DNA from: a virus
DNA: 64,000 nt
IMG/VR virus record: IMGVR_UViG_3300050014_000073
Coordinates: 19,141 to 83,140 of that record
Strand: one strand, 5' to 3'
Part shown: piece after piece, positions 1 through 64,000 of the stretch
Layout: each line of letters begins with the position of its first letter
Position numbering within the stretch: position 1 is the first letter of the stretch
The notes under the pieces: model-generated
Told to the model about the DNA's origin: nothing
Databases searched by the model: none
The model's input: the letters and a program-made list of their open reading frames with translations, nothing else
Made by a program: the position numbers and the translations under genes

Positions 1-976
1 ACGAAGGCGGAGTCCTTTCTGTATTTGATTTGACTTCGAAGAACTTGTGACGGAGCGCTAGAAGCGACACCATGTTGCGGTCCGCAAGAAACTGTTCGAA
101 CTTCAGCTTGGCAGCTGCTCGTTCAATATTACTTCTCCAAAACGGTTCGGTTCGGTAAGATGGGATTCCATGAGCTTCGATGCAGGACTTGATTCGGGGA
201 TCGTACCAGGAAGTAGGAATCTGAGCAGCGTAATATGACTTCTTGATCTCGGGCCAGATTGGTTCTAGGTTTGCGTGAAGAAGCCGGAAGCTAGGAATCT
301 GGTCTTTAAATCCTGGAAGTCCTAAGTCAGCGCCGTCTTTCAGCAGCTTGATTGCCGTCTTCGGTCCCATCCCGCGCATTGGCTTGATATTGTCACAGGA
401 GTCCCCGCCAAGTGCGAGGTATTCATCCCAGACGTGAACCGGGATTCCGAACTCCTTCTCGACGTCGGTGTGTGAGATCCGGCGGAAGTTTCCGTTTTCC
501 TTCTTGGGAACGAGAACTTGTACGCGGGAGTTGAGCAACTGGTAGAAGTCTTTGTCAGTACTGAATATGAGCACGTCGTCCTTCAAGATCTTCGACAGTA
601 CTCCAATGACATCGTCAGCCTCAAGTCCCATCACGCTGACGCTGGAATAGCCTAGCAATGTCAGGATGTTGAAAACTTCTGGAAGTTGAGCGAGAATCCC
701 TCGGTACTCGTCATTGTTATGATTGCGGTTTGCTTTGTACTTCGTGACTACGTCTTCGCGCCAGTTGCGGGGTTTTGCTGCGCCTGGAATTGGAATGCCA
801 TGGTCCCATACCCACAAGATCCTTGGAGAGACGTTTTGCCGTAAGTCATGAAGGGTTTTCAGGATGCCGTATATGATACCAGTGGGTTTGCTTTCGTACG
901 AGAGGTTGTGGAATGCGTAGTGAGCCCGAAATACGGTGTTCATTACATCCACGAGGATTACAGGAGACTGTGGCAT
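1..976 (-). CDS. 5'-3' exonuclease / flap endonuclease (PolA N-terminal-like), runs off the window edge
   Basis: Manual translation from ATG at 976: MPQSPVILVDVMNTVFRAHYAF...KYKANR...LEADDVIG...STDKDFYQL...LGGDSCDNIKPMRGMGPKTAIKLL. These are the FEN/5'-nuclease acidic motifs plus the HhH motif. Absent from the ORF track, presumably because it has no stop in the window. Confidence 0.9.
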   Translation of the reverse strand, partial: MPQSPVILVDVMNTVFRAHYAFHNLSYESKPTGIIYGILKTLHDLRQNVSPRILWVWDHGIPIPGAAKPRNWREDVVTKYKANRNHNNDEYRGILAQLPEVFNILTLLGYSSVSVMGLEADDVIGVLSKILKDDVLIFSTDKDFYQLLNSRVQVLVPKKENGNFRRISHTDVEKEFGIPVHVWDEYLALGGDSCDNIKPMRGMGPKTAIKLLKDGADLGLPGFKDQIPSFRLLHANLEPIWPEIKKSYYAAQIPTSWYDPRIKSCIEAHGIPSYRTEPFWRSNIERAAAKLKFEQFLADRNMVSLLALRHKFFEVKSNTERTPPS

Positions 977-977
977 G

Positions 978-1151
978 TTACGCTACGTTCTTGTAAGTCT
1001 TACCACGCAGGATGTTGGAAATGGTTGCTTGGGTGACCCCGAGTTTATCCGCAACCTTTTTCTGGGTCAGTTCTTCACGAGGCTGAAGAACTTTGCGTAC
1101 CCACTCGACTTGAGCAGATGAGAGAGAAGCAGAACCTTTTTTACGTGCCAT
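978..1151 (-). CDS. small XRE/Cro-type helix-turn-helix protein (57 aa)
   Basis: Manual translation MARKKGSASLSSAQVEWVRKVLQPREELTQKKVADKLGVTQATISNILRGKTYKNVA*; the segment TQKKVADKLGVTQATISNI fits the HTH pattern. Confidence 0.8.
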   Translation of the reverse strand: MARKKGSASLSSAQVEWVRKVLQPREELTQKKVADKLGVTQATISNILRGKTYKNVA

Positions 1152-1189
1152 ACTTTATAAAGTATAACGTATTGATTGGGAGTAGTAAA
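1150..1189 (-). promoter_or_regulatory. sigma70-like promoter overlapped by a perfect 16-bp palindrome (putative operator)
   Basis: Minus strand TTTACT-N17-TATACT, 9 nt before the ATG at 1151. ATACTTTATAAAGTAT (1150-1165) is its own reverse complement. Confidence 0.6.
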
Positions 1190-1204
1190 GGAATATTTAT
1201 TCCG

Positions 1205-2095
1205 CTACTTTAGGAGCAGACGAGCTCGGGTTCCCCACGTGTAAGGAACCAAGTTATTCGTGATCAGAGCTTGTAGTTCTTCTAGCGGAGCTTCATCAGC
1301 AGGAAGTCGGACGGGCCACACGATACTGACAGGATTCTTCCAGCGTTCAACGAGCTTCTCGGCGACGTGAACCGTTCCCTTCCGTCCTACGGAATCCGGG
1401 TCAGGATAGAGAACCAAGTGTTTGCAGGAACTCTCGGAAATCTGTTGGAGTTGAATATCCGTCAAATCGTGTCCTAGGAGTGAAGCGGAGCCGGAATCCG
1501 TGACCTGAGCAATCCGGAGTGCTTTGATTGCTCCTTCACTGAGAATCGTCACTTCCTGCTTCGGGTCAAATCTGAACAGGTATTTTTCCCCGCGACTATT
1601 GAGGTACTTCGGCGTAGAGTCGGTGAACGTTCGGGCGTTGATTGCCTTTAGCTCCTTGTCTACGAAAACCGGGAACAGGATTCGATAAGCATATCTTCCA
1701 CCGTACGAAACTCCGATACGATTCTCCCGGATCTGCTCTTCCGTGATTCCACGGTCTAGGATATACTTCTTGGCTTGGCAATCGAGATCGTCATAGACGC
1801 GAGTGAGAACCTGGAAATCCTTTGGGAACTCAACGCGCTCAAAGTTCCCGGAATCTGGAGCTTTCTCGACTCCTGTGACCTCGGCTGAAATCCCAAGTTG
1901 CTTGAGAACAGGAACGATAGCGTATCTATGCTTCCAATTGCACTTCCCGTTAAAACACCTGCCCCATTGTTGGGTTGTATGCACACACAGAAGAAGTCGA
2001 GGATCATTGCAAAAAGGACACGCGATGTGAATCTTACCGTCATGCCCCTGGCGGAACTTAATACCTCTGCGAAGGAGAGCTTCCTGGAAAGTCAT
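1205..2095 (-). CDS. DNA primase (Zn finger + TOPRIM)
   Basis: CPFC...H...CFNGKC zinc-binding domain, YILDRGI, RILFP, PKYLNS, SEG and DPDSVG TOPRIM motifs; near the helicase. Confidence 0.88.
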   Translation of the reverse strand: MTFQEALLRRGIKFRQGHDGKIHIACPFCNDPRLLLCVHTTQQWGRCFNGKCNWKHRYAIVPVLKQLGISAEVTGVEKAPDSGNFERVEFPKDFQVLTRVYDDLDCQAKKYILDRGITEEQIRENRIGVSYGGRYAYRILFPVFVDKELKAINARTFTDSTPKYLNSRGEKYLFRFDPKQEVTILSEGAIKALRIAQVTDSGSASLLGHDLTDIQLQQISESSCKHLVLYPDPDSVGRKGTVHVAEKLVERWKNPVSIVWPVRLPADEAPLEELQALITNNLVPYTWGTRARLLLK

Positions 2096-2103
2096 GTCAA
2101 CTT

Positions 2104-2134
2104 TATAAAAGGGCGGATTACGCGCCGCCCCGCG
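2104..2134 (-). terminator. rho-independent terminator-like hairpin after the PEP-CTERM gene
   Basis: Minus strand GGGCGG-cgcgtaat-CCGCCC followed by TTTTATA. Confidence 0.55.
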
Positions 2135-2158
2135 TGGTTGAACTGCCCTTTTCTTTCG

Positions 2159-2767
2159 CTACTGGATGGGCTCTGGCCGCCTGCGCCGCATTAGACTCAA
2201 TGCCAAAAGTCCCGCCCCGAGCAGAAATAGCGAGGTTGGCTCAGGCGCATTGGAGGATGCCACGAAAGCCTGGGTGCCACTCCCGGCCACTGGCTCGATA
2301 TATTCCACCGAGCCGAAATTGAACGTTGGGATCTCGGAGCTTGCCGTCCAGAGGTAGGAAGCCATACTCGCGGTCGTCGCAAAGGCCCCCTGGTCGAAGA
2401 CGTTCCACATATCCTGCTGGATGTCGATCTGCGACTGCGGTGTAGGCGTTAGCAGTGTCGAAAGCACGCCAATCAATTCGTAGCCTTGGAGTGCTCCCCG
2501 ATCGGCGGAGAACATGCCGGAGGACGCCGCCTCGCCCAGCGTGTCGATATTGGCCATCCAGCTTTCGCCGGTTGTGATTTCGTTGAATAGGTCGTAGCAG
2601 TCGGCGGATATGTCCAGACTTCCGACTGTGAGAAAGTAAGGCAGAACGTAATCGGAGCCGTTGTTTACCCCGGTTGTCCCGTTGAATGTGACCTGAATCG
2701 TTTCCGCATTCAGGCAAATTGTACCCACCAATAAGGCCATGGCGAGCAGTTTAATCGTCGTTTTCAT
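2159..2767 (-). CDS. PEP-CTERM sorting-domain exported protein
   Basis: Signal peptide MKTTIKLLAMALLVGTICLNA; C-terminal APEPTSLFLLGAGLLALSLMRRRR (PEP + TM helix + Arg cluster); AGGAGG RBS upstream of ATG 2767. Confidence 0.9.
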   Translation of the reverse strand: MKTTIKLLAMALLVGTICLNAETIQVTFNGTTGVNNGSDYVLPYFLTVGSLDISADCYDLFNEITTGESWMANIDTLGEAASSGMFSADRGALQGYELIGVLSTLLTPTPQSQIDIQQDMWNVFDQGAFATTASMASYLWTASSEIPTFNFGSVEYIEPVAGSGTQAFVASSNAPEPTSLFLLGAGLLALSLMRRRRPEPIQ

Positions 2768-2980
2768 GTTGTGTTCATTCCTCCTGGGCGGATTACGCAC
2801 CGCCCCGCGCTGTACCTGGTCCACTAGATTCTGCAAGGCGTGATAGGTTTTCTCAAGCATCTTCGTCTCCTTTTTGATCCAGTTTCTAATCCCTTAATTT
2901 GCTCTCAGTCCGGGATCGACATTATTGGGACTTGCAAGATAGACTGTCATGTGTTTGCTCAACAGGGTGAGTCTTTAAAG

Positions 2981-3392
2981 TCATGTCAACTTTACAGGAA
3001 TCAGGTACTCTTGTATACAGTCGAGAGTGTAGTTCTGATTCGGATTCGGATCGTGGGCAATATCCGCCTTCCAATAGACCTTATTTGGATCGGGGCCTTC
3101 TTCTGAAAGGAATTTCAAAACGACGGAATGTCTCTCCTCAGTTCCTACTACTGAAAAGAACCCTAGTCCGTATACTCCGATAGCACAGACGGAGTCTTCC
3201 GGGTGGAAGTAGAGAAATCCATATCCTTGCTCTTCTAGCCAGTCCATTGCAGGATCAAACCAAGCCTTTCCCGGTCCAAATTCAGAGAAGTTAGGTACCT
3301 CGTCGAGAGGCAGGTCCAAGATACTAGCAAAAGCTGCTTGCAGACAATTGCCTTGAAGCTTCCCGAACTTATTTTTGAAATACCGGCGTCAT
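2981..3392 (-). CDS. hypothetical phage protein, apparently frameshifted near its 5' end
   Basis: RBS GGAGG and ATG at 3392 give MTPVFQK*. Removing one A from the A5 run (3372-3376) joins it to NKFGKLQGNCLQAAFASILDLPLDEVPNF (ORF 2981..3319 frame). Confidence 0.55.
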
Positions 3393-3413
3393 GGTTCCTC
3401 CGGGAACACTAGG

Positions 3414-4280
3414 TCATATCACAAGTTTTCTTGCAAGAACTCTTTGTATTCCAGCATCAGTATCAAGAACAGACCACGACTTGATTTTACTGCTTGCCTT
3501 CTTGATCTCTATAGCAATTGCTTCCGCGACGGCGGGAACGACTGCGTTCCCACACATTCGTTTACGAACGGCATCAGAAAATCCCGAAGTCCAGCCAATT
3601 GGAAATCCAAATCCGTATTCATACTCTTCCGCCAAAAGACGCCGTAACCCTTTTCCGGACTTCCAAACGAAATTTGCATTACGAACATTTCCGCCTTCTT
3701 GTGACATAAGACAACCCAAAACTGCATGTTGAACTTTAGACAGCGCTTTACGAGATGATGGATTAGTTGCTTGGACATGAAACATTCGAATTGCAGTTTT
3801 GGAAGTACAGCCAACGACAAAGGCTCTTTCGCGGTTTTGAGGTACAAATTGGGAGGCGTTCGCCCAGATAACAACGACTGCGTATCCGCAGGCTTCCAGT
3901 GCGAGAGCGAACTCGTTAACATTTGGTGAAGGAACATTCTCGCGGACCACCCACCGAGGCGCGAGTCGTGCTGCCACGGCAAGGTAGTATCCGGACAAGT
4001 CGGGATGACGGCTTTCATGATTTCCTTTCGCAATAGAGCGCGCGGGGCAGGGGTCTCCTCCGATGATTACATCTGGAACTGGAATGGGATTGTTCCCTAA
4101 AAGTCTAGTTTTTAGAAGATCCTTGACATCAGAATAAATTGGAACTCCAGGAAACTTGTTATGAAGCCGTTGACAGGATCGGTCTTTCTCACAGAACCAG
4201 ATTGTCTTGAATCCTGCGTTGCAAAAGCCGAGATCCATTCCTCCGATTCCTGAGAACAGACTTCCAACCGTCAGCTTCAC
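3414..4280 (-). CDS. DNA (cytosine-5)-methyltransferase
   Basis: Motifs FSGIGG (I), GGDPC (IV), ENV (VI), QNRERAF (VIII) and GNAVVP (X). Confidence 0.93.
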   Translation of the reverse strand: MKLTVGSLFSGIGGMDLGFCNAGFKTIWFCEKDRSCQRLHNKFPGVPIYSDVKDLLKTRLLGNNPIPVPDVIIGGDPCPARSIAKGNHESRHPDLSGYYLAVAARLAPRWVVRENVPSPNVNEFALALEACGYAVVVIWANASQFVPQNRERAFVVGCTSKTAIRMFHVQATNPSSRKALSKVQHAVLGCLMSQEGGNVRNANFVWKSGKGLRRLLAEEYEYGFGFPIGWTSGFSDAVRKRMCGNAVVPAVAEAIAIEIKKASSKIKSWSVLDTDAGIQRVLARKLVI

Positions 4281-5647
4281 GGTTCCTCCGGAACGGCATT
4301 CATTTTCGCATACCGGGCCGTCGCTTCTGCGTCGTATATGCTTCCCTGCTTCAAGTCCGGGACGATCTCACACCCAATTTCCATCCGGGCGTTTTTATGC
4401 GCCGCAACCCATAAGTAAATCGAATCTTCAGTCCAGTCCCCTTTTCCCATCGAGATTCCACAAGCGACTTTCCGCATCTTGCCGATGTCTTCGGCAACAC
4501 GATCCCCGCTCAGGATCTTGAGATTCCGCGTATCACGCTGGGTCTGAGCAGCTACCCAGCCCACCTGGTTGTACCGAGCCATGAACTGCCGCAAGCCTCG
4601 ATAGACATCGTCAGATTCAAACCGCTTCTCGGAATATTTCCGGCTCGGTCGGATTTCCTCATCATAGTCAATGAGCGTCGCATCAGGTATGAATCCCTCA
4701 TCTCGAAATGACCCGACGGCAGATTCAAGAGTTGCAAGAGTAAATCCCCCCTCCGTCCCATCATAGATCTTGATCTTCCCGTGAACTGAGTTCTTGAACT
4801 TCTCAAATCTCTTGGTAAGAGTCTGAGGATAGTCTGCCAGTCCAATCATCGAAATATGCGAGACGATTGCGTCCAGCCGGTCCTCGACAGTTTTTCGTGG
4901 GTCTTCAAGTGTGACGTACAGTACATTGAGCCTCTGCCGTGCGTAGGCGATCGCTAGCCACTCTAAGAACATACTTTTGCCCCGTTTGTACGGGGCCAGG
5001 ACCATGCCCAGCTCCTTAGGTGCTACAAGAGGGACGATCTGGTCGAGAGGTTCAATAAGAGAGTAGGGAACCCGAACATGCTTTCGTTCAGCTAGACGGC
5101 GGGCGATACGGTCATCGAGAGTTGACAGATAGTCAGTAGTCCGGTTCTCGTTCTGGAGAACAAGAACTCCCTTCCTGACGATCTCTGCCCACTTCTCGTC
5201 TGTGAGCTGTCCCGAAGAGTGAAGATCGACTAACTCTTCTATCGCGTTCTTGCGAAGCTGGTTGCTTTTGAACTTGACAACCTTTTCTACTAAGGCATCC
5301 GGAGCTGAGAGCTTGAGTTTCTCTATTGAAGCAACGTACTCGAAAAGTTCGGCTTTCTGCATTGCCCCAAGATCAAGCTGATGGGCATACTCTAAGACGT
5401 CGGACTGCGCCAGTTTCCCGAGAGGTTCGTGATGTTTCTTCCAGAACTCCAACGCTCGTTCCGCTACAATCCAGCGAGCTCGGCCGCGAGGCGCTGCTTT
5501 GTCAGGACGGAAATCTTCGGGTGACAGTAACGTTCCACACTGCTTCAGAGTATGATGATCGAGAACGAGAAGAGCAACCAGACTGTCCTGGAAGTGTGTG
5601 TCGTCCCACCAGCGGCTTGGAGATGGATGTTTGGAGGCTATAGACAT
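4277..5647 (-). CDS. DnaB-like (SF4) replicative helicase
   Basis: Walker A variant APYKRGKS, YVTLE, Walker B LIDYD, AAQ; 456 aa; near the primase. Confidence 0.88.
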   Translation of the reverse strand: MSIASKHPSPSRWWDDTHFQDSLVALLVLDHHTLKQCGTLLSPEDFRPDKAAPRGRARWIVAERALEFWKKHHEPLGKLAQSDVLEYAHQLDLGAMQKAELFEYVASIEKLKLSAPDALVEKVVKFKSNQLRKNAIEELVDLHSSGQLTDEKWAEIVRKGVLVLQNENRTTDYLSTLDDRIARRLAERKHVRVPYSLIEPLDQIVPLVAPKELGMVLAPYKRGKSMFLEWLAIAYARQRLNVLYVTLEDPRKTVEDRLDAIVSHISMIGLADYPQTLTKRFEKFKNSVHGKIKIYDGTEGGFTLATLESAVGSFRDEGFIPDATLIDYDEEIRPSRKYSEKRFESDDVYRGLRQFMARYNQVGWVAAQTQRDTRNLKILSGDRVAEDIGKMRKVACGISMGKGDWTEDSIYLWVAAHKNARMEIGCEIVPDLKQGSIYDAEATARYAKMNAVPEEP

Positions 5648-5656
5648 TGAACTAGG

Positions 5657-5857
5657 TTATGACCGCGACTCCGACCCCGACCGCGACCCCGACCCCGACC
5701 GCGGCCTCAACCCCGACTGCGACCACGACCGCGACCCCGACCCCGACCACGACCTCGACCACGACCGCGACCCCGACCCCGACCGTGACCTCAACCCCGA
5801 CTGCGACCACGACCGCGACCCCGACCCCGACCATTTATGAAGTTTGTTCCAACGCAT
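5657..5857 (-). repeat. degenerate hexamer tandem array, copy 1; encodes a 66-aa Ser/Arg/Gly/Trp ORF
   Basis: About 28 units of GACC(C/A/G/T)C type; ORF MRWNKLHKWSGSGSRSWSQSGLRSRS... Confidence 0.85.
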
Positions 5858-5858
5858 A

Positions 5859-6428
5859 TCACGCTCTCCTGAAATTCCTTCTGGGATGAAGTTCCCGAAA
5901 TCGCTGTCGACGAATCTCGTTCTCGAATTGAATCCGTTTCTGAGGTATTGTCTTTAGATAGTTTTTCAGTTCCCTATCCGGATCGAGATCTTCTTTTCCC
6001 GACCAAGCTAGTTTTATACTTGGTAGATTGTAGGACTTCCGGTTCTCACCATTCGGATATGTCTTGATGACGGCTTCTTCGAGACGCTGTCGAGCTGAGG
6101 CGCTTGCAATGAGAGAAGCCGGAAGCCCAAGGTGGAGTTCCTTATCGTTGTTCGGATCGTACTTCCGTCCCTGCTTATAGACAAGAGTCAAGACGTCGAG
6201 AATAAACTCAGGCGTAACGCAGTAGCGCATCGACCATACTTTGAGAGTAAGTAGTAGGAGTTCAGCATTCGGTCCTAGAGGCATCCATACAATGACATCT
6301 TCTGAATAAGGTTTCCGGTTGGTTCGCTGTCTACGAGAGTTCTCGACTTGCAATAAAGCTTTCTCAAGTCGAGACGCCCAGGCAGTGACAGCCTCCCGCA
6401 GTGCATGTTTAAGTTCAAGGTCTACCAT
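5859..6428 (-). CDS. hypothetical protein
   Basis: 189-aa ORF tightly packed in the leftward operon. Confidence 0.6.
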   Translation of the reverse strand: MVDLELKHALREAVTAWASRLEKALLQVENSRRQRTNRKPYSEDVIVWMPLGPNAELLLLTLKVWSMRYCVTPEFILDVLTLVYKQGRKYDPNNDKELHLGLPASLIASASARQRLEEAVIKTYPNGENRKSYNLPSIKLAWSGKEDLDPDRELKNYLKTIPQKRIQFENEIRRQRFRELHPRRNFRRA

Positions 6429-6643
6429 CTGGAGTGGTCTTGGAGAAGCGTACCATCTATGAAATGAGAGGGTAGTACGACGATGCCTCCGGGAAGGTCA
6501 AGGGTAACGAAAGCGTAGGATTGCCGCATTACTAGACCTTCCTGTCCTGCGAAAGCTCCTTGATTGATGCGAAGCTGAAGGCCATCGCGGTCGAACACTT
6601 CGCCTACAATATAGATTTTTTCGCCTTTGATGACTTTGGGCAT
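6422..6643 (-). CDS. hypothetical protein (73 aa, MPKVIKGEK...)
   Basis: ATG at 6643 just downstream of the repeat; non-repetitive part of ORF 6422..6847. Confidence 0.5.
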   Translation of the reverse strand: MPKVIKGEKIYIVGEVFDRDGLQLRINQGAFAGQEGLVMRQSYAFVTLDLPGGIVVLPSHFIDGTLLQDHSRW

Positions 6644-6661
6644 TGTGTTAGATTTTCTATA

Positions 6662-6870
6662 GCTGCGACCCCGACCCCGACCCCGACTCCCGACCGCGAC
6701 TCCGACCCCGACCGCGACCTCAACCCCGACCACGACCACGACCGCGACCACGACCCCGACCGCGACCTCAACCCCGACCACGACCACGACCGCGACCCCG
6801 ACCACGACCCCGACCACGACCGCGACCCCGACCACGACCCCGACCATTTATGAAGTTTGTTCCAACGCAT
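6662..6870 (-). repeat. degenerate hexamer tandem array, copy 2; Ser/Arg/Trp ORF with the same N-terminus as copy 1
   Basis: Same units, and an identical 33-nt head CCCCGACCATTTATGAAGTTTGTTCCAACGCAT at 6838-6870 and 5825-5857. Confidence 0.85.
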
Positions 6871-6878
6871 CGGAAATC

Positions 6879-7142
6879 CTACTTCCCTTCGCCGAAACTT
6901 TCGATAGCTCCACGCTGCACATACCAAGACGTGCCCGGAAGCGGTTGAGCATCTTTGTAGCCCCGTTCGGTAAACGCACCCGTTTCGTAAACGATCTTGG
7001 CGTCGGTTAGCAGAACGCAAGACTCATTCACTCCGGAAAGAGTTCCGGCATAGATGTAGTTCAAGCAGAATAGAAGGACTGACTTTCCAATAAGAGAAAG
7101 CAATCCTTCTTCGTCTTCGGAAACTTCAATAAGCTTTTTCAT
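6879..7142 (-). CDS. hypothetical phage protein, possibly Sm/LSm-like beta-barrel
   Basis: LLSLIGKSVLLFCLNYIYAGTLSGVNESCVLLTDA resembles the Sm-fold pattern (L..LIGK.V.....Y.G.L.G.....L.DA). Confidence 0.5.
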   Translation of the reverse strand: MKKLIEVSEDEEGLLSLIGKSVLLFCLNYIYAGTLSGVNESCVLLTDAKIVYETGAFTERGYKDAQPLPGTSWYVQRGAIESFGEGK

Positions 7143-7148
7143 GATTGA

Positions 7149-7502
7149 TTATACGGTTACTGGATCACTGTTCCTTCTGGCAATTTTCCTAGACTGTAAC
7201 ACAGCGCGCCTTTGATGGTTAACGGAATGCAGGTAGGGAGTACCCACGCCCTCTCCAAAGTTCTCAGCGATTTCCGGTGCGAAGGTGAAGTAGCAGTATA
7301 GTGGGTCTTTCAGGACTGGCATAAGCATCCTCTCCGCGTGGGCCTTTCCTATGCCGCGAGACCGCAGGTAGAACAGCGCCTCTTCGGGGAAACCCGCCGT
7401 GGACGGAGACAGGAAGTGCTGCTGTTGGAGTTTATCGTCTTCGCCTGGAGTCCATTCGGGATTCGGAATCATTTTGGGAATCACGCAGAACCTCCACTTC
7501 AA
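7149..7502 (-). CDS. hypothetical protein with a SufB/SufD-like C-terminal helical motif
   Basis: FPEEALFYLRSRGIGKAHAERML matches the SufB/SufD motif EE.LFYLRSRGI...A..LL. Confidence 0.5.
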   Translation of the reverse strand: MKWRFCVIPKMIPNPEWTPGEDDKLQQQHFLSPSTAGFPEEALFYLRSRGIGKAHAERMLMPVLKDPLYCYFTFAPEIAENFGEGVGTPYLHSVNHQRRAVLQSRKIARRNSDPVTV

Positions 7503-7622
7503 TTATACGGTTGTGAAAAGACCACGGAATAAAAATCGCTTTACTTTGCACTGCTACCGTAGTATAAAAAAGGTAGCGTCGTTGGCTGGCAAGCTGGTGG
7601 CGTCGGACTTCTTCTGAGAAGT

Positions 7623-7988
7623 TCAAGGAATCGGGGCGGGTTTCAGTTCCACGAAACCTGTTACCCGCCCCTTCCGTTTTGTGGAAATGACAACTTCTTC
7701 AAATTCGGCCAGCAGCAAAATATCCCCTAGGCATACCGTAAGCCTCTCTAAGAGGCAAGGACTGGCGCTTAGGGTAATACGCTCTGCAAGTACTAGCGGT
7801 CTCCATACGTTCGGTTGCAGGGTGGGTAGTGTCTCTATGAAGCCCGTAAGGGCGGTTCCACAAGAGACAGCGCGGGGGTTTGAGACAGAAGCGCGGAACC
7901 GATCGAACTGCAACAGAGGAAACTCTCGGTCAAATTCTGTCAACGTCACCATCCTACAAATTCCCATATCTGGAATACCAAATGGCAC
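7623..7988 (-). CDS. hypothetical protein
   Basis: 121-aa ATG ORF at the start of the leftward operon. Confidence 0.5.
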   Translation of the reverse strand: MPFGIPDMGICRMVTLTEFDREFPLLQFDRFRASVSNPRAVSCGTALTGFIETLPTLQPNVWRPLVLAERITLSASPCLLERLTVCLGDILLLAEFEEVVISTKRKGRVTGFVELKPAPIP

Positions 7989-8641
7989 AGATTCACGCCA
8001 GGTCGTGAGGAGAGACGTAAGAGTTGCATCTTACGTCACGTCTGCGGACGCGGCGATTTCTTACATTCAAGGTACGCTAGAGAAAAATCCTAGCGTGAAA
8101 GTTTTCTTATCAGGCAGCAGTCAACATTTCTTAAGCCTCGATATGGGCGTCTTGAGTGGCTTACGCTTCGCGCAGGGCAGGTTCTCCCTAGAGTCCTTTC
8201 GAGTAGTAAACTTCCTTCATGTACTGGGGTCTTAGAACCTCTTAAATTTGTGAAGAGGAAGTTTGCGTTTTGACCTCGATTGGGCCTAGGGGGAGCTCTG
8301 CCCCTTTCAAGAGAGGAAACCGCAGCTACGCTGCTCTTCCTATTCTCTTGAAAGTGTCTTTACATCGCTTCGCGATACAAGCGGCCTGCTCAACCAAAGC
8401 GAAAATCAAGAAAGTATCCTTTACGAGAAACAAAAGGAAAAAGCTCGTTTTATCGTACATACATCCATTCTCCTGAGTGGTTCTCTTTCCGAGAACGGAT
8501 TCTTCTTGCCCGCGGAAGTCACTGTGAAGTATGCAAAGCATACCGAAGTCCACTTCATCTCCACCACGACACTTATGAAAACCTTGGGCACGAGAAAGAC
8601 GAAGACGTCCGTTTGCTTTGCGTTCCTTGCCACGAGACTTT

Positions 8642-8678
8642 CCACGGAAGGAAATTCAGAAACGTATAATTAGCTATC
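8642..8678 (+). promoter_or_regulatory. probable rightward promoter (TATAAT) for the modification operon, leaderless start
   Basis: TATAAT at 8665-8670, 8 nt before ATG 8679, with no SD sequence; lies at the left/right strand switch. Confidence 0.5.
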
Positions 8679-9017
8679 ATGATTACCGTAACCGTTTCCG
8701 GTCCTTCCAAGTGCGGAAAAACCGCCGTTGCTGTATTCCTTGCTCGTCAGTTAGACGGTCTAACGAAATCCGTTCAGCTCCGTGACGAGACAAGCAATAC
8801 TCTTACTTTCCAAGCCGTCCTTGACGTTCTCGAAGATGCTGAAGTAACCGTCATTGCAAAAGATGACATAGAGATAAAACTTCCCCATGAACAAGACATC
8901 CTCTTCCCCGACGAGAAGAGCTACACTCCTCCTGTTCCTGAGACGGAGCATCCCGAACCGGAAGAGAATCTGCTCACCGAAGACGAAGCTCTTTCCCGAA
9001 TCCTTACGAACGCCTAG
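8679..9017 (+). CDS. short P-loop-containing protein
   Basis: N-terminal SGPSKCGKT Walker A followed by an acidic tail; only 112 aa. Confidence 0.55.
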   Translation: MITVTVSGPSKCGKTAVAVFLARQLDGLTKSVQLRDETSNTLTFQAVLDVLEDAEVTVIAKDDIEIKLPHEQDILFPDEKSYTPPVPETEHPEPEENLLTEDEALSRILTNA

Positions 9018-9027
9018 GATTTAAATT

Positions 9028-9231
9028 ATGGAATCCTATGCACTTGTCATATCGGAACAGTATCGTATCCTAGTTCACGAAGCAGGACTGAAAGAGGGTC
9101 GGAGTGGGAAGATTATGTATCCCGGTCCACTTCCTGTAGGAGCAATCCTGAAAGCTGACTGGGATCAGGGAGTTGAAGAGGGTCTCAAGGTGTTCAAGCA
9201 ATCCAAGTCTCGCGAGAGGCTAGATTGCTAG
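9028..9231 (+). CDS. hypothetical protein
   Basis: 67-aa ATG ORF packed between neighbours. Confidence 0.45.
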   Translation: MESYALVISEQYRILVHEAGLKEGRSGKIMYPGPLPVGAILKADWDQGVEEGLKVFKQSKSRERLDC

Positions 9232-10022
9232 ACGTCATCACTTTCGGAGAGACGCTCTTACAAACACGGGACCTCGATCCAGTATACGTTATGCTGTACC
9301 GTTCTCAATTTTCGTTCTTCCAAAAAGAACGCTTTACCGTAGCGTACTGGCTATTCTATCATTCAGGAGTTTCTGCACTGCTTTCTGAAAAGATGGGGCA
9401 TGCGTTCTGGGACGCTTGCCAGGAACAGTTAACTCTTGCTCCAAGGGGAACGGAGAGACGACACTTCCGTGGATCTGCTGCAACGAAAGCAGTCCAGGCT
9501 CTTCATAGTCTCTATCCAGATCCTGAAGATTTTGTGGAAGCAATGTGTCCATCTCAGAGTACATGCGAGACGTTCCACACAGTTTCATCGCGAGTGGAAA
9601 AGCTTCCGCAGTTCGGACCTTGGATTGCTTTCAAAGTCTGTGATATGCTAGAACGTGTTCTAGATCGTCAGATTGATTCCTCAGGATGCATAGATCTTTG
9701 GTTTCGAGAGCCTCTTACTGGTGCAGAGAAAGCTGCTACTGCTTTCTCTCTTCCTTCCCGCGATGCTGCGATTCAGTTCCTTCTTGAGAAGTTTCATAGC
9801 TGGGGCGCTCCACCTGACTACAAGCGTAAAGTCAACTTGCAGGAGATCGAAACAATCTTATGCAAGTGGAAGGCACATCTTGGAGGCCATTACGAGATTG
9901 GGAAGGATACTTACGAGATATTGCATGGACTCCGAAAGTATTCCTCACGCTCTTCTAGTGCTGCGCACCTGATAGACTGTTTGCAAGAAGGGACTTTGTG
10001 CAAGAGGAATACTCTTTGCTGA
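9225..10022 (+). CDS. amino acid:DNA transferase (aGPT-Pplase2-like), thymidine hypermodification
   Basis: FGETLLQTRDLDPVY, AYWLFYH, PRGTERRHFRG, FGPWIAFKVCDMLER and QEIETILCKWK..GHYEIGKD motifs; beside the 5-hmdU DNA kinase. Confidence 0.85.
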   Translation: MLDVITFGETLLQTRDLDPVYVMLYRSQFSFFQKERFTVAYWLFYHSGVSALLSEKMGHAFWDACQEQLTLAPRGTERRHFRGSAATKAVQALHSLYPDPEDFVEAMCPSQSTCETFHTVSSRVEKLPQFGPWIAFKVCDMLERVLDRQIDSSGCIDLWFREPLTGAEKAATAFSLPSRDAAIQFLLEKFHSWGAPPDYKRKVNLQEIETILCKWKAHLGGHYEIGKDTYEILHGLRKYSSRSSSAAHLIDCLQEGTLCKRNTLC

Positions 10023-10597
10023 AACCACCTCACGTTCCGGTTATCAACATCCGTGGAGTAAACGGAAGTGGGAAGAGTTATCTAGTCCGTTCTTGGATGA
10101 AACTGCTTGGAGCGAAACCATATCCGCAGCGGTCAAATTTGTTTGGAGGAGAGACTGCAACTGGAGCGGAGTACTATTTGCTTTCAGACGATGGAAGGGT
10201 GATCGGGGACTACCGTACCAATTGCGGAGGCTGTGACCGCATCCACTCCCAAGATGAAGTTGCGGACCATATTCGGTTAGGGATTTCCTCTGGTTCACGT
10301 TACGTTCTGTTCGAAGGTGTGATTCTCTCAACAGTGTTTGAGTATTGGCATCAGTTCAGCCAGTCCATCAACGGGATGCTCTGGGTCTATCTTGACACCC
10401 CACTGGAAGTTTGTTTGAAGAGGGTTTCCGAGCGAAACAAGAACAAGGCATTCAAAGAGAATCTCGTTCGGGACAAGTTCCGGCAGGTTGCTTCCACGCG
10501 CCGTCGAGCAGAAGCCGCTGGAGAGAAAGTGTTTGAGATTCATTGGGAGAACGCAGAGAAAGAGCTAGAAAACCTCATAGCAGGATTAAACATATGA
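9998..10597 (+). CDS. P-loop nucleotide kinase associated with base-modification clusters
   Basis: INIRGVNGSGKS Walker A, CGGCDRI, VLFEGV, YLDTPLEVCLKRV..RN. Confidence 0.8.
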   Translation: MQEEYSLLKPPHVPVINIRGVNGSGKSYLVRSWMKLLGAKPYPQRSNLFGGETATGAEYYLLSDDGRVIGDYRTNCGGCDRIHSQDEVADHIRLGISSGSRYVLFEGVILSTVFEYWHQFSQSINGMLWVYLDTPLEVCLKRVSERNKNKAFKENLVRDKFRQVASTRRRAEAAGEKVFEIHWENAEKELENLIAGLNI

Positions 10598-10719
10598 AAC
10601 TTCCTAAAGTTCGTATGCTCCGGCAGATTCTATATTGGATGGAGGAGCGACAGAGACGAATGCGCCTGGCAAACGCCGCCGTATGGGTGTTACGGAAACA
10701 GAAGAGGAGACTTATATGA
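10594..10719 (+). CDS. 41-aa peptide paralogous to the N-terminus of the downstream kinase
   Basis: MKLPKVRMLRQILYWMEERQRR... versus MKLPPVRNLKKFLWFMEERQRV; ATGA overlaps at both ends. Confidence 0.55.
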   Translation: MKLPKVRMLRQILYWMEERQRRMRLANAAVWVLRKQKRRLI

Positions 10720-11633
10720 AGTTGCCTCCGGTAAGGAACTTGAAGAAGTTTTTGTGGTTTATGGAGGAGCGCCAAAGGGTTTATTTAAGGCGACAGGCAG
10801 GTGAACCTTATCCTTGGACTTCGGATCCCATCTTACGCCGCTTTCGATTTTGCAATGTTTATCGAGAGCAGGATCGGGTGACGACTTTTTGGCGAGAACG
10901 TTGGGCAAAGAAATACGCTGATCACTCGAACTTATGGTTTGCTGCTTGCTTGTTTCGGCACATCAACTGGCCCAATACGCTCGAAGAAATTGGATTCCCC
11001 AAAGAGTGGAATCCTCGTAAGGTCCTTCGCATTCTCGAGAAGCGGAAAGCACGGGGAGATAAAGTCTACACAAGTGCTTATCTTCTCGGAGGCGGAAACA
11101 CCAAGCATGAAACCAAAGTCCGCTACACGGTGATGACAGTATTGAATCCTGTGTGGAAGTGGGTTGAGAAGGCTCTTCCTGGAACGGGTCGTATTGCTCC
11201 TTGGTTAACTGACGGAACTGATGACGTTCCCTGTACGTTACGCGAAATGTTCGATTGGCTCTGCCAGTTCCACGGCTTCGGGAAGTTTCTCTCCTACGAA
11301 ATCGTCACCGATCTTCGTCATACTCGTTATCTATGCAACGCTCCTGACATAATGACTTGGGCGAATCTCGGTCCGGGAGCGCAGCGCGGATTGAACCGTC
11401 TTTACGAACGGGAGCTGAATCAGTCACATCCCCAGGCTCAGCTTCTCGAAGAGCTTCTGGCAATTCAAGAGTGGGTGGTTAAGAACCGTGATTCGAGAGT
11501 TCTTCCTACGATAGAGCCACGAGATCTCGAACATAGTTTTTGCGAGTGCGACAAACTTCTTAGAGCCAAGGAGCGCCTTGTGCAAGGACGTATAATCGGT
11601 CTAGAAAGATTCAGACATCCAGGCTTGATTTGA
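10716..11633 (+). CDS. 5-hydroxymethyluracil DNA kinase (aGPT-Pplase1 / 5-HMUDK)
   Basis: FMEERQ..Y.RR..GEPYPWTSDPILRRFRFCNVYREQDRVT, FRHINWP, AYL, GKFLSYEIVTDL, GPGAQRGLNRL, DLEHSFCECDK. Start 10716 follows an AGGAG RBS. Confidence 0.9.
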   Translation: MKLPPVRNLKKFLWFMEERQRVYLRRQAGEPYPWTSDPILRRFRFCNVYREQDRVTTFWRERWAKKYADHSNLWFAACLFRHINWPNTLEEIGFPKEWNPRKVLRILEKRKARGDKVYTSAYLLGGGNTKHETKVRYTVMTVLNPVWKWVEKALPGTGRIAPWLTDGTDDVPCTLREMFDWLCQFHGFGKFLSYEIVTDLRHTRYLCNAPDIMTWANLGPGAQRGLNRLYERELNQSHPQAQLLEELLAIQEWVVKNRDSRVLPTIEPRDLEHSFCECDKLLRAKERLVQGRIIGLERFRHPGLI

Positions 11634-11651
11634 CGAAGGAGAAATCATAAC

Positions 11652-12134
11652 ATGATAAACGCAAGTGAGTTTTACGGACCGCGCCGTCTCAAGGCGCGAA
11701 ACAACAATACGCTGCTCAAGGGCAACATGATCCCGCGACGGTTCAAGTCCATCGTCATTCGTGTGACGGGAGTTCGTTCAGCTCCTTCTGACTGGGACTG
11801 CCGGCTTATTCTGGACTTCGATTTCCATCCCGAAGCTCTCGAAGCTCTTCGAGGATCGGAAGCAGCTAGTGCTCATTCCTGGGCTGTAAACAAGACTAAT
11901 GGCCAGCGGCTTCGTTCGTACTTATCAGCTTCTGACGACTTCGAGGAACTGGTCGACTGCCGTGTCCGTCTCAAGGTCATTCCGCAACGTGACCCGAAGT
12001 CGGGCGAGCGTGTTCGTTCGCTGGAAGTGACTTCTCTAGCACGCGAAGGGTCAACTCATTGGGAAGTGCTGGCCTCCTCCGGTAGAGATTGCGGAAGAAG
12101 ACGAAACGTATTTTTCGTATCCTCCTGTTTTTGA
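11652..12134 (+). CDS. putative single-stranded DNA-binding / OB-fold phage protein
   Basis: WAVNKTNGQRL...DD.EEL.DCRVRL.....DPKSGERVRSLEV resembles a common phage SSB-like family (LNKTN motif). Confidence 0.45.
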   Translation: MINASEFYGPRRLKARNNNTLLKGNMIPRRFKSIVIRVTGVRSAPSDWDCRLILDFDFHPEALEALRGSEAASAHSWAVNKTNGQRLRSYLSASDDFEELVDCRVRLKVIPQRDPKSGERVRSLEVTSLAREGSTHWEVLASSGRDCGRRRNVFFVSSCF

Positions 12135-12156
12135 GGAGGAGAAAACGGAACTGTTT

Positions 12157-13050
12157 TTGAAGATCTTCATCCCCACTAAAGGACGTCCGGTTCGGATCAG
12201 TACTCACAAGTACTTCCCTTCCGCTTACGTTGTTGTACACAACGAGCAGGAAGCGGAGCAGTATCGCGCGAATGCAACGATCGATCCTAAACGGATTCTC
12301 ATTAGTGGAGCGAAGACCGATGCGTTCGGCCTAACTCGACAACGTGAATGGGTGTGCCAGACGCAAGCAAAGAAGAATGAGTGGATTCTGTTCGCTGACG
12401 ATAACATCTATTACTTGCTAGCGATGGATAAGGAACACTATGGTTTTCCAGAAGTTCTACTGACGGCAGACCATACCAGATTGTCGGAAGAAGAGAAAGC
12501 GACGGCTCGCAAGGAAGGTGCGATCTGGCGTCCTCGTTTCAACACGCGAGTCCCGGTAGAACGGTTCTTGAGGGAGATCGTTCCGGATACAGTTTCTCAT
12601 TGTGAGATTATCGGAGCACACCTTGCAGGGTTTTCTCTTACAGATAACATCTTATTTCGGCGAAAGAAGTTTGTTGACGTCGGATACGTCATAGGCAAGT
12701 TGATGCTCTGGCACAACACTGGGCATGTCCCCTTCGACCATACAGTCACGATGGAAGACTTCTATCACACAGCCGAGAACCTGAAGCGATACGGAGTTTG
12801 CGTAGTAAACAACTTCGTTGCGGTCCGCCCGACGAATTGTCACTATCTTCCAGGCGGAATGGGAACGTATGACGAGCGAGTTCCGTATCGCAAGCGGGAC
12901 GTGGAAACTTTGTTAGCACGGTATCCTGGGATGTTGGCAGTGAAGGACAGAGAGGGATTTGTTCCAGGAACTGACTTGCGTCTTCTCTTGCATTCACGTG
13001 AGGATGTTCAACGATGGCAACGAGCGCAGAAGCGCACAAGATTGTTTTAG
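12157..13050 (+). CDS. GT-A glycosyltransferase of the TET-associated (TAGT)/GREB1/JGT-like type
   Basis: KIFIPTKGRP, GLTRQREWV, ILFADDN (DxD-like), MEDF, GGM; sits inside the DNA-modification operon. Confidence 0.75.
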   Translation: MKIFIPTKGRPVRISTHKYFPSAYVVVHNEQEAEQYRANATIDPKRILISGAKTDAFGLTRQREWVCQTQAKKNEWILFADDNIYYLLAMDKEHYGFPEVLLTADHTRLSEEEKATARKEGAIWRPRFNTRVPVERFLREIVPDTVSHCEIIGAHLAGFSLTDNILFRRKKFVDVGYVIGKLMLWHNTGHVPFDHTVTMEDFYHTAENLKRYGVCVVNNFVAVRPTNCHYLPGGMGTYDERVPYRKRDVETLLARYPGMLAVKDREGFVPGTDLRLLLHSREDVQRWQRAQKRTRLF

Positions 13051-13056
13051 GAGGAT

Positions 13057-14082
13057 TTGATGCGAACTGTGGATCTTAGTCGTGGTGAGCAGGTTCGTCT
13101 GTTCAACGGTTTGGCAATCGAGATTGCAAGCAAGTGCAATCGAACTTGCTACTTCTGCCCGAACGGATACAACCAGCGTGAAGATGTCTTCATGCTGGAG
13201 GAAACGGTCTCACGTTTGCTGGAAGAGCTCTCACGCTTGAAGTACTCTGGGCGTATCGAGTGGTACATCTACAACGAACCGACACGTGACGAACGGCTGA
13301 AGATGTTCATTCGTTGGGCGCGAGTTCAGGTTCCGCGCGCTTGCCAGATGATCAACACGAACGGTGACTATTTCAAGGATAAGTTTGACATCGCTGCATT
13401 GTTCTTTGCTGGTCTCAATCAGATGCAGATCAACATCTACAGCGCGCAGGATAACGCAGAGAATGATAAGACGTTTGAGAACGGCGTTGCGCAAGCGCGA
13501 AAGCGTGAAGCGCAGCTACAATCGTGGGTTGATAAGATCTCCCCAACAATGAATATCCATTCGGATGCGAGTCTCTACTTGAACTCAGGCCCGCGAAAGC
13601 GTATTTGCAAAGTCGTGGCGAAGTATGGCGTCCGTCCCAGTTTCAAGGATAGTGATCTCGAGGGGCCAAATCACTTCTCGAACCGCAGTGGAAACATTCC
13701 TGGTTTCCGCAATGGGCTTACAGAACCACTGAAGAAGATGTGTGTGCGCCCGTTCAGGTTTCTCAATATAGATTACCAGGGCGATGCCCTTCTTTGTTGT
13801 AACGACTACCATGGAGTTGTTAAGATCGGGAACGTGAAGGACCATACGCTGGTGGAATTGTGGAACTCTTCGGTTCTCAATCGTTATCGTGTCAAGTTGC
13901 AAGGTCATGATCGTAATTCAGCACTGTGCGACAAATGCGACTACAACGGGGGACACTATCAACATCAGGTGGGACACGTTACGACGGGGTCAGCGGAACA
14001 GGATGTGGAGTGGGTACAGGAGCCGTTTTATCCGGGCGGACTGGTTCAGATCGCGCCGAAGACGGATAAGAGGTTGATTTAG
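13057..14082 (+). CDS. radical SAM enzyme with SPASM/twitch domain
   Basis: CNRTCYFC (CxxxCxxC), YNEP, NTNG; C-terminal CVRPF...GDALLCCND...IGNV...ELWNS...CDKC. Confidence 0.92.
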   Translation: MMRTVDLSRGEQVRLFNGLAIEIASKCNRTCYFCPNGYNQREDVFMLEETVSRLLEELSRLKYSGRIEWYIYNEPTRDERLKMFIRWARVQVPRACQMINTNGDYFKDKFDIAALFFAGLNQMQINIYSAQDNAENDKTFENGVAQARKREAQLQSWVDKISPTMNIHSDASLYLNSGPRKRICKVVAKYGVRPSFKDSDLEGPNHFSNRSGNIPGFRNGLTEPLKKMCVRPFRFLNIDYQGDALLCCNDYHGVVKIGNVKDHTLVELWNSSVLNRYRVKLQGHDRNSALCDKCDYNGGHYQHQVGHVTTGSAEQDVEWVQEPFYPGGLVQIAPKTDKRLI

Positions 14083-14220
14083 AGCTATTACGGATTGCTA
14101 GGTCGTTTCCGTGGCATCCGGTTTGTGGAAAGTACCGTATAACTAGTCTAGCGACGGTCCTAGGGTCGCTAAACACAAACGTCTTCGACTTCTTTCTGGA
14201 AATCGGAAAGGAAAGAAACA

Positions 14221-15234
14221 ATGCAAGTAATACGAGTAAGAAACATCAACCAAGCGTGGGATCATGCAAAGATCCTTCTCAATGCCAATCACACAACTCG
14301 TCCCAGTCGGGTCGGGGAGGTGATTGAATACCCCGACCCAGTCACGACGGTCTACGAGAAGCCGTGTGAGCGTGTCCTCTTCAATGAGAAGCGGAATGCT
14401 AATTGCTTTTTCAATTTCATGGAAGCAATGCATATGCTTGCGGGCCGAAATGATGTCGCGTGGCTGGAACGATTCAATTCCAAGATTCGCGATTTCATCG
14501 GTAACGTGGAAGTGCAGCATGGTGCATACGGCTACCGCTGGCGAAAGTTCTTCGACATGGACGGGGGCGCAGAGGATGACTATGCGGACCAGATTCTCAA
14601 GATCATTCGGATGCTGAAGAAGAACCCCGATGAACGCCGCGCTGTTCTTACCATGTGGAGTCCGTTGGCGGACTTGGAACGACCAGATCTTGCAGACGTG
14701 CCGTGCAATTTGATCTGCACGTTCAAGATTCGAGGCGGTGCTCTCGACATGATTGTCTTCTGTCGTTCAAATGACATTGTGTTTGGCGCGTATTCTGCAA
14801 ATCAAGTGCACTTCAGCTTTCTGCTGGAGTACATGGCTTCTATGATCGGAGTACCGGTTGGGCGTTACTTTCAGATCTCGGACTCTTGGCACGCTTACAC
14901 TTCTCGTTGGTCCGAATTTGGCGGTCTTGATCCCACTCCGACGATTGATCGCTATGCGTTGGGCATGGTTCCGTTCCCGCTGGTTGATCATCCTGAGACG
15001 TGGGACGAAGATCTGAAGCGGTGGATGGAACGAGACTTCACGCAAGAGTTCTCCAATCGGTTCTTCTCACGAGTTGCTGAGCCGATGTGGCTCTCATGGT
15101 CAGAATACAAGCATAACAATCTCGACAACGCAATTAGGGTTATACGGAATTGTGATGCAGCTGACTGGCGCTGGGCGGGAACAGAGTGGTTGCTCAACAT
15201 CCAGAGGAAGCGAGCAGAGAAGGGGAAGAAATGA
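14221..15234 (+). CDS. thymidylate-synthase homolog, probable dUMP hydroxymethylase
   Basis: GAYGYRWR, RRAVLTMW, DVPCN (catalytic Cys), RSNDIVFGAYSANQVHFS with Asn at the dUMP-specificity position, HAY. Confidence 0.88.
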   Translation: MQVIRVRNINQAWDHAKILLNANHTTRPSRVGEVIEYPDPVTTVYEKPCERVLFNEKRNANCFFNFMEAMHMLAGRNDVAWLERFNSKIRDFIGNVEVQHGAYGYRWRKFFDMDGGAEDDYADQILKIIRMLKKNPDERRAVLTMWSPLADLERPDLADVPCNLICTFKIRGGALDMIVFCRSNDIVFGAYSANQVHFSFLLEYMASMIGVPVGRYFQISDSWHAYTSRWSEFGGLDPTPTIDRYALGMVPFPLVDHPETWDEDLKRWMERDFTQEFSNRFFSRVAEPMWLSWSEYKHNNLDNAIRVIRNCDAADWRWAGTEWLLNIQRKRAEKGKK

Positions 15235-15422
15235 GACAGGAAGATCCAAAGTCGACTTTAATTGAACGATTTCGGGTATGGCGTCTCTTCTGGGTTGCTT
15301 GCCGTGTCCCGAGACGGAACGATCTCTATATCAACAAGAACGGCTTGCTTCAACGTTGTAAGACGACGAACTACTCGCGTCGCGCTCAAAAGCGTACAAT
15401 TGTGAAAGAGGGATGGAAGTGA
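15231..15422 (+). CDS. hypothetical protein
   Basis: ATG overlaps the stop of the TS homolog; 63 aa. Confidence 0.45.
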   Translation: MRQEDPKSTLIERFRVWRLFWVACRVPRRNDLYINKNGLLQRCKTTNYSRRAQKRTIVKEGWK

Positions 15423-16009
15423 AGAATCTTTTTGAAAATCTGATGTGGTTCCGAAGATTTGGTTCAACGAGACGCTTCCATTCTGAGACGTTCATCGGAA
15501 CACCAGAGACAGTTCTACACCACTCTGCTAGTACAGCTCTTATCCTGATTCAGGTCTTAGGAGAAAACGTCTCCGTCAACTTGCTCAAGGCTGCTCTGTG
15601 CCACGATCTCGAAGAGGGACTTACAGGCGACGTCCCCGCGCCGGTCAAGTGGGCTATTGGAAATACGTTCGAAGAGTTGGAGCGTCGGATTCGTGTGTTC
15701 CACGATATTCCGTTCCCAGGATTGAACGGCGAGGAACAGCATCAGCTCAAGGCTGCGGATTTTCTGGACTGCGCGATGACGTGTCTCATGCAGCGAAAGA
15801 TGGGGAACTCTCTAATTGATACGGTTTTCGAGAACTTAGTCGAGTATGAAAACCGAAGTCCGATCTTGGGCTACGTTGAGACAATTCTGTTCCTCTATCT
15901 CTGGCGAGAAGTCAAAGCGGAATACAGACAGACGGTTAGCGGAAGCCGATATGGAAGCGTCGGTCACCCCTTCTGGAGTCAAGATGCCAAAAGTGAGAAG
16001 CAAAGCTGA
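15413..16009 (+). CDS. HD-domain deoxynucleotide phosphohydrolase (YfbR/DatZ-like)
   Basis: RRFH...ETVLHHS...ALCHDLEEGLTGDVPAPVK...LKAADFLD. Confidence 0.85.
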   Translation: MEVKNLFENLMWFRRFGSTRRFHSETFIGTPETVLHHSASTALILIQVLGENVSVNLLKAALCHDLEEGLTGDVPAPVKWAIGNTFEELERRIRVFHDIPFPGLNGEEQHQLKAADFLDCAMTCLMQRKMGNSLIDTVFENLVEYENRSPILGYVETILFLYLWREVKAEYRQTVSGSRYGSVGHPFWSQDAKSEKQS

Positions 16010-16601
16010 GTTCTTCCGGCTGTCACAGGAAATGGTCTTCGGGAATCGTCTTCAGCAATTCGGGTGGAAACTCTTCGATGAAATGTTTCAAGACTGCCGG
16101 AACGCAAGATGTATTGGTCGCGAACCTTGGTACGATAGCGAACTTCCTCCTATGCCTGAAAAGGTCAGTGTTAGGAACGTACTTGCAGGTGGCGATGAAC
16201 GGGTTCAACGGTATCGTCTCGGACCAGCTTTCGCTCATGCTCATTGTGTCTCGTTGATCAAGACCCACATCGTCACTCCTGAACAGCTCATACTTGATGA
16301 GAGTGCTCCAGATCATCTAGTCACGTTGCAAGCAGAAGTCCGGAATAGCGAAAGGTTTATTGACATGCGATTCGCGCTGCATTCTGGAGTAGGGATGCGA
16401 CCTGCTTATGCCGCAATGAAGCCCGTGAGTGGGATTCGGGCCGTGACAATCCTGAAAGAGTACCTGGACGCACCGTCTTGGGACAACCTCTGTGAAATTC
16501 TTCATGTATATAGCGAAAGTGTCGTAGAGCTGAGTTCGTACTCAGTTCCAGTAGGAGTTCTGGGTCTCTCGACAATTATTTGGGAAGTGAGGAATTATTG
16601 A
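15984..16601 (+). CDS. hypothetical phage protein
   Basis: MPKVRSKAEFFRL...IIWEVRNY; RBS GGAG before ATG 15984. Confidence 0.6.
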   Translation: MPKVRSKAEFFRLSQEMVFGNRLQQFGWKLFDEMFQDCRNARCIGREPWYDSELPPMPEKVSVRNVLAGGDERVQRYRLGPAFAHAHCVSLIKTHIVTPEQLILDESAPDHLVTLQAEVRNSERFIDMRFALHSGVGMRPAYAAMKPVSGIRAVTILKEYLDAPSWDNLCEILHVYSESVVELSSYSVPVGVLGLSTIIWEVRNY

Positions 16602-16602
16602 T

Positions 16603-16838
16603 ATGAGAGTTCTTGTTGTTGTTGGTGGCCAGCCTGGATCTGAAGCTAAAGGAAAGGCATGCGTATTTGTCTGGATTACCTAGACGCAAAGGACAGAAAC
16701 GTTCGTAGGAGCGTCGATTTGGGTAAGAGATCTCACAAGTTCCTTCACGAGTTGGAGACCCGTACGGAACTGAGAGTAGGTCTTGCATTCACAGGTCCGC
16801 ATCAAGACGATCTCGTTTATTGGGATTCTGTTTTGTGA
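16603..16838 (+). pseudogene. purZ: internally deleted adenylosuccinate-synthetase-family gene (PurZ/PurZ0-like)
   Basis: From 16603: MRVLVVVGGQPGSEAKGKAC (PurA-family P-loop with Ser in place of the PurA Asp). In another frame from 16668: CLDYLDAKD...FLHELETRTELRVGLAFTGPHQDDLV* (PurA-family C-terminus). Confidence 0.75.
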
Positions 16839-16869
16839 TGTCAATCTCCTTTTGCCAAAAACCATTCGC

Positions 16870-16898
16870 TTTACTTTTCTATCGCGTTAGGGTAAAGT
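16870..16898 (+). promoter_or_regulatory. sigma70-like promoter upstream of the small-gene/late region
   Basis: TTTACT-N17-TAAAGT; same -35 as the promoter at 1184-1189; hairpin CCTATC-tcgtt-GATAGG follows. Confidence 0.45.
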
Positions 16899-17005
16899 AG
16901 TAAGTTAAAGTACTCTTTGGGGTCCTATCTCGTTGATAGGATTAGCTTGCGGCGCGAGTAGAGACGTTTTCAACGGCTCGTTTGCCAGACAGGTGACCAT
17001 ACTCC

Positions 17006-17383
17006 GTGTCTCCTCGTAAATCACACAAGCTTCTTAAGGGCCCAGCTCTGTCCGAGATCCTTCGGGTCACAGTTCACCAAGTCAAGTGGTTCGTCGCGGG
17101 CCAGCCTACTCTTTTGATTCCTCCTTCAACGGCGCTTGCTCTTGTGAGAGAGGGCGAGTATGAAGGTAAGGCAAGTGCCCAGCGAGTCTACTACATACGT
17201 GAAATTGACAATTGTCCAAAGCCTGTATGCAATCCTTCGTATTGGGACGACCGTGCTGTCTACCCTGGTGAAACAGATTCGCCTTCACGACATACTGTAG
17301 ACCTCTGGGACCAAATTCTCAAGCGCCGTTCCAGTCGCGTAGCTGTTCAAGTTGTCGCCGCCCACGCGAGCGGCGTGGATTGA
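17006..17383 (+). CDS. hypothetical protein
   Basis: 125-aa ORF after the promoter. Confidence 0.5.
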   Translation: MSPRKSHKLLKGPALSEILRVTVHQVKWFVAGQPTLLIPPSTALALVREGEYEGKASAQRVYYIREIDNCPKPVCNPSYWDDRAVYPGETDSPSRHTVDLWDQILKRRSSRVAVQVVAAHASGVD

Positions 17384-17400
17384 AATCAGGTATTTGAAGA

Positions 17401-17733
17401 ATGGCTTCTCCTTCTTCCGGTTTCCTCGCAGCGTCGCTTTCATCTGCAGCTCCCGCTATTAGTTCCCGCCTTCGTTCCTCTGTTCGTTCCGCTCTTAACT
17501 CGCATCAGTCATTGAAAGCCGTCCGCGGTCGCGGATCAGAAGTTCAGTCACATCGTTCAGCTCTTGTCTACTTGCGCGAGCTTGAAGCTGAACTTTGTTT
17601 GGTCCAGAACTTGTTGTTGGACGCTTGGAAAGAGTGCGACTACTCGCGGGATTTCCGGAAGTTTATTCGTCATACTGACCAGGCTCAGCAGCGACTTCAT
17701 CAAGCGATCAAGAAGCTTGCCAGGACCGTATAA
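17401..17733 (+). CDS. hypothetical protein
   Basis: 110-aa ATG ORF in a packed + strand run. Confidence 0.5.
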   Translation: MASPSSGFLAASLSSAAPAISSRLRSSVRSALNSHQSLKAVRGRGSEVQSHRSALVYLRELEAELCLVQNLLLDAWKECDYSRDFRKFIRHTDQAQQRLHQAIKKLARTV

Positions 17734-18390
17734 TCAGGTTATGAGAAATTGGAAAGACGATCCAAAGGCAGTTGAGGCAGTTGAGTATCTTCTGGGCATC
17801 GGAATGAATGCGGACGAGTTCCTTCAAGCAGATATAGAAGAGAGCAGTGATTTGGAATCTGATGATGCCGATCCGGAAGTAGAAAGCCGTATTCATGAGG
17901 TTGTTGAGGAATAGTATGCCTATCCGTCAATGCAAGAACGGCCACCTGACAGGCTTTCGAAACTGTTCACTATGCGGCAGCAAGCAGACTCGTGATGTAG
18001 CGTGGAAGGCAGTTGCATCTCCTGATGTTGAGGAAGTTGCATCTCCTGCTGCAGAAGTGAAGCCTCTTCACGTTTCGTTCCTCAATCAGTTCCGGGTTTG
18101 GAGAGAGAAGCATCGGAAGGCTGTTCAGCTTCGATTGCGTACTGCACGTTGGGGATTCAAGGTGCACGAGAGGATATGAGCAGTGAAAGGCAGAGACAAG
18201 AGGCGAAGAGCCCAGTCGCGAAGGCGGACAGCTTTGGAGCACCGCTATACGACGAGCAATACGACTACTGGCTCCTCAAGTCTTACAGCAATCCCCGAAA
18301 TGGTCTCTGGATCAGAATTGAGCTGGTCCGAGCAATTCGAGACACAGGCCAATCCAGAAAGTCCGATCTTTTTGGAGGGGGTGGAATGAA

Positions 18391-18654
18391 ATGAGCACTC
18401 ACGTTGTTATCATCGACCGTGACAGCTTCACTCCTCGGCATCTGGAAGCACCGAATCAGTTCATCATTGAAGTCAACTCCCAAGGCTTCAACGCATACCA
18501 GACTACGAGCAAAGGCGAGCGTGAACTGATAGCAACTAGTGCCTCCGTTCTCACGTTTGCTGCAGTCATGGCGAGGATTATCCATGACGCAGGCTTTGCT
18601 GAGCAAGTTCACTTCCTGGCCGTGAAGCTGGACCCGATGGAGGTCAAGCCGTGA
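18391..18654 (+). CDS. hypothetical protein
   Basis: ATG ORF with stop/start overlap to the next gene. Confidence 0.5.
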   Translation: MSTHVVIIDRDSFTPRHLEAPNQFIIEVNSQGFNAYQTTSKGERELIATSASVLTFAAVMARIIHDAGFAEQVHFLAVKLDPMEVKP

Positions 18655-18926
18655 TCACGATTTGGAAATACCCTCTTCGTGTTCAATGTGAACAGAACAT
18701 TGATATGCCTGAAGGTGCTCAGGTCCTCTGCGTACAGAATCAAGGTCCTGTTCATACACCTCTTCCTTTCCTTTGGGCGAAGGTTAACACTGAGAAGAAA
18801 CTCGTTCCGAAAAAGATCTTGATTCGGGGAACAGGACACCCATTGGAAGGGGACGCGCATTATATAGGAACGTTCCAGATAGATGGAGGAGATCTTGTCT
18901 TCCACGTCTTCGAGAGGTTTCTATGA
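18651..18926 (+). CDS. conserved small phage protein
   Basis: TIWKYPL...MPEGAQVLCVQ.Q...LWAKV...GTGHP...YIGTFQ...LVFHVFE is a pattern common in phage proteins. Confidence 0.65.
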   Translation: MITIWKYPLRVQCEQNIDMPEGAQVLCVQNQGPVHTPLPFLWAKVNTEKKLVPKKILIRGTGHPLEGDAHYIGTFQIDGGDLVFHVFERFL

Positions 18927-19237
18927 TCATTCGTGCTCTCGATCTTCAAGGAGTTCCAGTCCCGATGAAGGCTATGCGTCTTCATGGTATCTTTTCTTTA
19001 GAGGCACGATCTCATGAACATCTATACGTTGGTCCAATCGAGATCGAATCTGACGAAGAGTATGAACGGGAAGAAAGACAAGCATACGTTCCAATGGGGG
19101 TTTGCATCATGAACTGCCAGCCTCGAAAGAACTATAAGGAAGTTCCTCCCTGCGAGAAGTCAATCTCGTTGAAGGAGTACCTCCTGTGGTTCGGCTTCGT
19201 CGTACTCCTGGCAATCCTCAGTCGGTGGTGGAGTTAA
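18923..19237 (+). CDS. hypothetical protein with C-terminal TM helix
   Basis: YLLWFGFVVLLAILSRWW. Confidence 0.5.
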   Translation: MIIRALDLQGVPVPMKAMRLHGIFSLEARSHEHLYVGPIEIESDEEYEREERQAYVPMGVCIMNCQPRKNYKEVPPCEKSISLKEYLLWFGFVVLLAILSRWWS

Positions 19238-19454
19238 TGACTGCAATCCTCGAACGCCTGAACCGCTGGGTCCAAGCTCTTCCCAGCAATGATTCAATAC
19301 CTGTAACGCATCGGGAAGCTGATATCCTGGCAGAAGGCCTCTCAAAGAACTCTTTCTACTTCAAGATGTCAAACGCGAGTTCTGATCCTCACGTCCTCCG
19401 CAACTCCCTCCAGAAGGGAACATTCCGGTTCTGTAATCATAAGGTGTTCGTGCT

Positions 19455-19721
19455 ATGATGACCCCTCACAATTCAAAAGCAATCCAAGAGATGATCGCAG
19501 TCGGCGTCATTCCCCAAAACTGCCAGAAGTTTGAGATGCTATCCGACGCCGAAGGAGCTGTTCTGTTCAAGTACGAAGTCTTTGCTACCGAGGAACAGGT
19601 TCAGCAGATTGCCGATGCTCTTAAACGGAATCCAGAAGAAGCTCAGCGGATTACCAGAACAGTGTTGTTCGGGGTAAATGACAAGGACAGTTCCCCTACA
19701 GCTAAAGTAGAACTTCCATAA
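19455..19721 (+). CDS. hypothetical protein flanked by 17-bp direct repeats
   Basis: CATAAGGTGTTCGTGCT at 19438-19454 and 19717-19733. Confidence 0.55.
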   Translation: MMTPHNSKAIQEMIAVGVIPQNCQKFEMLSDAEGAVLFKYEVFATEEQVQQIADALKRNPEEAQRITRTVLFGVNDKDSSPTAKVELP

Positions 19722-19809
19722 GGTGTTCGTGCTGTGATTGATATCGTTCAGTCGCTGCCCGCGCGAGCAGCGTGGATTGAAACAACCCTTACCTCCTATT
19801 AAAATTCCA

Positions 19810-20166
19810 ATGGCACAAGGAAGTCAGTATCACGTCAACGCCCGGGATAAAGACCGGGTCCAGTGTATGGCAGAGGGCGGAGTTCCAGAGACTCGGATTG
19901 CAGAAATCCTCGACATGGCTCCGAAGACCCTACGCAAGTATTACGGAAAGCTCATCAAGGATTGTTTGGACGAAACCGTAGGCAAGATTGGTCACTCGAT
20001 TGTCCAGAGAGCCTTAGATCTGAACTGCCGTGACGGGGCTTCCTGTGCAATGTTCTATCTCAAGACCCGAGGCAACAAGTACGGATGGTCCGAGAAGATT
20101 GGGTTTGATGACGCAGCTGCTAGCTTGATTAAGCGGGTCATTGGCGTGAAAGACGACGAAATCTGA
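19810..20166 (+). CDS. terminase small subunit (HTH)
   Basis: GVPETRIAEILDMAPKTLRKYY HTH and AMFYLKTRG..YGWSEK signature; upstream of TerL. Confidence 0.8.
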   Translation: MAQGSQYHVNARDKDRVQCMAEGGVPETRIAEILDMAPKTLRKYYGKLIKDCLDETVGKIGHSIVQRALDLNCRDGASCAMFYLKTRGNKYGWSEKIGFDDAAASLIKRVIGVKDDEI

Positions 20167-20183
20167 TCCAGGTTGGAAACCCT

Positions 20184-20576
20184 TTGCGTGAACATCGTGT
20201 TACTCACCCAACGTTCGGAGTTGTTACCTGGTTCGAAATCAAAGCTGGAACTGCTTCTCTTACCAAGTCTCTCAAAAAGCGGATTTGTAGCTGGTGCCTT
20301 AAGGAAGTTCATGGGTCTCGCCGGACACGTTGTGGAAGTAAGGAATGCGATGAGGCCTTGCACCGTGCGCAGCGTTATTCATATTGTCGAGGCATTCAGC
20401 TTCGTGAACACCGATTCTGCGAGTGTGGAGTACGCGGATCTGAAGTTGACCACGTTGTTCCAGTCAGTCTTGGTGGAACTGGTGACAAGAGCAACCTCCG
20501 TACTTTGTGTCGTGCCTGCCATAAGGTTGCAACTGCTTTGCTTCGCGCAATGAAATCCAAGTACAAGGCTATATAA
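20184..20576 (+). CDS. HNH endonuclease
   Basis: CECG...EVDHVVPVSLGG...SNLRTLCRACH; lies between TerS and TerL. Confidence 0.9.
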   Translation: MREHRVTHPTFGVVTWFEIKAGTASLTKSLKKRICSWCLKEVHGSRRTRCGSKECDEALHRAQRYSYCRGIQLREHRFCECGVRGSEVDHVVPVSLGGTGDKSNLRTLCRACHKVATALLRAMKSKYKAI

Positions 20577-20580
20577 AGCA

Positions 20581-22119
20581 GTGGCTGCTCTCGCTCAACC
20601 TCCGATCAAGAAGCAAAAGTGGATACCGAGGAAGGAATTTCTCAAGCAGATCCACGACCCTGCTTTTCAAGCACCTAAGGTTCAGTACATCGACTACGAA
20701 CCGAGGGGCAACGTCAAGGAGATGTTCCGTCATAAGGAACGTGAGATTATCCTTGCAGGTCCGGCTGGAACAGGTAAGAGCCGAGGGGCTCTTGAGAAGC
20801 TTCATTGGATTTGTGAGAAGTATCCTCGCGCTCGCTGCCTCATGCTGCGCAAGACTCGTCGCAGTTTGACGCAGTCGGGTATTATTACGTATGAGCAGCG
20901 TGTTCTTCCCGCTCCCAACTACGTTCCGTTCCACGGTGGCGAACAAGCCTACATCTATCCGAACGGGAGCATCCTAGCAGTAGGAGGCCTTGACGATCCG
21001 AACAAGCTGTTCTCTTCGGATTGGGATGTCATCTTCGTCCAACAGACTGAGGAGTTGAACTTAGGGGAATGGGAGAGCTTGCTCCGGTCTCTTCGTTCAT
21101 GGAAGGTTCCATATCAGCAGGTCATTGGTGACTGTAACCCTGGGCCTCCTACCCATTGGATTCTGTCCCGCAAGTCAGCGGGGTCCTGTACCTTTTTAGA
21201 GACGCGTCATGAAGACAATCCGGAACTGTGGAACGGCTACTGCCCGATGCACGGGAAGATCGAACCGGAGTGGACCTGTCGAGGACGCGAATACATCTCG
21301 GTGCTTGACGCCTATACAGGAGTCCGGTTCCTTCGTCTCCGCAAAGGGATCTGGGCAGCTGCTGAAGGGATTGTCTATGAAGACGTCTGGGATGTAGCGG
21401 TTCACGTCATTGATCGCTTTGTCACAACTCCTTTAGATAAGGACCAGGTTCCTAAGAGCTGGCCACGCTATTGGGGCGTTGACTTTGGCTATACGAACCC
21501 CTTCGTCTGGAGCGCCTTTGCGGAAGACCCTGACGGACGTCTGTTCCGGTACAAAGAGATCTACCGGACGAAGACTCTTGTTGAGGACCATGCCAAGCGG
21601 ATTCTAGAAGTGACGCAGGACGAACCTAAGCCTCAGTGGATTGTCTGCGATACGGATGCTGAAGACCGCGCTACTTTAGAGAAGCATCTTGGGATGAAGA
21701 CAGTCGGAGCTTGGAAGTCCGTCAGTCCTGGAATCCAGGCGGTCTCAACGCGCCTCAAGATTGCCGGCGACGGGAAGCCTCGGTTGTTCTATCTTAAGAA
21801 CTCTGTCGTGGACGTTGATCCTTTGCTCCTGGCGGAACATAAGCCAACTTGCACTGAAGAAGAGTACCCAGTATATGTTTGGGACACATCGAACAACCGG
21901 AAGCGCGGTGAAGAGCCTGTAAAGGAATTTGACCACGGGCAAGACTTGAGCCGGTACGTCATAACTAAAAAAGATGACACTTCCGGCAAGAAGCCGAAGT
22001 TCTTTGCGATTGGTTCCGTGACGAAGACGGGTGGTTCAGGAGAAGGTGGCAGCTTGGCTCGTCCTTCGCCTTGGAGAATGGGTGGAGGAATCGGATTGGG
22101 AACGCGGTGGGGACAGTGA
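20581..22119 (+). CDS. terminase large subunit (PBSX-like)
   Basis: GPAGTGKS Walker A, DCNP..P.HWI, nuclease GVDFGYTNPF and DHGQDLSRY. Confidence 0.93.
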   Translation: MAALAQPPIKKQKWIPRKEFLKQIHDPAFQAPKVQYIDYEPRGNVKEMFRHKEREIILAGPAGTGKSRGALEKLHWICEKYPRARCLMLRKTRRSLTQSGIITYEQRVLPAPNYVPFHGGEQAYIYPNGSILAVGGLDDPNKLFSSDWDVIFVQQTEELNLGEWESLLRSLRSWKVPYQQVIGDCNPGPPTHWILSRKSAGSCTFLETRHEDNPELWNGYCPMHGKIEPEWTCRGREYISVLDAYTGVRFLRLRKGIWAAAEGIVYEDVWDVAVHVIDRFVTTPLDKDQVPKSWPRYWGVDFGYTNPFVWSAFAEDPDGRLFRYKEIYRTKTLVEDHAKRILEVTQDEPKPQWIVCDTDAEDRATLEKHLGMKTVGAWKSVSPGIQAVSTRLKIAGDGKPRLFYLKNSVVDVDPLLLAEHKPTCTEEEYPVYVWDTSNNRKRGEEPVKEFDHGQDLSRYVITKKDDTSGKKPKFFAIGSVTKTGGSGEGGSLARPSPWRMGGGIGLGTRWGQ

Positions 22120-22226
22120 ACGAGCAGAACCGCTTCCATAAGCATCATCGCGCCGTTCGGTTCTGTCTTCGTGTTATGGTTATCAGTCATCATCATTTCT
22201 GGGAAGAAAACAAAAGGAGAAAGCAT

Positions 22227-22544
22227 ATGAACAACTACAACGATGGACAGAATCTTTTGATCCAAGTGGTCAATGTCGTCGATGTTTTCGGGCAACCGGC
22301 AGTATTGACTGTGGTCCCGTTCTGGAGTACTTCAGATGCAACGGTCTTCAATCCAGTTGCTGCTGCTGACGGTTTGTCAGCAACGGGAGTTGCCTTGAAG
22401 ACCGGAACAGTGACTATCACTGCAACGACAACCGATCAGGGATCAGCGTCGGTTACGCTTCCTGTTGGAGCGGGCCAAGCGGTCAGTTTCCAGCTCCAGG
22501 TTAGTATAGTACCAGTGGCAACTACTCTCAATCCGATTGCCTAG
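22227..22544 (+). CDS. small Ig-like domain protein
   Basis: WSTSDATV..VAAADGLSATGVALKTGTVTITAT resembles a Big_2-like domain; AGGAG RBS. Confidence 0.6.
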   Translation: MNNYNDGQNLLIQVVNVVDVFGQPAVLTVVPFWSTSDATVFNPVAAADGLSATGVALKTGTVTITATTTDQGSASVTLPVGAGQAVSFQLQVSIVPVATTLNPIA

Positions 22545-22644
22545 ACCCTAAACCTGATCGCTACGGGTCGCTAGGACAGTCTGTAGACTCTGGATAGGTA
22601 CTTTTCTACGCCATAGTCAACGCTAGCCTTAAACGGTCTCTAAT

Positions 22645-22971
22645 ATGGGGACTTCATCCACTAACAAAGGACCTGTCGCGGACGCCAAAGTCCCAATCGT
22701 TCCGGGCGTCTATCCTGTAAAGGATCTGATGCAGCGGATCGAGGAGACTAAAGAATCCAAGACTCCTTCCCCACCAATGTCAATGAAGTCCTCTCCACTT
22801 GCTGTGAAGTCTGCTTGGTACGAGATGGACTATCTTGTCAAGTATCGCGATCCGCTGCTGGCAGTTGGATTCGGATTGGTAGTTGTGGGAATCTTTCGTA
22901 TCTATGTTCCAGCGGGGTTTGTGGTTCTGGGGCTAGGACTGACGGCAGCAAGTTTGTTCCTGTCGAAGTAG
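22645..22971 (+). CDS. membrane protein (2 TM)
   Basis: DPLLAVGFGLVVVGIFRIYVPAGFVVLGLGL. Confidence 0.6.
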   Translation: MGTSSTNKGPVADAKVPIVPGVYPVKDLMQRIEETKESKTPSPPMSMKSSPLAVKSAWYEMDYLVKYRDPLLAVGFGLVVVGIFRIYVPAGFVVLGLGLTAASLFLSK

Positions 22972-22978
22972 AGGAGAA

Positions 22979-23332
22979 ATGAAAATGAAACTTCGTTCAA
23001 TCTTGTTGGTTCTGTTCCTGAGCATTGCAAGCGCCCAGGGACTTCTTGCTCCTGTCAGTATCCCGGACATCTCGGGGACGGGATCAGCCGTTGCAATCGC
23101 AGCGTCAGGAACAGTAGTCCGCTTCTGTCAGCTCGTTGCTCCTTCGACGAACACGAACAACGTTCGTTGGGGAGACTCAGCGATTACGACGTCACGAGGA
23201 TCAATCATTGCTCCTGGAGGAGGACAGTTCATTCCTCCTGGCGGAGTTGGTTCTCCTTACACGATTGACCTTGGTCATTGGTACGTTCTGGTTCAGTCAG
23301 GCGACTATCTGACAGAGACTTGCGCGAAGTAA
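22979..23332 (+). CDS. exported beta-rich protein with signal peptide
   Basis: MKMKLRSILLVLFLSIASA|Q. Confidence 0.6.
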   Translation: MKMKLRSILLVLFLSIASAQGLLAPVSIPDISGTGSAVAIAASGTVVRFCQLVAPSTNTNNVRWGDSAITTSRGSIIAPGGGQFIPPGGVGSPYTIDLGHWYVLVQSGDYLTETCAK

Positions 23333-23345
23333 GGAGAGTACTACA

Positions 23346-24863
23346 ATGAAACGACTTCTTCTTCTTGTACTTCTTCCACTCGGACTATTTGCGCAGTACG
23401 TGCCGGGGAGCAGATCGTTCACCGCGCTCACTGGCGGTGCTACCAGCACGGCCACGGGCGGCGCAACCACGATCAACGGCCTGTACGTGGTCACCGACAC
23501 TGGAACGGCCAACACCTACACGTCGGCAGTGGACGCGAGCGCCCCGGCCCTAGCAGACGGCATTCTCATCGACTTCGTGGCTGTTCATGCGAGCACCGGA
23601 GCCTCCACGTTTGCGTATCAGGGTGGGTCGGCCCGAGCCATTGTGGACCAGACCGAAACCGCGCTTACGTCGGGTATGATTCCAGTGGGGCACGTCTTAC
23701 TGAAATACAAGGCGACGGGAACGAAGTGGATCTTGCTCGACGCATTGAATCAAAGTACGACCGCCAACGCGGGGACGGCCACGACAGCGGCGAACCTCAG
23801 CGGAACGCCTGCCTTACCCAATGGGACCACTGCGACCACACAATCTCAGGCAGACGGCACGACCAAGCTGGCGACCACGGCCTATGTGGATACTGGATTG
23901 GGCGGCAAGGCCGCGTCGGGTGCTTCCACGTCCGTCAATTCTCAAACATGCGCACTCGGCGGATCTTGCACCGTGACCGTTACACCGACCGGGGCTGGAC
24001 TCAGCAACGTCACCAACGATACCCAAACCAAAGCGGCAGTCGTGCCTAACACCGCGCCATCTGCTGGGCAGATTCTTGTGGGCAACGCGGGCGGGTCGGC
24101 CTACGCTCCTGTGTCGGTGAGTGGATGCACTCTCACAAGTACCGGGGAGCTGTCATGTAGCGGTTTGCAATGCCTCGACACCGGCGCGGTTAACGCGATC
24201 ACCTGCACTCAGGCGGGCGTGACAGCTTACGCTGCCGGGCTCCAACTGACCGTTACCCCCTTGCATACAAATACCGGCGCAGCCACTTTGACTGTGAACT
24301 CGCTGGCATCTTTACCCGTGCAGCGCAATGGGGCGGCGTTGACAGGTGGCGACTACCTGATCGGCCAGCCGGTCACAGTTATCTGCGGTCTGACGGCGTG
24401 CCAGATAGGGGGATCTGGCCCGTGGTCCGACGATGGCTCGACGATCAGCGCGGCGAGTGGGAGGAGCGTAGCGATACCGACTGCGTTGCCTGGAGCGTTG
24501 CCCACAACGACGGGAGGCAGCGGAGTGCTTGTCCCGGTTCTGATCTCCACCTCTGGGCCTGTATCGCCCGTCGCCACGGGTTTTTACATCAACAACGCGA
24601 GCAGGGCGCTCACCTACACACTGCCCGCCATCACATCGGCTAACGTCGGCCTTCAGGTTTGCGTCCGCAACGCTGTCACCAAGACGGGCGCAATCACGCT
24701 TACAGCACCAGCATCCACGTATATTGACGTTTCCGGTGCGGTGGGCAGCGCAGCGGGAACGCTGGTAAGCGGTGGCGCGCTGGGGGATGCAGCGTGTGTG
24801 GTGGCGGTTGATACGACGCATTACTACGCTTTTATCGGCGTGGGGACTTGGAATAATAACTAG
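23346..24863 (+). CDS. fibre-like Gly/Thr/Ala-rich protein with signal peptide
   Basis: MKRLLLLVLLPLGLFA|Q; two copies of the tail-fibre-type module DTG..N...G......H..TGA.T; ATTQSQADGTTKLATTAYV fibre repeat. Confidence 0.7.
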   Translation: MKRLLLLVLLPLGLFAQYVPGSRSFTALTGGATSTATGGATTINGLYVVTDTGTANTYTSAVDASAPALADGILIDFVAVHASTGASTFAYQGGSARAIVDQTETALTSGMIPVGHVLLKYKATGTKWILLDALNQSTTANAGTATTAANLSGTPALPNGTTATTQSQADGTTKLATTAYVDTGLGGKAASGASTSVNSQTCALGGSCTVTVTPTGAGLSNVTNDTQTKAAVVPNTAPSAGQILVGNAGGSAYAPVSVSGCTLTSTGELSCSGLQCLDTGAVNAITCTQAGVTAYAAGLQLTVTPLHTNTGAATLTVNSLASLPVQRNGAALTGGDYLIGQPVTVICGLTACQIGGSGPWSDDGSTISAASGRSVAIPTALPGALPTTTGGSGVLVPVLISTSGPVSPVATGFYINNASRALTYTLPAITSANVGLQVCVRNAVTKTGAITLTAPASTYIDVSGAVGSAAGTLVSGGALGDAACVVAVDTTHYYAFIGVGTWNNN

Positions 24864-24865
24864 CC

Positions 24866-27211
24866 ATGCGAAAACTCTCTATTCTCACTCTGCTGGTGTT
24901 AGCCGGATCTCTCGCCGCGCAGATCCTTGCACCGATTGTGGCCGGCGGCCCTCAGTGCTGCACCTACTATATCTCAAACACAGGCTCTGACTCAGCCAAC
25001 GGCCTCACGCCTACAACTGCAAAGCAAACTATCGCAGCGGTCAATGCACTTACACTCTTGCCAGGTCAGTCGGTCGGTTTCAAGCGCGGCGGCACGTGGC
25101 GCGAGACGCTGACGCCGGGGCAGAGCGGCGCGGCGGGGAGCCCGATCACGTTCGGGTCGTATGGGAGCGGAGCGCAGCCAATCATCAACGGGGCGGACGT
25201 ATTTACTCCCTGGACTTCTCAGGCAGTTGGCGCTAGCGGTAATGTAGCTAAGGCCGACATGAGGTTGAGTACAATCTCAGGGACGGCGTTCGTGGATTTT
25301 GGCGCGGCGGGCTCCCTGACTCCATACCTGGGATCTACATTGGTAATCACTGACAGCGCAGGAAAACATCTTACGGGCTACATTAAAGCCGCTGGGTCAA
25401 GTGAGACCCTTGGCACAACCGAGTACGTCCCCAATACCGCGTTTTCCAACACGTCTAATGTCTGGACAAGCAACGCCAACATGGCAACCTCAAGCGGTAC
25501 GGGTTACGGCGGCAGCAACGCCCTTCAGGTAACCACCACGGCCGGATTTGGGTCTGCCCATGAGAGCTTGACTACCTCGGCGGGAATGTTGATAAAGAGT
25601 TCTGCGTACCTGAAAGTGGGGACTGGATCAAGCGGCCAAAAACTTGAAATCACTGATACCGCATACGGATCTCTTGCGGTGACTGCTTGGGTTGCTCCCG
25701 CCAACTGGACACAGTACGTTCTCTACGCTACCTCGGGAGTAACGAACCAAGTCGGCAATCAGTATTACTCCAACTACAACAACGGTACGATGTCGCAGTA
25801 CTCGGTGCCAAGTAGCAAACAGGTTATCACACCGAGCGCCACGGGCGTGACGATTACTTCTACTGCGGGCGGCTCTACCTATGCGTGGGCATCAGAGGAA
25901 TCGGGGTTTAATCGCAACGACACAACCTATTCGTATGCGATCACCAGCAGCACGGTCTATTACATTTCCTACACGACGGCCCCAACGCAAGTCTTTGAGG
26001 ACGGCAGTCGCCTATCTCAGAATGTGACTTCTTACGCTTCCCTTGTGCCTGGACAATGGTATCTGGATATGGTAGCCACCAAGATTTGGGTACGGCTGAC
26101 CGGAGACGATGCCCCATCTAACGGGCACACCATTCAGGCCAGCCAGCGGGCAATGGCTATTGACATTGGCGATGGCAACGCCTACGCGGGGGTGAGCTAC
26201 ATCACCGTGCAGGGAATCCATGCCACAATGTCAAACGGCGGCTATGGCAACATTGGGCTGGTTCACGCCGCGACGAACCACGTAATTATATCCGGGGTAA
26301 CATCCGACTACAGCGCCAATGACGGGATCAAGATAAGCTCCACGGTTGAGGGCGGGGATATCAACATCACCGGCAATGTCAGCAACAATAACCTGGGCAT
26401 CGGGGTCAGCACTAATCAGTACTCGGGGGCATCGCTTGGGCACGAAGTCTACATTCAGTACAACAATGTTTCCGCCAATCAAGCGGATGGCATCGAAACC
26501 TATGGGAATTACGCGATCATTCAGTACAACACCGTCCACGATAGCGGCACGACCTCGACCGACTGCATCGGCATTCACATTTATTCCGCGAGCGGTTCCG
26601 ATGGGCTTGGGCAACACAACATTATTCGATACAATACGGTCTACAATCAGATGTCAAACGGTTTCGATGGTTCCGGCATAGAGACTGACCACTACGCGGC
26701 TAACAACTCACTGTATGGAAATGTGATTTACAACAACCAAGGTCCATGCATCGACCTGTGGGACAGTGCCTCTGTGCTGGTTTACAACAACACCTGCTAC
26801 GGAAATTTGCGGAACCCGGCTTTCCCCGGAGGGCACGGCGAAATCGTCCTCGGTCAAGCTCTAGGGCTGACTAACAACATCACGGTGGAGAACAATATCA
26901 CCTACCCCACAAGCTCAGGCGCGTATTCGATTTACATTGACGCGACGACGGCTGCAAAGACCCTGGCATTCGTCCACAATCTTTGGTACGATCCGTCAAA
27001 CTCGGATTGGTGGTATGCGGGGTCTGCCGGGAGTACGCTCGCGGCGTGGAACTCCCAAACATTCGCAGGGTCGGACTTGTATGGTAACCCGCTGATGGTC
27101 GCTCCCGCTAGTGCAAACTTCCTGCTACAGCCCACTTCCCCGGCCCTAGCCGCTGGTGTCTTCATCCCCGGCGTGAGCACGGCGAATCCGCCGAACATTG
27201 GAGCCAAATGA
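24866..27211 (+). CDS. exported right-handed parallel beta-helix (pectate-lyase-fold) protein
   Basis: Signal peptide; YYISNTGSDSANG....KQTI...FKRGGTWRETL; many Asn-rich repeats (YNTVHD, GNVIYNN, YNNTCYGN); FLLQPTSPA...NIGA tail. Confidence 0.85.
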   Translation: MRKLSILTLLVLAGSLAAQILAPIVAGGPQCCTYYISNTGSDSANGLTPTTAKQTIAAVNALTLLPGQSVGFKRGGTWRETLTPGQSGAAGSPITFGSYGSGAQPIINGADVFTPWTSQAVGASGNVAKADMRLSTISGTAFVDFGAAGSLTPYLGSTLVITDSAGKHLTGYIKAAGSSETLGTTEYVPNTAFSNTSNVWTSNANMATSSGTGYGGSNALQVTTTAGFGSAHESLTTSAGMLIKSSAYLKVGTGSSGQKLEITDTAYGSLAVTAWVAPANWTQYVLYATSGVTNQVGNQYYSNYNNGTMSQYSVPSSKQVITPSATGVTITSTAGGSTYAWASEESGFNRNDTTYSYAITSSTVYYISYTTAPTQVFEDGSRLSQNVTSYASLVPGQWYLDMVATKIWVRLTGDDAPSNGHTIQASQRAMAIDIGDGNAYAGVSYITVQGIHATMSNGGYGNIGLVHAATNHVIISGVTSDYSANDGIKISSTVEGGDINITGNVSNNNLGIGVSTNQYSGASLGHEVYIQYNNVSANQADGIETYGNYAIIQYNTVHDSGTTSTDCIGIHIYSASGSDGLGQHNIIRYNTVYNQMSNGFDGSGIETDHYAANNSLYGNVIYNNQGPCIDLWDSASVLVYNNTCYGNLRNPAFPGGHGEIVLGQALGLTNNITVENNITYPTSSGAYSIYIDATTAAKTLAFVHNLWYDPSNSDWWYAGSAGSTLAAWNSQTFAGSDLYGNPLMVAPASANFLLQPTSPALAAGVFIPGVSTANPPNIGAK

Positions 27212-27317
27212 AACCCCTTCTCATCCTCTTGCTCTGCGCTCCGGCGTGGGGCACAAACACCCAATCGCTGGCGGAAGCGGAGCAGCGGGCGGCAGATTTC
27301 GATGTAGCAGGAGACTT

Positions 27318-27455
27318 ATGAAACGATCCGTTATCTTCTTGGTATTCGCAGCAATCGCGGCGGGGAATCCGCGCCCGGCCTCCGGCTCTTGGGACATCGG
27401 GGCGTATCAGTACGTGGCCGCTCCAGCATCCAACCTGCTGGCGGTGAGGCGGTAA
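27318..27455 (+). pseudogene. deletion remnant: signal peptide fused to the C-terminal DIGAYQY tail of a beta-helix protein
   Basis: MKRSVIFLVFAAIAA|GNPRPASGSWDIGAYQY...; only 45 aa. Confidence 0.55.
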
Positions 27456-27497
27456 TGGCCCAAAACGACGCGGTGAGGATGGGCAGGGGTAAGCCCG

Positions 27498-27902
27498 GTG
27501 AAGCGTAGCGCACGGAAAGCCAAAATGATCGAATCCTCTGGTAGGTGTTTAATTGTGAAGTATAAGGTGGCAAAACAGATTTGCAATTTGGAGCAAAGAG
27601 TCAAAGAACTGGAGAATAAAATGGCAACATTTGCAGCAGACTTGGCGGCCTTGCAGGCTGTCGTGACGAAGATGACGGGCGACTTGACCGCGATTGCGTC
27701 AGGTATCTCAAACCTAGTAACGGAAGTAGCTACGCTTACCAGCGAACTGGCGTCGGGAAGCATTACTCCAGCTCAGCAAGATGCGCTGGACACGGTTACA
27801 GCATCCCTCGCCTCTCTGGGGGTGACTGCCGACGCCGCTGTAGCTAGTCTTCCAGCTTCCTCAGCTCCCCCAGTGCCTGCACCTCCCGCCCCGCCCGCTT
27901 AG
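27498..27902 (+). CDS. coiled-coil protein with Pro-rich tail
   Basis: LEQRVKELENKMATFAADLAALQAVV...PPVPAPPAPPA; start codon uncertain. Confidence 0.55.
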   Translation: MKRSARKAKMIESSGRCLIVKYKVAKQICNLEQRVKELENKMATFAADLAALQAVVTKMTGDLTAIASGISNLVTEVATLTSELASGSITPAQQDALDTVTASLASLGVTADAAVASLPASSAPPVPAPPAPPA

Positions 27903-27904
27903 GA

Positions 27905-28600
27905 GTGGTATATATGCGGCGGTTGATTCCATTTCTTCTGCTGGCGTCTGGTTCACTCATGGCACAGACGCCAGTAGGGCCTGGGCAGGTTGGCACGATG
28001 TACTGCATGGCTGTTCAACGGGCAGTCTGTGTGCTTCCGCCTGCTAACTGCCCGCCAGCACAGGTGCAGACGTATTGCTATCAGTATCCCGCAAACCCAA
28101 CTTGGGTGCTGGTTCATAACTCTATCGACAGTCTTCCTGCTAGCGGCGGATCGTTGACGGTCTCGTTTAATTGGGCGAGTGACCTCATCACTTGGTATTT
28201 TGTCTTGTCCGGCCCGGGCGATGGCGGAGGCACTGTAACTGCGCCAGCAGCCTTGGAATGGGAATACACGGCTGACCAAGATCCTATCCAGTATGGAATC
28301 TTCGGTCCGTTGACTTCCGCCGCTTGCGTCAGTACGCTTTGCACAGTCTACACGGACGCCTACGGCGCTGACATGATGGTGGGGATCGGGGCTTATCCAG
28401 CGGGAGTCAGCGGGCCGAGTTCGTTGGTCATTTTAGCTGGGTCCACTACGGCGCAGTTCACTATTGTGTTTGCGGGCACTCCGGTAGTGGTAAGTCCTAC
28501 AGTGACAAATTGGAACTATGGGGCGCTGCCGGGAAGCAATATGCTTTATACCCCTGGGCCAAACTTCCAGCCTACAGTATGGATGGGTGGAGTAAATTGA
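27905..28600 (+). CDS. exported protein with signal peptide
   Basis: MRRLIPFLLLASGSLMA|Q. Confidence 0.6.
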   Translation: MVYMRRLIPFLLLASGSLMAQTPVGPGQVGTMYCMAVQRAVCVLPPANCPPAQVQTYCYQYPANPTWVLVHNSIDSLPASGGSLTVSFNWASDLITWYFVLSGPGDGGGTVTAPAALEWEYTADQDPIQYGIFGPLTSAACVSTLCTVYTDAYGADMMVGIGAYPAGVSGPSSLVILAGSTTAQFTIVFAGTPVVVSPTVTNWNYGALPGSNMLYTPGPNFQPTVWMGGVN

Positions 28601-28905
28601 AGAACATTCGTACCTGTGTTAAGTGTGGCCATCCGTTTCCTGCTTTTCAGCGTGAATCGAAATGTCAGCCTTGTAAGCAAGTTCCTGGCACGGTAGTTTG
28701 TCCCCCAGGAAGGGAGATGGGGATATTGGCGCTGCTTGAAACTGGAGCGACCAATAAAGAGATTGGCGCCGCACTGGCTCTTACTAAGGGGGCTATCAAG
28801 CAGTATATAATGGGTCTGCGTGTAAAATACCAATGCAAGAATCGCACAGACCTCGCGGTACACTTTGCGACTGGAACGCTTCTTAAGGAGAACACCAATG
28901 CATAA
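28597..28905 (+). CDS. Zn-ribbon + LuxR-type HTH regulator
   Basis: CVKC...CQPC, then REMGILALLETGATNKEIGAALALTKGAIKQYI...KNRTDLA. Confidence 0.8.
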   Translation: MKNIRTCVKCGHPFPAFQRESKCQPCKQVPGTVVCPPGREMGILALLETGATNKEIGAALALTKGAIKQYIMGLRVKYQCKNRTDLAVHFATGTLLKENTNA

Positions 28906-29422
28906 GTTTTCTATTTTCGCCGCCGTTGCTCTGCTCCTGCCGCTCGTAGGATGCAATGCTCCAGTCGTCACGGCTGTCACTCAGGCGACTATCGACAACG
29001 CTGCTCTAATCGCGTTGCTCTCAGACCCGAACCTTACATCCGTGCAGAAAACCGAAGTGATGAACTACGCTCAGGCAGCCTCAGTCGCTGTCGGGCAGGT
29101 GAGCATCATTCTGGCAGCAGGCGGGACCGCTGCGCAGATGAGTTTGGAGATTGCGTCGGCGCTGGCGCCGGTCGCTTCTCCGCTTCTGCCAGGACTGCCT
29201 GCGGATATCGTGACAGCCATCGGGTATGAGGCGCGGGACATTCAAGCTATCCTGACGGCCTACGGCGTGCCCGTGGCAGCAACAGCGTCCAGCGCACGCA
29301 CCGCAACGGTACAGACACAAGGCAAGGTTATCAATCTCAGTTCCGGAGACATTGCCAATCTGAAGGCAGCACATGCCAAGGTAGTGTTGAATGAGGCAGC
29401 CATCGCACAGGCAAAGAAATGA
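28898..29422 (+). CDS. lipoprotein
   Basis: MHKFSIFAAVALLLPLVG|C lipobox. Confidence 0.7.
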   Translation: MHKFSIFAAVALLLPLVGCNAPVVTAVTQATIDNAALIALLSDPNLTSVQKTEVMNYAQAASVAVGQVSIILAAGGTAAQMSLEIASALAPVASPLLPGLPADIVTAIGYEARDIQAILTAYGVPVAATASSARTATVQTQGKVINLSSGDIANLKAAHAKVVLNEAAIAQAKK

Positions 29423-29988
29423 AATCTTCTCTACTCATCTTCATTGTCCCTCTCGTTGCCTTTGGGCAGACCTCTGGTTCTGGTATTCCTGTCCCGAACC
29501 CACCCGCTGTGCCGCAGTTCACGCAGCTCGTGGTTGGGACCGTGTACGACCAGCTCTATGGCTGGCGAGCCGCCTTCGCCGGTCTGCTTCCAGTGTCTAA
29601 GGGTTTCTGGTTCGCGGTCACAGCACTCGTGTCCCCAGAGCACTTGAACGACCCGAATACAGGTACGCGTGTGATGAGTCTGACTTCTACATTGTATGCG
29701 GAAGGCTATAAGTCACTCTACACGGGTCACAAGTTCAGTGCATGGATTGGTAGTGGCCTTCGTGTTAATATATCAAACTCTGGACAGGTTCAATCATTGA
29801 ATGGTTCTACCGGACTGAACCCTCCGATTAGCACGATGGTCCGCTATGCCATAAGCAGCAAGTGGTCCGTGGATGTCGGCACTCGAACTACGTACATCTC
29901 ACCGCCCAACGGGAGCACTGCGAAGGGCTGGTGGGACTTCGCTCTAACGACAGGGATTGGGTACGACCTCCCGAAATCGCTGAACTAG
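29419..29988 (+). CDS. exported, possibly outer-membrane beta-barrel-like protein
   Basis: Signal peptide MKSSLLIFIVPLVAFG|Q; amphipathic strands ending FALTTGIGYDL. Confidence 0.5.
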   Translation: MKSSLLIFIVPLVAFGQTSGSGIPVPNPPAVPQFTQLVVGTVYDQLYGWRAAFAGLLPVSKGFWFAVTALVSPEHLNDPNTGTRVMSLTSTLYAEGYKSLYTGHKFSAWIGSGLRVNISNSGQVQSLNGSTGLNPPISTMVRYAISSKWSVDVGTRTTYISPPNGSTAKGWWDFALTTGIGYDLPKSLN

Positions 29989-29997
29989 GATAAGTAC

Positions 29998-31002
29998 ATG
30001 GACCCGCTTAATCTTGAAGTCATCCAAGCTGCAGTCAAGACCGTCAACGAGAACACCATCCCGCTTCTCGAAGCAGCGTTCGCTAGGCAGCTGGCGCAGG
30101 CGACGAAGGACATGACCGACGTTGTGGATCGTGCCAACGTGCAGATAGCGAACCAGGTTCAGGGAGCACTGATTGGCTTTCAGGCAGTAGCTGACAAGGC
30201 CGCAAAGGATCATGCCCCAGAATCCGGCGCTCTGGTGCTCCGGCCACGATGGCGAGGCGGTGGGGGCCGTGCCGTTCTGCGCGGGCGGGAAGGTGCTGCT
30301 GGGGACGATGGGGGCGTTATGAAGCAGGAGAGCACAATGGTAAACACAACGGACATTCCGAACCTGCCGAGTTTCGATGAGCAGATCCGCGACTTGACCG
30401 GCCGCCAGGGGGATCTCCAGCGCGAGATCGACAACCTCAGCGAAGATTATCGGAGTGAGATCGACATACTGGTTTCTTCAAAGCAAACCATCCAAGCAAA
30501 GATAGATCGCTGCCGGTCTGAGGAGGACGCCCGTAAGGAAGGTGGATGGCGTTGCCCGCTTTGCGGAAACCGATACAGCTTTGCGGATGGGGTTCGTTAT
30601 CTCACGGCTTCCAAGGTTTGCCCGTGTCCAGAGATGCCTGCGGGAATCCGCACGGTGCGCGAAAGAAGGAATCAGCAGGTTCTCCAGTGCAACGTCGGTT
30701 ATCAGACGGGCGTTGACCATACCGTCGGGGCACAGAAACATCACGGCGAGACACCGACGCTATGGGCAAAGGTCCGCCTGAAAGACGGGGGCGAATGGGA
30801 GTCGGGAGGAATCCTGAGCGTTCACCCCGCGGCTGATGTCAACCTCCAGTTCGATAAGCCCAACAACCTCGGGGTTGTGTTCTTTCTGGATAAAATCGAG
30901 TCGGTCACGCTTCGGGTTGAACGGGAGCCCACGAGCTTGGGAGCAGGCGGTTATGACTGCCGTTCCGACATTGATGGAGAGGATACGTTAGGAAGTAGGT
31001 AA
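29998..31002 (+). CDS. chimeric hypothetical ORF, probably two genes read through
   Basis: Helical N-part, a low-plausibility linker, then an internal AGGAG-N-ATG (30337) before a coiled coil + CPLC...CPC part. Confidence 0.45.
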   Translation: MDPLNLEVIQAAVKTVNENTIPLLEAAFARQLAQATKDMTDVVDRANVQIANQVQGALIGFQAVADKAAKDHAPESGALVLRPRWRGGGGRAVLRGREGAAGDDGGVMKQESTMVNTTDIPNLPSFDEQIRDLTGRQGDLQREIDNLSEDYRSEIDILVSSKQTIQAKIDRCRSEEDARKEGGWRCPLCGNRYSFADGVRYLTASKVCPCPEMPAGIRTVRERRNQQVLQCNVGYQTGVDHTVGAQKHHGETPTLWAKVRLKDGGEWESGGILSVHPAADVNLQFDKPNNLGVVFFLDKIESVTLRVEREPTSLGAGGYDCRSDIDGEDTLGSR

Positions 31003-31902
31003 GTGCGATACATTATTTCAATTCAAGGGGGTGGCCTTCGTGGCATCATCCCCTGCCTGGCACTAGCCAAACTCGAAGCCCAAACCGGGATGCTTACGCG
31101 TGATTGGATCACGAGGCATGATGGCCTTATTGCAGGCACTTCAACTGGCGCTCTACTGGCTGCGTGTGTGGCCTGTGGCGTTCCGGCCGCCGATGCCTTG
31201 AAGGTCTACACCGAACAGGGCGCCAAAGTGTTCAGCCCGACGAATGACGTGGAACGTAAAGTCAGGCTCGTCGTCACTGGCCACCAGTTTGACAATCAGG
31301 TACTCGCGTCGGTCGTGAGGAACACATTGAAGTTTGATCCTATTCTCAACGACTTGCCGATTAGGGTGCTCATCACAGCCACGGCCATGGACGGGAATCC
31401 TTGGTATTTCGTCCGAGATAACCCGAACAATTCCCAGGTGATTGGAACGTACAAGTTGGCAGACGCCGCGATAGCTTCTGCTTGCGCTACGACGTATCAC
31501 GCGCCTTGGCCGATTGATGGTCTTGGCTGGTTTGCGGATGGTGGGTGCGGTGGGTTGTGCGACCCAGTCTACCAGGCTGCGGTGGAAGCGTTCTACTATG
31601 ATGCGTTTGATCCAGCGCAAACGCGGATTATCAGCCTGGGGACAGGTTGCTTACCGGCGAACACGCAACCGAAACCTCCGAGTGACCTACTAGAGAACAT
31701 CTCTTGGGTGATTGATGCTTTGCTGGGTGATTCCAAGACGTTCGCAGAACAGGCGGTGGATCGGCACTGGCCGGATCTATTGACAGTCTTCAATCCTCAG
31801 CTTCCTTACAGCATCGATGAAGCTGAAGTTAACCAGATCCCGACATTGTTGAAGATAGGACAGGCAGCAGCGGACAAGATGGACTGGAGCATATTTTCAT
31901 GA
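31003..31902 (+). CDS. patatin-like phospholipase
   Basis: ISIQGGGLRG, GTSTG nucleophile elbow, ADGG, ISLGTG. Confidence 0.92.
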   Translation: MRYIISIQGGGLRGIIPCLALAKLEAQTGMLTRDWITRHDGLIAGTSTGALLAACVACGVPAADALKVYTEQGAKVFSPTNDVERKVRLVVTGHQFDNQVLASVVRNTLKFDPILNDLPIRVLITATAMDGNPWYFVRDNPNNSQVIGTYKLADAAIASACATTYHAPWPIDGLGWFADGGCGGLCDPVYQAAVEAFYYDAFDPAQTRIISLGTGCLPANTQPKPPSDLLENISWVIDALLGDSKTFAEQAVDRHWPDLLTVFNPQLPYSIDEAEVNQIPTLLKIGQAAADKMDWSIFS

Positions 31903-32213
31903 ACGGCAACGGCAACATGAAAGCAAGCTCCTGGGTAGTGCTCGAATGCCTGATCATCTTAGCCGTGCTGGGTGGTGCGTGTTTCTTCGTGACTCCGAAA
32001 TATGAGGCAGGCGTGTCCATCGTTCTCGGTGCGGTAATCGCGGTTCTCAATCATCAGATGGGATCGGTTGCGGGCGGCAAGCTGCCTGAGCAGATTGGTT
32101 CCCCGCAACCCGGCCAAACATCACAGACAGATACCCACACGCAGTCCACGGAACCAGCACCGGCGCATCTTCCCCCGAATCCTCAATCTGAAAGCCTTCA
32201 CAACCCTCAATGA
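31899..32213 (+). CDS. small 2-TM protein (holin-like)
   Basis: Two hydrophobic segments followed by a polar tail. Confidence 0.5.
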   Translation: MNGNGNMKASSWVVLECLIILAVLGGACFFVTPKYEAGVSIVLGAVIAVLNHQMGSVAGGKLPEQIGSPQPGQTSQTDTHTQSTEPAPAHLPPNPQSESLHNPQ

Positions 32214-32440
32214 CGCCTTCAAACAGCGATGTTGAAAAATTAGCGTTCCCAGTCTGTCCTTACTGCGGAGCCGATCCGATGAACATCTCCAGTCTTCCGT
32301 TCAATATTGGACCTGCTCAGTTCCTAATAATCTTCTGCGGAAATGATGCCTGCCGGAAGCATCTGAGTATGCAGATGGTTGGTGTGCAGCAGACGGATAT
32401 TCTGACTCCCTTTCACCGTGGCCCGAAGCTGGTAGTGTAG
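32210..32440 (+). CDS. small Zn-ribbon protein
   Basis: CPYC...CGNDAC. Confidence 0.55.
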   Translation: MTPSNSDVEKLAFPVCPYCGADPMNISSLPFNIGPAQFLIIFCGNDACRKHLSMQMVGVQQTDILTPFHRGPKLVV

Positions 32441-32469
32441 CCCCCTTCAGAAAAACAGGTAGAAACTCC

Positions 32470-34053
32470 ATGGCACTCACTGACAGAATCGTGAAGTCCT
32501 TTAGTGGGCCAGTCTATTCTGGGACCGGTCAGGAGTTTACTCCGATTCCGGGAAGCGAGTACAGTGCTCTTCCTAAGACTCCTCCGTTTTCGGAAATTGG
32601 CGTTTCTGGAGTTCTCAGGACTCGCGGCGTCGGGTATCTATACGAGGAATGGTTAGCTTCTCTATCCACTTCTCGAGGCAAGATGGTCTACCGTGAGATG
32701 CGGGACAACGACGCGGTTATTGGGTCGATGTTCTTCGCTCTCGAAATGATTCTCCGCCGCGCTCAGTGGCATATGGAACCCGGACCCGGAAAGAAAGGCG
32801 ACGACTACGGACAGTTCATTGATGAGTGCTTCAACGATATGAGCCATACGTTCGAGGACTTCATTGCTGAGTGCGTCAACATGTTTGTCTTCGGGTATTC
32901 ACTGTTCGAGACAGTCTACAAACGCCGCCAGGGACCCAAAGGAAAGAAAGCTTCCAAGTTCGACGATGGGTTGATCGGCTGGAGGAAGTTTGCCCCTCGC
33001 GCTCAAGAGAGCATCCTCTACTGGATTTGGGATGACGAAGGAGGACTGCAAGGTGCCGTTCAGCTTGCTGCTCCCGATTACCATACCGTCCCGATCCCAA
33101 TCTCGAGATTGCTTCTCTTCCGCACAACTTCTGTCAAGAACAACCCTGAAGGGCGGTCTCTTCTCCGTAACTGCTTCCGAAGCTGGTTCTTCAAACGCCG
33201 TATTGAAGAGGTTGAGGGGATTGGTATTGAGCGCGACCTTTGCGGCATTCCAGTATTGTACGCAAGCGCTGAAGCTCTCGCTGCAATGGGAGGACAAGCT
33301 GCTGCTGAGAAGTTGGTTAGTAACATCCGAGTTGATGACCAGGCCGGAATCATCCTCCCGTTGGCGTTTGACGAGAAGGGGAATCAGCTTGTTAAGATTG
33401 AACTGATGCGGACTGCCGGTCAGAAGCAGATGAATCCGTCGGAGACAATCGGACGTTATAACTCCGACATGTTGAATACTATGTTGGCAGGGTTCGTTCA
33501 GTTCGGACAGACGTCAGTTGGATCTCGGGCGCTTCACATGAGCGCCACACAGATCTTCAGTCTGGCGATCACGGCATTCATGGACTCAATTGCAGCAATC
33601 ATCAACCGTATTGCGATTCCCCGGCTGATGGCAATGAACTCGATGGACCTCTCGTCCGCGCCAAAGCTGGTTCCTGGTGAAATCGGGGTTCGTGATCTCG
33701 AAGAACTGAGTCAGTATGTTTATCAGTTGAGTCAGTCAGGTCTGACGTTCTTCGACAAGGAAACTACCAACTACCTTCGGAAGACTGCACGCCTGCCTGA
33801 AATGCCTGAGGACGACGAAGCCGGACCGGAAGAGAATCCGAATCAGGCTCCTCCTCCCCAACTGACTCCTGATCAGCAAGCTCAAGCACAAGTACAAGGT
33901 GAACCTCCAGATCCCAACGCACCTCCAGCTCCGGCAGCTCCCAGTGCTGCGTCTCCGAAAACACCTCCGGCGCTGAAGCCGAAGAAGCCGATTGCGGCAA
34001 CTCCGCCTTCCAGTCAAGCTTCTGCTGGTGAAAAACTTAGGCAAACCGCGTGA
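32470..34053 (+). CDS. portal protein (DUF935/Mu gp29-like)
   Basis: YREMRDNDAVI, GYSLFETVYKRR, NNPEGRSLLRNC...GIERDL.GIPV, GSRAL, IPRLMAMN...PKL; position ahead of the head genes. Confidence 0.88.
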   Translation: MALTDRIVKSFSGPVYSGTGQEFTPIPGSEYSALPKTPPFSEIGVSGVLRTRGVGYLYEEWLASLSTSRGKMVYREMRDNDAVIGSMFFALEMILRRAQWHMEPGPGKKGDDYGQFIDECFNDMSHTFEDFIAECVNMFVFGYSLFETVYKRRQGPKGKKASKFDDGLIGWRKFAPRAQESILYWIWDDEGGLQGAVQLAAPDYHTVPIPISRLLLFRTTSVKNNPEGRSLLRNCFRSWFFKRRIEEVEGIGIERDLCGIPVLYASAEALAAMGGQAAAEKLVSNIRVDDQAGIILPLAFDEKGNQLVKIELMRTAGQKQMNPSETIGRYNSDMLNTMLAGFVQFGQTSVGSRALHMSATQIFSLAITAFMDSIAAIINRIAIPRLMAMNSMDLSSAPKLVPGEIGVRDLEELSQYVYQLSQSGLTFFDKETTNYLRKTARLPEMPEDDEAGPEENPNQAPPPQLTPDQQAQAQVQGEPPDPNAPPAPAAPSAASPKTPPALKPKKPIAATPPSSQASAGEKLRQTA

Positions 34054-34060
34054 CGAGCTC

Positions 34061-34190
34061 GAAATGGACCGCTACAGTCGTAAAACTGAGTGCTACGGGT
34101 CGCTAGGGCAGCTTGCAAGGGTCTAACTAGTATATTTCATAGGGTAGCCGGTCAGAGACCGTCCTAGGGTCGCTAAACACCTCGTAATTA
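34061..34190. repeat. reference copy of a dispersed ~120-bp repeat family (other copies near 14085-14180, 22540-22640, 47625-47745 inverted, 55040-55165 inverted)
   Basis: Exact shared blocks: 34161-34180 = 14157-14176; 34081-34107 = revcomp 55106-55132; 34130-34144 = revcomp 47662-47676; 22560-22582 = revcomp 55099-55121. Confidence 0.85.
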
Positions 34191-34192
34191 CA

Positions 34193-34672
34193 ATGCCAGT
34201 CAAAATGAGATTCCGGACCGACGGTTGGCACTACGCTAACTTGAAAACTCATGGCTGGACGCGGGAGAGGTTCGTTGCTGAGATGCATCACGAGCCTGAT
34301 TACATCAATACGTTTGAAGCAACTCCTATTGCAGAACCCGGCGATGTCTGGAGGATGTACTGGTACAAAGAAAACGGCGATCGCCCCTTGAATGGATACG
34401 CCATCTGTTGCATCAAGTGCGGTCACGTTCATCTATGGGGAACGGCGGGCAACTGCCAGACTGATGTTCAGGAAGTTCACTACAAGGACGATGCTGGGAA
34501 CGCCAAGTCGTATAAGTCTTGTGTGCATAAGCGGACTGGAACCGGGTCGTGCTGGAACTGGACGGGATGCGCGGAAGACAACACTCTTGATTGTAAGCCT
34601 TCCTTGTTAGTGACGCACAGCGATTGCAACTTCCACGGATTTCTTGATAATGGAATGCTGAGATTTTGTTAG
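34193..34672 (+). CDS. Cys/His-rich hypothetical protein
   Basis: CCIKC..H...CKPSLLV...CNFHGFLDNG. Confidence 0.6.
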   Translation: MPVKMRFRTDGWHYANLKTHGWTRERFVAEMHHEPDYINTFEATPIAEPGDVWRMYWYKENGDRPLNGYAICCIKCGHVHLWGTAGNCQTDVQEVHYKDDAGNAKSYKSCVHKRTGTGSCWNWTGCAEDNTLDCKPSLLVTHSDCNFHGFLDNGMLRFC

Positions 34673-34692
34673 AGAGGAGGTGAAAAGCAAAA

Positions 34693-34986
34693 ATGGAAAG
34701 ACCTGACTTGTCGGGACTTCTAGTTGGAGGCAGGGTTATTTATGTTGATCCTGTTGCAGTCCAGCATGAAGCTCTGGTGACAACTGTTTTCGGCGATCCT
34801 TCAACTTGCGTTCCTTGCGTAAATGTCGTCTATGTTTCCGACGAAGAGAAGATGCAAGATCCGTATGGACGGCAGATCGCGCGTCAGTCGTCACTTTGTC
34901 ATCGGTCTGTCAATCCGGCACATGGGAACTATTACATGATGCCTGGCGATGAACCGAATTTGATCCAAGAAGCCTTTCAGAAGTAG
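34693..34986 (+). CDS. hypothetical phage protein
   Basis: Strong AGGAGG RBS; 97 aa. Confidence 0.6.
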   Translation: MERPDLSGLLVGGRVIYVDPVAVQHEALVTTVFGDPSTCVPCVNVVYVSDEEKMQDPYGRQIARQSSLCHRSVNPAHGNYYMMPGDEPNLIQEAFQK

Positions 34987-35059
34987 GATCATTTAGGTTA
35001 TCTGCGGAACCGATGAGGGACCACAAGCAGATAGCCTCCAAATTGCTTTTCACAATTCC

Positions 35060-36061
35060 ATGCCTCTCTCTTTCATCCGAAAAGCCAAAGCCACCGACGC
35101 AGTACTGCAAGCTGCGTCGCGTATGGAAGCTTCGCTGGCGCAGGCTTTTCTGGACGCCGTCGACGCGATGCAGGACGACGTTGCTCTTACCAAGCTCTCT
35201 GCTGCTATCGAAGCTGGTGACATGAACCAGGCTCTGGCGATTATGGCAGTGGATCAGGGGTTCGTACAGGCGCTTCAGGGGAAGGGACTTGAAGCCGGAG
35301 TGAAATCATTCCGAGATGCCGTTCAAGCAACGTTTGCAGCGGGAGCTCAAGCAGCTATTACTCAACTCCCGAAATCCGTATCATTGGATCTGGCATTCAA
35401 CTTGATGAGTCCCGAAGCGATCAATCATCTTGAGACATACTCGTTCAGCCTCATCCAGCAGATCTCCGAACAGACTCGTGAAGCAATTCGACAGACGATC
35501 TTGCGGGCATTCAAAGAGGGTGGTCATCCTTACGAACAAGCGCGCAGCATTCGGAACGTCATTGGACTGACGGCGCGACAAGAGCAAGCTGTAGCGAACT
35601 ACGAAGCTTCGTTGTCTGGGAACTCTGCTACACGAGACGCCCTGACTCGTGCTCTCCGAGACGGAAGGTTCGACTCAACGGTTGCCCGTTCAATCACCAA
35701 CCAGACTCCGCTGTCTCAAGCCCAGGTTGACAAGATGGTTGACCGATACCGAAGTCGGTTCATTGACTATCGGGCAAAGACCATTGCGAGAACAGAGTCC
35801 GTGCGAGCTTCAAATCTAGGACAACGAGAAGTCTGGCGTCAGGCAAAGCAACAGGGATTGATCGAAGAGGATCAGAAGCGGGTCTGGATCACTTCAGGCG
35901 ACGACAAAACTTGCGATGACTGCGCCGGTCTTGACGGAACTGAAGTCGGTCTTGATGAAGAGTTTGAGGATGGAGTCATGGACCCACCTGACCCCCATCC
36001 GGATTGCCGGTGTACTACTGCTCTATCAATTAAGAAACGGGACTCATTACGAGTTGCATAA
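35060..36061 (+). CDS. MuF / SPP1 gp7-like head morphogenesis protein
   Basis: RAKTIARTESVRA.N.G, KRVWITSGDDKTCDDC..LDG, PHPDCRC. Confidence 0.9.
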   Translation: MPLSFIRKAKATDAVLQAASRMEASLAQAFLDAVDAMQDDVALTKLSAAIEAGDMNQALAIMAVDQGFVQALQGKGLEAGVKSFRDAVQATFAAGAQAAITQLPKSVSLDLAFNLMSPEAINHLETYSFSLIQQISEQTREAIRQTILRAFKEGGHPYEQARSIRNVIGLTARQEQAVANYEASLSGNSATRDALTRALRDGRFDSTVARSITNQTPLSQAQVDKMVDRYRSRFIDYRAKTIARTESVRASNLGQREVWRQAKQQGLIEEDQKRVWITSGDDKTCDDCAGLDGTEVGLDEEFEDGVMDPPDPHPDCRCTTALSIKKRDSLRVA

Positions 36062-36077
36062 AAGAGGGAGATGAAAA

Positions 36078-36578
36078 ATGATTAATATTTATGATCCGGA
36101 AAACAGAGATGCGCAAAACAAGGATGCATCTCTCGAACCCGAACAGGAGCCCGTCATTCTGGCAAACAACCAGCGCGTCCGTTACGCCATCCATAGCGTT
36201 CCTGAGCACAACATCATCAAGGCAGTTGTGACCTCGTCTGACGCGTCGGCTATCAAAGTCGTTCCCGACGTCAACACGGAACAGGGGACCGTTGCTTCCG
36301 GATTTCTGGTTGGAGGTTACTCAGTTCGACGGAGCGCACTGCCAGGAGGTAGAGAATCTGAAGCACCTCTCGTGGTGGTTTCCGCCGAACTGACTTACGG
36401 AAACGACGGTGTCACGCGAACCATATCACAGACTTTCGGCGTGGAGGACCCGTTCGAAGGAGTTCATGAGTTCACTTTCGGTGAACCAGAACTCACACCG
36501 GCACCTCCGACGGCCGAAGAGTTGCAAGAGAGAGCTTCGCATCCTGCGGAGTTTCCGGTCTCGAAGAATCGGAGATAA
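36078..36578 (+). CDS. hypothetical protein
   Basis: 166-aa ORF with RBS. Confidence 0.55.
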   Translation: MINIYDPENRDAQNKDASLEPEQEPVILANNQRVRYAIHSVPEHNIIKAVVTSSDASAIKVVPDVNTEQGTVASGFLVGGYSVRRSALPGGRESEAPLVVVSAELTYGNDGVTRTISQTFGVEDPFEGVHEFTFGEPELTPAPPTAEELQERASHPAEFPVSKNRR

Positions 36579-36583
36579 TTCCT

Positions 36584-37009
36584 ATGGAGTCCCGTTTCGG
36601 CGGGACTCCGGTTCTTTTATCTGGTATGACTTGTCTTATCTGCTCAGGGAAATGCGTGAAGAACGGGCGCTGGCCTAATGGCGGACAACGCTGGAAGTGT
36701 AAGTCGTGTCGTAAATGGTACAGTGACGAACTCCATCCCATTCCAGGTTTCTACCTGCGACCTGGGCAGATTGTGACATTGAAAAGAAACTTCCTTTATG
36801 GGATTTCCGTTCAGGCAACAGTCGCAGAGTACCAGTATAATGACAGGACTATCCTGAAGTTCTTTCGCTATTGCCATTCTATCGGAATGAAGCGCAGTCA
36901 CTGTCCTTGCGGCCGACCAGCAGGACATCGTGCCTGTTGTAGGGAAATGAGACAGATTCACGACCATCTCACGAAAAGGAAAGGAAAACGAACATGCCAA
37001 CTAGCTTAG
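36584..37009 (+). CDS. InsA-like Zn-ribbon/HTH protein
   Basis: CLIC...VKNG....GQRWKCKSCRK followed by a helical segment. Confidence 0.55.
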   Translation: MESRFGGTPVLLSGMTCLICSGKCVKNGRWPNGGQRWKCKSCRKWYSDELHPIPGFYLRPGQIVTLKRNFLYGISVQATVAEYQYNDRTILKFFRYCHSIGMKRSHCPCGRPAGHRACCREMRQIHDHLTKRKGKRTCQLA

Positions 37010-37167
37010 TTCTTCTGGGCATCATCACACTGGTGCTCCATCTGCTGTTTACGTATCTGCTGCCAGTTCCGAATCCTCCAAGCCGGTACTTCCGTCCGCT
37101 GGTCGCCACAGCGGTGATAATCATCGTACTGCTCCTGTGGTACGTTCTTCCCGTTCACGTCGGGTAA
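36994..37167 (+). CDS. small 2-TM protein, holin candidate
   Basis: Manual translation MPTSLVLLGIITLVLHLLFTYLLPVPNPPSRYFRPLVATAVIIIVLLLWYVLPVHVG*, directly upstream of the hydrolase. Confidence 0.6.
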   Translation: MPTSLVLLGIITLVLHLLFTYLLPVPNPPSRYFRPLVATAVIIIVLLLWYVLPVHVG

Positions 37168-37171
37168 CTAC

Positions 37172-37609
37172 ATGCCCCTCGCTCCACTGAATGAACCTTA
37201 CGCTTCCGATCCTACTCTACTCTTGGCTCTCTGTATCTGGAGAGAAGCAAGAGGGGAGTCGCATGATGCCAAGGTCGGAGTTGCGTCCGTAGTCATGAAC
37301 CGTTGCGTTATGGCCCCCGCTCAAGGCTTCAAGAGGTCCGTAACTGGGAATATTCTCCATCCGTGGGCCTTCAGTTCGTTTATGGAAGGTGACCCGAATG
37401 CAGTGAAGTATCCTGCGAGTGGGGATTCCTCCTGGACTGATTCTCAATTGGTTGCTCAAAACGAAATGCGGAATCATCTCAGTACTGATCCAACGGACGG
37501 AGCCATCTTCTATCACAGTAACGCGGAAGCTCTGCCTCCTCCTAAAGATTGGGGAAACGTGACGTTCACTGGAACCATCGATCATCTCCATTTCTTCAAG
37601 ATTGCCTAA
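37172..37609 (+). CDS. cell wall hydrolase (SleB/CwlJ Hydrolase_2 family), endolysin candidate
   Basis: LALCIWREARGES...VASVVMNR...FSSF...DPTDGAIFYH...IDHLHFF. Confidence 0.9.
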   Translation: MPLAPLNEPYASDPTLLLALCIWREARGESHDAKVGVASVVMNRCVMAPAQGFKRSVTGNILHPWAFSSFMEGDPNAVKYPASGDSSWTDSQLVAQNEMRNHLSTDPTDGAIFYHSNAEALPPPKDWGNVTFTGTIDHLHFFKIA

Positions 37610-38102
37610 CATGGGAACGTTGGCAGAGTACCTGGTTGAGAAGTACAGTCCGGATCAGTCTCGCGCTGCGAATGGTGAGTTTGGTGAAGGTAGCATTGAG
37701 TTCAAGCCTTCTGCCCGGATGCAACGAGCCCTGGAATCGCGTGTTCCATGCGGAGTTGAAAAACAGCGTATCGCAGATGAGCAGGAACGGATAGTGAGCA
37801 AGGCCGTTGGTATCCCTCGTACGAAAGATAACTCTGCGTTCGACATGCGCAATGATGAAGTTGGTCTTGAACTTAAGTGTATGCAAGACAGTCGAAATGG
37901 CAAAATTACGATGTCAAAGACTGCCCTAGGTCGTAAGCTTGCTGAATCACAAGCTGAGGGGTTGAAGACTTACACCATCGTTGCAGATAAGCGTTCAGGA
38001 GGTGGCGGGACGCGTTACTACATCAAGTCCGGTCTCGGTTCATTTCACGTAAGCAATATGACTCCCACAACGCTGTCTGAAATACGGAGCATGGTTCGAT
38101 GA
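37602..38102 (+). CDS. putative head-packaged PD-(D/E)xK nuclease-like protein
   Basis: Leader MGTLAEYLVEK|YSPDQSRAANGEF, then E...FDMRNDEVGLELK restriction-endonuclease-type motif. Confidence 0.5.
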   Translation: MPNMGTLAEYLVEKYSPDQSRAANGEFGEGSIEFKPSARMQRALESRVPCGVEKQRIADEQERIVSKAVGIPRTKDNSAFDMRNDEVGLELKCMQDSRNGKITMSKTALGRKLAESQAEGLKTYTIVADKRSGGGGTRYYIKSGLGSFHVSNMTPTTLSEIRSMVR

Positions 38103-41100
38103 GCATCGAACTCACAAACGAAACTGGTTTGCTTGGGCAGGTGGCTAGCAATGCAGGCTACTCTGATCTCATCGAATCTGCGAAGGGCATCCCGGTTCTT
38201 AAGACTTTCTTTCAGCAGGGTGCTACTGAAGATGTTCCTCCTGTTGTTGAAGCTCTCAAGAAGCTGGACGGTCCGAAAGACGTTCTCGAAACGGCATTCT
38301 CTCTGGCGAAGCTGATGGAAGGACAGGAGCTGGTCATCATAACGGATGGAACCTCAGACGACGAAGTAGAAAAGGGTGGTCCTGGTTCCGGACCTCATGG
38401 ACAAGGCGGGAACAAGGTTGTTGCTTGGATTCAGCATCCAGCTTTGGGTGTTCGTTCAATAGGGAGATCTGGGAATTCATCAGCAGTACGGATTCCTACT
38501 CATGCGGAAGTTCTCGATCAAGCGCGAAAAGATACAGGGACGAATGTTAAGTACGACGCGCTAAATCGCGGCTATGCAACTGTTCGCGGAGGCTTTGCGA
38601 ACGTTGTGACTCATACTCAGGATTCGTCTAGGGCTCTCGTTGATCGCCCTATGCTGGATCACTCCGCCGTTGAAGAGCATCTGAAGAATACTTACGGAGC
38701 GAAGGACGCAATCTGGTTGACTGGGAAAGTCGCTGAGGCAGAGAACGAGGAGATTAACAAGATGAAGCTCTCGGTCATTCACTTCGGTTCCGATGCAGAC
38801 CTCCCAGCTTCGGTTCGCAATGCTATTCCTTCGTTCGCTCTGTCAGTCTTCCGCAATGCCTTCAATGAAGCGACAGGCAGCGGCAAGTCCGAGATGAACG
38901 CCTATATCAAGGGATACCGGGCTCTTGAAGACGCGGGCTATGTTTATGATGACGCAGGTAAATGGTCAGTGAAGAAGGACGGTCCTACTCTTGGAACGGT
39001 TCACATCAATCGACCTCTTGGTAGAGTACTCCCGAAAGATCAGAATGATCCTTTTGATGAGGCAATTGATGACGTTCTGCATCCGAAGAAGAGAATCAAA
39101 AAGATTGACCTCTCCCTTCCGTTGTTTGAGCATCTCATGATCGAGTGCGGGGATTTCACCCTGGGTGGTGACGTCGTGATGAAAGAAGATCAGATCACGG
39201 TGGACGTTCCTCTGTTCATTCGGCTTCTCGAACTTGCCCGCGAAGACATCAAGACCGATCCTCCAATCCACGAGGTCACCGAAAAGATCACTGAGCTGAT
39301 GGGCGACAAGACCTGCCTTGACATGGACGACTACGAAAAGATCGTATCCGTATTGAAGCGGAAGAAGAAAGAAAAGGACGATCCAGGAACCGAGGACGTT
39401 GACATCCCTGACGACATGTTCGTCGAGAACCCTCCTGCTGCTGGTCAGTCTACTACTTTGAAGAAACGTATCAGCGGCAACTCTGATATCGCACTCAACA
39501 CTAAGGGTCAGAAACTGGCCGACGCACTAGGGAAGCAGATTGCTCTTCGGGGCGGTCTCGATATTTTGTATTCCAGTCCTCTTCCCCGAGCTGTCGAAAC
39601 AGCCGACGCAATTATCGAAAATGCCAACACGAGTATCAAACGGGCTTCCCCGCTTCCAGCTCTTTGCCCTTGGCACCTAGGTGAGTATGAAGGACGGATG
39701 CCGGATGCTGTTCATAACCTAATCGACGGCTACATCGCCCATCCTGACGAAGCTCCTCCTGGAAAGTGTGCCGATGGCTCTCCATCCGAGTCATTCAACT
39801 CAGCTAAGAACCGGCAGCTTTCTTGCTTGAAGAAGCTCTATGAAGACTGGGCTGAACAGGACCCCACTCTCAAGATTGGTGTCGTGATGCACTCCCGGGG
39901 GATGGAACTCTTACAGTCCTGGGTTGACGAAGATTGCCCCGAAGACTTCGACCTGAAAGACTCTGATCTGGTTCATCCCGATGATCCCGAACACGCTACT
40001 ATGCTTCGCTGGCACAAAGACAATATCAAGGACGTGGATTTGGACGATGATGCTCCGCTGACTCCTGGAGTATATCTCATTCTTCACAGCTTGACTGATG
40101 ACGATACTGATGAGGGAAATCCTGAACTGACGAAGAGGCAGGAGAGAGAGGAGGCGATCCATTCCGTAGTTAAGAAATACCTCCCGCCTCTTGAGGTCCA
40201 TCAAGCTGCAAAACGCGCGTACGACGTGGGAATGGCAGTCATTGATATCACAGCTCCTTTGGCTGAAGGTGAAGGGCTTCCTGTTTCCGAAATTCAGAAG
40301 ATTGCTGATCACTTCGCTGAGACAACCTCTATTACCGAGCCGCAGACAACTCGTGATGCATGGGGCGGGAAATACGCAGCTAAGTGGGCAGCACGCGTCT
40401 TCAAGAAAGCTGCTAAGGACTTTCCAGAATGGCAAGGCATCGATTTGGACGGGACGTTATGCGAACCAACGGAACCTTATGATTCCACGAAAATCGGAAA
40501 GCCTATTGACGCGATGGTTGCACATGTCAAGTCTCTCCTCGCTGAAGGGAAGACGATCAAAATCTTCACCGCTCGTGTTGCTGACGATCCTGACGGTAAA
40601 GTCAAAGCTGCTATCGAAGCGTGGTGCAAAAGTCACCTCGGTCAAGTCCTACCTGTTACGAACGAGAAAGATCCCGGAATGATGGATCTCATCGATGACC
40701 GGAGCCACCGACCAGAAGAGGTTACCAAAGCTGGTGACGGAGTCATGGTTGCTCTATGGCCTGACCCTGATACCGCCAAACAGATTGCTGTAAAGGACGG
40801 TGAGTCTTCTGACGATCTTCATATCACGTTGGCGTACTTCGGTAAGAGTGTTGACGCGGATAAACTCCCGTTCTTGGAAGCAGCTCTCAAACACTTCGCT
40901 GAAACTCACTCTCCAATCAAGCTTCAGCTAGGTGGCTTGGGACGGTTCCCGGCCACTCCTTCGTCAGACGGTCAGGACGTTGCCTACCTAGGAGTTCACT
41001 CTCCCGAAATCCAGAAGTTCCGTCAAGACCTGGTTGACAGCGTAAAGGGAATGGGAGTTGATCCGAAAGCCAACTTCGGTTACAATCCGCACATGACGTT

Positions 41101-41686
41101 GAAATTCGTTGCTCCTCATGCGCCGCATCTGCTTCCTACTCCTGACTCGAAGAACTTGAAGTTCACTGAAATCGTGCTCAGTGTCGGAACGGAAAAGAAA
41201 GTCTTTCCTCTGACCGGTCTGAAAAGCGCAGTCACGAAGAATACTGATGAGTTCGAAATCTCTGGCGACATCATCAAGGTTGACAAAGACCGGCAAATGG
41301 TTTGGGGATGGTTTTCAATTGTTAGTGTTAATGGAAAGCCATTCGCTGATTCCCAGGGAGACGTAATCACGCCCGAAACAATCGAGGAGAGCGCATACGA
41401 CTTCGTTCTCAATGCTCGTAAGGGTGGTGAGATGCATGAAGCAAAGAAGGACGGTGATGTTGAAGGTGTAGGACGCCTTATCGAATCGGTAGTCTTCACG
41501 GATGAGAAACAGAAGGTAATGCAAGACAGCCTCCGTGAACAGGGGATTGATGCAGTACTCGCGCTGGGATGTGTGGCATGGTGGGGCGGAATGCACATAG
41601 ACGATTCTGACACCTGGGATAAGGTAAAGACTGGGAAGCTTCGTGCCTGGTCAATAGGCGGGCGTGGAAAAAGAGCTTCTCTGTAA
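38099..41686 (+). CDS. polyvalent head protein: ChaB-like + His-phosphatase-like + HAD-like + 2H phosphoesterase + C-terminal XkdF-like protease
   Basis: DLPASVRNAIP...FRNAFN (ChaB); LYSSPLPRAVETA..WHLGEYEG (His phosphatase); GIDLDGTL..IFTARV..IDDR (HAD); LHITLAY...PHMTL (2H); DSQGDVI...GEMH...VKTGKLRAWSIGG (XkdF). Confidence 0.8.
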   Translation: MSIELTNETGLLGQVASNAGYSDLIESAKGIPVLKTFFQQGATEDVPPVVEALKKLDGPKDVLETAFSLAKLMEGQELVIITDGTSDDEVEKGGPGSGPHGQGGNKVVAWIQHPALGVRSIGRSGNSSAVRIPTHAEVLDQARKDTGTNVKYDALNRGYATVRGGFANVVTHTQDSSRALVDRPMLDHSAVEEHLKNTYGAKDAIWLTGKVAEAENEEINKMKLSVIHFGSDADLPASVRNAIPSFALSVFRNAFNEATGSGKSEMNAYIKGYRALEDAGYVYDDAGKWSVKKDGPTLGTVHINRPLGRVLPKDQNDPFDEAIDDVLHPKKRIKKIDLSLPLFEHLMIECGDFTLGGDVVMKEDQITVDVPLFIRLLELAREDIKTDPPIHEVTEKITELMGDKTCLDMDDYEKIVSVLKRKKKEKDDPGTEDVDIPDDMFVENPPAAGQSTTLKKRISGNSDIALNTKGQKLADALGKQIALRGGLDILYSSPLPRAVETADAIIENANTSIKRASPLPALCPWHLGEYEGRMPDAVHNLIDGYIAHPDEAPPGKCADGSPSESFNSAKNRQLSCLKKLYEDWAEQDPTLKIGVVMHSRGMELLQSWVDEDCPEDFDLKDSDLVHPDDPEHATMLRWHKDNIKDVDLDDDAPLTPGVYLILHSLTDDDTDEGNPELTKRQEREEAIHSVVKKYLPPLEVHQAAKRAYDVGMAVIDITAPLAEGEGLPVSEIQKIADHFAETTSITEPQTTRDAWGGKYAAKWAARVFKKAAKDFPEWQGIDLDGTLCEPTEPYDSTKIGKPIDAMVAHVKSLLAEGKTIKIFTARVADDPDGKVKAAIEAWCKSHLGQVLPVTNEKDPGMMDLIDDRSHRPEEVTKAGDGVMVALWPDPDTAKQIAVKDGESSDDLHITLAYFGKSVDADKLPFLEAALKHFAETHSPIKLQLGGLGRFPATPSSDGQDVAYLGVHSPEIQKFRQDLVDSVKGMGVDPKANFGYNPHMTLKFVAPHAPHLLPTPDSKNLKFTEIVLSVGTEKKVFPLTGLKSAVTKNTDEFEISGDIIKVDKDRQMVWGWFSIVSVNGKPFADSQGDVITPETIEESAYDFVLNARKGGEMHEAKKDGDVEGVGRLIESVVFTDEKQKVMQDSLREQGIDAVLALGCVAWWGGMHIDDSDTWDKVKTGKLRAWSIGGRGKRASL

Positions 41687-41759
41687 GAAATTTCTGGGAT
41701 TCGCCCACCAGCCTGCGCCTCACGGGGACGGACAAGGATGGGCCACCCTTAAGATAGAC

Positions 41760-42134
41760 ATGACTGATTTATCCATCGTACTGACGGCAGCTGGCATGGC
41801 GTCAGCCGCGACCGCTTGGGTGTCAATCCAAGTTACCCGCTCCGCTGCCGCTGCACGTAAAGAAGCATGCCGTGTAGCTAAAGAATTACAGCACTTCAAA
41901 GAGCACTTGCCGGTTTACCTGAATGGCACGTATCGCCGCACGCCAGAATGTGAACTCTTGCACAAGTCTGTTGAGAAACAATTTTCTTCTCTGCCTGCAT
42001 TACTGGCTGGGTCGGAAGAGTTCCGCCGCCTTATAAGCGTTTCTGTATCAGACGGCATCGTTTCTGTATCAGACGGCATCTGGGCTTCAAAGGCTAGGCG
42101 GCATTCGCATGGGGTGTCAGATGAAACTAAGTAG
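41760..42134 (+). CDS. membrane-anchored hypothetical protein
   Basis: N-terminal hydrophobic helix; internal 21-bp tandem duplication at 42038-42079. Confidence 0.5.
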   Translation: MTDLSIVLTAAGMASAATAWVSIQVTRSAAAARKEACRVAKELQHFKEHLPVYLNGTYRRTPECELLHKSVEKQFSSLPALLAGSEEFRRLISVSVSDGIVSVSDGIWASKARRHSHGVSDETK

Positions 42135-42690
42135 AGTTTGGATCACCATGCTGTGCGTCTTGCTTTTGTGGACAGTGGTGTCCTTTGCAGAATCAAAAGT
42201 CGAAGTTGACCCCCGCGCCAAGTTGGCTGCTTCCGAATCCGCCCGAGCACAGGCGTTGCAAGAGAAAGCATCTCTGTCCGCCGCCATAGTGCGGTTAAAC
42301 AAAAGCCAATCCGTTACAAGGACAGCTTCCCAGGATGCTGGACTTGCCCAAGACACAGCAGAGAGCACTGCCCTTATTATTCAAAAAGCGGCAGCCGATG
42401 CTAGTTCGGCAGCAGTTCTCGCTGAGATTGAGGCAAACCGATTCAATAGCAATGCAATGGCGCTGATTGGTGTGCAGGCCCTTGTCTTATTGGGAATATT
42501 AGGAGGCTTTATAAACAGCGCATACTCATCTTCACGTGATCACAAGTGGGCTATGGATGCCACTGCCCGGACGGAAAAGCAAGTCCAGGAAACGCACTCT
42601 GTTATGAGGGCAGTGGAGAAGAATACAAACTCCATGGTTGAAAAAGATGCAAGCGTCGTCTTACAGGGAAGGATTTACTGCGGGGTCTAA
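42121..42690 (+). CDS. membrane/exported coiled-coil protein
   Basis: Signal/TM helix, Ala-rich coiled coil, second TM helix. Confidence 0.55.
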   Translation: MKLSRVWITMLCVLLLWTVVSFAESKVEVDPRAKLAASESARAQALQEKASLSAAIVRLNKSQSVTRTASQDAGLAQDTAESTALIIQKAAADASSAAVLAEIEANRFNSNAMALIGVQALVLLGILGGFINSAYSSSRDHKWAMDATARTEKQVQETHSVMRAVEKNTNSMVEKDASVVLQGRIYCGV

Positions 42691-42710
42691 AGAGTGAGAG
42701 GAGGACAACA

Positions 42711-42977
42711 ATGATTTCTAAACTTACGGCCAAAAAGAAAGCAGCGGCAGTGAAATTGAAGTTGAAAAAGCTTGTTGCTGTGCAAGAGCACATTCGTTTG
42801 GAGCACGAAGCTGTGGTGAAAGACATTGAAGAGGTTGAGGTTGCGCTCCACAACCACGAAATCCAACAAGAGGCAGATGAACCGGAACCTGTGATCATAG
42901 AAAATGATCCTGTCATACAGGAGAAGCCTGTTGTTCTGGAACGCTCGCGGTGGCAACGATTTCTGGATTCGTTTTGA
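42711..42977 (+). CDS. hypothetical coiled-coil protein
   Basis: GGAGG RBS; 88 aa. Confidence 0.55.
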   Translation: MISKLTAKKKAAAVKLKLKKLVAVQEHIRLEHEAVVKDIEEVEVALHNHEIQQEADEPEPVIIENDPVIQEKPVVLERSRWQRFLDSF

Positions 42978-43008
42978 TAGCGTGAATCCACACTTAAAGG
43001 AGTAAACA

Positions 43009-44631
43009 ATGCCTCAGTCACTCAGCGAACTTCGGGTCAACGAGATTTCATTAGTTGACGCCCCGGCCTGCCGCCAGGTAGTCGATGGGAAGAAGATCCC
43101 GAGAGCAACTGTTGCGATCTGGAAACGAGACTCTTCCAACTTTGATGATGTTCTCAAAGCCGCCAAGGGTGTCAAGTTCCTGATCGGTTCCAAGGATGAC
43201 GTCTCTAAGGTCCAGTCTGTCGTATTCGACGCCGCTCAGTGGAACGAGACTTCTGCTAAGAAGTGGCTGACGGACAACATATTCAAAGCAGAGACGATGG
43301 ACAAGACGGAGAAAACTCTGCGGTTCCGTCAGGAGGACGCAGGACAGTTCACTCGGTTCACGGTTGTGGACTCAGGTCAGTTCCAGAAAGCTGAGGCTGA
43401 GGAGTGGGACGACAAGGACGAGACTTGCAAGGCAGTCGATGGGAAGACGTATGACGGGACGTCTTATCCAAAGAGCGACTTTGCCTACACTCCAACGGAC
43501 ACACCATCCGATTGGAAACTACGACTTACGAAAACTCCAGGTGGCAGGCCCGACGCTGGTATTGTTGGCGCGGCGGTAGCTGCTCTGGGAAAAGGATTCC
43601 GGGGGAAGAAAGTCATTATTCCGGCCGACGCGCTCCCCGGCGTGAAAGCCAAGGTCAGTGCCGCATGGCACAAAGCAAACCCGGACCGTAAGGAAGAAGA
43701 GCTTCCTCCGATCCTCAAATCCGAACAAGGAGAAAATAACACCATGACTCTAGCCGAATTGGAGACGAAGGTCACCAAGTTGGATGAGAACGTCGTGTCT
43801 CTGACTAGCGAGCGCGATGTTCTGAAAGCCGAGAACGCCTTGGTTCTCAAGATGTCGAAGAAGGAGCGCAAGCTCTACGCTTCGATGGACGAGGCCAAGC
43901 GCAAAGACTACATGACTGCCGACGAACAGAAGCGCAAAGCGCTCCTCGACGGTGCGCAGTCCCAGAAACGCCAGAAGAAGCTCTGTGACACAATGGATGA
44001 AGCCACCAAGGGCGCATTCGAGAAAGCAGGGCCGAAGGAACGCGCTACGATGCTGGCTGACGCCGACGCAAAGTGCAAGGCAGCGAAGGCCGGCAAGAAA
44101 AAGTCGGGTTCCAAGTCAGTTCCCAAGCCGGGCGATGCTGATTTCGATCCTGACGGTGACGATGACAACGACAGTGGTGATGACGAGGCAACCAAGACGC
44201 TGACCAAGAAGCTTGCCGCTGCCGAAGACAAGATCGCCAAGAACGATGCTCAGTTGGAAGTGATGACCAAGCGCGACCGGCTGGTCAGCTTCACCAAGCG
44301 GGCTGAATCCGAACTGCCTAACACTCCCGGAACGCCGGAAGAGAAGGGTGACATTCTCATGAAGCTGGCAGACAGCTTCGGGGAGAAGTCCGAGACTTTC
44401 ACGAAGATGCTCTCGCAGTTGAAGAAAGCTGACGAGGCTTTCAAGAGCAGCTTCTCTGAAATCGGAAAGACCGGTGGCAACATCCCGGCAGCGGCAGCTT
44501 GGATGGCCAAAGTCGCGGAGATTCAGAAGCGCGACAACATCAGTGAGGGGCAGGCTTCGTTGAAAGCCTATGAAGAGGCTCCCGATCTGGTCATGGACTA
44601 CGACCGCCAGCGTCCGGCGATGCGGGTCTAA
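43009..44631 (+). CDS. capsid scaffolding / maturation protein
   Basis: N-terminal EISLVDAPA, KSDFAY...WKLRL module, long charged coiled coil; directly upstream of the capsid genes. Confidence 0.75.
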   Translation: MPQSLSELRVNEISLVDAPACRQVVDGKKIPRATVAIWKRDSSNFDDVLKAAKGVKFLIGSKDDVSKVQSVVFDAAQWNETSAKKWLTDNIFKAETMDKTEKTLRFRQEDAGQFTRFTVVDSGQFQKAEAEEWDDKDETCKAVDGKTYDGTSYPKSDFAYTPTDTPSDWKLRLTKTPGGRPDAGIVGAAVAALGKGFRGKKVIIPADALPGVKAKVSAAWHKANPDRKEEELPPILKSEQGENNTMTLAELETKVTKLDENVVSLTSERDVLKAENALVLKMSKKERKLYASMDEAKRKDYMTADEQKRKALLDGAQSQKRQKKLCDTMDEATKGAFEKAGPKERATMLADADAKCKAAKAGKKKSGSKSVPKPGDADFDPDGDDDNDSGDDEATKTLTKKLAAAEDKIAKNDAQLEVMTKRDRLVSFTKRAESELPNTPGTPEEKGDILMKLADSFGEKSETFTKMLSQLKKADEAFKSSFSEIGKTGGNIPAAAAWMAKVAEIQKRDNISEGQASLKAYEEAPDLVMDYDRQRPAMRV

Positions 44632-44695
44632 CTTCGGAGAGCCTTCCGCCAAAGAGGGCTCGCCAGAACAAATTCACTAACAGGAGAACAACTCA

Positions 44696-45085
44696 ATGGC
44701 TTACGATCTCGTACGAACCAAATCGATCGTTTCCGCAATCAACTGCCAGCCGTCGATTCCGACTCAGGGCTCCCCTTTGCAGTACATCTTCGTTGCCCTG
44801 AACTCGTCTGGACAGCTTGTCAAACCGAATCCCTACGGGTATTCCATCGGCGTGTTGCAAGACACTCCGGCCATCGGGGACCCCGGTGCTGTCTGCTATC
44901 CTGGCGACCTCACAAAGGTCTTGGCAGGCGTTGGTGGTCTGGCTGCTGGTCAATACGTTTCAACCGACCAGAATGGCTATGGCATCGGCGCCGTTTCCGG
45001 AGCTGCTATGCTCGGCCAGTGCGTTATCGCTGCTGCTCAGGGCGGACTCGCAGTCATTCTGTACCAGCCGGGAGTCACGCCGTAA
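44696..45085 (+). CDS. capsid decoration / cement protein
   Basis: IGVLQ..P..G....V...G..KV.AG...AGQ.V.TD.NG pattern; precedes the MCP. Confidence 0.75.
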   Translation: MAYDLVRTKSIVSAINCQPSIPTQGSPLQYIFVALNSSGQLVKPNPYGYSIGVLQDTPAIGDPGAVCYPGDLTKVLAGVGGLAAGQYVSTDQNGYGIGAVSGAAMLGQCVIAAAQGGLAVILYQPGVTP

Positions 45086-45146
45086 CCGAGGCTCTTAAGT
45101 TCTGGAGACTCAAAACCAATAACAACTTTACGAGGAGAACAAAGAG

Positions 45147-46169
45147 ATGCCTCTACCGACTTTATCAGATGTACACGTAAACCGACCTTTGACGATGATG
45201 TCCGTCGGTTACTATCAAGACGCAAAAGACTTCGTCGCGGGTCAGGTGTTCCCGTCCATTCCGGTTCCCAACAAATCGGACATGTACTTCGTCTACAACC
45301 GTGGCGACTTCTTCCGCAACAACATGGCCCTGCGCGCTCCCGGAACTCCGGCCGTCGCGAGCGGCTACAAACTGGCGACCAAGACGTATATCACCAACGT
45401 CTGGGCACTGAAGAAAATCATCGACGACCAGATCCGAGCCAACAGCGACAACCCGTTGCAGCCGGATCGCGATGCGACGTTCTGGCTGACTCAACAGTCG
45501 CTGGTCAACCGTGACGTCAATTGGGCGGCAGCTTACTTCACCACGGGTGTTTGGGGGACTGCTGGCTCCACCGATATGGTAGGAGTCACTGGTACGCCGA
45601 CTGGTCAACAGTTCCTTCGCTGGGATGCTTCCGGGTCCGATCCCGTCAATGACATCCTCACTCAGCAGCTCACGATCAAACAGAACACCGGACTCTGGCC
45701 CAACACGCTGGTTCTCGGTGCCTGGGCTTACATCAAGCTGCTCACCAATGCTTCAATCATTGACCGCTTGAAATATGGCCAGACTGCTCCTGGACCCGTC
45801 ACGGTTCAGACGTCGGATCTCGAAGCCTTGTTCAAAGTCAAGCGCGTTCTGGTCATGGCTGGTATTCAGACAGCATCGGCCGAAAACACCCAGCTCGACT
45901 CTGACGGGACCGTTCCCGATACGTTCTCGTTCATCGCAGGCAAGAACGCCCTCTTGGCGTATGCCGCAGACGCTCCCGGAATCTTTGCCGCCAGTGCAGG
46001 CTATACCTTCAACTGGACGGGACTGACGGGTGCTACTGCTGCCGGAATGCGCATCAAGAAGTTCCGGTGGGAAGTGGATGCTGCGGATCACGTCGAGATC
46101 GAATCGGCTTACGCTTTCGGTCAGGTAGGACCCGATCTTGGCGTGTTCTTCAGCGGCGTGACGTCGTAG
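45147..46169 (+). CDS. major capsid protein
   Basis: DVHVNRPLT.MSVGY.Q...FVA.QVFP.IPV..KSD.Y, PNTLVLG; 340 aa; head-gene synteny. Confidence 0.9.
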   Translation: MPLPTLSDVHVNRPLTMMSVGYYQDAKDFVAGQVFPSIPVPNKSDMYFVYNRGDFFRNNMALRAPGTPAVASGYKLATKTYITNVWALKKIIDDQIRANSDNPLQPDRDATFWLTQQSLVNRDVNWAAAYFTTGVWGTAGSTDMVGVTGTPTGQQFLRWDASGSDPVNDILTQQLTIKQNTGLWPNTLVLGAWAYIKLLTNASIIDRLKYGQTAPGPVTVQTSDLEALFKVKRVLVMAGIQTASAENTQLDSDGTVPDTFSFIAGKNALLAYAADAPGIFAASAGYTFNWTGLTGATAAGMRIKKFRWEVDAADHVEIESAYAFGQVGPDLGVFFSGVTS

Positions 46170-46196
46170 TTCCAGAAGTTCAATAGGAGTTAAAAC

Positions 46197-46658
46197 ATGC
46201 CGTTGCTTTGTGATCGTCCGCTTCTCCGAGAGCCTGACTACCGAGTTGCCCGATTCGTAGTTAGCAAGGTGAGTGGATTGAACGTCAACGGGCAAAGTCT
46301 CCAGCGCGGGGACGAGGTACCAGAAGGGGCGCTGTCAGCTCACGCCTTACAGCAGGCTTACGAGCGCCCTCTCCGGCAGATCGAACGGATTGACTTCGCC
46401 TTCCGTGACCCTGACCTTCGTGTAGCATGCGAGAGTCGGGGAGTCATTTTCAATCCTGATGAGGAGGTTGCGGCTCCGCAACAGACTGCTCCTCCTCAAC
46501 CTCAAGCTCAGAATCAAATTGTCTTTCATCCCGATCCGGAAAGCCTCAACAAAGAAGAGCTGATGGATCTCTGCCGACAGAACGGGATTGCAGATTCCGG
46601 AAGTCAAAAGAAGCTGCTCAAGCGGCTACAAGAACATTACACGGAGGTATCGAAATGA
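46197..46658 (+). CDS. protein with C-terminal SAP/HeH-like domain
   Basis: LNKEELMDLCRQNGI..SGSQKKLLKRL. Confidence 0.65.
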   Translation: MPLLCDRPLLREPDYRVARFVVSKVSGLNVNGQSLQRGDEVPEGALSAHALQQAYERPLRQIERIDFAFRDPDLRVACESRGVIFNPDEEVAAPQQTAPPQPQAQNQIVFHPDPESLNKEELMDLCRQNGIADSGSQKKLLKRLQEHYTEVSK

Positions 46659-47077
46659 GTTCAATGCTGACGACGTTACTGCTAGCTGATGCAGTAAGCA
46701 AAGGTGGACCAGGATCTGGTCCTCGACCCGGTAACGGGCCAACTAAGAAAGAAACGGATTCTGCGCTTCGTTCATTATATAATCGGGATGATCCAGTTCG
46801 TTACAATCCTCCTAAAGAAGCAGGTGCTGCTTCTAAATTAGCAGAGGATCACTCGAAAGACGCTCGCGTTGTTGCAGCAGGTGCAGAAGCAGCTCGTAAT
46901 GATACGCACCTGAATGATCAGGCATCGAAGGCAGCTGGGGTGGCACAGTACGCGCATCAACGGGCAGCTACTGCTCAGAGTAAGGCGGGAAACAGCGAAA
47001 AAGCAGCTTACCACTCAGATCAAGCGAAACAATTTCGTTCGATGTATTCCCGTTACGGTCGCCGCGCTGGATATTAA
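46655..47077 (+). CDS. putative internal head protein with conserved leader
   Basis: MSSMLTTLLLADAVSK|GGPGSGP; basic Ala/His-rich helical body. Confidence 0.6.
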   Translation: MSSMLTTLLLADAVSKGGPGSGPRPGNGPTKKETDSALRSLYNRDDPVRYNPPKEAGAASKLAEDHSKDARVVAAGAEAARNDTHLNDQASKAAGVAQYAHQRAATAQSKAGNSEKAAYHSDQAKQFRSMYSRYGRRAGY

Positions 47078-47713
47078 ATGACTTCCACCTTCATCATTGG
47101 CGGCGGTCCTTCAGCTCAGGAGTTTGACTTCTCAGTCATTGGCAATCATCAGGTCATTCTTGTGAACGGTCACTATCACTTCTGCGTAAAGACTGCGGCT
47201 GCGTTGTTTTCTCTTGACCGCAAGTGGATTCTACGCAGCCGCGATTTTATCACTTCATGGAAGGGACCGAAGTTCCTGGCAACTCCCGTGATGGAATGGC
47301 TCAATCCTCCGATCCCAGGAGTAGCATACCTGAAGACTGACAGCGCGAAGGGTTTGAGCGATGACCCGAATACCGTTCGAGGAAACAACTCCGGCCACGC
47401 AGCCCTGAACCTCGCAGTTCATCAGGGAGCCAAACAGATCTATCTCGTTGGGTTCGACATGGACTCAACAGTAGATTCCCATGAGCACGAGTTCCCGTAC
47501 TGGATCGACGACTTCCGCAAAACAGTTCCATTCCTGGAAGCAAAAGGAATCTCGGTCATCAACTTGAACAAAAACTCTACAATAGACGCCTTCCCGCGAC
47601 TTACGGTTCAGGAAGCAGGAATTGGCCGTTTAGCGATCCTAGGATGCGTTGCAGTTGACAGCCCTATGAAATATACCTTTTCGACCTCTCCGGACTGTCC
47701 TGCGGTCGCCTAG
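47078..47713 (+). CDS. Maf/MptE-like (CstII-fold) glycosyltransferase-like protein
   Basis: FIIGGGPS, VN, NSGHAALNLA..GAKQIYLVGFDM. Confidence 0.7.
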   Translation: MTSTFIIGGGPSAQEFDFSVIGNHQVILVNGHYHFCVKTAAALFSLDRKWILRSRDFITSWKGPKFLATPVMEWLNPPIPGVAYLKTDSAKGLSDDPNTVRGNNSGHAALNLAVHQGAKQIYLVGFDMDSTVDSHEHEFPYWIDDFRKTVPFLEAKGISVINLNKNSTIDAFPRLTVQEAGIGRLAILGCVAVDSPMKYTFSTSPDCPAVA

Positions 47714-47765
47714 CGAGTCAAAAACAGAGTTCTAGACCGTCTCAGAAGCGTAACGGAGACAAATT

Positions 47766-48242
47766 ATGGCTTATACCTACTCTGGCGACCCTACGACTTC
47801 AGCGAAAGACGAAATTCGTTTTCTCGTTCAGGACACAGGCCCGACGAAATGGTACCTCCAGGACGCCGAAATTAGCTACCAAATCTCATTGGTATCTGGA
47901 ACGCTGCAAAACGCTCCTGCTCAGGGGAACTTCTTGGCGGCTGCTTACTGTGCAGACGCAATCATGGCTCAGTTCTCGAGTCTCGCGGAAAGCAAGGCTG
48001 TCGGTGACTTGAACCTTAGCTATTCGAAGCGAGTTGAGAACTACCAAGCACTAGCTTACCGACTGAGGCAGCGAGCTGCAATTGCTGGAGTTCCGCTAAC
48101 GGTGACGGGTCAGTCTCTGGCAAAGAAGAAAATACTCCTCGGTGATCCGGATGCTACCAAAGCGGAGGTTGTCGTAGACGGAATGAATTACGCCGCCCCT
48201 GCGGACGCCTTACAGGGATCGGATGGAAGCGTAGGACCCTAA
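47766..48242 (+). CDS. head-tail adaptor
   Basis: YTYSGDP...KDEIRFLVQDT...LQDAEI...VGDLNLSYS. Confidence 0.8.
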   Translation: MAYTYSGDPTTSAKDEIRFLVQDTGPTKWYLQDAEISYQISLVSGTLQNAPAQGNFLAAAYCADAIMAQFSSLAESKAVGDLNLSYSKRVENYQALAYRLRQRAAIAGVPLTVTGQSLAKKKILLGDPDATKAEVVVDGMNYAAPADALQGSDGSVGP

Positions 48243-48245
48243 CTT

Positions 48246-48617
48246 ATGCCAGCTTCTTTCGCTTCTGAGTTTGCGGAACTTTGCCAGCAAGTTATCGTGT
48301 GGGAACCGATGACTTCCCGCGATGTTTACGGGAAGCCCATCTATGGCGCTCAGCAGACGTTCCAGGGACGGCGAACGTTTGAGATTAGCCGTATCCCGTT
48401 GAAGCACGGAGGGGCCGGTCCACGAGGTCAGGGCGTTGACGTTATCAGCGATAGTGTAATCTGGATGTTAGCCACTCCGAATATTCGTTATGATGATCTC
48501 GTGTTCGTGCAAGGAGATCAGCCTCCGATTCCTACTGTGTTGAGTGTAGAACGCTATCCTGACGAGACAGGACTGGACGTGTACTCGAAAATCTCCCTCG
48601 GAAGCGCCAATGGCTAG
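48246..48617 (+). CDS. head closure protein
   Basis: DVYGKPIY motif; synteny. Confidence 0.65.
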   Translation: MPASFASEFAELCQQVIVWEPMTSRDVYGKPIYGAQQTFQGRRTFEISRIPLKHGGAGPRGQGVDVISDSVIWMLATPNIRYDDLVFVQGDQPPIPTVLSVERYPDETGLDVYSKISLGSANG

Positions 48618-48888
48618 AGCGCCAAACTACCAGCGTTTCTCTAAGACAGTTCGCTACTACGGTCCTGTCTGGAGACGGCGTCGCCGTCGTGCAATTCGTA
48701 AACACAAGGAACCGGGTGAAGTCCTAGGTCTTCGAATCAAACTCGACTTCGAGACAACGTTCTCGGATAAGTTCAAGGACTCAGTCGAGTGGGCAATTGA
48801 AAACGGATTGCTTACAGAAGATGAAGCCGTAGTAGTCATGGCTGAGACAATCATTGGTGAGTTGGTAGTCGAAAAGGTGAAATCGTAG
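48610..48888 (+). CDS. hypothetical protein
   Basis: 92-aa ORF overlapping both neighbours. Confidence 0.45.
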   Translation: MARAPNYQRFSKTVRYYGPVWRRRRRRAIRKHKEPGEVLGLRIKLDFETTFSDKFKDSVEWAIENGLLTEDEAVVVMAETIIGELVVEKVKS

Positions 48889-49340
48889 TGCCTGCTGACT
48901 TCACGATCAACTTCGGTAAGCTAACGGACCGTCTGAAAGCTGCTATCCCAGCGATGCATGCTGAAGTTGCAAAGGAACTATACCAATTCGCTGAAGAGGT
49001 CATGAAGGACAGCAAAGAAGTCGTTCCCGTTCTGACCGGAGCGTTGATGAACACAGGCAAAGTCCAACCTCCCAAAGATGAAAATGGCATGATCTCAGTT
49101 ACGTTGGGATATGGTGACGAAGCAGTTGGATATGCGCTCTATGTCCATGAAGCTCTTGAAGGCGCTCGTGCTCCTAATCCTAACTGGAGCTGGGCCAAAG
49201 CTGCTGCGAAAGGCCACCCGATAAAGTGGACTCGACCCGGATCAGGTCCTAAGTTCTTGTCCCGTCCGCTTCAGGCCAAACAAGATCAGCTTCCTGGTCG
49301 TGTCCAAGCCGGGATAATGCGGGCACTGAAATCCGTATGA
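48888..49340 (+). CDS. HK97 gp10-like neck/tail completion protein
   Basis: VPVLTGALMNTG, YALYVHE, KFLSRPL. Confidence 0.8.
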   Translation: MPADFTINFGKLTDRLKAAIPAMHAEVAKELYQFAEEVMKDSKEVVPVLTGALMNTGKVQPPKDENGMISVTLGYGDEAVGYALYVHEALEGARAPNPNWSWAKAAAKGHPIKWTRPGSGPKFLSRPLQAKQDQLPGRVQAGIMRALKSV

Positions 49341-49741
49341 ACTTTCTTTTGGACGACATTTACGCTTACCTGAACGCGAACGGGATTCCTCCGACTGGTT
49401 GGGTCCTGTATGAGGGATTTTTTGCAGACGACCAGGACCAGGTGATTGCTATCTTTGACACAGGAGGGATGCCGTTCGATACGATGGCTCGAGAATATGA
49501 ACACGTTACGTTCCAAGTCCGCTGTCGTGCTTCTAAGCTCGATTACGTGACTTGTAGAACAATGTGGCAGACAGTCTTCAACCTACTTCAAGATGCGCAT
49601 CAGACTTCCGGATCGCCACTGCTATTGCCGGGATACGCACTGATACAATGTTTGCATGCTGGCCCGCTCACGTTTTTAGATGATAAAGGCCGACCGAATA
49701 GCACTATGAATTTCCGTGTCTACAAGACCCGAACGGTATAA
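49337..49741 (+). CDS. tail terminator / minor capsid protein
   Basis: DIYAYL..G...FDTGG...FQVRCRA...DDKGRP...NF. Confidence 0.75.
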   Translation: MNFLLDDIYAYLNANGIPPTGWVLYEGFFADDQDQVIAIFDTGGMPFDTMAREYEHVTFQVRCRASKLDYVTCRTMWQTVFNLLQDAHQTSGSPLLLPGYALIQCLHAGPLTFLDDKGRPNSTMNFRVYKTRTV

Positions 49742-49747
49742 TTAGGT

Positions 49748-50422
49748 ATGATCTATACAGTTCCCAAATCTTGGCAAGGTGAAACTTGCGTCATTCTTGC
49801 AGGCGGTCCTTCACTTCGAGACTTCTCGCGATTCCCATCTTGGATTACTGACAGTAAATGCCGAGTCATTGCAATCAATGACTCCTGGCGCCTCTGGCCC
49901 TACTCTGATGTCTGCTACTTCTGCGATCCGCAGTGGTGGCAGTATCAGTTAGCGAAGAACCTTCGGGACAAACCAACCGGGACGTTCAGCTTCCATGATG
50001 CGATCTACAAGGAGTTCTGGATCTCCACTGCTCCCGGTTTTGAGCATCATCCACAAGTTCACACTCTCAAGTTCAACGGACAGACAGGTCTCTCAACTGA
50101 CCCGACAGCTCTTCATCATGGATCGAACAGTGGATTTGCCTGCATCAACCTTGCCGCGCTTTTCGGAGCCAAGCGGATTGTCCTTCTCGGATATGACATG
50201 AAATGCGACAAGACAGGACGGACCCACTGGCACGATGAACCAAGACCCGATGGCTTCGCAAGGGTTCTCGAACAGTCAATGCTTCCTCTTTTCAGTACTC
50301 TCGTCACACCGTTGGAGGAAGCTGGAGTTGAAGTTATCAACGCAACTCCCGATTCGGCGCTTACCTGTTGGAAATACCAACCTCTCGAAGAGGCTCTGCA
50401 ACTCACTTCAATCAAGGAGTAA
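49748..50422 (+). CDS. Maf/MptE-like glycosyltransferase-like protein (paralog of 47078)
   Basis: VILAGGPSL, IAINDS, NSGFACINLA..GAKRIVLLGYDM, VINATPDSAL. Confidence 0.72.
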   Translation: MIYTVPKSWQGETCVILAGGPSLRDFSRFPSWITDSKCRVIAINDSWRLWPYSDVCYFCDPQWWQYQLAKNLRDKPTGTFSFHDAIYKEFWISTAPGFEHHPQVHTLKFNGQTGLSTDPTALHHGSNSGFACINLAALFGAKRIVLLGYDMKCDKTGRTHWHDEPRPDGFARVLEQSMLPLFSTLVTPLEEAGVEVINATPDSALTCWKYQPLEEALQLTSIKE

Positions 50423-50426
50423 TATC

Positions 50427-50672
50427 ATGGCGACTGAGACACAAATTGGCAACGGATTTCGACGGAACATGACTACGTTTGGTTCCAGGAATTTCGAGGA
50501 TTCAGGGACGGTTCAGTATGCATCAAACCGTCCAAACCTCTGGTTCATGGGGTCCTACTACAACAAAGGCGTAACGCTGACTTTCGATGTTGGAGGAACG
50601 TCGTACAGCAAGGCAGCGATCCACTATCTCCGGCTGTATTGGGACAATCGGTGGATTCTCCCGCTCACCTAA
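50427..50672 (+). CDS. hypothetical protein
   Basis: AAGGAG RBS before ATG 50427. Confidence 0.5.
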   Translation: MATETQIGNGFRRNMTTFGSRNFEDSGTVQYASNRPNLWFMGSYYNKGVTLTFDVGGTSYSKAAIHYLRLYWDNRWILPLT

Positions 50673-50678
50673 ACTACC

Positions 50679-51431
50679 ATGTCTGTCTGGCTTGTACTTC
50701 CTAGCAAACGTCCCATTGAGCAGTGCCGTCCAGTATTTGAAGCCTGGCGAAGCATGGGATACGAAGTTGCTATTCAGCGCGATGAAGGAGAATGGTGGTC
50801 TGGATCGGTCTGCAATAAGTTTGCGGCAGTAGTGTTTCAACGGGCTTACGCAGGCTACGCAGAAGCAGTGAATTATCTTTCCAAGCTAATCCTTCGAGAT
50901 AACCCTGATTGCGACTGGGTCGTTACTGCGGGTGACGATACGTATCCTGACCCGAAAAAGCAGGCAGATGAAATTGCAGAAGAATGTACGGAGTACTTTT
51001 CAGCGCATTCGCACCATTCTCATGGAGCAACTTTCGGGGTCATGCAGCCCACCGGTGATCCTTGGTGCGATAGCAAAGGCCGAATCATCGAACGTATTGC
51101 TGGAAGTCCATGGATGGGGCGTGAGTGGTGCCTTCGCGCAAACCAAGGACGTGGTCCTCAGTGGCCGGAGTATACTCACATGTTCGCCGACGAAGAACTC
51201 CAACTTGTAGCTCAAAAGTTAGGAGTCTTCTGGCAGCGTCCTGATCTCACTCACCGTCATGATCACTGGACGCGAGAGAACAACCGTTCAGTTTCTTCCA
51301 GTCAGGCGAAGAAGCCTATGCCGCAGTTCTTAGCGGAAGCTTACAGCCGTGAGCACTGGGACAAGTACAAAGCAATCTTCCTCGCTCGTCGCGCACAAGG
51401 TTTTCCTGGTTCCGATCCTCTTTCTGTGTAA
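50679..51431 (+). CDS. GT-A fold glycosyltransferase
   Basis: LPSKRP, AVNYL, VVTAGDDTYP, HMFADEEL, HRHDHW. Confidence 0.7.
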   Translation: MSVWLVLPSKRPIEQCRPVFEAWRSMGYEVAIQRDEGEWWSGSVCNKFAAVVFQRAYAGYAEAVNYLSKLILRDNPDCDWVVTAGDDTYPDPKKQADEIAEECTEYFSAHSHHSHGATFGVMQPTGDPWCDSKGRIIERIAGSPWMGREWCLRANQGRGPQWPEYTHMFADEELQLVAQKLGVFWQRPDLTHRHDHWTRENNRSVSSSQAKKPMPQFLAEAYSREHWDKYKAIFLARRAQGFPGSDPLSV

Positions 51432-51437
51432 AGTAAC

Positions 51438-52145
51438 ATGAAAGTCATCATCTGCACGCTAGCTCTTGGTGAGAACTATGTGCGCGGCGTCTGGCGTATG
51501 CGACAGACGTTTCGTAGTATCTCTCCGGGATATGAGTTGCAGACTTGGGTTGAGACTCTTCCTCTAGGTTCCCCAAATAATCAAGGAGAGTTCGCAGCAT
51601 ACTGCGCCAAGCCCTTCGTGTTAGGAGCAGCAAAGGATTCCGGAGCGGACATCGGAATCCTTCTCGACGCAGCTTTTGTTCCTATCCGGAGTATTCAGCC
51701 ACTTGTAGATTTCATTGCAGAGAGGGGATACTACTTCTGTGACAACGGGTTCAATGTTGGACAGTGGTCGACAGATCGCGCATTGGAGATGCTTAACTTT
51801 ACACGCAAGACGGCGTTTACGATCCCTGAGATTTCAAGCTACTGTGTAGGATTAGATTTCCGAGTTCCTCGTAGCGTGTTCCTTCTTCAAGACTGGAAAA
51901 CGACCTGGCCTGCAATTCCCGGTCCGCATACGAACGAGAACGCGGGTGACATGTCAATGAAGCAAAGAGAAGTTGGGTTCTGTTCGAGCGATCCACGTTG
52001 CTTAGGACATCGTCACGATCAGACTACGCTCTCGCTTCTTGCATATCGTGCAGGAATGCTAGAACGTACTCCCCGCCCGATCTTCACGGCTTATGCAGGG
52101 AGCGAAACTGAACAGACGGTTCTTGTAAACAGAGGGTGTAGTTAG
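51438..52145 (+). CDS. GT-A-like nucleotide-sugar transferase
   Basis: YCAKP, LLDAA, GHRHDQTTLS. Confidence 0.62.
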   Translation: MKVIICTLALGENYVRGVWRMRQTFRSISPGYELQTWVETLPLGSPNNQGEFAAYCAKPFVLGAAKDSGADIGILLDAAFVPIRSIQPLVDFIAERGYYFCDNGFNVGQWSTDRALEMLNFTRKTAFTIPEISSYCVGLDFRVPRSVFLLQDWKTTWPAIPGPHTNENAGDMSMKQREVGFCSSDPRCLGHRHDQTTLSLLAYRAGMLERTPRPIFTAYAGSETEQTVLVNRGCS

Positions 52146-52624
52146 TGGACGAGAACGAGCATCTTCTTTGGGGGTCGCATCTGCCACCCTTGGCTGCTTG
52201 CTTAGGGGCTACCTCCGGTCCCGTCTTGGAGATTGGGTCAGGGATATTCTCTACCCCAGTGCTTCATGCCTACTGTCGAGGTGCCGGTCGGGTATTTATT
52301 TCAGTGGAGGAGCATCCACAGTGGGTAGAGAAGATGCGGGACTTTGGTGTTCGGTTCTTGGAGTATGACAAACTAGGCGAGCTTCCCCGCCTTTCATGGT
52401 CCGTTGTCTTTATCGACCACTCCCCTGGCTTTCGCCGCGCTCAGGACGCCATATTGTTTCGGGACTCAGCGGAGTTCATTGTGATTCATGATTGGATCTC
52501 TTCTGAGGTTCAGCGTCCTTTCGATAACCAGCTTGACCAATGGAAATATCGGTATGTTTGGCCAGAGATAGCGCCAAGCCCCGGAACAATCATCTTGAGC
52601 AATACTCGCGAAATCCTTGTATGA
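52145..52624 (+). CDS. class I SAM-dependent methyltransferase-like protein
   Basis: VLEIGSGIFST, SVEE, VVFIDH, IVIHD. Confidence 0.7.
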   Translation: MDENEHLLWGSHLPPLAACLGATSGPVLEIGSGIFSTPVLHAYCRGAGRVFISVEEHPQWVEKMRDFGVRFLEYDKLGELPRLSWSVVFIDHSPGFRRAQDAILFRDSAEFIVIHDWISSEVQRPFDNQLDQWKYRYVWPEIAPSPGTIILSNTREILV

Positions 52625-53262
52625 GCCGAATATTTTTAGACTGGAATCTTGGTTTGGGGGATGCGATTCTCTGTAACGGCCTGGTCCGTGAGCTGGCCAA
52701 GAACCATGAGTTTATCGTTCTTCCCGTCAAGCATTCTTTGGAACTTAGCGTCAGACAATTGTTTTCCGATTTGAAGAACGTAGCTTATCTTCCGGTGGAC
52801 GGAGACAGTGTCAGGGAGGTCGAAGGACTGACGACTCTAAGAATCGGACTGCATGCTCATCCCCCACCACGGACAATATATTTCGACGAGGGTTTCTATA
52901 TGCTAGCCGGAGTTCCGTATGACTGCCGGTGGTCGAGTTTCCAGGTCCCCTCTCCTCCTGATCCTCTCTCTGACCGTCCACAGTGTTTAGTAGCGGAAGA
53001 ATGGAGTGGGGGTCACTGCTCCATTCCAGTAGAGGGATTGCGTCTCGATTCCAAACGGACTCCTGTTCTTACCAATTGGATTCCGGTAATTCAAGCTGCG
53101 GAGGAGATTCACTGTATTGACTCGGCTCCGATGCATCTGATAGAGTCCGTTCCCACAAAAGCACGGTTGTTCTTTTGGAATGAGCTGCGGAAAGGCTCTA
53201 ACTTCGCCCGTCGAAAAGCTTGGAGATACCGGGGGCTGATTGAAGGCTGGATGAATGCGTGA
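52621..53262 (+). CDS. GT-B (GT9-like) glycosyltransferase
   Basis: LGLGDAILCNGLVR and AEEIHCIDS motifs. Confidence 0.62.
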   Translation: MSRIFLDWNLGLGDAILCNGLVRELAKNHEFIVLPVKHSLELSVRQLFSDLKNVAYLPVDGDSVREVEGLTTLRIGLHAHPPPRTIYFDEGFYMLAGVPYDCRWSSFQVPSPPDPLSDRPQCLVAEEWSGGHCSIPVEGLRLDSKRTPVLTNWIPVIQAAEEIHCIDSAPMHLIESVPTKARLFFWNELRKGSNFARRKAWRYRGLIEGWMNA

Positions 53263-54134
53263 ACCTGATTGCTACCATGCCGTGTCGTAATGAAGAATGG
53301 TGTCTAGGACTGACTCTTCAGGCCATCCTTCAGTGGGTGGACACAGTAGTGGTTCTCGACCATGCGAGTACAGATCATTCCCGAGAGATCATCCAGGAAA
53401 TCCAGAACGAGAATCGGAACCGTGTCGTCTTCCTTACCGACGACGATCCTACCTGGCACGAAATGGCTCATCGACAGCGGATGCTAGAGGAAGCAAGGAA
53501 GCAGGGAGCGACTCACATTGCTCTCATCGACGCAGACGAAATCCTTACAAGCAACCTTGTAAGCAGCGCACATCGACGGATTACTTCTGTATGTGCGGAC
53601 ATCACAGTCGAGTTTCCTTGGCTCTGCTTGAGCAAGTCTACTGATCGAGTATACGCAGCTGGAACTTGGGGTGGGTCTTTTGTCTCAACAGCGTTCTGTG
53701 ATTTCCCACATCTCCACTGGTCAAGCACTGAACGAAACGGATATGACTTCCACCGGCGTCATCCTCTCGGAAGAGATACCGGGCCGTTGCGGTTCTTCGC
53801 AGACCGTTCAGCAGGCGTAATGCATCTTCAGTTTGTCAATGATCGAAGGCTCCGTGCTAAGCAGTATCTCTACCAATTAACCGAGCGCCTTCGCTGGCCG
53901 AATCGTGAACCAATTCCGGAGACTCGAAAGCGGTATACGTTCACTGTTGAGCAATCCGAGAGTATTCAGACAAAACAGGTTCCAGCAGACTGGTGGAACG
54001 GATACGAAAACCTGATGCAGTTCTTACAAGTGGATGCTGAACCTTGGCAGTTGTTGGAGTGCCATCGGCTGCTGAAAGAAAATCCAGGACTCGGAACGGG
54101 CTTGAATGATTTTGGAGTGATGGAGGATCTATGA
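53259..54134 (+). CDS. family 2 glycosyltransferase
   Basis: MPCRNEE, VVLDHASTD, IDADE. Confidence 0.85.
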   Translation: MNLIATMPCRNEEWCLGLTLQAILQWVDTVVVLDHASTDHSREIIQEIQNENRNRVVFLTDDDPTWHEMAHRQRMLEEARKQGATHIALIDADEILTSNLVSSAHRRITSVCADITVEFPWLCLSKSTDRVYAAGTWGGSFVSTAFCDFPHLHWSSTERNGYDFHRRHPLGRDTGPLRFFADRSAGVMHLQFVNDRRLRAKQYLYQLTERLRWPNREPIPETRKRYTFTVEQSESIQTKQVPADWWNGYENLMQFLQVDAEPWQLLECHRLLKENPGLGTGLNDFGVMEDL

Positions 54135-54325
54135 GTTCTATGTTAACGACGTTACTACTTGCTGACTCAGTGAAGAAAGGCGGACCAGGTTCCGGTCCAC
54201 ATCCTGGGAGTGGAGGCAAGAGTCGGGAAGAAGTAGTTCATAACGGATATCATACTCCAGTCAGTACCGTAGTGAACGGCGCAAAGCAGAATTACTCCAG
54301 CGTACCAATTGGTCCAATTAAGTAA
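54131..54325 (+). CDS. short protein with the same leader as 46655
   Basis: MSSMLTTLLLADSVKK|GGPGSGPHPG. Confidence 0.6.
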   Translation: MSSMLTTLLLADSVKKGGPGSGPHPGSGGKSREEVVHNGYHTPVSTVVNGAKQNYSSVPIGPIK

Positions 54326-54327
54326 CA

Positions 54328-55071
54328 ATGAAATTCTCCGTCACAGCTTTCATGTGTGTGTTCAACGAGGCAGACATTTTGCCTTGGACGATTCGTCATC
54401 TCATTGCTCAGGGAGTTGACGTTCACGTCATCGACAATTGGTCTAGCGATGCTAGTCCTGCGATTGCACAGAGTTTTCCGTTGATTGGATGGGAACGGTT
54501 TCCAGCGGACGGCCCTTCAAAGTATTTCTCCTTGCGAGCACTCTTGCATCGAGTTGAAGACTTAGCTGAAGTATCGAAAGCAAACTGGTGCGTTCATCAT
54601 GACGCGGACGAAATCCGTCGATCAAATGTTCCTGGTGAAAGACTTGTCGAAGCGTACCAGCGATCTGCCTACGAAGGCTACAACGCCGTCAACCACCGGA
54701 CCTATGTCTTCTATCCGACGGACGAAGGCTACCAAGGCAACCCCGAAAACTATTTCCGATACTACACCGACGACACGATGCGAAGGATCAATGCCTGGCA
54801 GAACTCCGGGCATACTGGACGAGTTGATCTAGCTTCCACCGGAGGACATGCTGTCAGATTCCCACGAATGCAAGTCCATCCGCAAAAACTCATCTTGAAG
54901 CACTACCCAATTCGCAACTCCGTTCAAGGGGAACGCAAGGTCATTCATGAACGACTGGAACGTTATGATCCAGTGGAATTGAAGATGGGCTGGCACGTTC
55001 AATACACGGATCAGCAGTGGATCCGAAATCCTGCTTCTCTGAGTCTCTATAGCGGGCCGGACGGCGGGTAG
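54328..55071 (+). CDS. family 2 glycosyltransferase
   Basis: VFNEADIL, IDNWSSD, HDADE, LKHYP. Confidence 0.85.
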   Translation: MKFSVTAFMCVFNEADILPWTIRHLIAQGVDVHVIDNWSSDASPAIAQSFPLIGWERFPADGPSKYFSLRALLHRVEDLAEVSKANWCVHHDADEIRRSNVPGERLVEAYQRSAYEGYNAVNHRTYVFYPTDEGYQGNPENYFRYYTDDTMRRINAWQNSGHTGRVDLASTGGHAVRFPRMQVHPQKLILKHYPIRNSVQGERKVIHERLERYDPVELKMGWHVQYTDQQWIRNPASLSLYSGPDGG

Positions 55072-55169
55072 GTATAAAACCCCCAGCTAATCCGTCCGAG
55101 ACTGTCCTAGCGACCCGTAGCACTCAGTTTTAGGTCTCCTACGCGCTAAAACGGACGTAAAAACCCAAA

Positions 55170-55895
55170 ATGAGCAATGGAGCCACCTTAATCACCGCTA
55201 CGGGAGGGCGACCGGAGGCTTTTCGGTTATGCCTCCGGTGGATGGAACGTCAGACCTGGAAGGATCCAATTCAGTGGATTGTAGTTGACGACTTTGAAGC
55301 TCCAAGTGAAGTTCCTCCGTTCCTGAAAGGCAATCCGGTTCTTTGTCTCCGACCGAAGCCCTTTTGGAAATTCGGACAGAACACTCTCGCACGGAATCTT
55401 CTCACGGCAATTCCTCATGTTGCACATGGAAGAGTTCTGTTCATCGAAGATGATGATTGGTATGCTCCCGACTATATTGCGTTCATGATGGGACGGTTGG
55501 AACATCAAGATGTTGTCGGAGAAACTCGCGCTCATTACTATCATCTTCCGACACGACGCGGTTCAATACTGAAAAACCTTTTCCATGCAAGTCTCTGCCA
55601 GACGGGAATCAAGTCAGAACTGCTTTCTACACTGAAACAAATCTGTGAGACCCCGGCTGGAAACTTCTTCGACGTGCGGCTTTGGTCGAACGCAATTGCT
55701 GATGAGGATGTAATCACGGATCTTGTCGAGAGTACTCGCTGCATCGGAATCAAGGGTCTTCCGGGACGGCCAGGAATTGGAGTTGGTCACCGTCCTGATC
55801 TAATGCGTGAGGGCTGGACGAAAGATGCTGATCTTTCCCTTCTACGAAGTTGGATTGGGGATGACGTGGAAGCATATCGTGAGTTTCTAAGATGA
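55170..55895 (+). CDS. family 2 glycosyltransferase
   Basis: ITATGGRP, WIVVDD, FIEDDDWYAPDYI. Confidence 0.82.
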   Translation: MSNGATLITATGGRPEAFRLCLRWMERQTWKDPIQWIVVDDFEAPSEVPPFLKGNPVLCLRPKPFWKFGQNTLARNLLTAIPHVAHGRVLFIEDDDWYAPDYIAFMMGRLEHQDVVGETRAHYYHLPTRRGSILKNLFHASLCQTGIKSELLSTLKQICETPAGNFFDVRLWSNAIADEDVITDLVESTRCIGIKGLPGRPGIGVGHRPDLMREGWTKDADLSLLRSWIGDDVEAYREFLR

Positions 55896-56158
55896 GCGAC
55901 TTGTTTGAACAGCGGCTTTGGAAGAACCAGACGCGGTACTCCTGCAACCAATTCTGGGAGTCAGGAACCAAGTGTGAGTTCGATACGCATAGCATGGAGC
56001 TGATGGAAGATCACATTCGGACTCCTCACACCTATTCCGGGAAGCCACTCAAGACTTCACGGCAGCGGGTCTCTCCTATTTTGGACTCTGACGGAAATCA
56101 GATCGTTCACACCGAACCGTCTCCTGAGTTCCAGGACTACCAGTTCAAGGAAGAATAA
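55892..56158 (+). CDS. small C2H2-like Zn-finger protein
   Basis: C.......C.F.......EDHIRTPH. Confidence 0.5.
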   Translation: MSDLFEQRLWKNQTRYSCNQFWESGTKCEFDTHSMELMEDHIRTPHTYSGKPLKTSRQRVSPILDSDGNQIVHTEPSPEFQDYQFKEE

Positions 56159-56160
56159 TT

Positions 56161-56832
56161 ATGGCCCACCGAACCAGTTCTGCCGCTCTCCATGCTTCTC
56201 GAGTAGTCCTTCAGCATTATGAATTTACTCCGAAACCGGAAGATAAGGTTCATGGATTCGTTCCTGGTCTCAAAGGAGATGAAACCCATGTTGCTGTTGT
56301 GATCGACTACGCAACCAACGTCTTCAAGGTTGCTGAGCTACGTCCTGAACTCCGTTATTGGCAGGAACGCCTTCACATGGGAACAGCAACGGCTCCTCAG
56401 ATTGCAGCGTTCTTCTCCAAGGTTGTCGAGACGTTCGAGTCAGTTCCAAAAGAGATTAGCGAAAACAAGGTGACGACGATAGTTGAGGGACCGAGAGAGT
56501 TCCCCGGCGCAACGCATGTTTTGGTAGTCTCGAAGCCGGCAAAGGAAGCCTCACGGTTTCTATACCACTACTACTTTGTGAAGCCTAAAAGAGTCACCGT
56601 TATTCCGGATGAAAACTTAGAACGGATTCGTATTGCCGCTCTAGTGGATGCAAGTATGGCTTGGATGAAAGTCTCACGGGCGCTCCCGGTCCTGAGAGAC
56701 TGCCAAGCTGAGTTGAAGAAAGGACAGGCCACTGCGAATGATGTAGTGGAATGCTTACGGAAAGTAGGAATCTTCCTAGCCTACTTGCCGTCGTATCGGG
56801 ATCAGGAAGAAGAGACGAAACTATTGGTTTGA
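56161..56832 (+). CDS. hypothetical protein
   Basis: 223-aa ORF preceding the tail tube gene. Confidence 0.55.
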   Translation: MAHRTSSAALHASRVVLQHYEFTPKPEDKVHGFVPGLKGDETHVAVVIDYATNVFKVAELRPELRYWQERLHMGTATAPQIAAFFSKVVETFESVPKEISENKVTTIVEGPREFPGATHVLVVSKPAKEASRFLYHYYFVKPKRVTVIPDENLERIRIAALVDASMAWMKVSRALPVLRDCQAELKKGQATANDVVECLRKVGIFLAYLPSYRDQEEETKLLV

Positions 56833-56851
56833 ACAACAAGGAGACAACGAA

Positions 56852-57277
56852 ATGGCCATTACCACCGCAAAAGGCACACTTTTGAAAATTTCGGATACTG
56901 CATCCCCGGCGTCCTACGCTTCTATGAGCCAGGTAAAGAGCATTTCTGGCCCCACTACGAAACCCAAAATCGTCGACGTGACTGCTCACAGCACGGCAGG
57001 ATTCTGGGCGGCGAAGCTTGCTGTCCTGATTGAAGCTGGTGATATCAGCTTCGACGTCAACTTCGATAAGTCCGATGCTACCATGAGTTTCACTACAGGC
57101 TTGTGGGCTCAAATGGTTGGACTGATCCTCACAGGAATCCAAATGGTATTCCCGAACGCTGCCGGAACACTTACGTTCCAAGGATACACGGGTTCGCATG
57201 AATTCAATGCTCCGGTCGATAACGTTCTGTCCGCGAAAATGCAAATCGCGATCACTGGGGCGATTACTGCTGCGTAA
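56852..57277 (+). CDS. tail tube (major tail) protein
   Basis: GTLLKI...VKSISGP...VDVT.H...DISF...FQGY...ITG; lambda gpV-like pattern. Confidence 0.85.
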   Translation: MAITTAKGTLLKISDTASPASYASMSQVKSISGPTTKPKIVDVTAHSTAGFWAAKLAVLIEAGDISFDVNFDKSDATMSFTTGLWAQMVGLILTGIQMVFPNAAGTLTFQGYTGSHEFNAPVDNVLSAKMQIAITGAITAA

Positions 57278-57285
57278 GGAGCCTA

Positions 57286-57819
57286 ATGATTGCCGAAACC
57301 CGTATTCCTATCACTCTCGATAAAGAGAGAGTGATGTATTTCAATGCCAACAGCATGACCGCTTTTGAAGATGCTACTGGCAAGTCCTTTCTTGACGTCG
57401 TTGCTTCTCTCTACGACGTCATGCGCCCGATGATTGAGCAGGTCCGTAAGAACCAGAAGCTTTCGAAGGGAGACCCCGGTATCGTTCCTATCAGTTCCGG
57501 AGAGATCCTCAGAAAAGTTTCGATGAAGGATCTTACGGCTCTGCTCTGGGCATCCATCCACGAGTATGACTCGAAGGACGAACCCCACTGGCCTCTAACT
57601 CTAGGTCAGGTCCGCCGCTACATCACTCCTACTTCCATTCCGAAGATCTTTCATGACTTCCTCGCTGGGCAAACTTCCAACAGCCCCACGGTGGCTGAAA
57701 TGGGGGAATCCCCAGCGTCGCCCGCACCTCCTCCGATAAACGGAAACACGGCGGCGCTGAAAACCGATCCCGCTGGTGGGGAACGTTCTACCGAATTGCC
57801 CGTGGACGCCTTCGCCTAA
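57286..57819 (+). CDS. tail assembly chaperone (gpG-like)
   Basis: Between tube and tape measure; contains the slippery site. Confidence 0.8.
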   Translation: MIAETRIPITLDKERVMYFNANSMTAFEDATGKSFLDVVASLYDVMRPMIEQVRKNQKLSKGDPGIVPISSGEILRKVSMKDLTALLWASIHEYDSKDEPHWPLTLGQVRRYITPTSIPKIFHDFLAGQTSNSPTVAEMGESPASPAPPPINGNTAALKTDPAGGERSTELPVDAFA

Positions 57820-58088
57820 CCGAACGCGAGGTAGGGCTTCTTACTTTACGGAAGCTCTATCTCCTGCTTGGTGAATGGTACTATCAACAACAGCTCGAAG
57901 ATGGGCGTTGTTACCGTATGATTGCTGTCCACTGCAAGGAACCTCCAGAAGCCGGAGTCCTGTTTCCGTTCCTTAGAGAGTCTTCTGAAGGTACTGAAGA
58001 TGATATAGATTCTGGCTCTATTGATGACTTCGCCAACTTCCAACAAGTGACCGCCTCTCTTACTGCTCCGATGATGCCTTCGAAGTAA
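57702..58088 (+). CDS. -1 frameshift extension of the tail chaperone (gpT-like)
   Basis: G GGG GAA at 57702-57708; the -1 frame stays open (GIPSVARTSS...LTLRKLYLLL...MMPSK*) to TAA 58086-58088, 3 nt before the TMP. Confidence 0.8.
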   Translation, partial: GGIPSVARTSSDKRKHGGAENRSRWWGTFYRIARGRLRLTEREVGLLTLRKLYLLLGEWYYQQQLEDGRCYRMIAVHCKEPPEAGVLFPFLRESSEGTEDDIDSGSIDDFANFQQVTASLTAPMMPSK

Positions 58089-58091
58089 TCT

Positions 58092-61000
58092 ATGAGTGAC
58101 ACTCTCGCAGACTTAGTGGTTCGTCTATCCGCAGATTTCGGAGACGTGTCTTCCCAGATAGGGAACCTCGGAAACCAGCTCGACAGTCTCAAGGGGACTT
58201 CCGAGGAAGTTGCTAACGAATTCAAAGCGCTCGGTGACCAGCTGGACCTTTTCGGTGACCAGCTGGCGATCCCGGTTGAGGATACGACCGGGCAGCTGGA
58301 ACTGTTTCCGTCGATCTTGGAGGAGGTTAGTTCATCTGCTGATGACGCCGGTGAAAAGTCTTCCCTGTTTGGGGATATTCTCAATTCACTGGGCATTGCA
58401 GCGGCCGGAGCTATTGAGTTCCTACAAAACTTAGGAGGCGCTGAAGACGAGGCAGGGGCGAGTGCTTCCAATGCAAGTGAGGGAACAGGTGAACTTCTCT
58501 CTAATTTATTGGAACTGGGAGGAATTACTCTTGGTCTGGTAGGTTTGAAGGAGGCAGCTACTGAAGCTTTTGAAGCATTCGCACATGAGGAACGCGCCAC
58601 TGAAGCCCTAACTGCACTCACGGGGAGTTCCAAGACCGCTGAAGAGATGATCGTCAACCTGAAAGCGCAGGCGATGCATCTGGGGCTTCCTATTGAAGAG
58701 ACAATCCAAGCTGCGCAACGGATGACAGCATTCGGATTCTCTCTTGATAAGATTCCGCCTCTTATAGAGGCGACAGCTAATGCTTCCCGCGCCATGAACA
58801 AGGACTTCGGTTCTCTGGCACAGATGATTGAACGGGTTGCAATGTCTGGAATGGCAAACAACCGCTTCCTAGCCCAGATGGGTCTGTCTACTGAACTTCT
58901 CGGTAAGGCAATGGGCATCATGGGTTCGCAGGTTCAGAAAGCCTTTCGGGACATGAGTCAGGAGCAGCGCATTGATGTCATGCTTACGGCGCTGGATAAG
59001 TTCAAAGGATTAGCAGCTTCCACAGCAGACGATCTTACTGGCTCCTGGCAGAAAATGAAGGATCAAAGCGAACTGGTTTTCGAGTCTTTTGGTTCCGCAA
59101 TGAGCACTTTCGCTAAGGACTTCTTGGGAAGCGTGGGCGAAATCATCCGTTCTATTGGAGACATCGGAAAGGGAGTGGGATCTTTAGTAGAGTATTTGAA
59201 TCATGTTCCGGAAGCAATGGAAGCTGCAAAAGTTTTCATTCTTGCCAGTCTTACGGCAATTGCTCCCGAACTGGTCATACTAGGAGTTACGGCTGCAAAG
59301 TTGATGGACCTCATCAATGCTTTGCACGCGGAGCAAGATGCGCAGAAGCTTACGTCGGAAGCTGAAGATCAAACAGCCGACAGTCTTGGGAAGATGCACA
59401 ACAAAGTCCAGGATCTGGCGAAGGCGTATCCCGAAGTGATCGCAAAGCTGGAAGCTTTCCGAGATCAATATGAAAAGGGGCAGATCACTGCAGTAGGTTA
59501 TGCAAACCGGATGGTTCAGATAAAAGAGTCTCTGATAGCTCTCCATCCTGAACTAGTAAAGACTGCAACGGCAATCTCTTTAGCAGCTGCGAAGGCTGAA
59601 GGCACTGCGTCAACAATGAAGAGCCTTCACGAAGGAGTTACACGAGCAGCTGATGCACTCGTGAAAGCTGATGCTGCCTTCAAAGCCGGAACTGGATCTG
59701 AAGAGGATCTCCAGAAAGCTACCAAGGGGCTTACCGAAGCTCAGTCCGCTCTCGAAGCAGCAACCCAGAAGTCAACTGCTGCTCAAACTGAACTGATTAC
59801 TGCTACGACTGCTCACCAGGTTGCACTGTTGAATGCAGAGCGGACCGGAATCGAGGCAAGGAAAACTCTCAGGAACGCCAGCGATGCTGAGACGACTGCT
59901 GCTCTTATCGATCTCAACAACACGGAGATGGCTATCGAGATTTCTGGTCTGACAAAAAGGATGGCGCTTGAAGCTGATGCTCCCGCAAAACAGGAACGTC
60001 TCAAAGCGCAAGTCCAAGCCGTGAAAGACAAGTGGGCCGCTAAGAATCAGGAACTGACAAACAAGCAGCTTGAAAGCGACCAGAAGTTTGTAGACAAGTG
60101 GCAGGATTACAAGGAGAAGTACGGGCACATTCTTAGCGACATGAATGCTGAGACCCATGGCTACATCTCGACGATGCTGGGAATAGATCCTACCATTGAC
60201 AAAGTTCTAGAAGCAGAAAAGAAATTAGAGGATGAAGTAAAGAAGCAGCAGAAGACCTTTGACAAGTCGATGATGAAATGGGATGAGACGAATGCCATCG
60301 CGGCAAAGATGGTCCCAATTACAGTAGACATCACCGATCGTTTGACTAAGATGGGAACGGAAGGATCAGCAGCTCTCGCAAAGATTCTTGGAGCTGAACA
60401 GAAACTTGGAGTTGGGGGTAAAGACACAGGCGAGGAACTGGTTGCTGCATTCTCCGAATTGTCTCAATTCTCGAGCACAGTAGGATTTGCCAAGATTGCT
60501 GAAGCCGCGGAAAGGGTTAGCAGTATTGTCTCCAAACTAGCACGGACTGATCTACCTGCTGCTATTGAAGCGCAGAAAGCTCTAGTTGCGGGTCTTCAGA
60601 ACACTGAGGGAGCAACTGGACTGCTTAACATCGAGCAGGAGAAGCTGCTTGAGATGCAAATCAAGTTGGCAGCAGAGAGCGGAAAAGATGCCACAACTGA
60701 AGCAATTGCTTTAACAAACTTGCAGGCGAAAACTCAAGCATTAAAAGAAGTTAGTACTGGAGTTGGCGAGATCTATGCAGGCTTACTGAAGGATTTCGAA
60801 GGCACGTTTGACGCTTTGGGACGTGGTATCACTGACGGGATCATGAAAACAGAGAAGTGGGCAGAGGTTTGGAAGAAGTTTGCAAAAGACGTAGGAACGG
60901 AATTGATCTCTACTCTCATCAACGGGGCTTTGAAACTTGTCGTAGCAGGAATTATGGCGCAGCTCCCAGCGCTTGCGGTGGTCACTGCTGCGCATACTAC

Positions 61001-61466
61001 AGCTGCTTCTACAGCAGCTGCTTCCGAGACAGCAATTACGGCGGCGATGCGGATTTCTGAAGTAACAGGAGAAGCCGGTGTTGCAGCAGCGTCAGCATTC
61101 GCAGCCTACGCGGGAATCCCATTTGTTGGGGAGGCTCTTGGAGCTGCTGCTGCAACGTCAGCTTTCGCAGCAGTAATGGCGTTTTTGCCAGCTGCTGCTG
61201 CTGAGGGAGGTTTTGACGTAGGCAACGTAGCTCCTATAACTCAACTCCATCCGAAGGAAATGGTTCTTCCTTCATATATCTCTGAGGGACTTCGCGGAAT
61301 GATTCGAGGACAGAGCCCTTCCGCTATGACAGCAGCAACAGGGCAAGCAGGATCTAATGGTTTGACATTGAATAATCCTCACTTCCATGGCTACAGCGTC
61401 CAGGATGCAGATGGACTGATGAATGCCGTCTTTAAAGCAGCACGACGAGTAGGATTAAAGGCGTAA
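58092..61466 (+). CDS. tape measure protein
   Basis: 1124-aa Ala-rich helical protein; LADLVVRLSAD N-terminus, tape-measure domain, C-terminal AEGGFDV...LHPKEMVLP. Confidence 0.93.
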   Translation: MSDTLADLVVRLSADFGDVSSQIGNLGNQLDSLKGTSEEVANEFKALGDQLDLFGDQLAIPVEDTTGQLELFPSILEEVSSSADDAGEKSSLFGDILNSLGIAAAGAIEFLQNLGGAEDEAGASASNASEGTGELLSNLLELGGITLGLVGLKEAATEAFEAFAHEERATEALTALTGSSKTAEEMIVNLKAQAMHLGLPIEETIQAAQRMTAFGFSLDKIPPLIEATANASRAMNKDFGSLAQMIERVAMSGMANNRFLAQMGLSTELLGKAMGIMGSQVQKAFRDMSQEQRIDVMLTALDKFKGLAASTADDLTGSWQKMKDQSELVFESFGSAMSTFAKDFLGSVGEIIRSIGDIGKGVGSLVEYLNHVPEAMEAAKVFILASLTAIAPELVILGVTAAKLMDLINALHAEQDAQKLTSEAEDQTADSLGKMHNKVQDLAKAYPEVIAKLEAFRDQYEKGQITAVGYANRMVQIKESLIALHPELVKTATAISLAAAKAEGTASTMKSLHEGVTRAADALVKADAAFKAGTGSEEDLQKATKGLTEAQSALEAATQKSTAAQTELITATTAHQVALLNAERTGIEARKTLRNASDAETTAALIDLNNTEMAIEISGLTKRMALEADAPAKQERLKAQVQAVKDKWAAKNQELTNKQLESDQKFVDKWQDYKEKYGHILSDMNAETHGYISTMLGIDPTIDKVLEAEKKLEDEVKKQQKTFDKSMMKWDETNAIAAKMVPITVDITDRLTKMGTEGSAALAKILGAEQKLGVGGKDTGEELVAAFSELSQFSSTVGFAKIAEAAERVSSIVSKLARTDLPAAIEAQKALVAGLQNTEGATGLLNIEQEKLLEMQIKLAAESGKDATTEAIALTNLQAKTQALKEVSTGVGEIYAGLLKDFEGTFDALGRGITDGIMKTEKWAEVWKKFAKDVGTELISTLINGALKLVVAGIMAQLPALAVVTAAHTTAASTAAASETAITAAMRISEVTGEAGVAAASAFAAYAGIPFVGEALGAAAATSAFAAVMAFLPAAAAEGGFDVGNVAPITQLHPKEMVLPSYISEGLRGMIRGQSPSAMTAATGQAGSNGLTLNNPHFHGYSVQDADGLMNAVFKAARRVGLKA

Positions 61467-61477
61467 ATGGAGCAAAT

Positions 61478-63988
61478 ATGAGCGGCTATGTGCCTTCACC
61501 TGCGAGTGCAAAGAGTCTGCATGTTCTTCTTGGTTATGTTGCTACCTCAGTGAACAATAGCGTACTCACTTCACCTGTCACTTCAAATCTGAATGCAATC
61601 AATATCGTGTCTGCTCCTGGAACACTTCAGTCTTTTCTTACTTCTGATGTGGGTTGTATCGTGCAGGTCTTCGGCTGTGGACCTCCGGATGCAAACGGAA
61701 ATCCGACACCTTTGTGGACAACGATAGCGAGTGTTGCATCAGTGAGAGGGCAACGCTCTGCGACGATTACAGACGCAGCTTCAATTGGGTTTACAGGAGT
61801 ATGGATCGTTCTCTACCGTGAACTTCTTTACGAAGGACCAAGCAGCTATGCTCCCTATGTTTTGCAGGGTTCGATGCGTTTCCAACAATCGATCACTAAC
61901 ACTGGGACGTTTGAGTTTACAGTTATATCGAATACTGGAAGCATAACCGCACCACCAGTAGTTGGACAGCCTGTTCTTCTCATAGACGACGAGATGGGTG
62001 ATGTGTTTGGCGGTTCCATCACGCAAACAACAGCTTCGAACATTCCGGGAAGTGCTCTTGTCAAGACTGAATGCCAATGCGAATCCTGGGATCAGATTTT
62101 CCGGCGGCGATTGCTCATGATGACGGGAGCTTTTGCTCTCGGGAATGCAACGCAGAACATTCTTGAATCTGTTCCCGGACAAGTCATTTTCGTTCTTGAC
62201 TTCCAACCCACTGCAATCTACTCTATTACGTTGGGAGGCGTAGCACAGACCTTTGCACTTGCTCCAACTCCTGGAGTCGATTTTCAGTGGACTCTTTGGG
62301 ACCCATGGCTCTACCAAGTTTCTGGAGCGCCACCGAGCGAAGACAATCCACTTGTCATCAACTACCAGGGGCAGGGTGCGACGGACAGCCCGCCAAGCTA
62401 TAGCAACTTATCAGCAGGTGAAATTGTCTCCACGCTGGCGTTGTTATTGTGGCAGGAGGGTATAAGTCTTGGAACAATCATTCCTGGTCCGATGGTAGAT
62501 CTTCTATCCCTTACAAAGCAGGACACTATTGGCTCTGCATTTGACACACTCTGTAAGTATATTAGCACTCCGACTGGAGGAACATACTTAGTACAGATGG
62601 GGGCGCGGCGGCAATTGAATTTCACTCTTTGCGGAGTAACGAACCCTGCTCCTTGGAATATCGATGTGGACGACCAGAGTGATGAGAATGTTCTTATTCA
62701 GATCAAACAGTTAATCACTCGTGAAAAGTTTGCGGATGCTGCATTAGTTTCCACAAATACTCTCGCGGGTGGAACGGTCACGCTTCAATTTTGGGGTACT
62801 GGCAGCACTGAAAATTGGAACACGCCACTTCCTATTGGTGCTGCTCCGACGATCACCAGAACAACCAATGTAGGCGTACCTGGTTACGGTCCCATACCTC
62901 CTCCGATTGTCCGCACTCAGACCGTGAAGCTCCTCTCGACGGCTCCTGTTCCACCTCCAACATTTGACTGGTACTGGAATCCTTCGTCTACAGGGCTCAC
63001 ACGTGCCGGAGCTCTCGGAAACTGGCTAGCAAGTTTTACATACGGTATATCGGATATCGTAAATCCTTCGTTAGGAGGCAATCCGCAATACATAAGTCTT
63101 CAAGCAGGGAATATTGGACACTGGCCGCAACTGTTACCCTTCGACGGAAGCGGACGGGTAGGATATAGCGTAGGAGATATCGTAACCAGCATTGGTACGC
63201 CACCAACCTGGATTTGCATTCAAGCTATCACCGCTGATGAGGCGGCATTCACTGAGTATGTGCCACAATACCCCTCCATATATTGGTCTCCGATTGAGGG
63301 ATGGGAAAACCTGCCGACGACTTACGATGCGTTTCCTAGCAGCTCCCACGTGTGCTCTTGTTTCTTTGGGTCGCGTGTCTACAAATGCATTGCAGACACA
63401 AGCGGCGCTCCGAATAATCTCTACCCGGACGAATACCCAACCTACTGGCAGGACATCACGGATGAATGGTGGCAATACAGGGATCTTCAAAGCAATGAAT
63501 ACTTGACGGTCACTTATGCTCCAGAGACGATTCTGGTACAGCAGTATGTTGAAGCCTCCGTTGCGGCACAGCGCGCAGCTATTGAGGGAGGGACGGGTGA
63601 GTATGACGCTTACGAGGACACTAGTTCTTCTCAGCCCTTTGTGCTTTTGCCAGATCAGAGCGTAGCGCAGATTGTAGCAGCTACCTACGACCAACTTACG
63701 CAAGAGGTCACGGTTGCTACATACCGTAGTGGTTTGATGCCTGCGCAGTCAATCACGGTCAACTTGCCTGAGATACAGGCAGTCGGCTCATTTGTCGTAC
63801 AATCAGTGGAACTGACTGACGAGGACAATCTCTCGCTCTGGAAAGTCACGATTATCGCAGGCGCAGTGATTGGTGATTGGAAGAATGCAATCAAAGCAAT
63901 GTCTAGTGGAGGGACAACCGCGAGTGGCAGTGGAGCGGTATCGGCGGCATCTGGCGTGACCATTCACGGCGTTCCGGCGGATTACTAA
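61478..63988 (+). CDS. tail tip / baseplate hub-like structural protein
   Basis: Follows the TMP; beta-rich; VFGGSI, GLMPAQSITV...FVVQSV; Trp/Tyr-rich carbohydrate-binding-like repeats. Confidence 0.75.
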   Translation: MSGYVPSPASAKSLHVLLGYVATSVNNSVLTSPVTSNLNAINIVSAPGTLQSFLTSDVGCIVQVFGCGPPDANGNPTPLWTTIASVASVRGQRSATITDAASIGFTGVWIVLYRELLYEGPSSYAPYVLQGSMRFQQSITNTGTFEFTVISNTGSITAPPVVGQPVLLIDDEMGDVFGGSITQTTASNIPGSALVKTECQCESWDQIFRRRLLMMTGAFALGNATQNILESVPGQVIFVLDFQPTAIYSITLGGVAQTFALAPTPGVDFQWTLWDPWLYQVSGAPPSEDNPLVINYQGQGATDSPPSYSNLSAGEIVSTLALLLWQEGISLGTIIPGPMVDLLSLTKQDTIGSAFDTLCKYISTPTGGTYLVQMGARRQLNFTLCGVTNPAPWNIDVDDQSDENVLIQIKQLITREKFADAALVSTNTLAGGTVTLQFWGTGSTENWNTPLPIGAAPTITRTTNVGVPGYGPIPPPIVRTQTVKLLSTAPVPPPTFDWYWNPSSTGLTRAGALGNWLASFTYGISDIVNPSLGGNPQYISLQAGNIGHWPQLLPFDGSGRVGYSVGDIVTSIGTPPTWICIQAITADEAAFTEYVPQYPSIYWSPIEGWENLPTTYDAFPSSSHVCSCFFGSRVYKCIADTSGAPNNLYPDEYPTYWQDITDEWWQYRDLQSNEYLTVTYAPETILVQQYVEASVAAQRAAIEGGTGEYDAYEDTSSSQPFVLLPDQSVAQIVAATYDQLTQEVTVATYRSGLMPAQSITVNLPEIQAVGSFVVQSVELTDEDNLSLWKVTIIAGAVIGDWKNAIKAMSSGGTTASGSGAVSAASGVTIHGVPADY

Positions 63989-64000
63989 TATGCCAACTCA

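Follow-up and report, generated by a model that had tools for sequence, protein, structure and literature searches.

A TAGT-like glycosyltransferase and a BtrN-like radical SAM enzyme in a phage thymine-modification gene cluster

Which modified base would a phage make if genes for attaching an amine to 5-hydroxymethyldeoxyuridine (hmdU) in DNA were joined, in one cluster, to genes for a glycosyltransferase and a radical SAM enzyme? The question is raised by an uncultured phage represented by a linear record of 83,140 bp (about 80% complete according to CheckV), from which a stretch of 64,000 nucleotides, here termed the window, was analysed. An earlier note, made from the letters alone, had placed seven gene types at positions 9225-16009 of the window and considered the enzyme set unfamiliar. 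All seven are present there on the + strand in the ORF calls and Pfam scans, profile searches matched PF18724, PF20691 (TAGT) and SPASM in the cluster as anticipated, and the combination was not found in the literature searched.

Gene content of the cluster

The cluster consists of eight co-directional, tightly packed genes (ORF list; Table 1) and is called an operon only because these genes share a strand and are separated by little sequence. Neither promoter-like nor terminator-like sites were in excess over shuffled sequence, and an Rfam search returned no matches. One gene, the small ORF between the PF18723 and glycosyltransferase genes, had been overlooked in the earlier inventory. Searches of Pfam, PHROG, NCBIfam and PADLOC yielded no match for it, and the Atlas returned viral hypothetical clusters only, plus a weak DUF669 lead (0.81). 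The 21 representative homologues (E<=1e-3) include several whose C-terminus is acidic and reads ...D[IV]PF, and the closest related locus (L006) lacks the gene; it is probably not a tailoring enzyme. The ORF 3′ of the HD gene likewise has no match in family searches of the Pfam/PHROG/NCBIfam type; its tblastn homologues lie 3′ of TS or HD genes in L006 (26% identity, residues 47-249), L167, L170 and L172. Several extra glycosyltransferase-like genes occur in the record.

Table 1. Features of the cluster, in window positions
Feature	Position	Strand	Family or basis
Amino acid:DNA transferase (AADT; aGPT-Pplase family), M6 gp51 homologue	9225..10022	+	PF18724
P-loop 5-hmdU DNA kinase, M6 gp54 homologue	9998..10597	+	PF18748 HMUDK_HMUD1
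HMUDK_hel helical protein, M6 gp55 homologue	10635..11633	+	PF18723
Small conserved phage ORF, 160 aa	11652..12134	+	ORF call; no family match
TAGT/JGT-like GT-A DNA glycosyltransferase	12157..13050	+	PF20691
BtrN-like Twitch radical SAM enzyme	13057..14082	+	Pfam SPASM + Radical_SAM
Thymidylate-synthase (TS)-like pyrimidine hydroxymethylase	14221..15234	+	PF00303
HD-domain (YfbR-like) nucleotide hydrolase, M6 gp59 homologue	15413..16009	+	PF12917
Conserved ORF 3′ of the HD gene	15846..16601	+	No family match; real start probably ~16000

Hydroxymethyluracil supply and amine attachment

The TS-like protein matches Thymidylat_synt (PF00303, E 3.8e-21) and phrog_5131 (E 7.9e-93) and is 43% identical to M6 gp58 over residues 1-334 (tblastn). 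In the alignment it carries Asn where the CMP hydroxymethylase 5b6d has Asp, at a position that presumably corresponds to thymidylate synthase N177 and sets uracil versus cytosine specificity; dUMP is thus the most likely substrate. Tet_JBP is absent from the whole record, so that no source of a hydroxymethylpyrimidine is apparent other than the TS-like enzyme with its hmdU. The HD protein matches the YfbR-like family (PF12917, E 4.6e-9) and M6 gp59 (31% identity, tblastn), besides a weak PHROG match to dATP triphosphohydrolase, and has homologues in 21 of 59 AADT loci. By homology, the TS-like enzyme would produce 5-hydroxymethyl-dUMP, the HD hydrolase would trim a competing nucleotide pool, and hmdU would be incorporated into DNA.

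The AADT (PF18724, E 2.1e-16) is 37% identical to M6 gp51 (tblastn, E 1.6e-53), in an alignment that begins at window position 9207, upstream of the first listed start codon. Its sequence matches in the PDB are 25qc (E 5.6e-48) and 8z2m, the PaMx11 gp46 glycinyltransferase (E 1.1e-43). Seven residues of gp46 are named in PMC11472151; as read from the alignment, six are identical (R94, H95, R97, W146, F173 and C247), the catalytic Cys thus being kept along with five others, and D175 is replaced by Glu. The kinase (PF18748, E 1.9e-14) displays a Walker A motif, GVNGSGKS, and 41% identity (tblastn, E 4.4e-37) to M6 gp54, which Table 1 of PMC8989533 gives as the 5-hmdU DNA kinase. Its PHROG label, 'terminase small subunit', is an old annotation of M6 gp54 carried over. 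The earlier note had listed a P-loop kinase and a separate 5-hmdU DNA kinase; the former is the real kinase (M6 gp54 family), while the latter is only the helical PF18723 protein of the M6 gp55 family. This protein (HMUDK_hel, E 1.9e-51; 40% identical to M6 gp55) found no solved relative by sequence search and is a putative accessory factor: M6 gp55, termed aG/PT-PPlase in Table 3 of PMC5889632, is described in PMC8989533 as dispensable for Nα-GlyT formation in lysates, where gp54 and gp51 suffice.

In a first route, drawn from what is known of the biochemistry of M6 and PaMx11, the P-loop kinase would phosphorylate hmdU in DNA and the AADT would then exchange the phosphate for an amine nucleophile. 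The nucleophiles described for AADT relatives are glycine, serine, putrescine or diaminopropane (PMC8989533, PMC13458397). Glycine would most likely be the nucleophile here, as the closest relatives of known activity transfer glycine; a diamine is possible.

No gene for further processing of such an adduct was detected. M6 gp52, gp53 and gp56 gave no tblastn match, and PF00291, PF01041, PF00155, PF01266 and PF00583 no match at E<=1, across the 83,140-bp record; Pfam scans of 50 of its 118 crude ORFs revealed no PLP, flavin or acetyltransferase gene, and the whole record holds a single Radical_SAM gene. The earlier statement that these three gene types are missing is thereby borne out for the 83 kb at hand, including the rest of the record that it had wished to see searched for a PLP enzyme; because about a fifth of the genome is estimated to be missing, that part could carry a tailoring gene, of the PLP or another type. 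The absence is also less odd than the note had supposed, given that AADT products can stay untailored as end products according to PMC13458397. With no tailoring enzyme acting after the AADT, the adduct would be the end product.

The glycosyltransferase and radical SAM pair

The glycosyltransferase (GT) matches Pfam TAGT (PF20691) with E 3.8e-9 and a score of 37.2 bits (cut-off 27.5), aligned over residues 1-89 only. Its family comprises 49 clusters; in 39 sequences R10, D81-D82-N83 and D201-F202 are invariant, and E200 is kept in at least 90%. The AF2 model (pLDDT 95.9) adopts a GT-A fold, with VIA Z 11-13.5 versus GT2-type transferases, TarP and TarS as top Foldseek matches in the PDB, and TAGT-domain phage proteins as neighbours in BFVD (TM up to 0.83). 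The arrangement R...DDN...EDF resembles, as a pattern match rather than an alignment to published GTs, the R...DDD...EDY/F motif that the Fig. 4 legend of bioRxiv 10.1101/2023.12.21.572611 assigns to phage GT-A DNA transferases and to the T. cruzi JGT. In 15 loci, relatives at 26-30% identity are flanked by ParB-like genes on one side and a Tet_JBP gene on the other, a layout that matches ParB-dependent T-dioxygenases making 5hmU (PMC13229309) and speaks for the GT assignment. Section 9 of the bioRxiv preprint already lists GT-A plus TS-like pathways from phage metagenomes in bulk, so the presence of the GT alone is not new. Some TAGT-family enzymes (T6-type) are described as adding a second sugar onto the first sugar rather than onto the base (PMC13390438).

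The radical SAM protein matches Pfam SPASM (E 4.4e-12) and Radical_SAM (E 4.1e-5) and contains the motif CNRTCYFC; an ATG at 13060 yields the 340-aa form found in the database. Searched against the PDB, the family profile matched BtrN (4m7s/4m7t) with E 1.1e-37 across the core and the auxiliary-cluster domain, and at the E 0.01 cut-off only BtrN (two chains) and 6y1x were retrieved, anSME being absent. The AF2 model (pLDDT 90.5) was likewise closest to 4m7t (Foldseek E 5.7e-17, TM 0.82 by target), ten orders of magnitude ahead of PqqE, BlsE, SuiB, anSME, EpeE and SpeY (E 1e-7 or worse). Cysteines 26, 30, 33, 228, 246, 247, 290 and 293 are invariant among 46 sequences, and the family's median pI is 8.6. 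The five cysteines of the C-terminal domain (229, 247, 248, 291 and 294) are enough for one auxiliary cluster, making the enzyme Twitch-like; 'SPASM', as the earlier note had it, is a Pfam label and does not denote a full SPASM protein here.

The closest relatives of this enzyme occupy 11 IMG/VR loci of uncultured phages (37-49% identity), representing nine distinct types. Each of the 11 has as a neighbour a gene for a TS-like enzyme, for Tet_JBP or for a second radical SAM protein, and eight of the nine types have a glycosyltransferase within ~2 kb: TAGT-type in L051, L052, L054, L055, L056/57, L058 and L059, and GT-B in L050/L060; none was found beside the radical SAM gene of L053. An NAD-dependent sugar epimerase/dehydratase is also present in L050, and an FkbM methyltransferase in L052. 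From the GT side, 46 loci were compared, 27 of them shorter than 5 kb; in 6 the BtrN-like enzyme lies next to the GT, and the other 40, among them the long L004 and L005/L019, show none. Four close GT relatives and four radical SAM relatives match in contig size (17361, 2950, 4550 and 68330). We propose that the GT and the BtrN-like enzyme form a portable module that in other uncultured phages would be supplied by any of three types of neighbouring gene, coding for a TS-like enzyme, for a TET/JBP dioxygenase or for a further radical SAM protein of putative role.

Judged from sequence, the phage DNA probably holds an undescribed sugar-bearing base. Our preferred reading, whose chances we put a little above even, has two routes acting on hmdU, one yielding the untailored amino-compound adduct and the other a base-J-like glycosyl-hmdU on whose sugar the radical SAM enzyme would act by oxidation or epimerisation. 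In this second route the GT, by its family membership and conserved neighbourhood, would glycosylate the hydroxyl of hmdU, with a nucleotide sugar as donor. The BtrN-like enzyme would abstract a hydrogen from a carbinol carbon of the sugar, either bound to DNA or still on the nucleotide-sugar donor, and oxidation to a keto sugar or inversion would follow, oxygen-free. The earlier note had raised the possibility of glycosyl-hmdU together with an amino-acid adduct, or of a radical-SAM-altered sugar; BtrN homology and linkage to glycosyltransferases in AADT-free hydroxymethylpyrimidine clusters favour this, while the base itself is something that we only infer.

Could the radical SAM enzyme tailor the amino adduct instead, with the GT acting on leftover hmdU? 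BtrN-type and anSME-type enzymes carry out two-electron oxidations beside a heteroatom, and both are among the fold matches. Such an oxidation would turn the C-N bond of Nα-glycinyl-thymine into an imine that hydrolyses to 5-aminomethyl-dU, an oxygen-free substitute for the PaMx11 flavin lyase. In favour of this, no other tailoring gene was found in the record to go with the AADT and kinase genes, and M6 and PaMx11 have their tailoring genes clustered with theirs. However, PF18724 is missing from all 13 records with close and related radical SAM loci, four of them rated 100% complete; the BtrN-like enzyme occurs in none of the 59 AADT loci; and by ORF coordinates the radical SAM gene adjoins the GT gene rather than the AADT gene, which runs directly into the kinase gene. 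We consider this reading unlikely.

Quite unlikely is the proposal that the enzyme acts on the base and converts hmdU (or hmdC) into its 5-formyl form by oxidising the 5-hydroxymethyl group, in the way that anSME treats serine, with the GT being independent or competing. The invariable presence of a TS-like, Tet_JBP or second radical SAM gene beside it agrees with this, as do its position directly 3′ of Tet_JBP in L056-L059 and the fold match to anSME. Yet the accompanying GT-A/GT-B enzymes, sugar epimerase/dehydratase and FkbM methyltransferase would be left unexplained, and the homology at sequence level is specific to BtrN.

It is very improbable that the pair serves purposes other than DNA modification, i.e., glycans of the virion or host surface or a viperin-like nucleotide, and merely sits in a nucleotide-metabolism region. 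Pointing this way are further GT2-like and Maf/MptE-like genes in the structural module of the record, a weak PADLOC pVip match of the radical SAM protein (E 2.9e-7), and the ~65% of mined GT contigs that section 9 of bioRxiv 10.1101/2023.12.21.572611 gives as having no neighbouring base-modification enzyme. Against it, the pair, or the radical SAM gene alone, lies among hydroxymethylpyrimidine genes in nine of nine types, the GT is a TAGT-family member with TAGT-domain proteins as nearest viral structural neighbours, and the pVip score falls far under the BtrN match. Just as improbable is a single linear pathway to one compound base, in which, for example, the residue installed by the AADT serves as acceptor for the GT, or the pair makes an amine from a sugar for the AADT to attach: the tight co-directional block accords with it, as do 2 of 59 AADT loci (L130, L182) where a GT of TAGT type is flanked by the PF18723 and TS-like genes, but the pair occurs without AADT and PF18748 kinase, for example in G007 (rated 100% complete), and an N-linked glycine offers, on chemical reasoning, no hydroxyl acceptor.

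Relation to known modification systems

The cluster most closely resembles the 5-NedU cluster of Pseudomonas phage M6, with homologues of gp51, 54, 55, 58 and 59 (31-43% identity, tblastn E 7e-17 to 1.5e-75) in the shared relative order AADT ... kinase, PF18723, ..., TS-like, HD. In M6, gp52 is a PLP decarboxylase and gp53 a radical SAM isomerase (PMC5889632, PMC8989533; Lee et al. 2018 and 2021), whereas the 83-kb record lacks homologues of gp52, gp53 and gp56, has an empty slot between AADT and kinase, and carries the GT, the BtrN-like enzyme and the small ORF between the PF18723 and TS-like genes. The two radical SAM enzymes are related by superfamily only (blastp E 9.6).

BtrN, a sugar-alcohol dehydrogenase of the Twitch type that serves as 2-deoxy-scyllo-inosamine dehydrogenase in butirosin biosynthesis, is homologous over the core and Twitch domain, with CNRTCWYCPNS corresponding to CNRTCYFCPNG in the window enzyme and the auxiliary-cluster cysteines aligned. 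The phage enzyme is ~90 residues longer, with ~40 extra profile positions between aligned blocks, has a CC pair in place of a single Cys, and lies in a DNA-modification cluster rather than among aminoglycoside genes; the substrate of BtrN is a free small molecule. At 24% identity the chemistry may differ, and the extra invariant Cys hints at a reaction beyond plain dehydrogenation.

With the phage GT-A DNA glycosyltransferases found with 5mYOX/TET or ThyS (bioRxiv 10.1101/2023.12.21.572611), the window GT shares the fold (TarP being among its top PDB matches), the R...DD(D/N)...ED(F/Y) pattern and a TS-like gene alongside. The sugars described there were characterised on 5hmC, and ThyS-linked GT-A contigs are given in bulk only; its main text counts nearby 'annotated viperins (pVip)' among immune genes and contains neither the term 'radical SAM' nor a BtrN-like enzyme, kinase or AADT beside a GT. 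Phages SP-15, YerA41 and Carin-5 (PMC12686479, PMC13697223) carry oligosaccharide-bearing thymidines, T-derived like the base predicted here, and UDG-fused family A polymerases, which the UDG-PolA fusion of the record resembles by description. Their sugars, however, are reported to hang on a hydroxypentyl linker and phosphate, in genomes of 145-222 kb, and the Carin-5 paper has no occurrence of 'radical SAM' and no mention of a BtrN-like enzyme.

The predicted product of the GT, glycosyl-hmdU, is the same kind of base as base J of kinetoplastids (thymine hydroxylase JBP1/2 and glucosyltransferase JGT), the likeness to JGT being drawn from the Pfam family name and from the fold link made in bioRxiv 10.1101/2023.12.21.572611. 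The hmdU of base J arises from a dioxygenase, whereas in the window it would come from a pre-replicative TS-like enzyme and, unlike in base J, the sugar is probably altered by a radical SAM enzyme. What is new here is that the radical SAM enzyme beside the GT, in a cluster with AADT/kinase thymine-modification genes, is a sequence homologue of BtrN.

The gene cluster and its kinase/transferase branch

Eight open reading frames (ORFs), all on the plus strand and with overlaps or gaps of no more than 178 bases, lie at positions 9225-16009 of the window, which covers bases 19141-83140 of a linear IMG/VR virus record of 83,140 bases that CheckV rates as about 80% complete. Matches in Pfam, PHROGs, and NCBIfam confirm the gene families that the earlier note had placed here, save that one ORF had been missed (the small ORF of the table) and that the protein called a 5-hmdU DNA kinase is the PF18723 helical protein, the kinase proper being the P-loop PF18748 gene. 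Neither promoter-like nor terminator-like sites are enriched at the cluster, no Rfam match falls there, and no close relatives at the DNA level were found among deposited phages.

Genes of the cluster (window positions), followed by IMG/VR loci (L-numbers) that hold a second radical SAM protein and by the settings of the closest rSAM relatives
Feature	Position or locus	Strand	Match
Amino acid:DNA transferase (AADT)	9225-10022	+	PF18724, E 2.1e-16, 60.8 bits (cut-off 26.2)
P-loop kinase	9998-10597	+	PF18748, E 1.9e-14, 54.1 bits (cut-off 27)
PF18723 "HMUDK_hel" helical protein	10635-11633	+	E 1.9e-51
Small ORF	11652-12134	+	no family match
TAGT glycosyltransferase (GT)	12157-13050	+	PF20691, E 3.8e-9, residues 1-89 only
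Radical SAM enzyme (rSAM)	13057-14082	+	SPASM, E 4.4e-12; Radical_SAM, E 4.1e-5
Thymidylate-synthase-like (TS-like) hydroxymethylase	14221-15234	+	PF00303, E 3.8e-21; phrog_5131, E 7.9e-93
YfbR-like HD hydrolase	15413-16009	+	Pfam, E 4.6e-9
Second radical SAM protein fused to GT	L004:10001-12085; L012; L018		
Second radical SAM protein	L007:215-1447; L014:1314-2669; L023:821-2062; L049:1051-2355; L055:5060-8425; L158 ~1863		
rSAM setting: TS-like gene and PF18723 adjoin	L050/60; L051; L052; L053; L054		
rSAM setting: Tet_JBP gene adjoins	L056/57; L058; L059		
rSAM setting: second, larger radical SAM gene adjoins	L055		

The AADT protein matches 97 phage records, the best being M6-like Pseudomonas phages (37-38% identity; M6 carries a 5-NedU cluster, gp51-gp59), and the hydroxymethylase protein matches the same phages at 42-43% identity. 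When the M6 cluster proteins were searched against the whole 83,140-base record, gp51, gp54, gp55, gp58, and gp59 were matched at 37, 41, 40, 43, and 31% identity, respectively, whereas gp52 (PLP decarboxylase), gp53 (radical SAM isomerase), and gp56 were without a match. Table 1 of PMC8989533 gives gp54 as a 5-hmdU DNA kinase and gp51 as a glycine:DNA transferase, and in the lysate experiment of that paper gp54 and gp51 alone yielded N-alpha-glycinylthymidine, gp55 not being needed; Table 3 of Lee 2018 (PMC5889632) lists gp55 as an aG/PT-PPlase. The window kinase, 41% identical to gp54, has a Walker A motif, and the AADT matches the solved AADTs 25qc (E 5.6e-48) and PaMx11 gp46 (8z2m, E 1.1e-43), keeping six of the seven named gp46 residues, among them the catalytic cysteine (C247 equivalent). 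No solved relatives of the PF18723 protein or the kinase were found by sequence. In the alignment, the hydroxymethylase has an Asn where the CMP hydroxymethylase MilA has an Asp, a position which we take to be the base-specificity site of thymidylate synthase; the Asn points to uracil, and hence to dUMP as the probable substrate. By sequence, the hydroxymethylase, the kinase, and an AADT with the conserved cysteine, as in the thymidine hypermodification route of Lee et al. 2018 and 2021 (5-hmdU to 5-PmdU to amine adduct), are all present in the window. PF18723 also occurs beside GT/rSAM and TS-like genes in L050, L051, L052, L054, and L060, in records without the PF18748 kinase and without the PF18724 AADT (one of them, G007, rated 100% complete), so that the family name "kinase helical domain" may mislead.

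Searches of the whole 83-kb record with the PALP, DegT/DnrJ/EryC1, Aminotran_1_2, DAO, and GNAT models, each positive in 14 of 14 control genomes, returned nothing at E ≤ 1. Among the approximately 118 ORFs, the 50 scanned with Pfam gave no tailoring enzyme, Tet_JBP was not found in the record, and a single Radical_SAM gene is present. No PLP decarboxylase, gp53-type isomerase, flavin lyase, or acetyltransferase, the tailoring enzymes known so far, was found in the 83 kb; the earlier note's remark that no PLP, flavin, or acetyltransferase gene is visible holds for the whole of this record, from which about a fifth of the genome may be missing. The list of tailoring enzymes in PMC13458397, as of August 2026, comprises radical SAM isomerases, PLP decarboxylases, flavin lyases, and acetyltransferases, and the same source describes AADT adducts as possible end products, so that tailoring is optional. 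The small ORF was ruled out as the missing tailoring enzyme: it has no enzyme family match, is absent in L006, the locus closest to the cluster, and has relatives resembling small DNA-binding proteins, which also counts against that role. Its profile gave only chance-level matches in the PDB (E ≥ 0.32). Relatives of the small ORF bear an acidic C-terminal tail ending in D[IV]PF, like bacterial SSB, the window copy ending otherwise; a 152-aa database form, eight residues shorter, is 100% identical over residues 1-151.

Several other genes of the record deserve mention. A C5 cytosine DNA methyltransferase is encoded at window 3414-4280 on the minus strand (PF00145, E 6.7e-33), and the phage may accordingly methylate C besides modifying T; a TET pathway on 5mC as the setting of the GT was ruled out because the record is without Tet_JBP. 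Upstream of the window, the gene for a family A DNA polymerase is broken up into two ORFs (L003:14135-17055, minus strand, L003 being the phage's own record), the first with an N-terminal uracil-DNA glycosylase (UDG) domain, and UDG-PolA fusions are tied to phages with T-modified genomes in PMC13697223. In L055, the TAGT-rSAM pair is directly followed by a comparable UDG-exo-PolA gene that includes a Hint domain. The record also contains a RecA-like gene with an intein splicing domain (L003:9971-11695, minus strand) and a 233-aa ORF (window 2159-2860, minus strand) with a C-terminal PEP-CTERM sorting motif (PF07589, E 1.3e-5), which is unusual in a phage gene.

The glycosyltransferase and the radical SAM enzyme

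The PF20691 score of the GT (37.2 bits; gathering threshold 27.5) derives from residues 1-89 only. Its family comprises 49 database clusters, all metagenomic, 26 of which have a precomputed PF20691 match. The AF2 model (pLDDT 95.9) matches many GT2-type transferases in VIA-align comparisons (Z 11-13.5 over 164-219 residues, rmsd 2.9-5.7, for ranks 1-14), the top Foldseek matches are TarP and TarS, and the neighbours in the BFVD viral library are "TET-associated glycosyltransferase" proteins (TM 0.6-0.83); the modelled fold is GT-A. In an alignment of 39 relatives, R10, D81-D82-N83, and D201-F202 are invariant and E200 is found in at least 90%. This R10/DDN/EDF signature resembles, by pattern only, the R...DDD...EDY/F published for phage GT-A DNA glycosyltransferases, the third Asp being here an invariant Asn; for those enzymes TarP is the top PDB match and JGT the top AlphaFold match (bioRxiv 10.1101/2023.12.21.572611). 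According to section 9 of that preprint, thousands of GT-A contigs adjoin 5mYOX or ThyS genes, so the mere proximity of a TAGT-type GT to a TS-like gene is no novelty. From context only, namely the TS-like gene in the cluster and Tet_JBP beside distant family members, the GT would transfer a sugar to a 5-hydroxymethylpyrimidine in DNA. Elsewhere in the window, 10 ORFs of the structural module include three GT2-family genes (53259-54134, 54328-55071, and 55170-55895) and two MptE/Maf-like genes (47078-47713 and 49748-50422), which could add sugars to the virion or lengthen a glycan attached to DNA.

The rSAM belongs to a family of 225 clusters (E ≤ 1e-3) and carries CNRTCYFC at residues 27-34, with CxxxCxxC invariant in 46 sequences. 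An identical rSAM occurs on database contigs as long as 95,403 bases. A profile of these 46 members matches BtrN in the PDB with E 1.1e-37 (133 bits) in two blocks that cover the SAM-cluster core and the auxiliary-cluster domain, and 6y1x (2.3e-4) is the only other PDB protein below E 0.01. With the AF2 model (pLDDT 90.5), Foldseek finds BtrN at E 5.7e-17 (TM 0.82 by target, 24% identity), followed by PqqE, BlsE, SuiB, anSME, EpeE, and SpeY, none of them better than E 1e-7. The SPASM motif has seven cysteines. The rSAM has five C-terminal cysteines, all invariant and aligned with the Twitch region of BtrN, and no CX5CX3C follows CxxC, so that its sequence fits one auxiliary, Twitch-like [4Fe-4S] site rather than the two clusters of SPASM enzymes; of the earlier designation "radical SAM/SPASM", the first half stands and the second holds only as a Pfam label. 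In 2-deoxy-scyllo-inosamine, BtrN oxidizes a secondary alcohol group; related to it are the dehydrogenase SpeY and the sugar epimerase NeoN, in which a Cys serves as hydrogen donor, and BlsE has a sugar nucleoside as its substrate. In contrast to BtrN, which has a single Cys at the corresponding site, the rSAM family has an invariant CC pair. From the homology to BtrN and from the glycosyltransferase neighbours found in eight of nine locus types (the 11 closest loci among the best 80 of at least 533 relatives), we infer that the rSAM would oxidize a sugar-like substrate at a secondary alcohol. It differs from the M6 isomerase gp53, with which it aligns over 18 residues at a blastp E of 9.6; tblastn of gp53 against the record gave no match at E ≤ 1. 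A PADLOC match of the rSAM to pVip is weak (E 2.9e-7). "Annotated viperins (pVip)" are mentioned near GT pathways in bioRxiv 10.1101/2023.12.21.572611, and our guess is that some of them are members of the rSAM family.

Genomic company of the two proposed branches

Scans of IMG/VR with the single GT or rSAM protein gave nothing usable, and alignment-based scans were productive. BtrN-like enzymes adjoin the GT in six of 46 GT-seeded loci, 27 of which are shorter than 5 kb and not judgeable and two of which (L005 and L019) belong to a single contig. In the closest locus, L006, the gene order is PF18723, GT (51% identity), rSAM (72%), TS-like (65%), HD (56%), and a homologue of the ORF at window 15846-16601; this locus is without the small ORF, and the contig end cuts its upstream side. 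More remote relatives of the GT (26-30% identity) occur in marine loci ordered ParB, ParB, GT, Tet_JBP, the Tet_JBP cluster being present in 15 loci. In PMC13229309 the same layout is that of ParB-dependent thymine dioxygenases making 5hmU.

The alignment scan for rSAM turned up at least 533 relatives, and the analysis retained the best 80; neighbouring genes were covered for L050-L060, and L061-L129 (25-30% identity) by tblastn only. The 11 closest loci among those 80 (L050-L060, 37-49% identity) represent nine distinct types, L050/L060 and L056/L057 being near-duplicates. Within this set, a glycosyltransferase lies no more than about 2 kb from rSAM in eight of the nine types, as a TAGT-type enzyme in seven and as a GT-B enzyme in L050/L060; none was found near the rSAM of L053. 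This pairing with either fold argues that the rSAM needs a sugar and not one particular protein partner. L050 additionally has an NAD-dependent sugar epimerase/dehydratase, and in L052 an FkbM-type methyltransferase lies between rSAM and TAGT. In L060, 98% identical to L050, the GT-B and BtrN-like genes each appear to be split in two frames (L060:3448-5548; L050:8646-10948), possibly through sequencing error or decay.

Next to TAGT-like GTs, or fused to them, lies a second radical SAM protein some 410-450 aa long, often accompanied by a ParB_N-like gene. Its CxxxCxxC is near the N-terminus, and its Pfam matches are to Radical_SAM (E 6e-6 to 2.5e-4) and, weakly, to DUF1848; its neighbours in L158 encode ParB-like, P-loop kinase, and AADT proteins, and in L055 it is interrupted by inteins. 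Kinship with M6 gp53 and spore photoproduct lyase is unsupported (blastp E 5.9-7.1), and the name is therefore limited to "second radical SAM protein". Its place is that held by Tet_JBP in the marine ParB-ParB-GT-TET loci, and it may thus be an oxygen-free maker of 5-hydroxymethylpyrimidine.

As for INDEPENDENCE from the AADT branch, the PF18724 model, positive on the phage's own record, matched none of the 13 records holding GT or rSAM loci, four of which are rated 100% complete; the PF18748 kinase is found in one and a thymidylate-synthase-family gene in nine of the 13. With the window AADT as seed, 59 IMG/VR loci were obtained (33-44% identity): 54 contain the kinase, 49 PF18723, 45 a TS-like gene, 23 a gp53-type rSAM, and 17 a gp52-type PLP enzyme; none has a BtrN-like enzyme, and two have a TAGT-type GT. 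In these two (L130:4555-11500 and L182:10001-18000) the GT lies between PF18723 and TS-like genes without a BtrN-like enzyme, and L182 also has M6-type PLP and rSAM genes. Given AADT-free GT/rSAM records on one side and AADT loci free of the BtrN-like rSAM on the other, the window is the only place among all loci examined where both branches occur together.

Two proposed branches on hmdU and known systems

We lean slightly towards a reading in which two branches act on hmdU. Kinase and AADT would produce an amine adduct that is left untailored, as is allowed by the description of AADT adducts as end products in PMC13458397. The GT would produce glycosyl-hmdU, the sugar of which the BtrN-like rSAM would oxidize or epimerize, whether after its transfer to DNA or while still on the donor. 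Alternatively, the rSAM might tailor the amine adduct or might oxidize the hydroxymethyl group itself, all enzymes might build one compound base, or the GT/rSAM pair might be unrelated to DNA. Each of these four is conceivable but weakened by the AADT-free relatives of the GT/rSAM loci and by the steady company of sugar enzymes.

Beyond the two-branch reading for this phage, it is conceivable, though we hold it with rather more doubt than confidence, that GT and rSAM form an unrecognized, widespread, O2-independent module that puts a radical-tailored sugar, a keto or epimerized hexose, on 5-hydroxymethylpyrimidines of DNA, here beside the kinase/AADT branch. Its feeders would be interchangeable: a TS-like enzyme, a TET/JBP dioxygenase, or the second radical SAM protein with ParB. 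If so, a base carrying the radical-tailored sugar would form a chemically new class among DNA bases, and this would be the first phage seen with the module beside a kinase/AADT branch, that is, with two chemically unrelated thymine hypermodifications in one genome.

Among 50,697 deposited phage genomes, none holds a close relative of either protein (no match for the GT; a single one for rSAM, at 25% identity), so that the product would never have been in anyone's mass spectrometer. Outside supplements, no published description of a GT and BtrN-like rSAM pair in phage DNA modification was found; the neighbour tables of bioRxiv 10.1101/2023.12.21.572611 (Fig. S10, Tables S4-S5) may show the gene relabelled, as may the cluster figures of PMC8989533 (Lee 2021). 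L006 and L050-L059, with three records rated 100% complete (among them those of L054 and L058, whose GT/rSAM pairs are AADT-free), offer concrete genes to express. New DNA sugars bear on phage resistance to restriction and CRISPR enzymes, on host readers of modified DNA, and on enzymatic DNA labelling, and a BtrN-type sugar-tailoring rSAM would bring a further enzyme class into thymine hypermodification and, probably, a DNA sugar of a new kind. Hypermodification of hmdU and glycosylation by TAGT are known already; new, in comparison, would be the BtrN-like tailoring enzyme and the combination of the two branches.

Follow-up and report, generated by a model that had tools for sequence, protein, structure and literature searches.

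Within a 64,000-nucleotide stretch of viral DNA (the window), part of an 83-kb IMG/VR record, sequence comparison confirmed that positions 16603–16838 carry both ends of a PurZ-type adenylosuccinate synthetase gene, the middle of which is gone. We consider it probable that this segment is a pseudogene of a PurZ-type (2-aminoadenylosuccinate synthetase) gene, that purZ was gained alone and then lost, and that the HD hydrolase encoded upstream belongs to the thymine pathway. In the proposed history, purZ would once have closed the thymidine-hypermodification operon of an uncultured peat phage, translationally coupled to the genes ahead of it, and a single internal, out-of-frame deletion would have left a start codon with the P-loop and the last ~56 codons with their native stop. 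No enzyme could be made from such a stump, which is presumably without function.

The N-terminal remnant (16603–16668, + strand) consists of the start codon and about 22 codons that include the P-loop GGQPGSEAKGK. Translated in frame 1 from 16603 it reads MRVLVVVGGQPGSEAKGKACVF... and runs, out of register, to a TAG stop at 16681–16683, giving an ORF of 26 codons. The C-terminal remnant (16668–16838, + strand) comprises about 56 codons in frame 0 (...ICLDYLDAKD...KFLHELETRTELRVGLAFTGPHQDDLVYWDSVL) and ends at the native stop, TGA 16836–16838; it can be called as a 59-aa ORF with an ATG at 16659. Homology was found at the two ends only, in two frames, and not over the ~340–400 aa of a full-length adenylosuccinate synthetase in a single frame.

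Both pieces were recovered using an HMM of 121 PurZ-type proteins, including gp46 of Arthrobacter phage HunterDalle (model length 363), run with filters off on every stop-to-stop peptide of 15 aa or longer in the six frames of the window (2,256 peptides). The N fragment ranked first (E = 9.2e-5, 18.3 bits, model positions 4–25 of 363) and the C fragment second (E = 2.0e-4, 17.2 bits, positions 308–358 of 363), with the third-ranking peptide at E = 1.9. These ranks bear out a preliminary description of the sequence, which had recognized the N terminus and, out of frame, the C terminus of an adenylosuccinate-synthetase-family protein with the middle missing.

Further searches likewise placed the fragments at gene termini. 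Using tBLASTn against 50,697 phage records, the 26-aa N fragment matched 46 records (Arthrobacter 45 and Streptomyces 1, by organism name), and each of the best 30 of these 46 matches lay at the start of a gene annotated as PurA-like or as 2-aminooxy adenylosuccinate synthetase. The PHROG family bearing the latter name, phrog_1211, matched the same fragment with E = 0.034 over profile positions 3–20 of 414. Four phage records matched the C fragment, the best at the 3' end of purA from Bacillus phage vB_BpsS-140 (E = 0.5), and the fragment also matched the PurZ gene end in one IMG/VR PurZ locus (L019). Among 177,635 PDB sequences, the sole match of the N fragment was 7VF6 (E = 0.34, residues 6–22); the C fragment matched only the Pyrococcus horikoshii adenylosuccinate synthetases 2D7U and 5K7X (E = 0.53, residues 289–332 of 339) and did not align with S-2L PurZ. 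A Pfam search of the two fragments by themselves gave zero matches at E ≤ 1, and PF00709 was absent (0 candidates) across the whole 83-kb record. No close intact parent emerged for the C fragment: a word-indexed search of 5.8 billion proteins, at longer lengths, returned 6 candidates with 0 at E ≤ 10, and phmmer against 1.84 billion representatives returned its own ORF and two repeat proteins judged spurious. Its identity to the best homologue is ~31%, and the parent was compared through distant homologues only. The individual matches are weak because the pieces are short. Taken jointly, they belong to the same family, represent the correct ends and lie adjacent on the same strand with N before C; the joint match is therefore not due to chance.

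A Ser codon (TCT, 16639–16641, + strand) occupies the position of the catalytic Asp13 of PurA, forming the PurZ/PurZ0 signature within the motif GSExKG. PMC12884076 reports that Asp13 is conserved in 99% of the 251 sequences of a PurA group, whereas 100% of 147 phage PurZ/PurZ0 sequences have Ser instead. In our own collection, GS was present at the P-loop position in 121/121 PurZ homologues and alignment column S28 was invariant in 30/30 rows, in agreement with the preliminary description, which had pointed to Ser where PurA has Asp. Of the nine invariant alignment columns that the fragments cover, seven are unchanged, and the other two (G36 to V and F316 to C) flank the break. The N fragment is PurZ0-like (SEAKG; 7VF6 and Arthrobacter phage genes) and the C fragment is nearest to phiVC8-type PurZ and archaeal PurA. 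As judged from distant homologues, pieces of 22 and 56 residues appear too short to decide between PurZ and PurZ0. The C terminus of PurZ is itself described as archaeal-like in PMC8342488, and the PurZ group of PMC12884076 has archaeal members with Ser or Gly at the catalytic site. T273 and Q308 of S-2L PurZ are given as other PurZ-specific substrate residues (PMC8342488), and 15 residues are defined as unique to PurZ; the equivalent of T273 should fall in the deleted part of the gene.

PurZ and PurZ0 enzymes form dSMP from dGMP, Asp and (d)ATP/GTP. Like those of S-2L, phiVC8, Gordonia phage Archimedes (7VF6) and Arthrobacter phages (phrog_1211), the stump carries the P-loop Ser in place of the PurA Asp and a short archaeal-type C terminus, and its best matches are the ends of such genes. 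Unlike them, it retains ~78 of roughly 360 codons, in two frames, and encodes no enzyme, and it sits in a thymidine-hypermodification operon, a context unseen in 50 PurZ-bearing viral records and 3 cultured PurZ phages.

Mapping of the fragments to the alignment placed the deletion junction, at which frame 1 gives way to frame 0, at 16666–16671 (+ strand), close to the position near 16665 that had been proposed. About 277 codons are missing there, corresponding to positions about 39–315 of the Bacillus phage reference. This suggests an out-of-frame deletion of ~0.83 kb that would have removed roughly codons 23–300, its size and exact breakpoint being estimates from distant homologues. Roughly 20 peat runs contain this stretch. 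Contigs from three other peat runs (X9, X10 and X12), which are independent assemblies, span the junction without gaps, and it is therefore no assembly artefact; a further run, X14, had no contig across 16512–16766 and stands outside this support. One of the bridging contigs (X10) represents a variant strain that differs by 5 substitutions, without any indel, across 16274–17400. The stump and the ORF that follows it have 2 substitutions each, the spacer between them has 1, and 328 bases of the upstream gene have 0. The variant has Gln changed to Arg in the conserved GGQ, and one of the two strain substitutions within the 59-aa ORF is synonymous.

The ATG of the stump at 16603 lies one base past the stop of the preceding operon gene. 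An ancestor therefore did have purZ, in the final position of the thymidine-hypermodification operon; the preliminary description had likewise assigned Z synthesis and T hypermodification to one operon. By their Pfam matches, the genes at 9225–14082 (+ strand) encode an amino acid:DNA transferase, a P-loop 5-hmdU DNA kinase, an HMUDK helical domain, an unknown gene product, a TAGT-like glycosyltransferase and a radical SAM/SPASM enzyme. They are followed by a homologue of the thymidylate synthase (TS)-fold dUMP hydroxymethylase (14221–15234, + strand; PF00303, E = 3.8e-21; phrog_5131, E = 7.9e-93), a YfbR-like HD phosphohydrolase (15413–16009, + strand) and, between the HD gene and the stump, an ATP-grasp-fold protein of ~205–216 aa, the start of which is uncertain (15951/15984–16601, + strand). 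The AlphaFold model of this last protein has a pLDDT of 87.9 and a pTM of 0.82, and its top Foldseek and VIA-align matches were all ATP-grasp enzymes (best Z 9.4, r.m.s.d. 3.5 Å over 157 residues). The gene at 15984–16601 had no Pfam match, and its best ESM Atlas score of 0.75 gave no lead. The cassettes of Pseudomonas phage M6, Bordetella phage CN1 and their relatives contain the same core enzymes (5-HMUDK, amino acid:DNA transferase and dUMP hydroxymethylase), and the same hydroxymethylase-then-HD pair is found in M6 (ORF058/ORF059) and CN1 (gp16/gp17). The window differs from them in its additional ATP-grasp-fold gene, TAGT-like glycosyltransferase and radical SAM/SPASM enzyme, and from these cassettes and the other relatives in the terminal purZ stump, which is unique among the loci examined.

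The HD protein belongs to PF12917 (E = 4.6e-9; 36.7 bits, above the cut-off of 25.9), named in PMC12884076 as the Pfam family used to collect DatZ. Its best PHROG is phrog_6047 (E = 4.7e-21), with the dATP triphosphohydrolase family phrog_7076 as a secondary match (E = 2e-6). Matches were found in 93 cultured-phage records, including those of Pseudomonas (66), Bordetella (9), Aeromonas, Shewanella and others; the 40 of these 93 that were listed comprise M6-like Pseudomonas phages, Bordetella phages and a few others, and the main PurZ-phage genera appeared neither among the 40 nor in the genus tally of all 93. In the PDB, four matches at E ≤ 10 were returned, namely an archaeal 177-aa protein, YfbR (two sequences) and Atu1052, with no DatZ chain among them. 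A tree of 30 rows without an outgroup, in which trimming was poor for four rows and the TS-linked rows had been picked as the best matches of the window, separated the window HD and four hydroxymethylase-linked HD genes from 25/25 HD genes of PurZ-carrying viral records with support of 100/99. The DatZ clade is reported as monophyletic in PMC12884076. Homologues lie directly after a TS-like gene in M6, CN1, the Manatee Spring phage and the viral loci L007, L108/L109 and L110. When the HD protein was used as a query for related loci in viral contigs, 10 pattern matches were obtained, of which 0 were confirmed.

The preliminary description had taken the HD hydrolase for a DatZ-like relic of Z-base synthesis lying beside the stump. 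We rejected this assignment given the best match to phrog_6047, the 100/99 split in the tree and the homologues that follow TS-like genes in the absence of purZ; moreover, the ATP-grasp-fold gene separates the HD gene from the stump, and the two are not encoded together in a Z cluster. The window HD shares PF12917 and a weak phrog_7076 match with DatZ of S-2L-type Z phages, but differs from it in forming a well-supported group of its own with HD genes that follow a dUMP hydroxymethylase and in not adjoining the purZ stump. By both sequence and position after a TS-fold gene it fits the hydroxymethylase-linked HD hydrolases (phrog_6047; M6 ORF059 and CN1 gp17). Phages with hmU are described as encoding a dTTPase and a dTMPase in PMC8989533. 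The HD enzyme is thus a candidate dTMP/dTTP-clearing enzyme of the thymine pathway, a reading that the preliminary description had raised as an alternative, that fits the evidence better than a DatZ relic and that is drawn from gene linkage and known hmU-phage biology. It would clear dTMP or dTTP so that 5-hmdU replaces T ahead of post-replicative modification, and the HD hydrolase and the ATP-grasp-fold gene would both be regular members of the thymine pathway.

The ATP-grasp-fold gene is kept after TS and HD in the closest relatives, and this three-gene block is present in relatives without purZ. The syntenic relatives L108/L109 and L110 are distant (TS identity of 54%), and the slot after the ATP-grasp gene holds four small unrelated ORFs in L108/L109 and a 495-aa gene in L110. 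Because this slot varies among the closest relatives, we infer that this lineage acquired purZ by itself through lateral transfer and later lost it, a history based on three syntenic relatives. Closer relatives of the hydroxymethylase, at 52–67% identity, occur on contigs of up to 100 kb. The suggestion that relatives might keep both purZ and thymidine hypermodification found no counterpart in the viral contigs searched: HMUDK_hel (5-hmdU DNA kinase) was detected in 0/50 PurZ-bearing viral records and a PurZ-like peptide at E ≤ 1 in 0/32 loci around related hydroxymethylase (TS) genes, these 32 loci representing fewer than 32 lineages (L065 is the contig of L007, L070 is that of L009, and L108 and L109 are near-identical). 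A profile search recovered intact PurZ in 0/11 whole records and in 3/3 control records; it missed the stump, and the count of 0/11 covers intact genes only. Among cultured-phage records, 312 were HMUDK_hel-positive and 217 PurZ-positive, and HMUDK_hel was absent from all three cultured PurZ phages checked (PSA28, HunterDalle and vB_BpsS-140). A DNA-level search of 14200–17400 in cultured phages gave only 3 short thymidylate synthase matches. No description of PurZ combined with thymidine hypermodification was found in the literature searched.

Other genes of the Z pathway were sought throughout the 83-kb record. None of the MazZ, DUF550, DUF5664, DutZ or DmtZ type was present, and the MazG, DUF550, DUF5664, dUTPase and NDT families were absent, with no match at E ≤ 1 for PF03819, PF04447, PF18909, PF00692 and PF05014. 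Neither the companions of PurZ (DatZ with MazZ/DUF550) nor those of PurZ0 (DutZ with or without DmtZ, and DUF5664) were found in this record, whose completeness is put at 80%; the remainder could contain further Z genes or an unbroken purZ. The PDB matches listed for the PolA protein were labelled as Taq, Bst/Bacillus or Klenow-type polymerase I, or as polymerase theta/nu, with no phage Z polymerase label among them, which is a weak test for DpoZ.

According to the preliminary description, an ancestor synthesized Z and hypermodified T from one operon and then lost purZ. The loss of purZ as the last operon gene stands; a full Z pathway is not supported, given the missing companion genes and an HD protein that is not DatZ. 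That the stump is the remnant of an old complete Z pathway is accordingly the less likely history, and an ancestor that modified both bases of the A:T pair, with the HD protein as a surviving DatZ-like dATPase, seems unlikely to us. The place of purZ at the 3' end of the operon suits such an ancestor, as do the membership of the HD protein in the DatZ-collecting family PF12917 (PMC12884076), its phrog_7076 match at 2e-6 and its 29–37% identity to HD genes beside PurZ in several viral loci, but in the tree the HD protein falls among TS-linked HD genes whose phages lack purZ, the TS–HD–ATP-grasp block exists without purZ, no MazZ, DUF550, DUF5664, DutZ or DmtZ homologue accompanies it in the record, and the two gene sets were found together in 0/50 and 0/32 cases. 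A related proposal holds that the ancestor made 2-aminoadenine opposite hypermodified thymine, that purZ was lost as the two chemistries interfere and that living double modifiers may exist in peat. We consider this rather unlikely; the interference might arise if the post-replicative 5-hmdU kinase and transferase, or the polymerase, worked poorly on Z:hmU pairs. The lack of any accessory Z gene in the record would also suit a parent enzyme of the PurZ clade, or a short PurA-like one of archaeal type, that served some purpose other than Z-DNA synthesis, acting on the nucleotide pool or stemming from a cellular PurZ-like cassette; the stump would then carry no information on Z DNA. The archaeal P. 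horikoshii PurA as sole PDB match of the C fragment and the archaeal PurZ-group members with Ser or Gly at the catalytic site (PMC12884076) point the same way. Such a parent nevertheless appears quite unlikely: the N fragment is nearest to phage PurZ/PurZ0, the PurZ C terminus is itself archaeal-like (PMC8342488), and 22 and 56 residues cannot separate the subgroups.

Two further readings concern the stump itself. The 59-aa ORF (16659–16838) or the 26-aa N-terminal ORF might be kept as a small functional protein, given that the longer frame, which starts at an ATG created at the junction, runs uninterrupted through 59 codons up to the native stop, was called as a gene by the gene callers of the protein library (P0241) and contains one synonymous strain substitution of two. 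Against this, the 1.84 billion representatives contain no free-standing homologue (the only matches were the ORF and a pair of unrelated repeat proteins), the break is flanked by two changed residues at otherwise invariant positions, the strain variant alters the conserved GGQ and, by our own arithmetic, a 56-codon open frame is expected by chance ~7% of the time; we judge a living stump highly unlikely. Chance resemblance or an assembly chimaera, to which the weak individual E-values might point, is practically negligible, as the fragments are the two best PurZ-HMM peptides (E of 9e-5 and 2e-4 against 1.9 for the next), represent the correct ends, are adjacent and colinear, and are joined by a junction bridged in three further runs. 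A pseudogene of a purZ that was gained alone and then lost remains our preferred reading.

Genomes with Z made through PurZ and thymidine hypermodification based on 5-hmdU are the two best-known phage rewrites of the A:T pair. The stump shows that the two gene sets have come together in a genome on one or more occasions, and that purZ failed to persist there. This raises the idea of incompatibility or redundancy between the two modifications and marks peat viromes as a place to look for a living double modifier; were an abandoned double modification to prove true, the stump would be its first known trace. By itself, the stump is a modest curiosity, and dual modification is not established by the remnant. 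An HD hydrolase near a trace of purZ need not be DatZ, tempting though that assignment is; the window HD is the partner of the dUMP hydroxymethylase and a candidate for the dTMPase/dTTPase activity that has long been known in M6-like phages.

Regarding the surroundings of the stump, an Rfam search over 15000–19000 gave no match at E ≤ 1, and a terminator scan of 16400–17500 found none; the same interval contains 2 weak promoter-like sites against 0.8 expected. The GC content of the stump is 47.0%, compared with 51.6% for the window and 49.7% for the operon.

The window covers the final 64 kb of an 83,140-bp IMG/VR virus record with an estimated completeness of 80%, and many peat metagenome runs contain the same stretch. 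According to Pfam matches, a long plus-strand operon runs from an amino acid:DNA transferase (PF18724; 9225-10022) through a P-loop 5-hmdU DNA kinase (PF18748; 9998-10597), the HMUDK helical domain (PF18723; 10635-11633) and, in this order, an unknown gene, a TAGT-like glycosyltransferase and a radical SAM/SPASM enzyme, to a thymidylate-synthase-fold gene (TS; 14221-15234), an HD hydrolase (PF12917; 15413-16009) and a gene of ~205-216 amino acids that has no Pfam match and ends at 16601. The phage is a thymidine hypermodifier, as assumed in the preliminary description. The operon once ended with a PurZ-type gene, of which a stump in two frames remains (16603-16838).

An ATG at 16603, one base past the stop of the last operon gene, starts a 26-codon frame, MRVLVVVGGQPGSEAKGKACVF, followed by TAG. 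The C fragment lies in another frame (...ICLDYLDAKD...KFLHELETRTELRVGLAFTGPHQDDLVYWDSVL) and ends with the TGA at 16836-16838. Using an HMM built from 120 PurZ-type proteins and one Arthrobacter phage PurZ, with all filters off, we scanned the 2,256 stop-to-stop peptides of at least 15 amino acids from the six frames of the window. The N fragment ranked first (E = 9.2e-5, HMM positions 4-25 of 363) and the C fragment second (E = 2.0e-4, positions 308-358 of 363), while the third-ranked peptide had an E value of 1.9. Of the 46 phage records matched by the N fragment, 45 are named Arthrobacter, and all 30 matches listed coincide with the beginning of a gene annotated as PurZ; the best of the 4 phage records for the C fragment was the 3′ end of purA in Bacillus phage vB_BpsS-140. 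The sole PDB match of the N fragment was 7VF6, identified in the available text of PMC12884076 as PurZ0 of Gordonia phage Archimedes, and that of the C fragment was the C terminus of the short PurA from the archaeon P. horikoshii. Both fragments also aligned to the correct gene ends in PurZ loci from IMG/VR. HMM ranks and phage, PDB and IMG/VR matches confirm the earlier reading of 16603-16838 as the two ends of one PurZ-like gene.

Only one diagnostic position has survived, in the P-loop, and it holds Ser (TCT, 16639-16641) in place of the PurA Asp; all 121 collected homologues have Gly-Ser at this place. In the available text of PMC12884076, Asp13 is present in 99% of the 251 sequences of a PurA group, and Ser at that position in all 147 sequences (100%) of phage PurZ/PurZ0. 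The accessible part of PMC8342488 names S23 as one of the PurZ-unique residues and says that the enzyme may have an archaeal origin, which fits the archaeal PDB matches of the C fragment. As far as sequence can place it, the stump is PurZ-type, its 22 + 56 residues being too few to separate PurZ from PurZ0, and its parent may, less probably, have been a gene unrelated to Z (2-aminoadenine). A family search of the whole record, which recovered PF18723 as a positive control, gave no match at E ≤ 1 for MazG, DUF5664 (PF18909), DUF550 (PF04447), dUTPase or nucleoside deoxyribosyltransferase. Upstream of the window, the same record carries a family-A DNA polymerase as two ORFs that overlap (669 and 309 amino acids; L076:3136-6056, -), with the C-terminal palm/fingers part in the second; the gene could be split or frameshifted, or a sequencing error could be the cause. 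Among the PDB matches listed for the polymerase, the labels were bacterial Pol I or polymerase theta/nu.

Mapping of both fragments onto a PurZ alignment of 30 sequences placed the end of the N piece at reference position ~38 and the start of the C piece at ~316, with ~277 codons (~0.83 kb) missing and a frame shift. Seven of the nine invariant columns covered are kept (G27, S28, K31, G32, Y319, T357 and G358), and the two changed ones (G36 to V, F316 to C) adjoin the break; of the columns conserved at ≥90%, 3/6 are kept. The deletion junction proposed near 16665 was bridged without gaps by Logan contigs of three peat metagenome runs distinct from the likely source samples: X9 (15945-17383, no differences), X10 (16274-17400, five substitutions, one of which changes a conserved GGQ to GGR) and X12 (16632-16977). 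Because contigs of three other runs bridge the junction, the deletion is real and common to at least two strains. Alongside it, an intact allele too rare to show in contigs may exist.

The HD protein (15413-16009) had looked DatZ-like because it belongs to PF12917, the family used to collect DatZ according to the available text of PMC12884076, and had been taken for a relic of the Z pathway. Our data argue against this identity. Its best PHROG is phrog_6047 (4.7e-21), versus 2e-6 for the dATP triphosphohydrolase phrog_7076, and its PDB matches include an archaeal HD protein and YfbR, with DatZ absent. It matches 93 cultured-phage records (66 Pseudomonas, 9 Bordetella, Aeromonas, Shewanella and others), those among the matches listed being M6-like Pseudomonas phages and Bordetella phages. 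A thymidylate-synthase or 'pyrimidine hmase' gene immediately precedes the homologue in phages M6 and CN1 and in an uncultured Manatee Spring phage, as in the window, and TS has the same place before it in viral contigs L007, L108/L109 and L110. In a tree of PF12917 genes from 25 PurZ-carrying viral records, the window and four further TS-linked loci, the five TS-linked genes were separated from all 25 others by a 100/99 branch; this tree is unrooted, has four poorly trimmed rows on long branches and includes TS-linked rows picked by similarity to the window. The HD gene is a thymine-pathway gene. In the available text of PMC8989533, hmU phages encode a dTTPase and a dTMPase, a role that we infer the TS-linked HD family to fill. 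A PF12917 HD gene was present in 25/50 PurZ-bearing IMG/VR records and in 10/22 of those at least 90% complete; uncultured phages thus commonly encode PurZ but no DatZ-type gene. In one of the PurZ matches (G007), the reading frame holds a TAA.

The unannotated last operon gene (15984-16601, +) encodes a product with a conserved C-terminal ...WEVRNY. Its predicted structure, generated from a 7-sequence alignment (pLDDT 87.9, pTM 0.82), has an ATP-grasp fold: the top Foldseek matches were all ATP-grasp enzymes (E down to 7e-5), as were all 50 VIA-align matches listed (best: Z 9.4, rmsd 3.5 Å, 157 residues). The closest relatives also carry the gene together with their hydroxymethylase-HD pair. 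Because it comes after TS-HD in L108/L109 and L110, and in L106/L107 lies downstream of TS, it belongs to the thymine pathway and its cassette, not to a Z cluster. The inspected flanks of more distant homologues (L001-L004) are without the window's other hypermodification-operon genes. The protein might ligate an additional group to the modified thymine's amino-acid adduct; ATP-grasp is not mentioned in the available text of PMC8989533.

It had also been suggested that relatives may keep purZ together with the 5-hmdU kinase. HMUDK_hel was found in 0/50 PurZ-bearing IMG/VR records (0/22 of those ≥90% complete) and 0/3 cultured PurZ phages, and the six-frame PurZ HMM gave no match at E ≤ 1 in 23 loci surrounding related hydroxymethylase or ATP-grasp genes or in 9 closer loci; intact PurZ was found in 0/11 whole records. 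A non-exhaustive literature search returned no description of purZ together with thymidine hypermodification. The closest relatives, L108/L109, share the window's gene order (identity 54% for TS, 42% for HD, 45% for ATP-grasp and 62% for terminase). The slot bounded by the ATP-grasp gene and the homologue of ORF 17006-17383 holds four small unrelated ORFs in L108/L109 and a 495-aa gene in L110. The slot is variable, and among the relatives examined purZ was seen only in the window's lineage.

Of the proposed ancestor combining Z synthesis and T hypermodification in one operon, one part stands, in that purZ once ended the operon, but the HD and ATP-grasp genes belong to the thymine pathway. Putative Z synthesis by this ancestor, and its coexistence with T modification, are no part of what the stump shows. 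The stump is a genuine PurZ-family gene, dead and in a new setting; purZ alone would have arrived by lateral transfer into the variable slot, its deletion coming after arrival. This hints that Z synthesis and thymidine hypermodification met and then did not stay together.

The spacer 3′ of the stump (16839-17005, 167 bp) is 44.9% GC, with no Rfam match or terminator-like site found in it. At the 3′ end of ORF 17006-17383 lies a 32-base element (17354-17385, +) with a summed contig word-depth of ~460-1,360 in runs X10 and X14, compared with ~2-14 for every other bin of four runs. Many unrelated contigs contain this element, two of them twice with 29 other letters between the copies. The element resembles an isolated CRISPR repeat, probably of type I-C.
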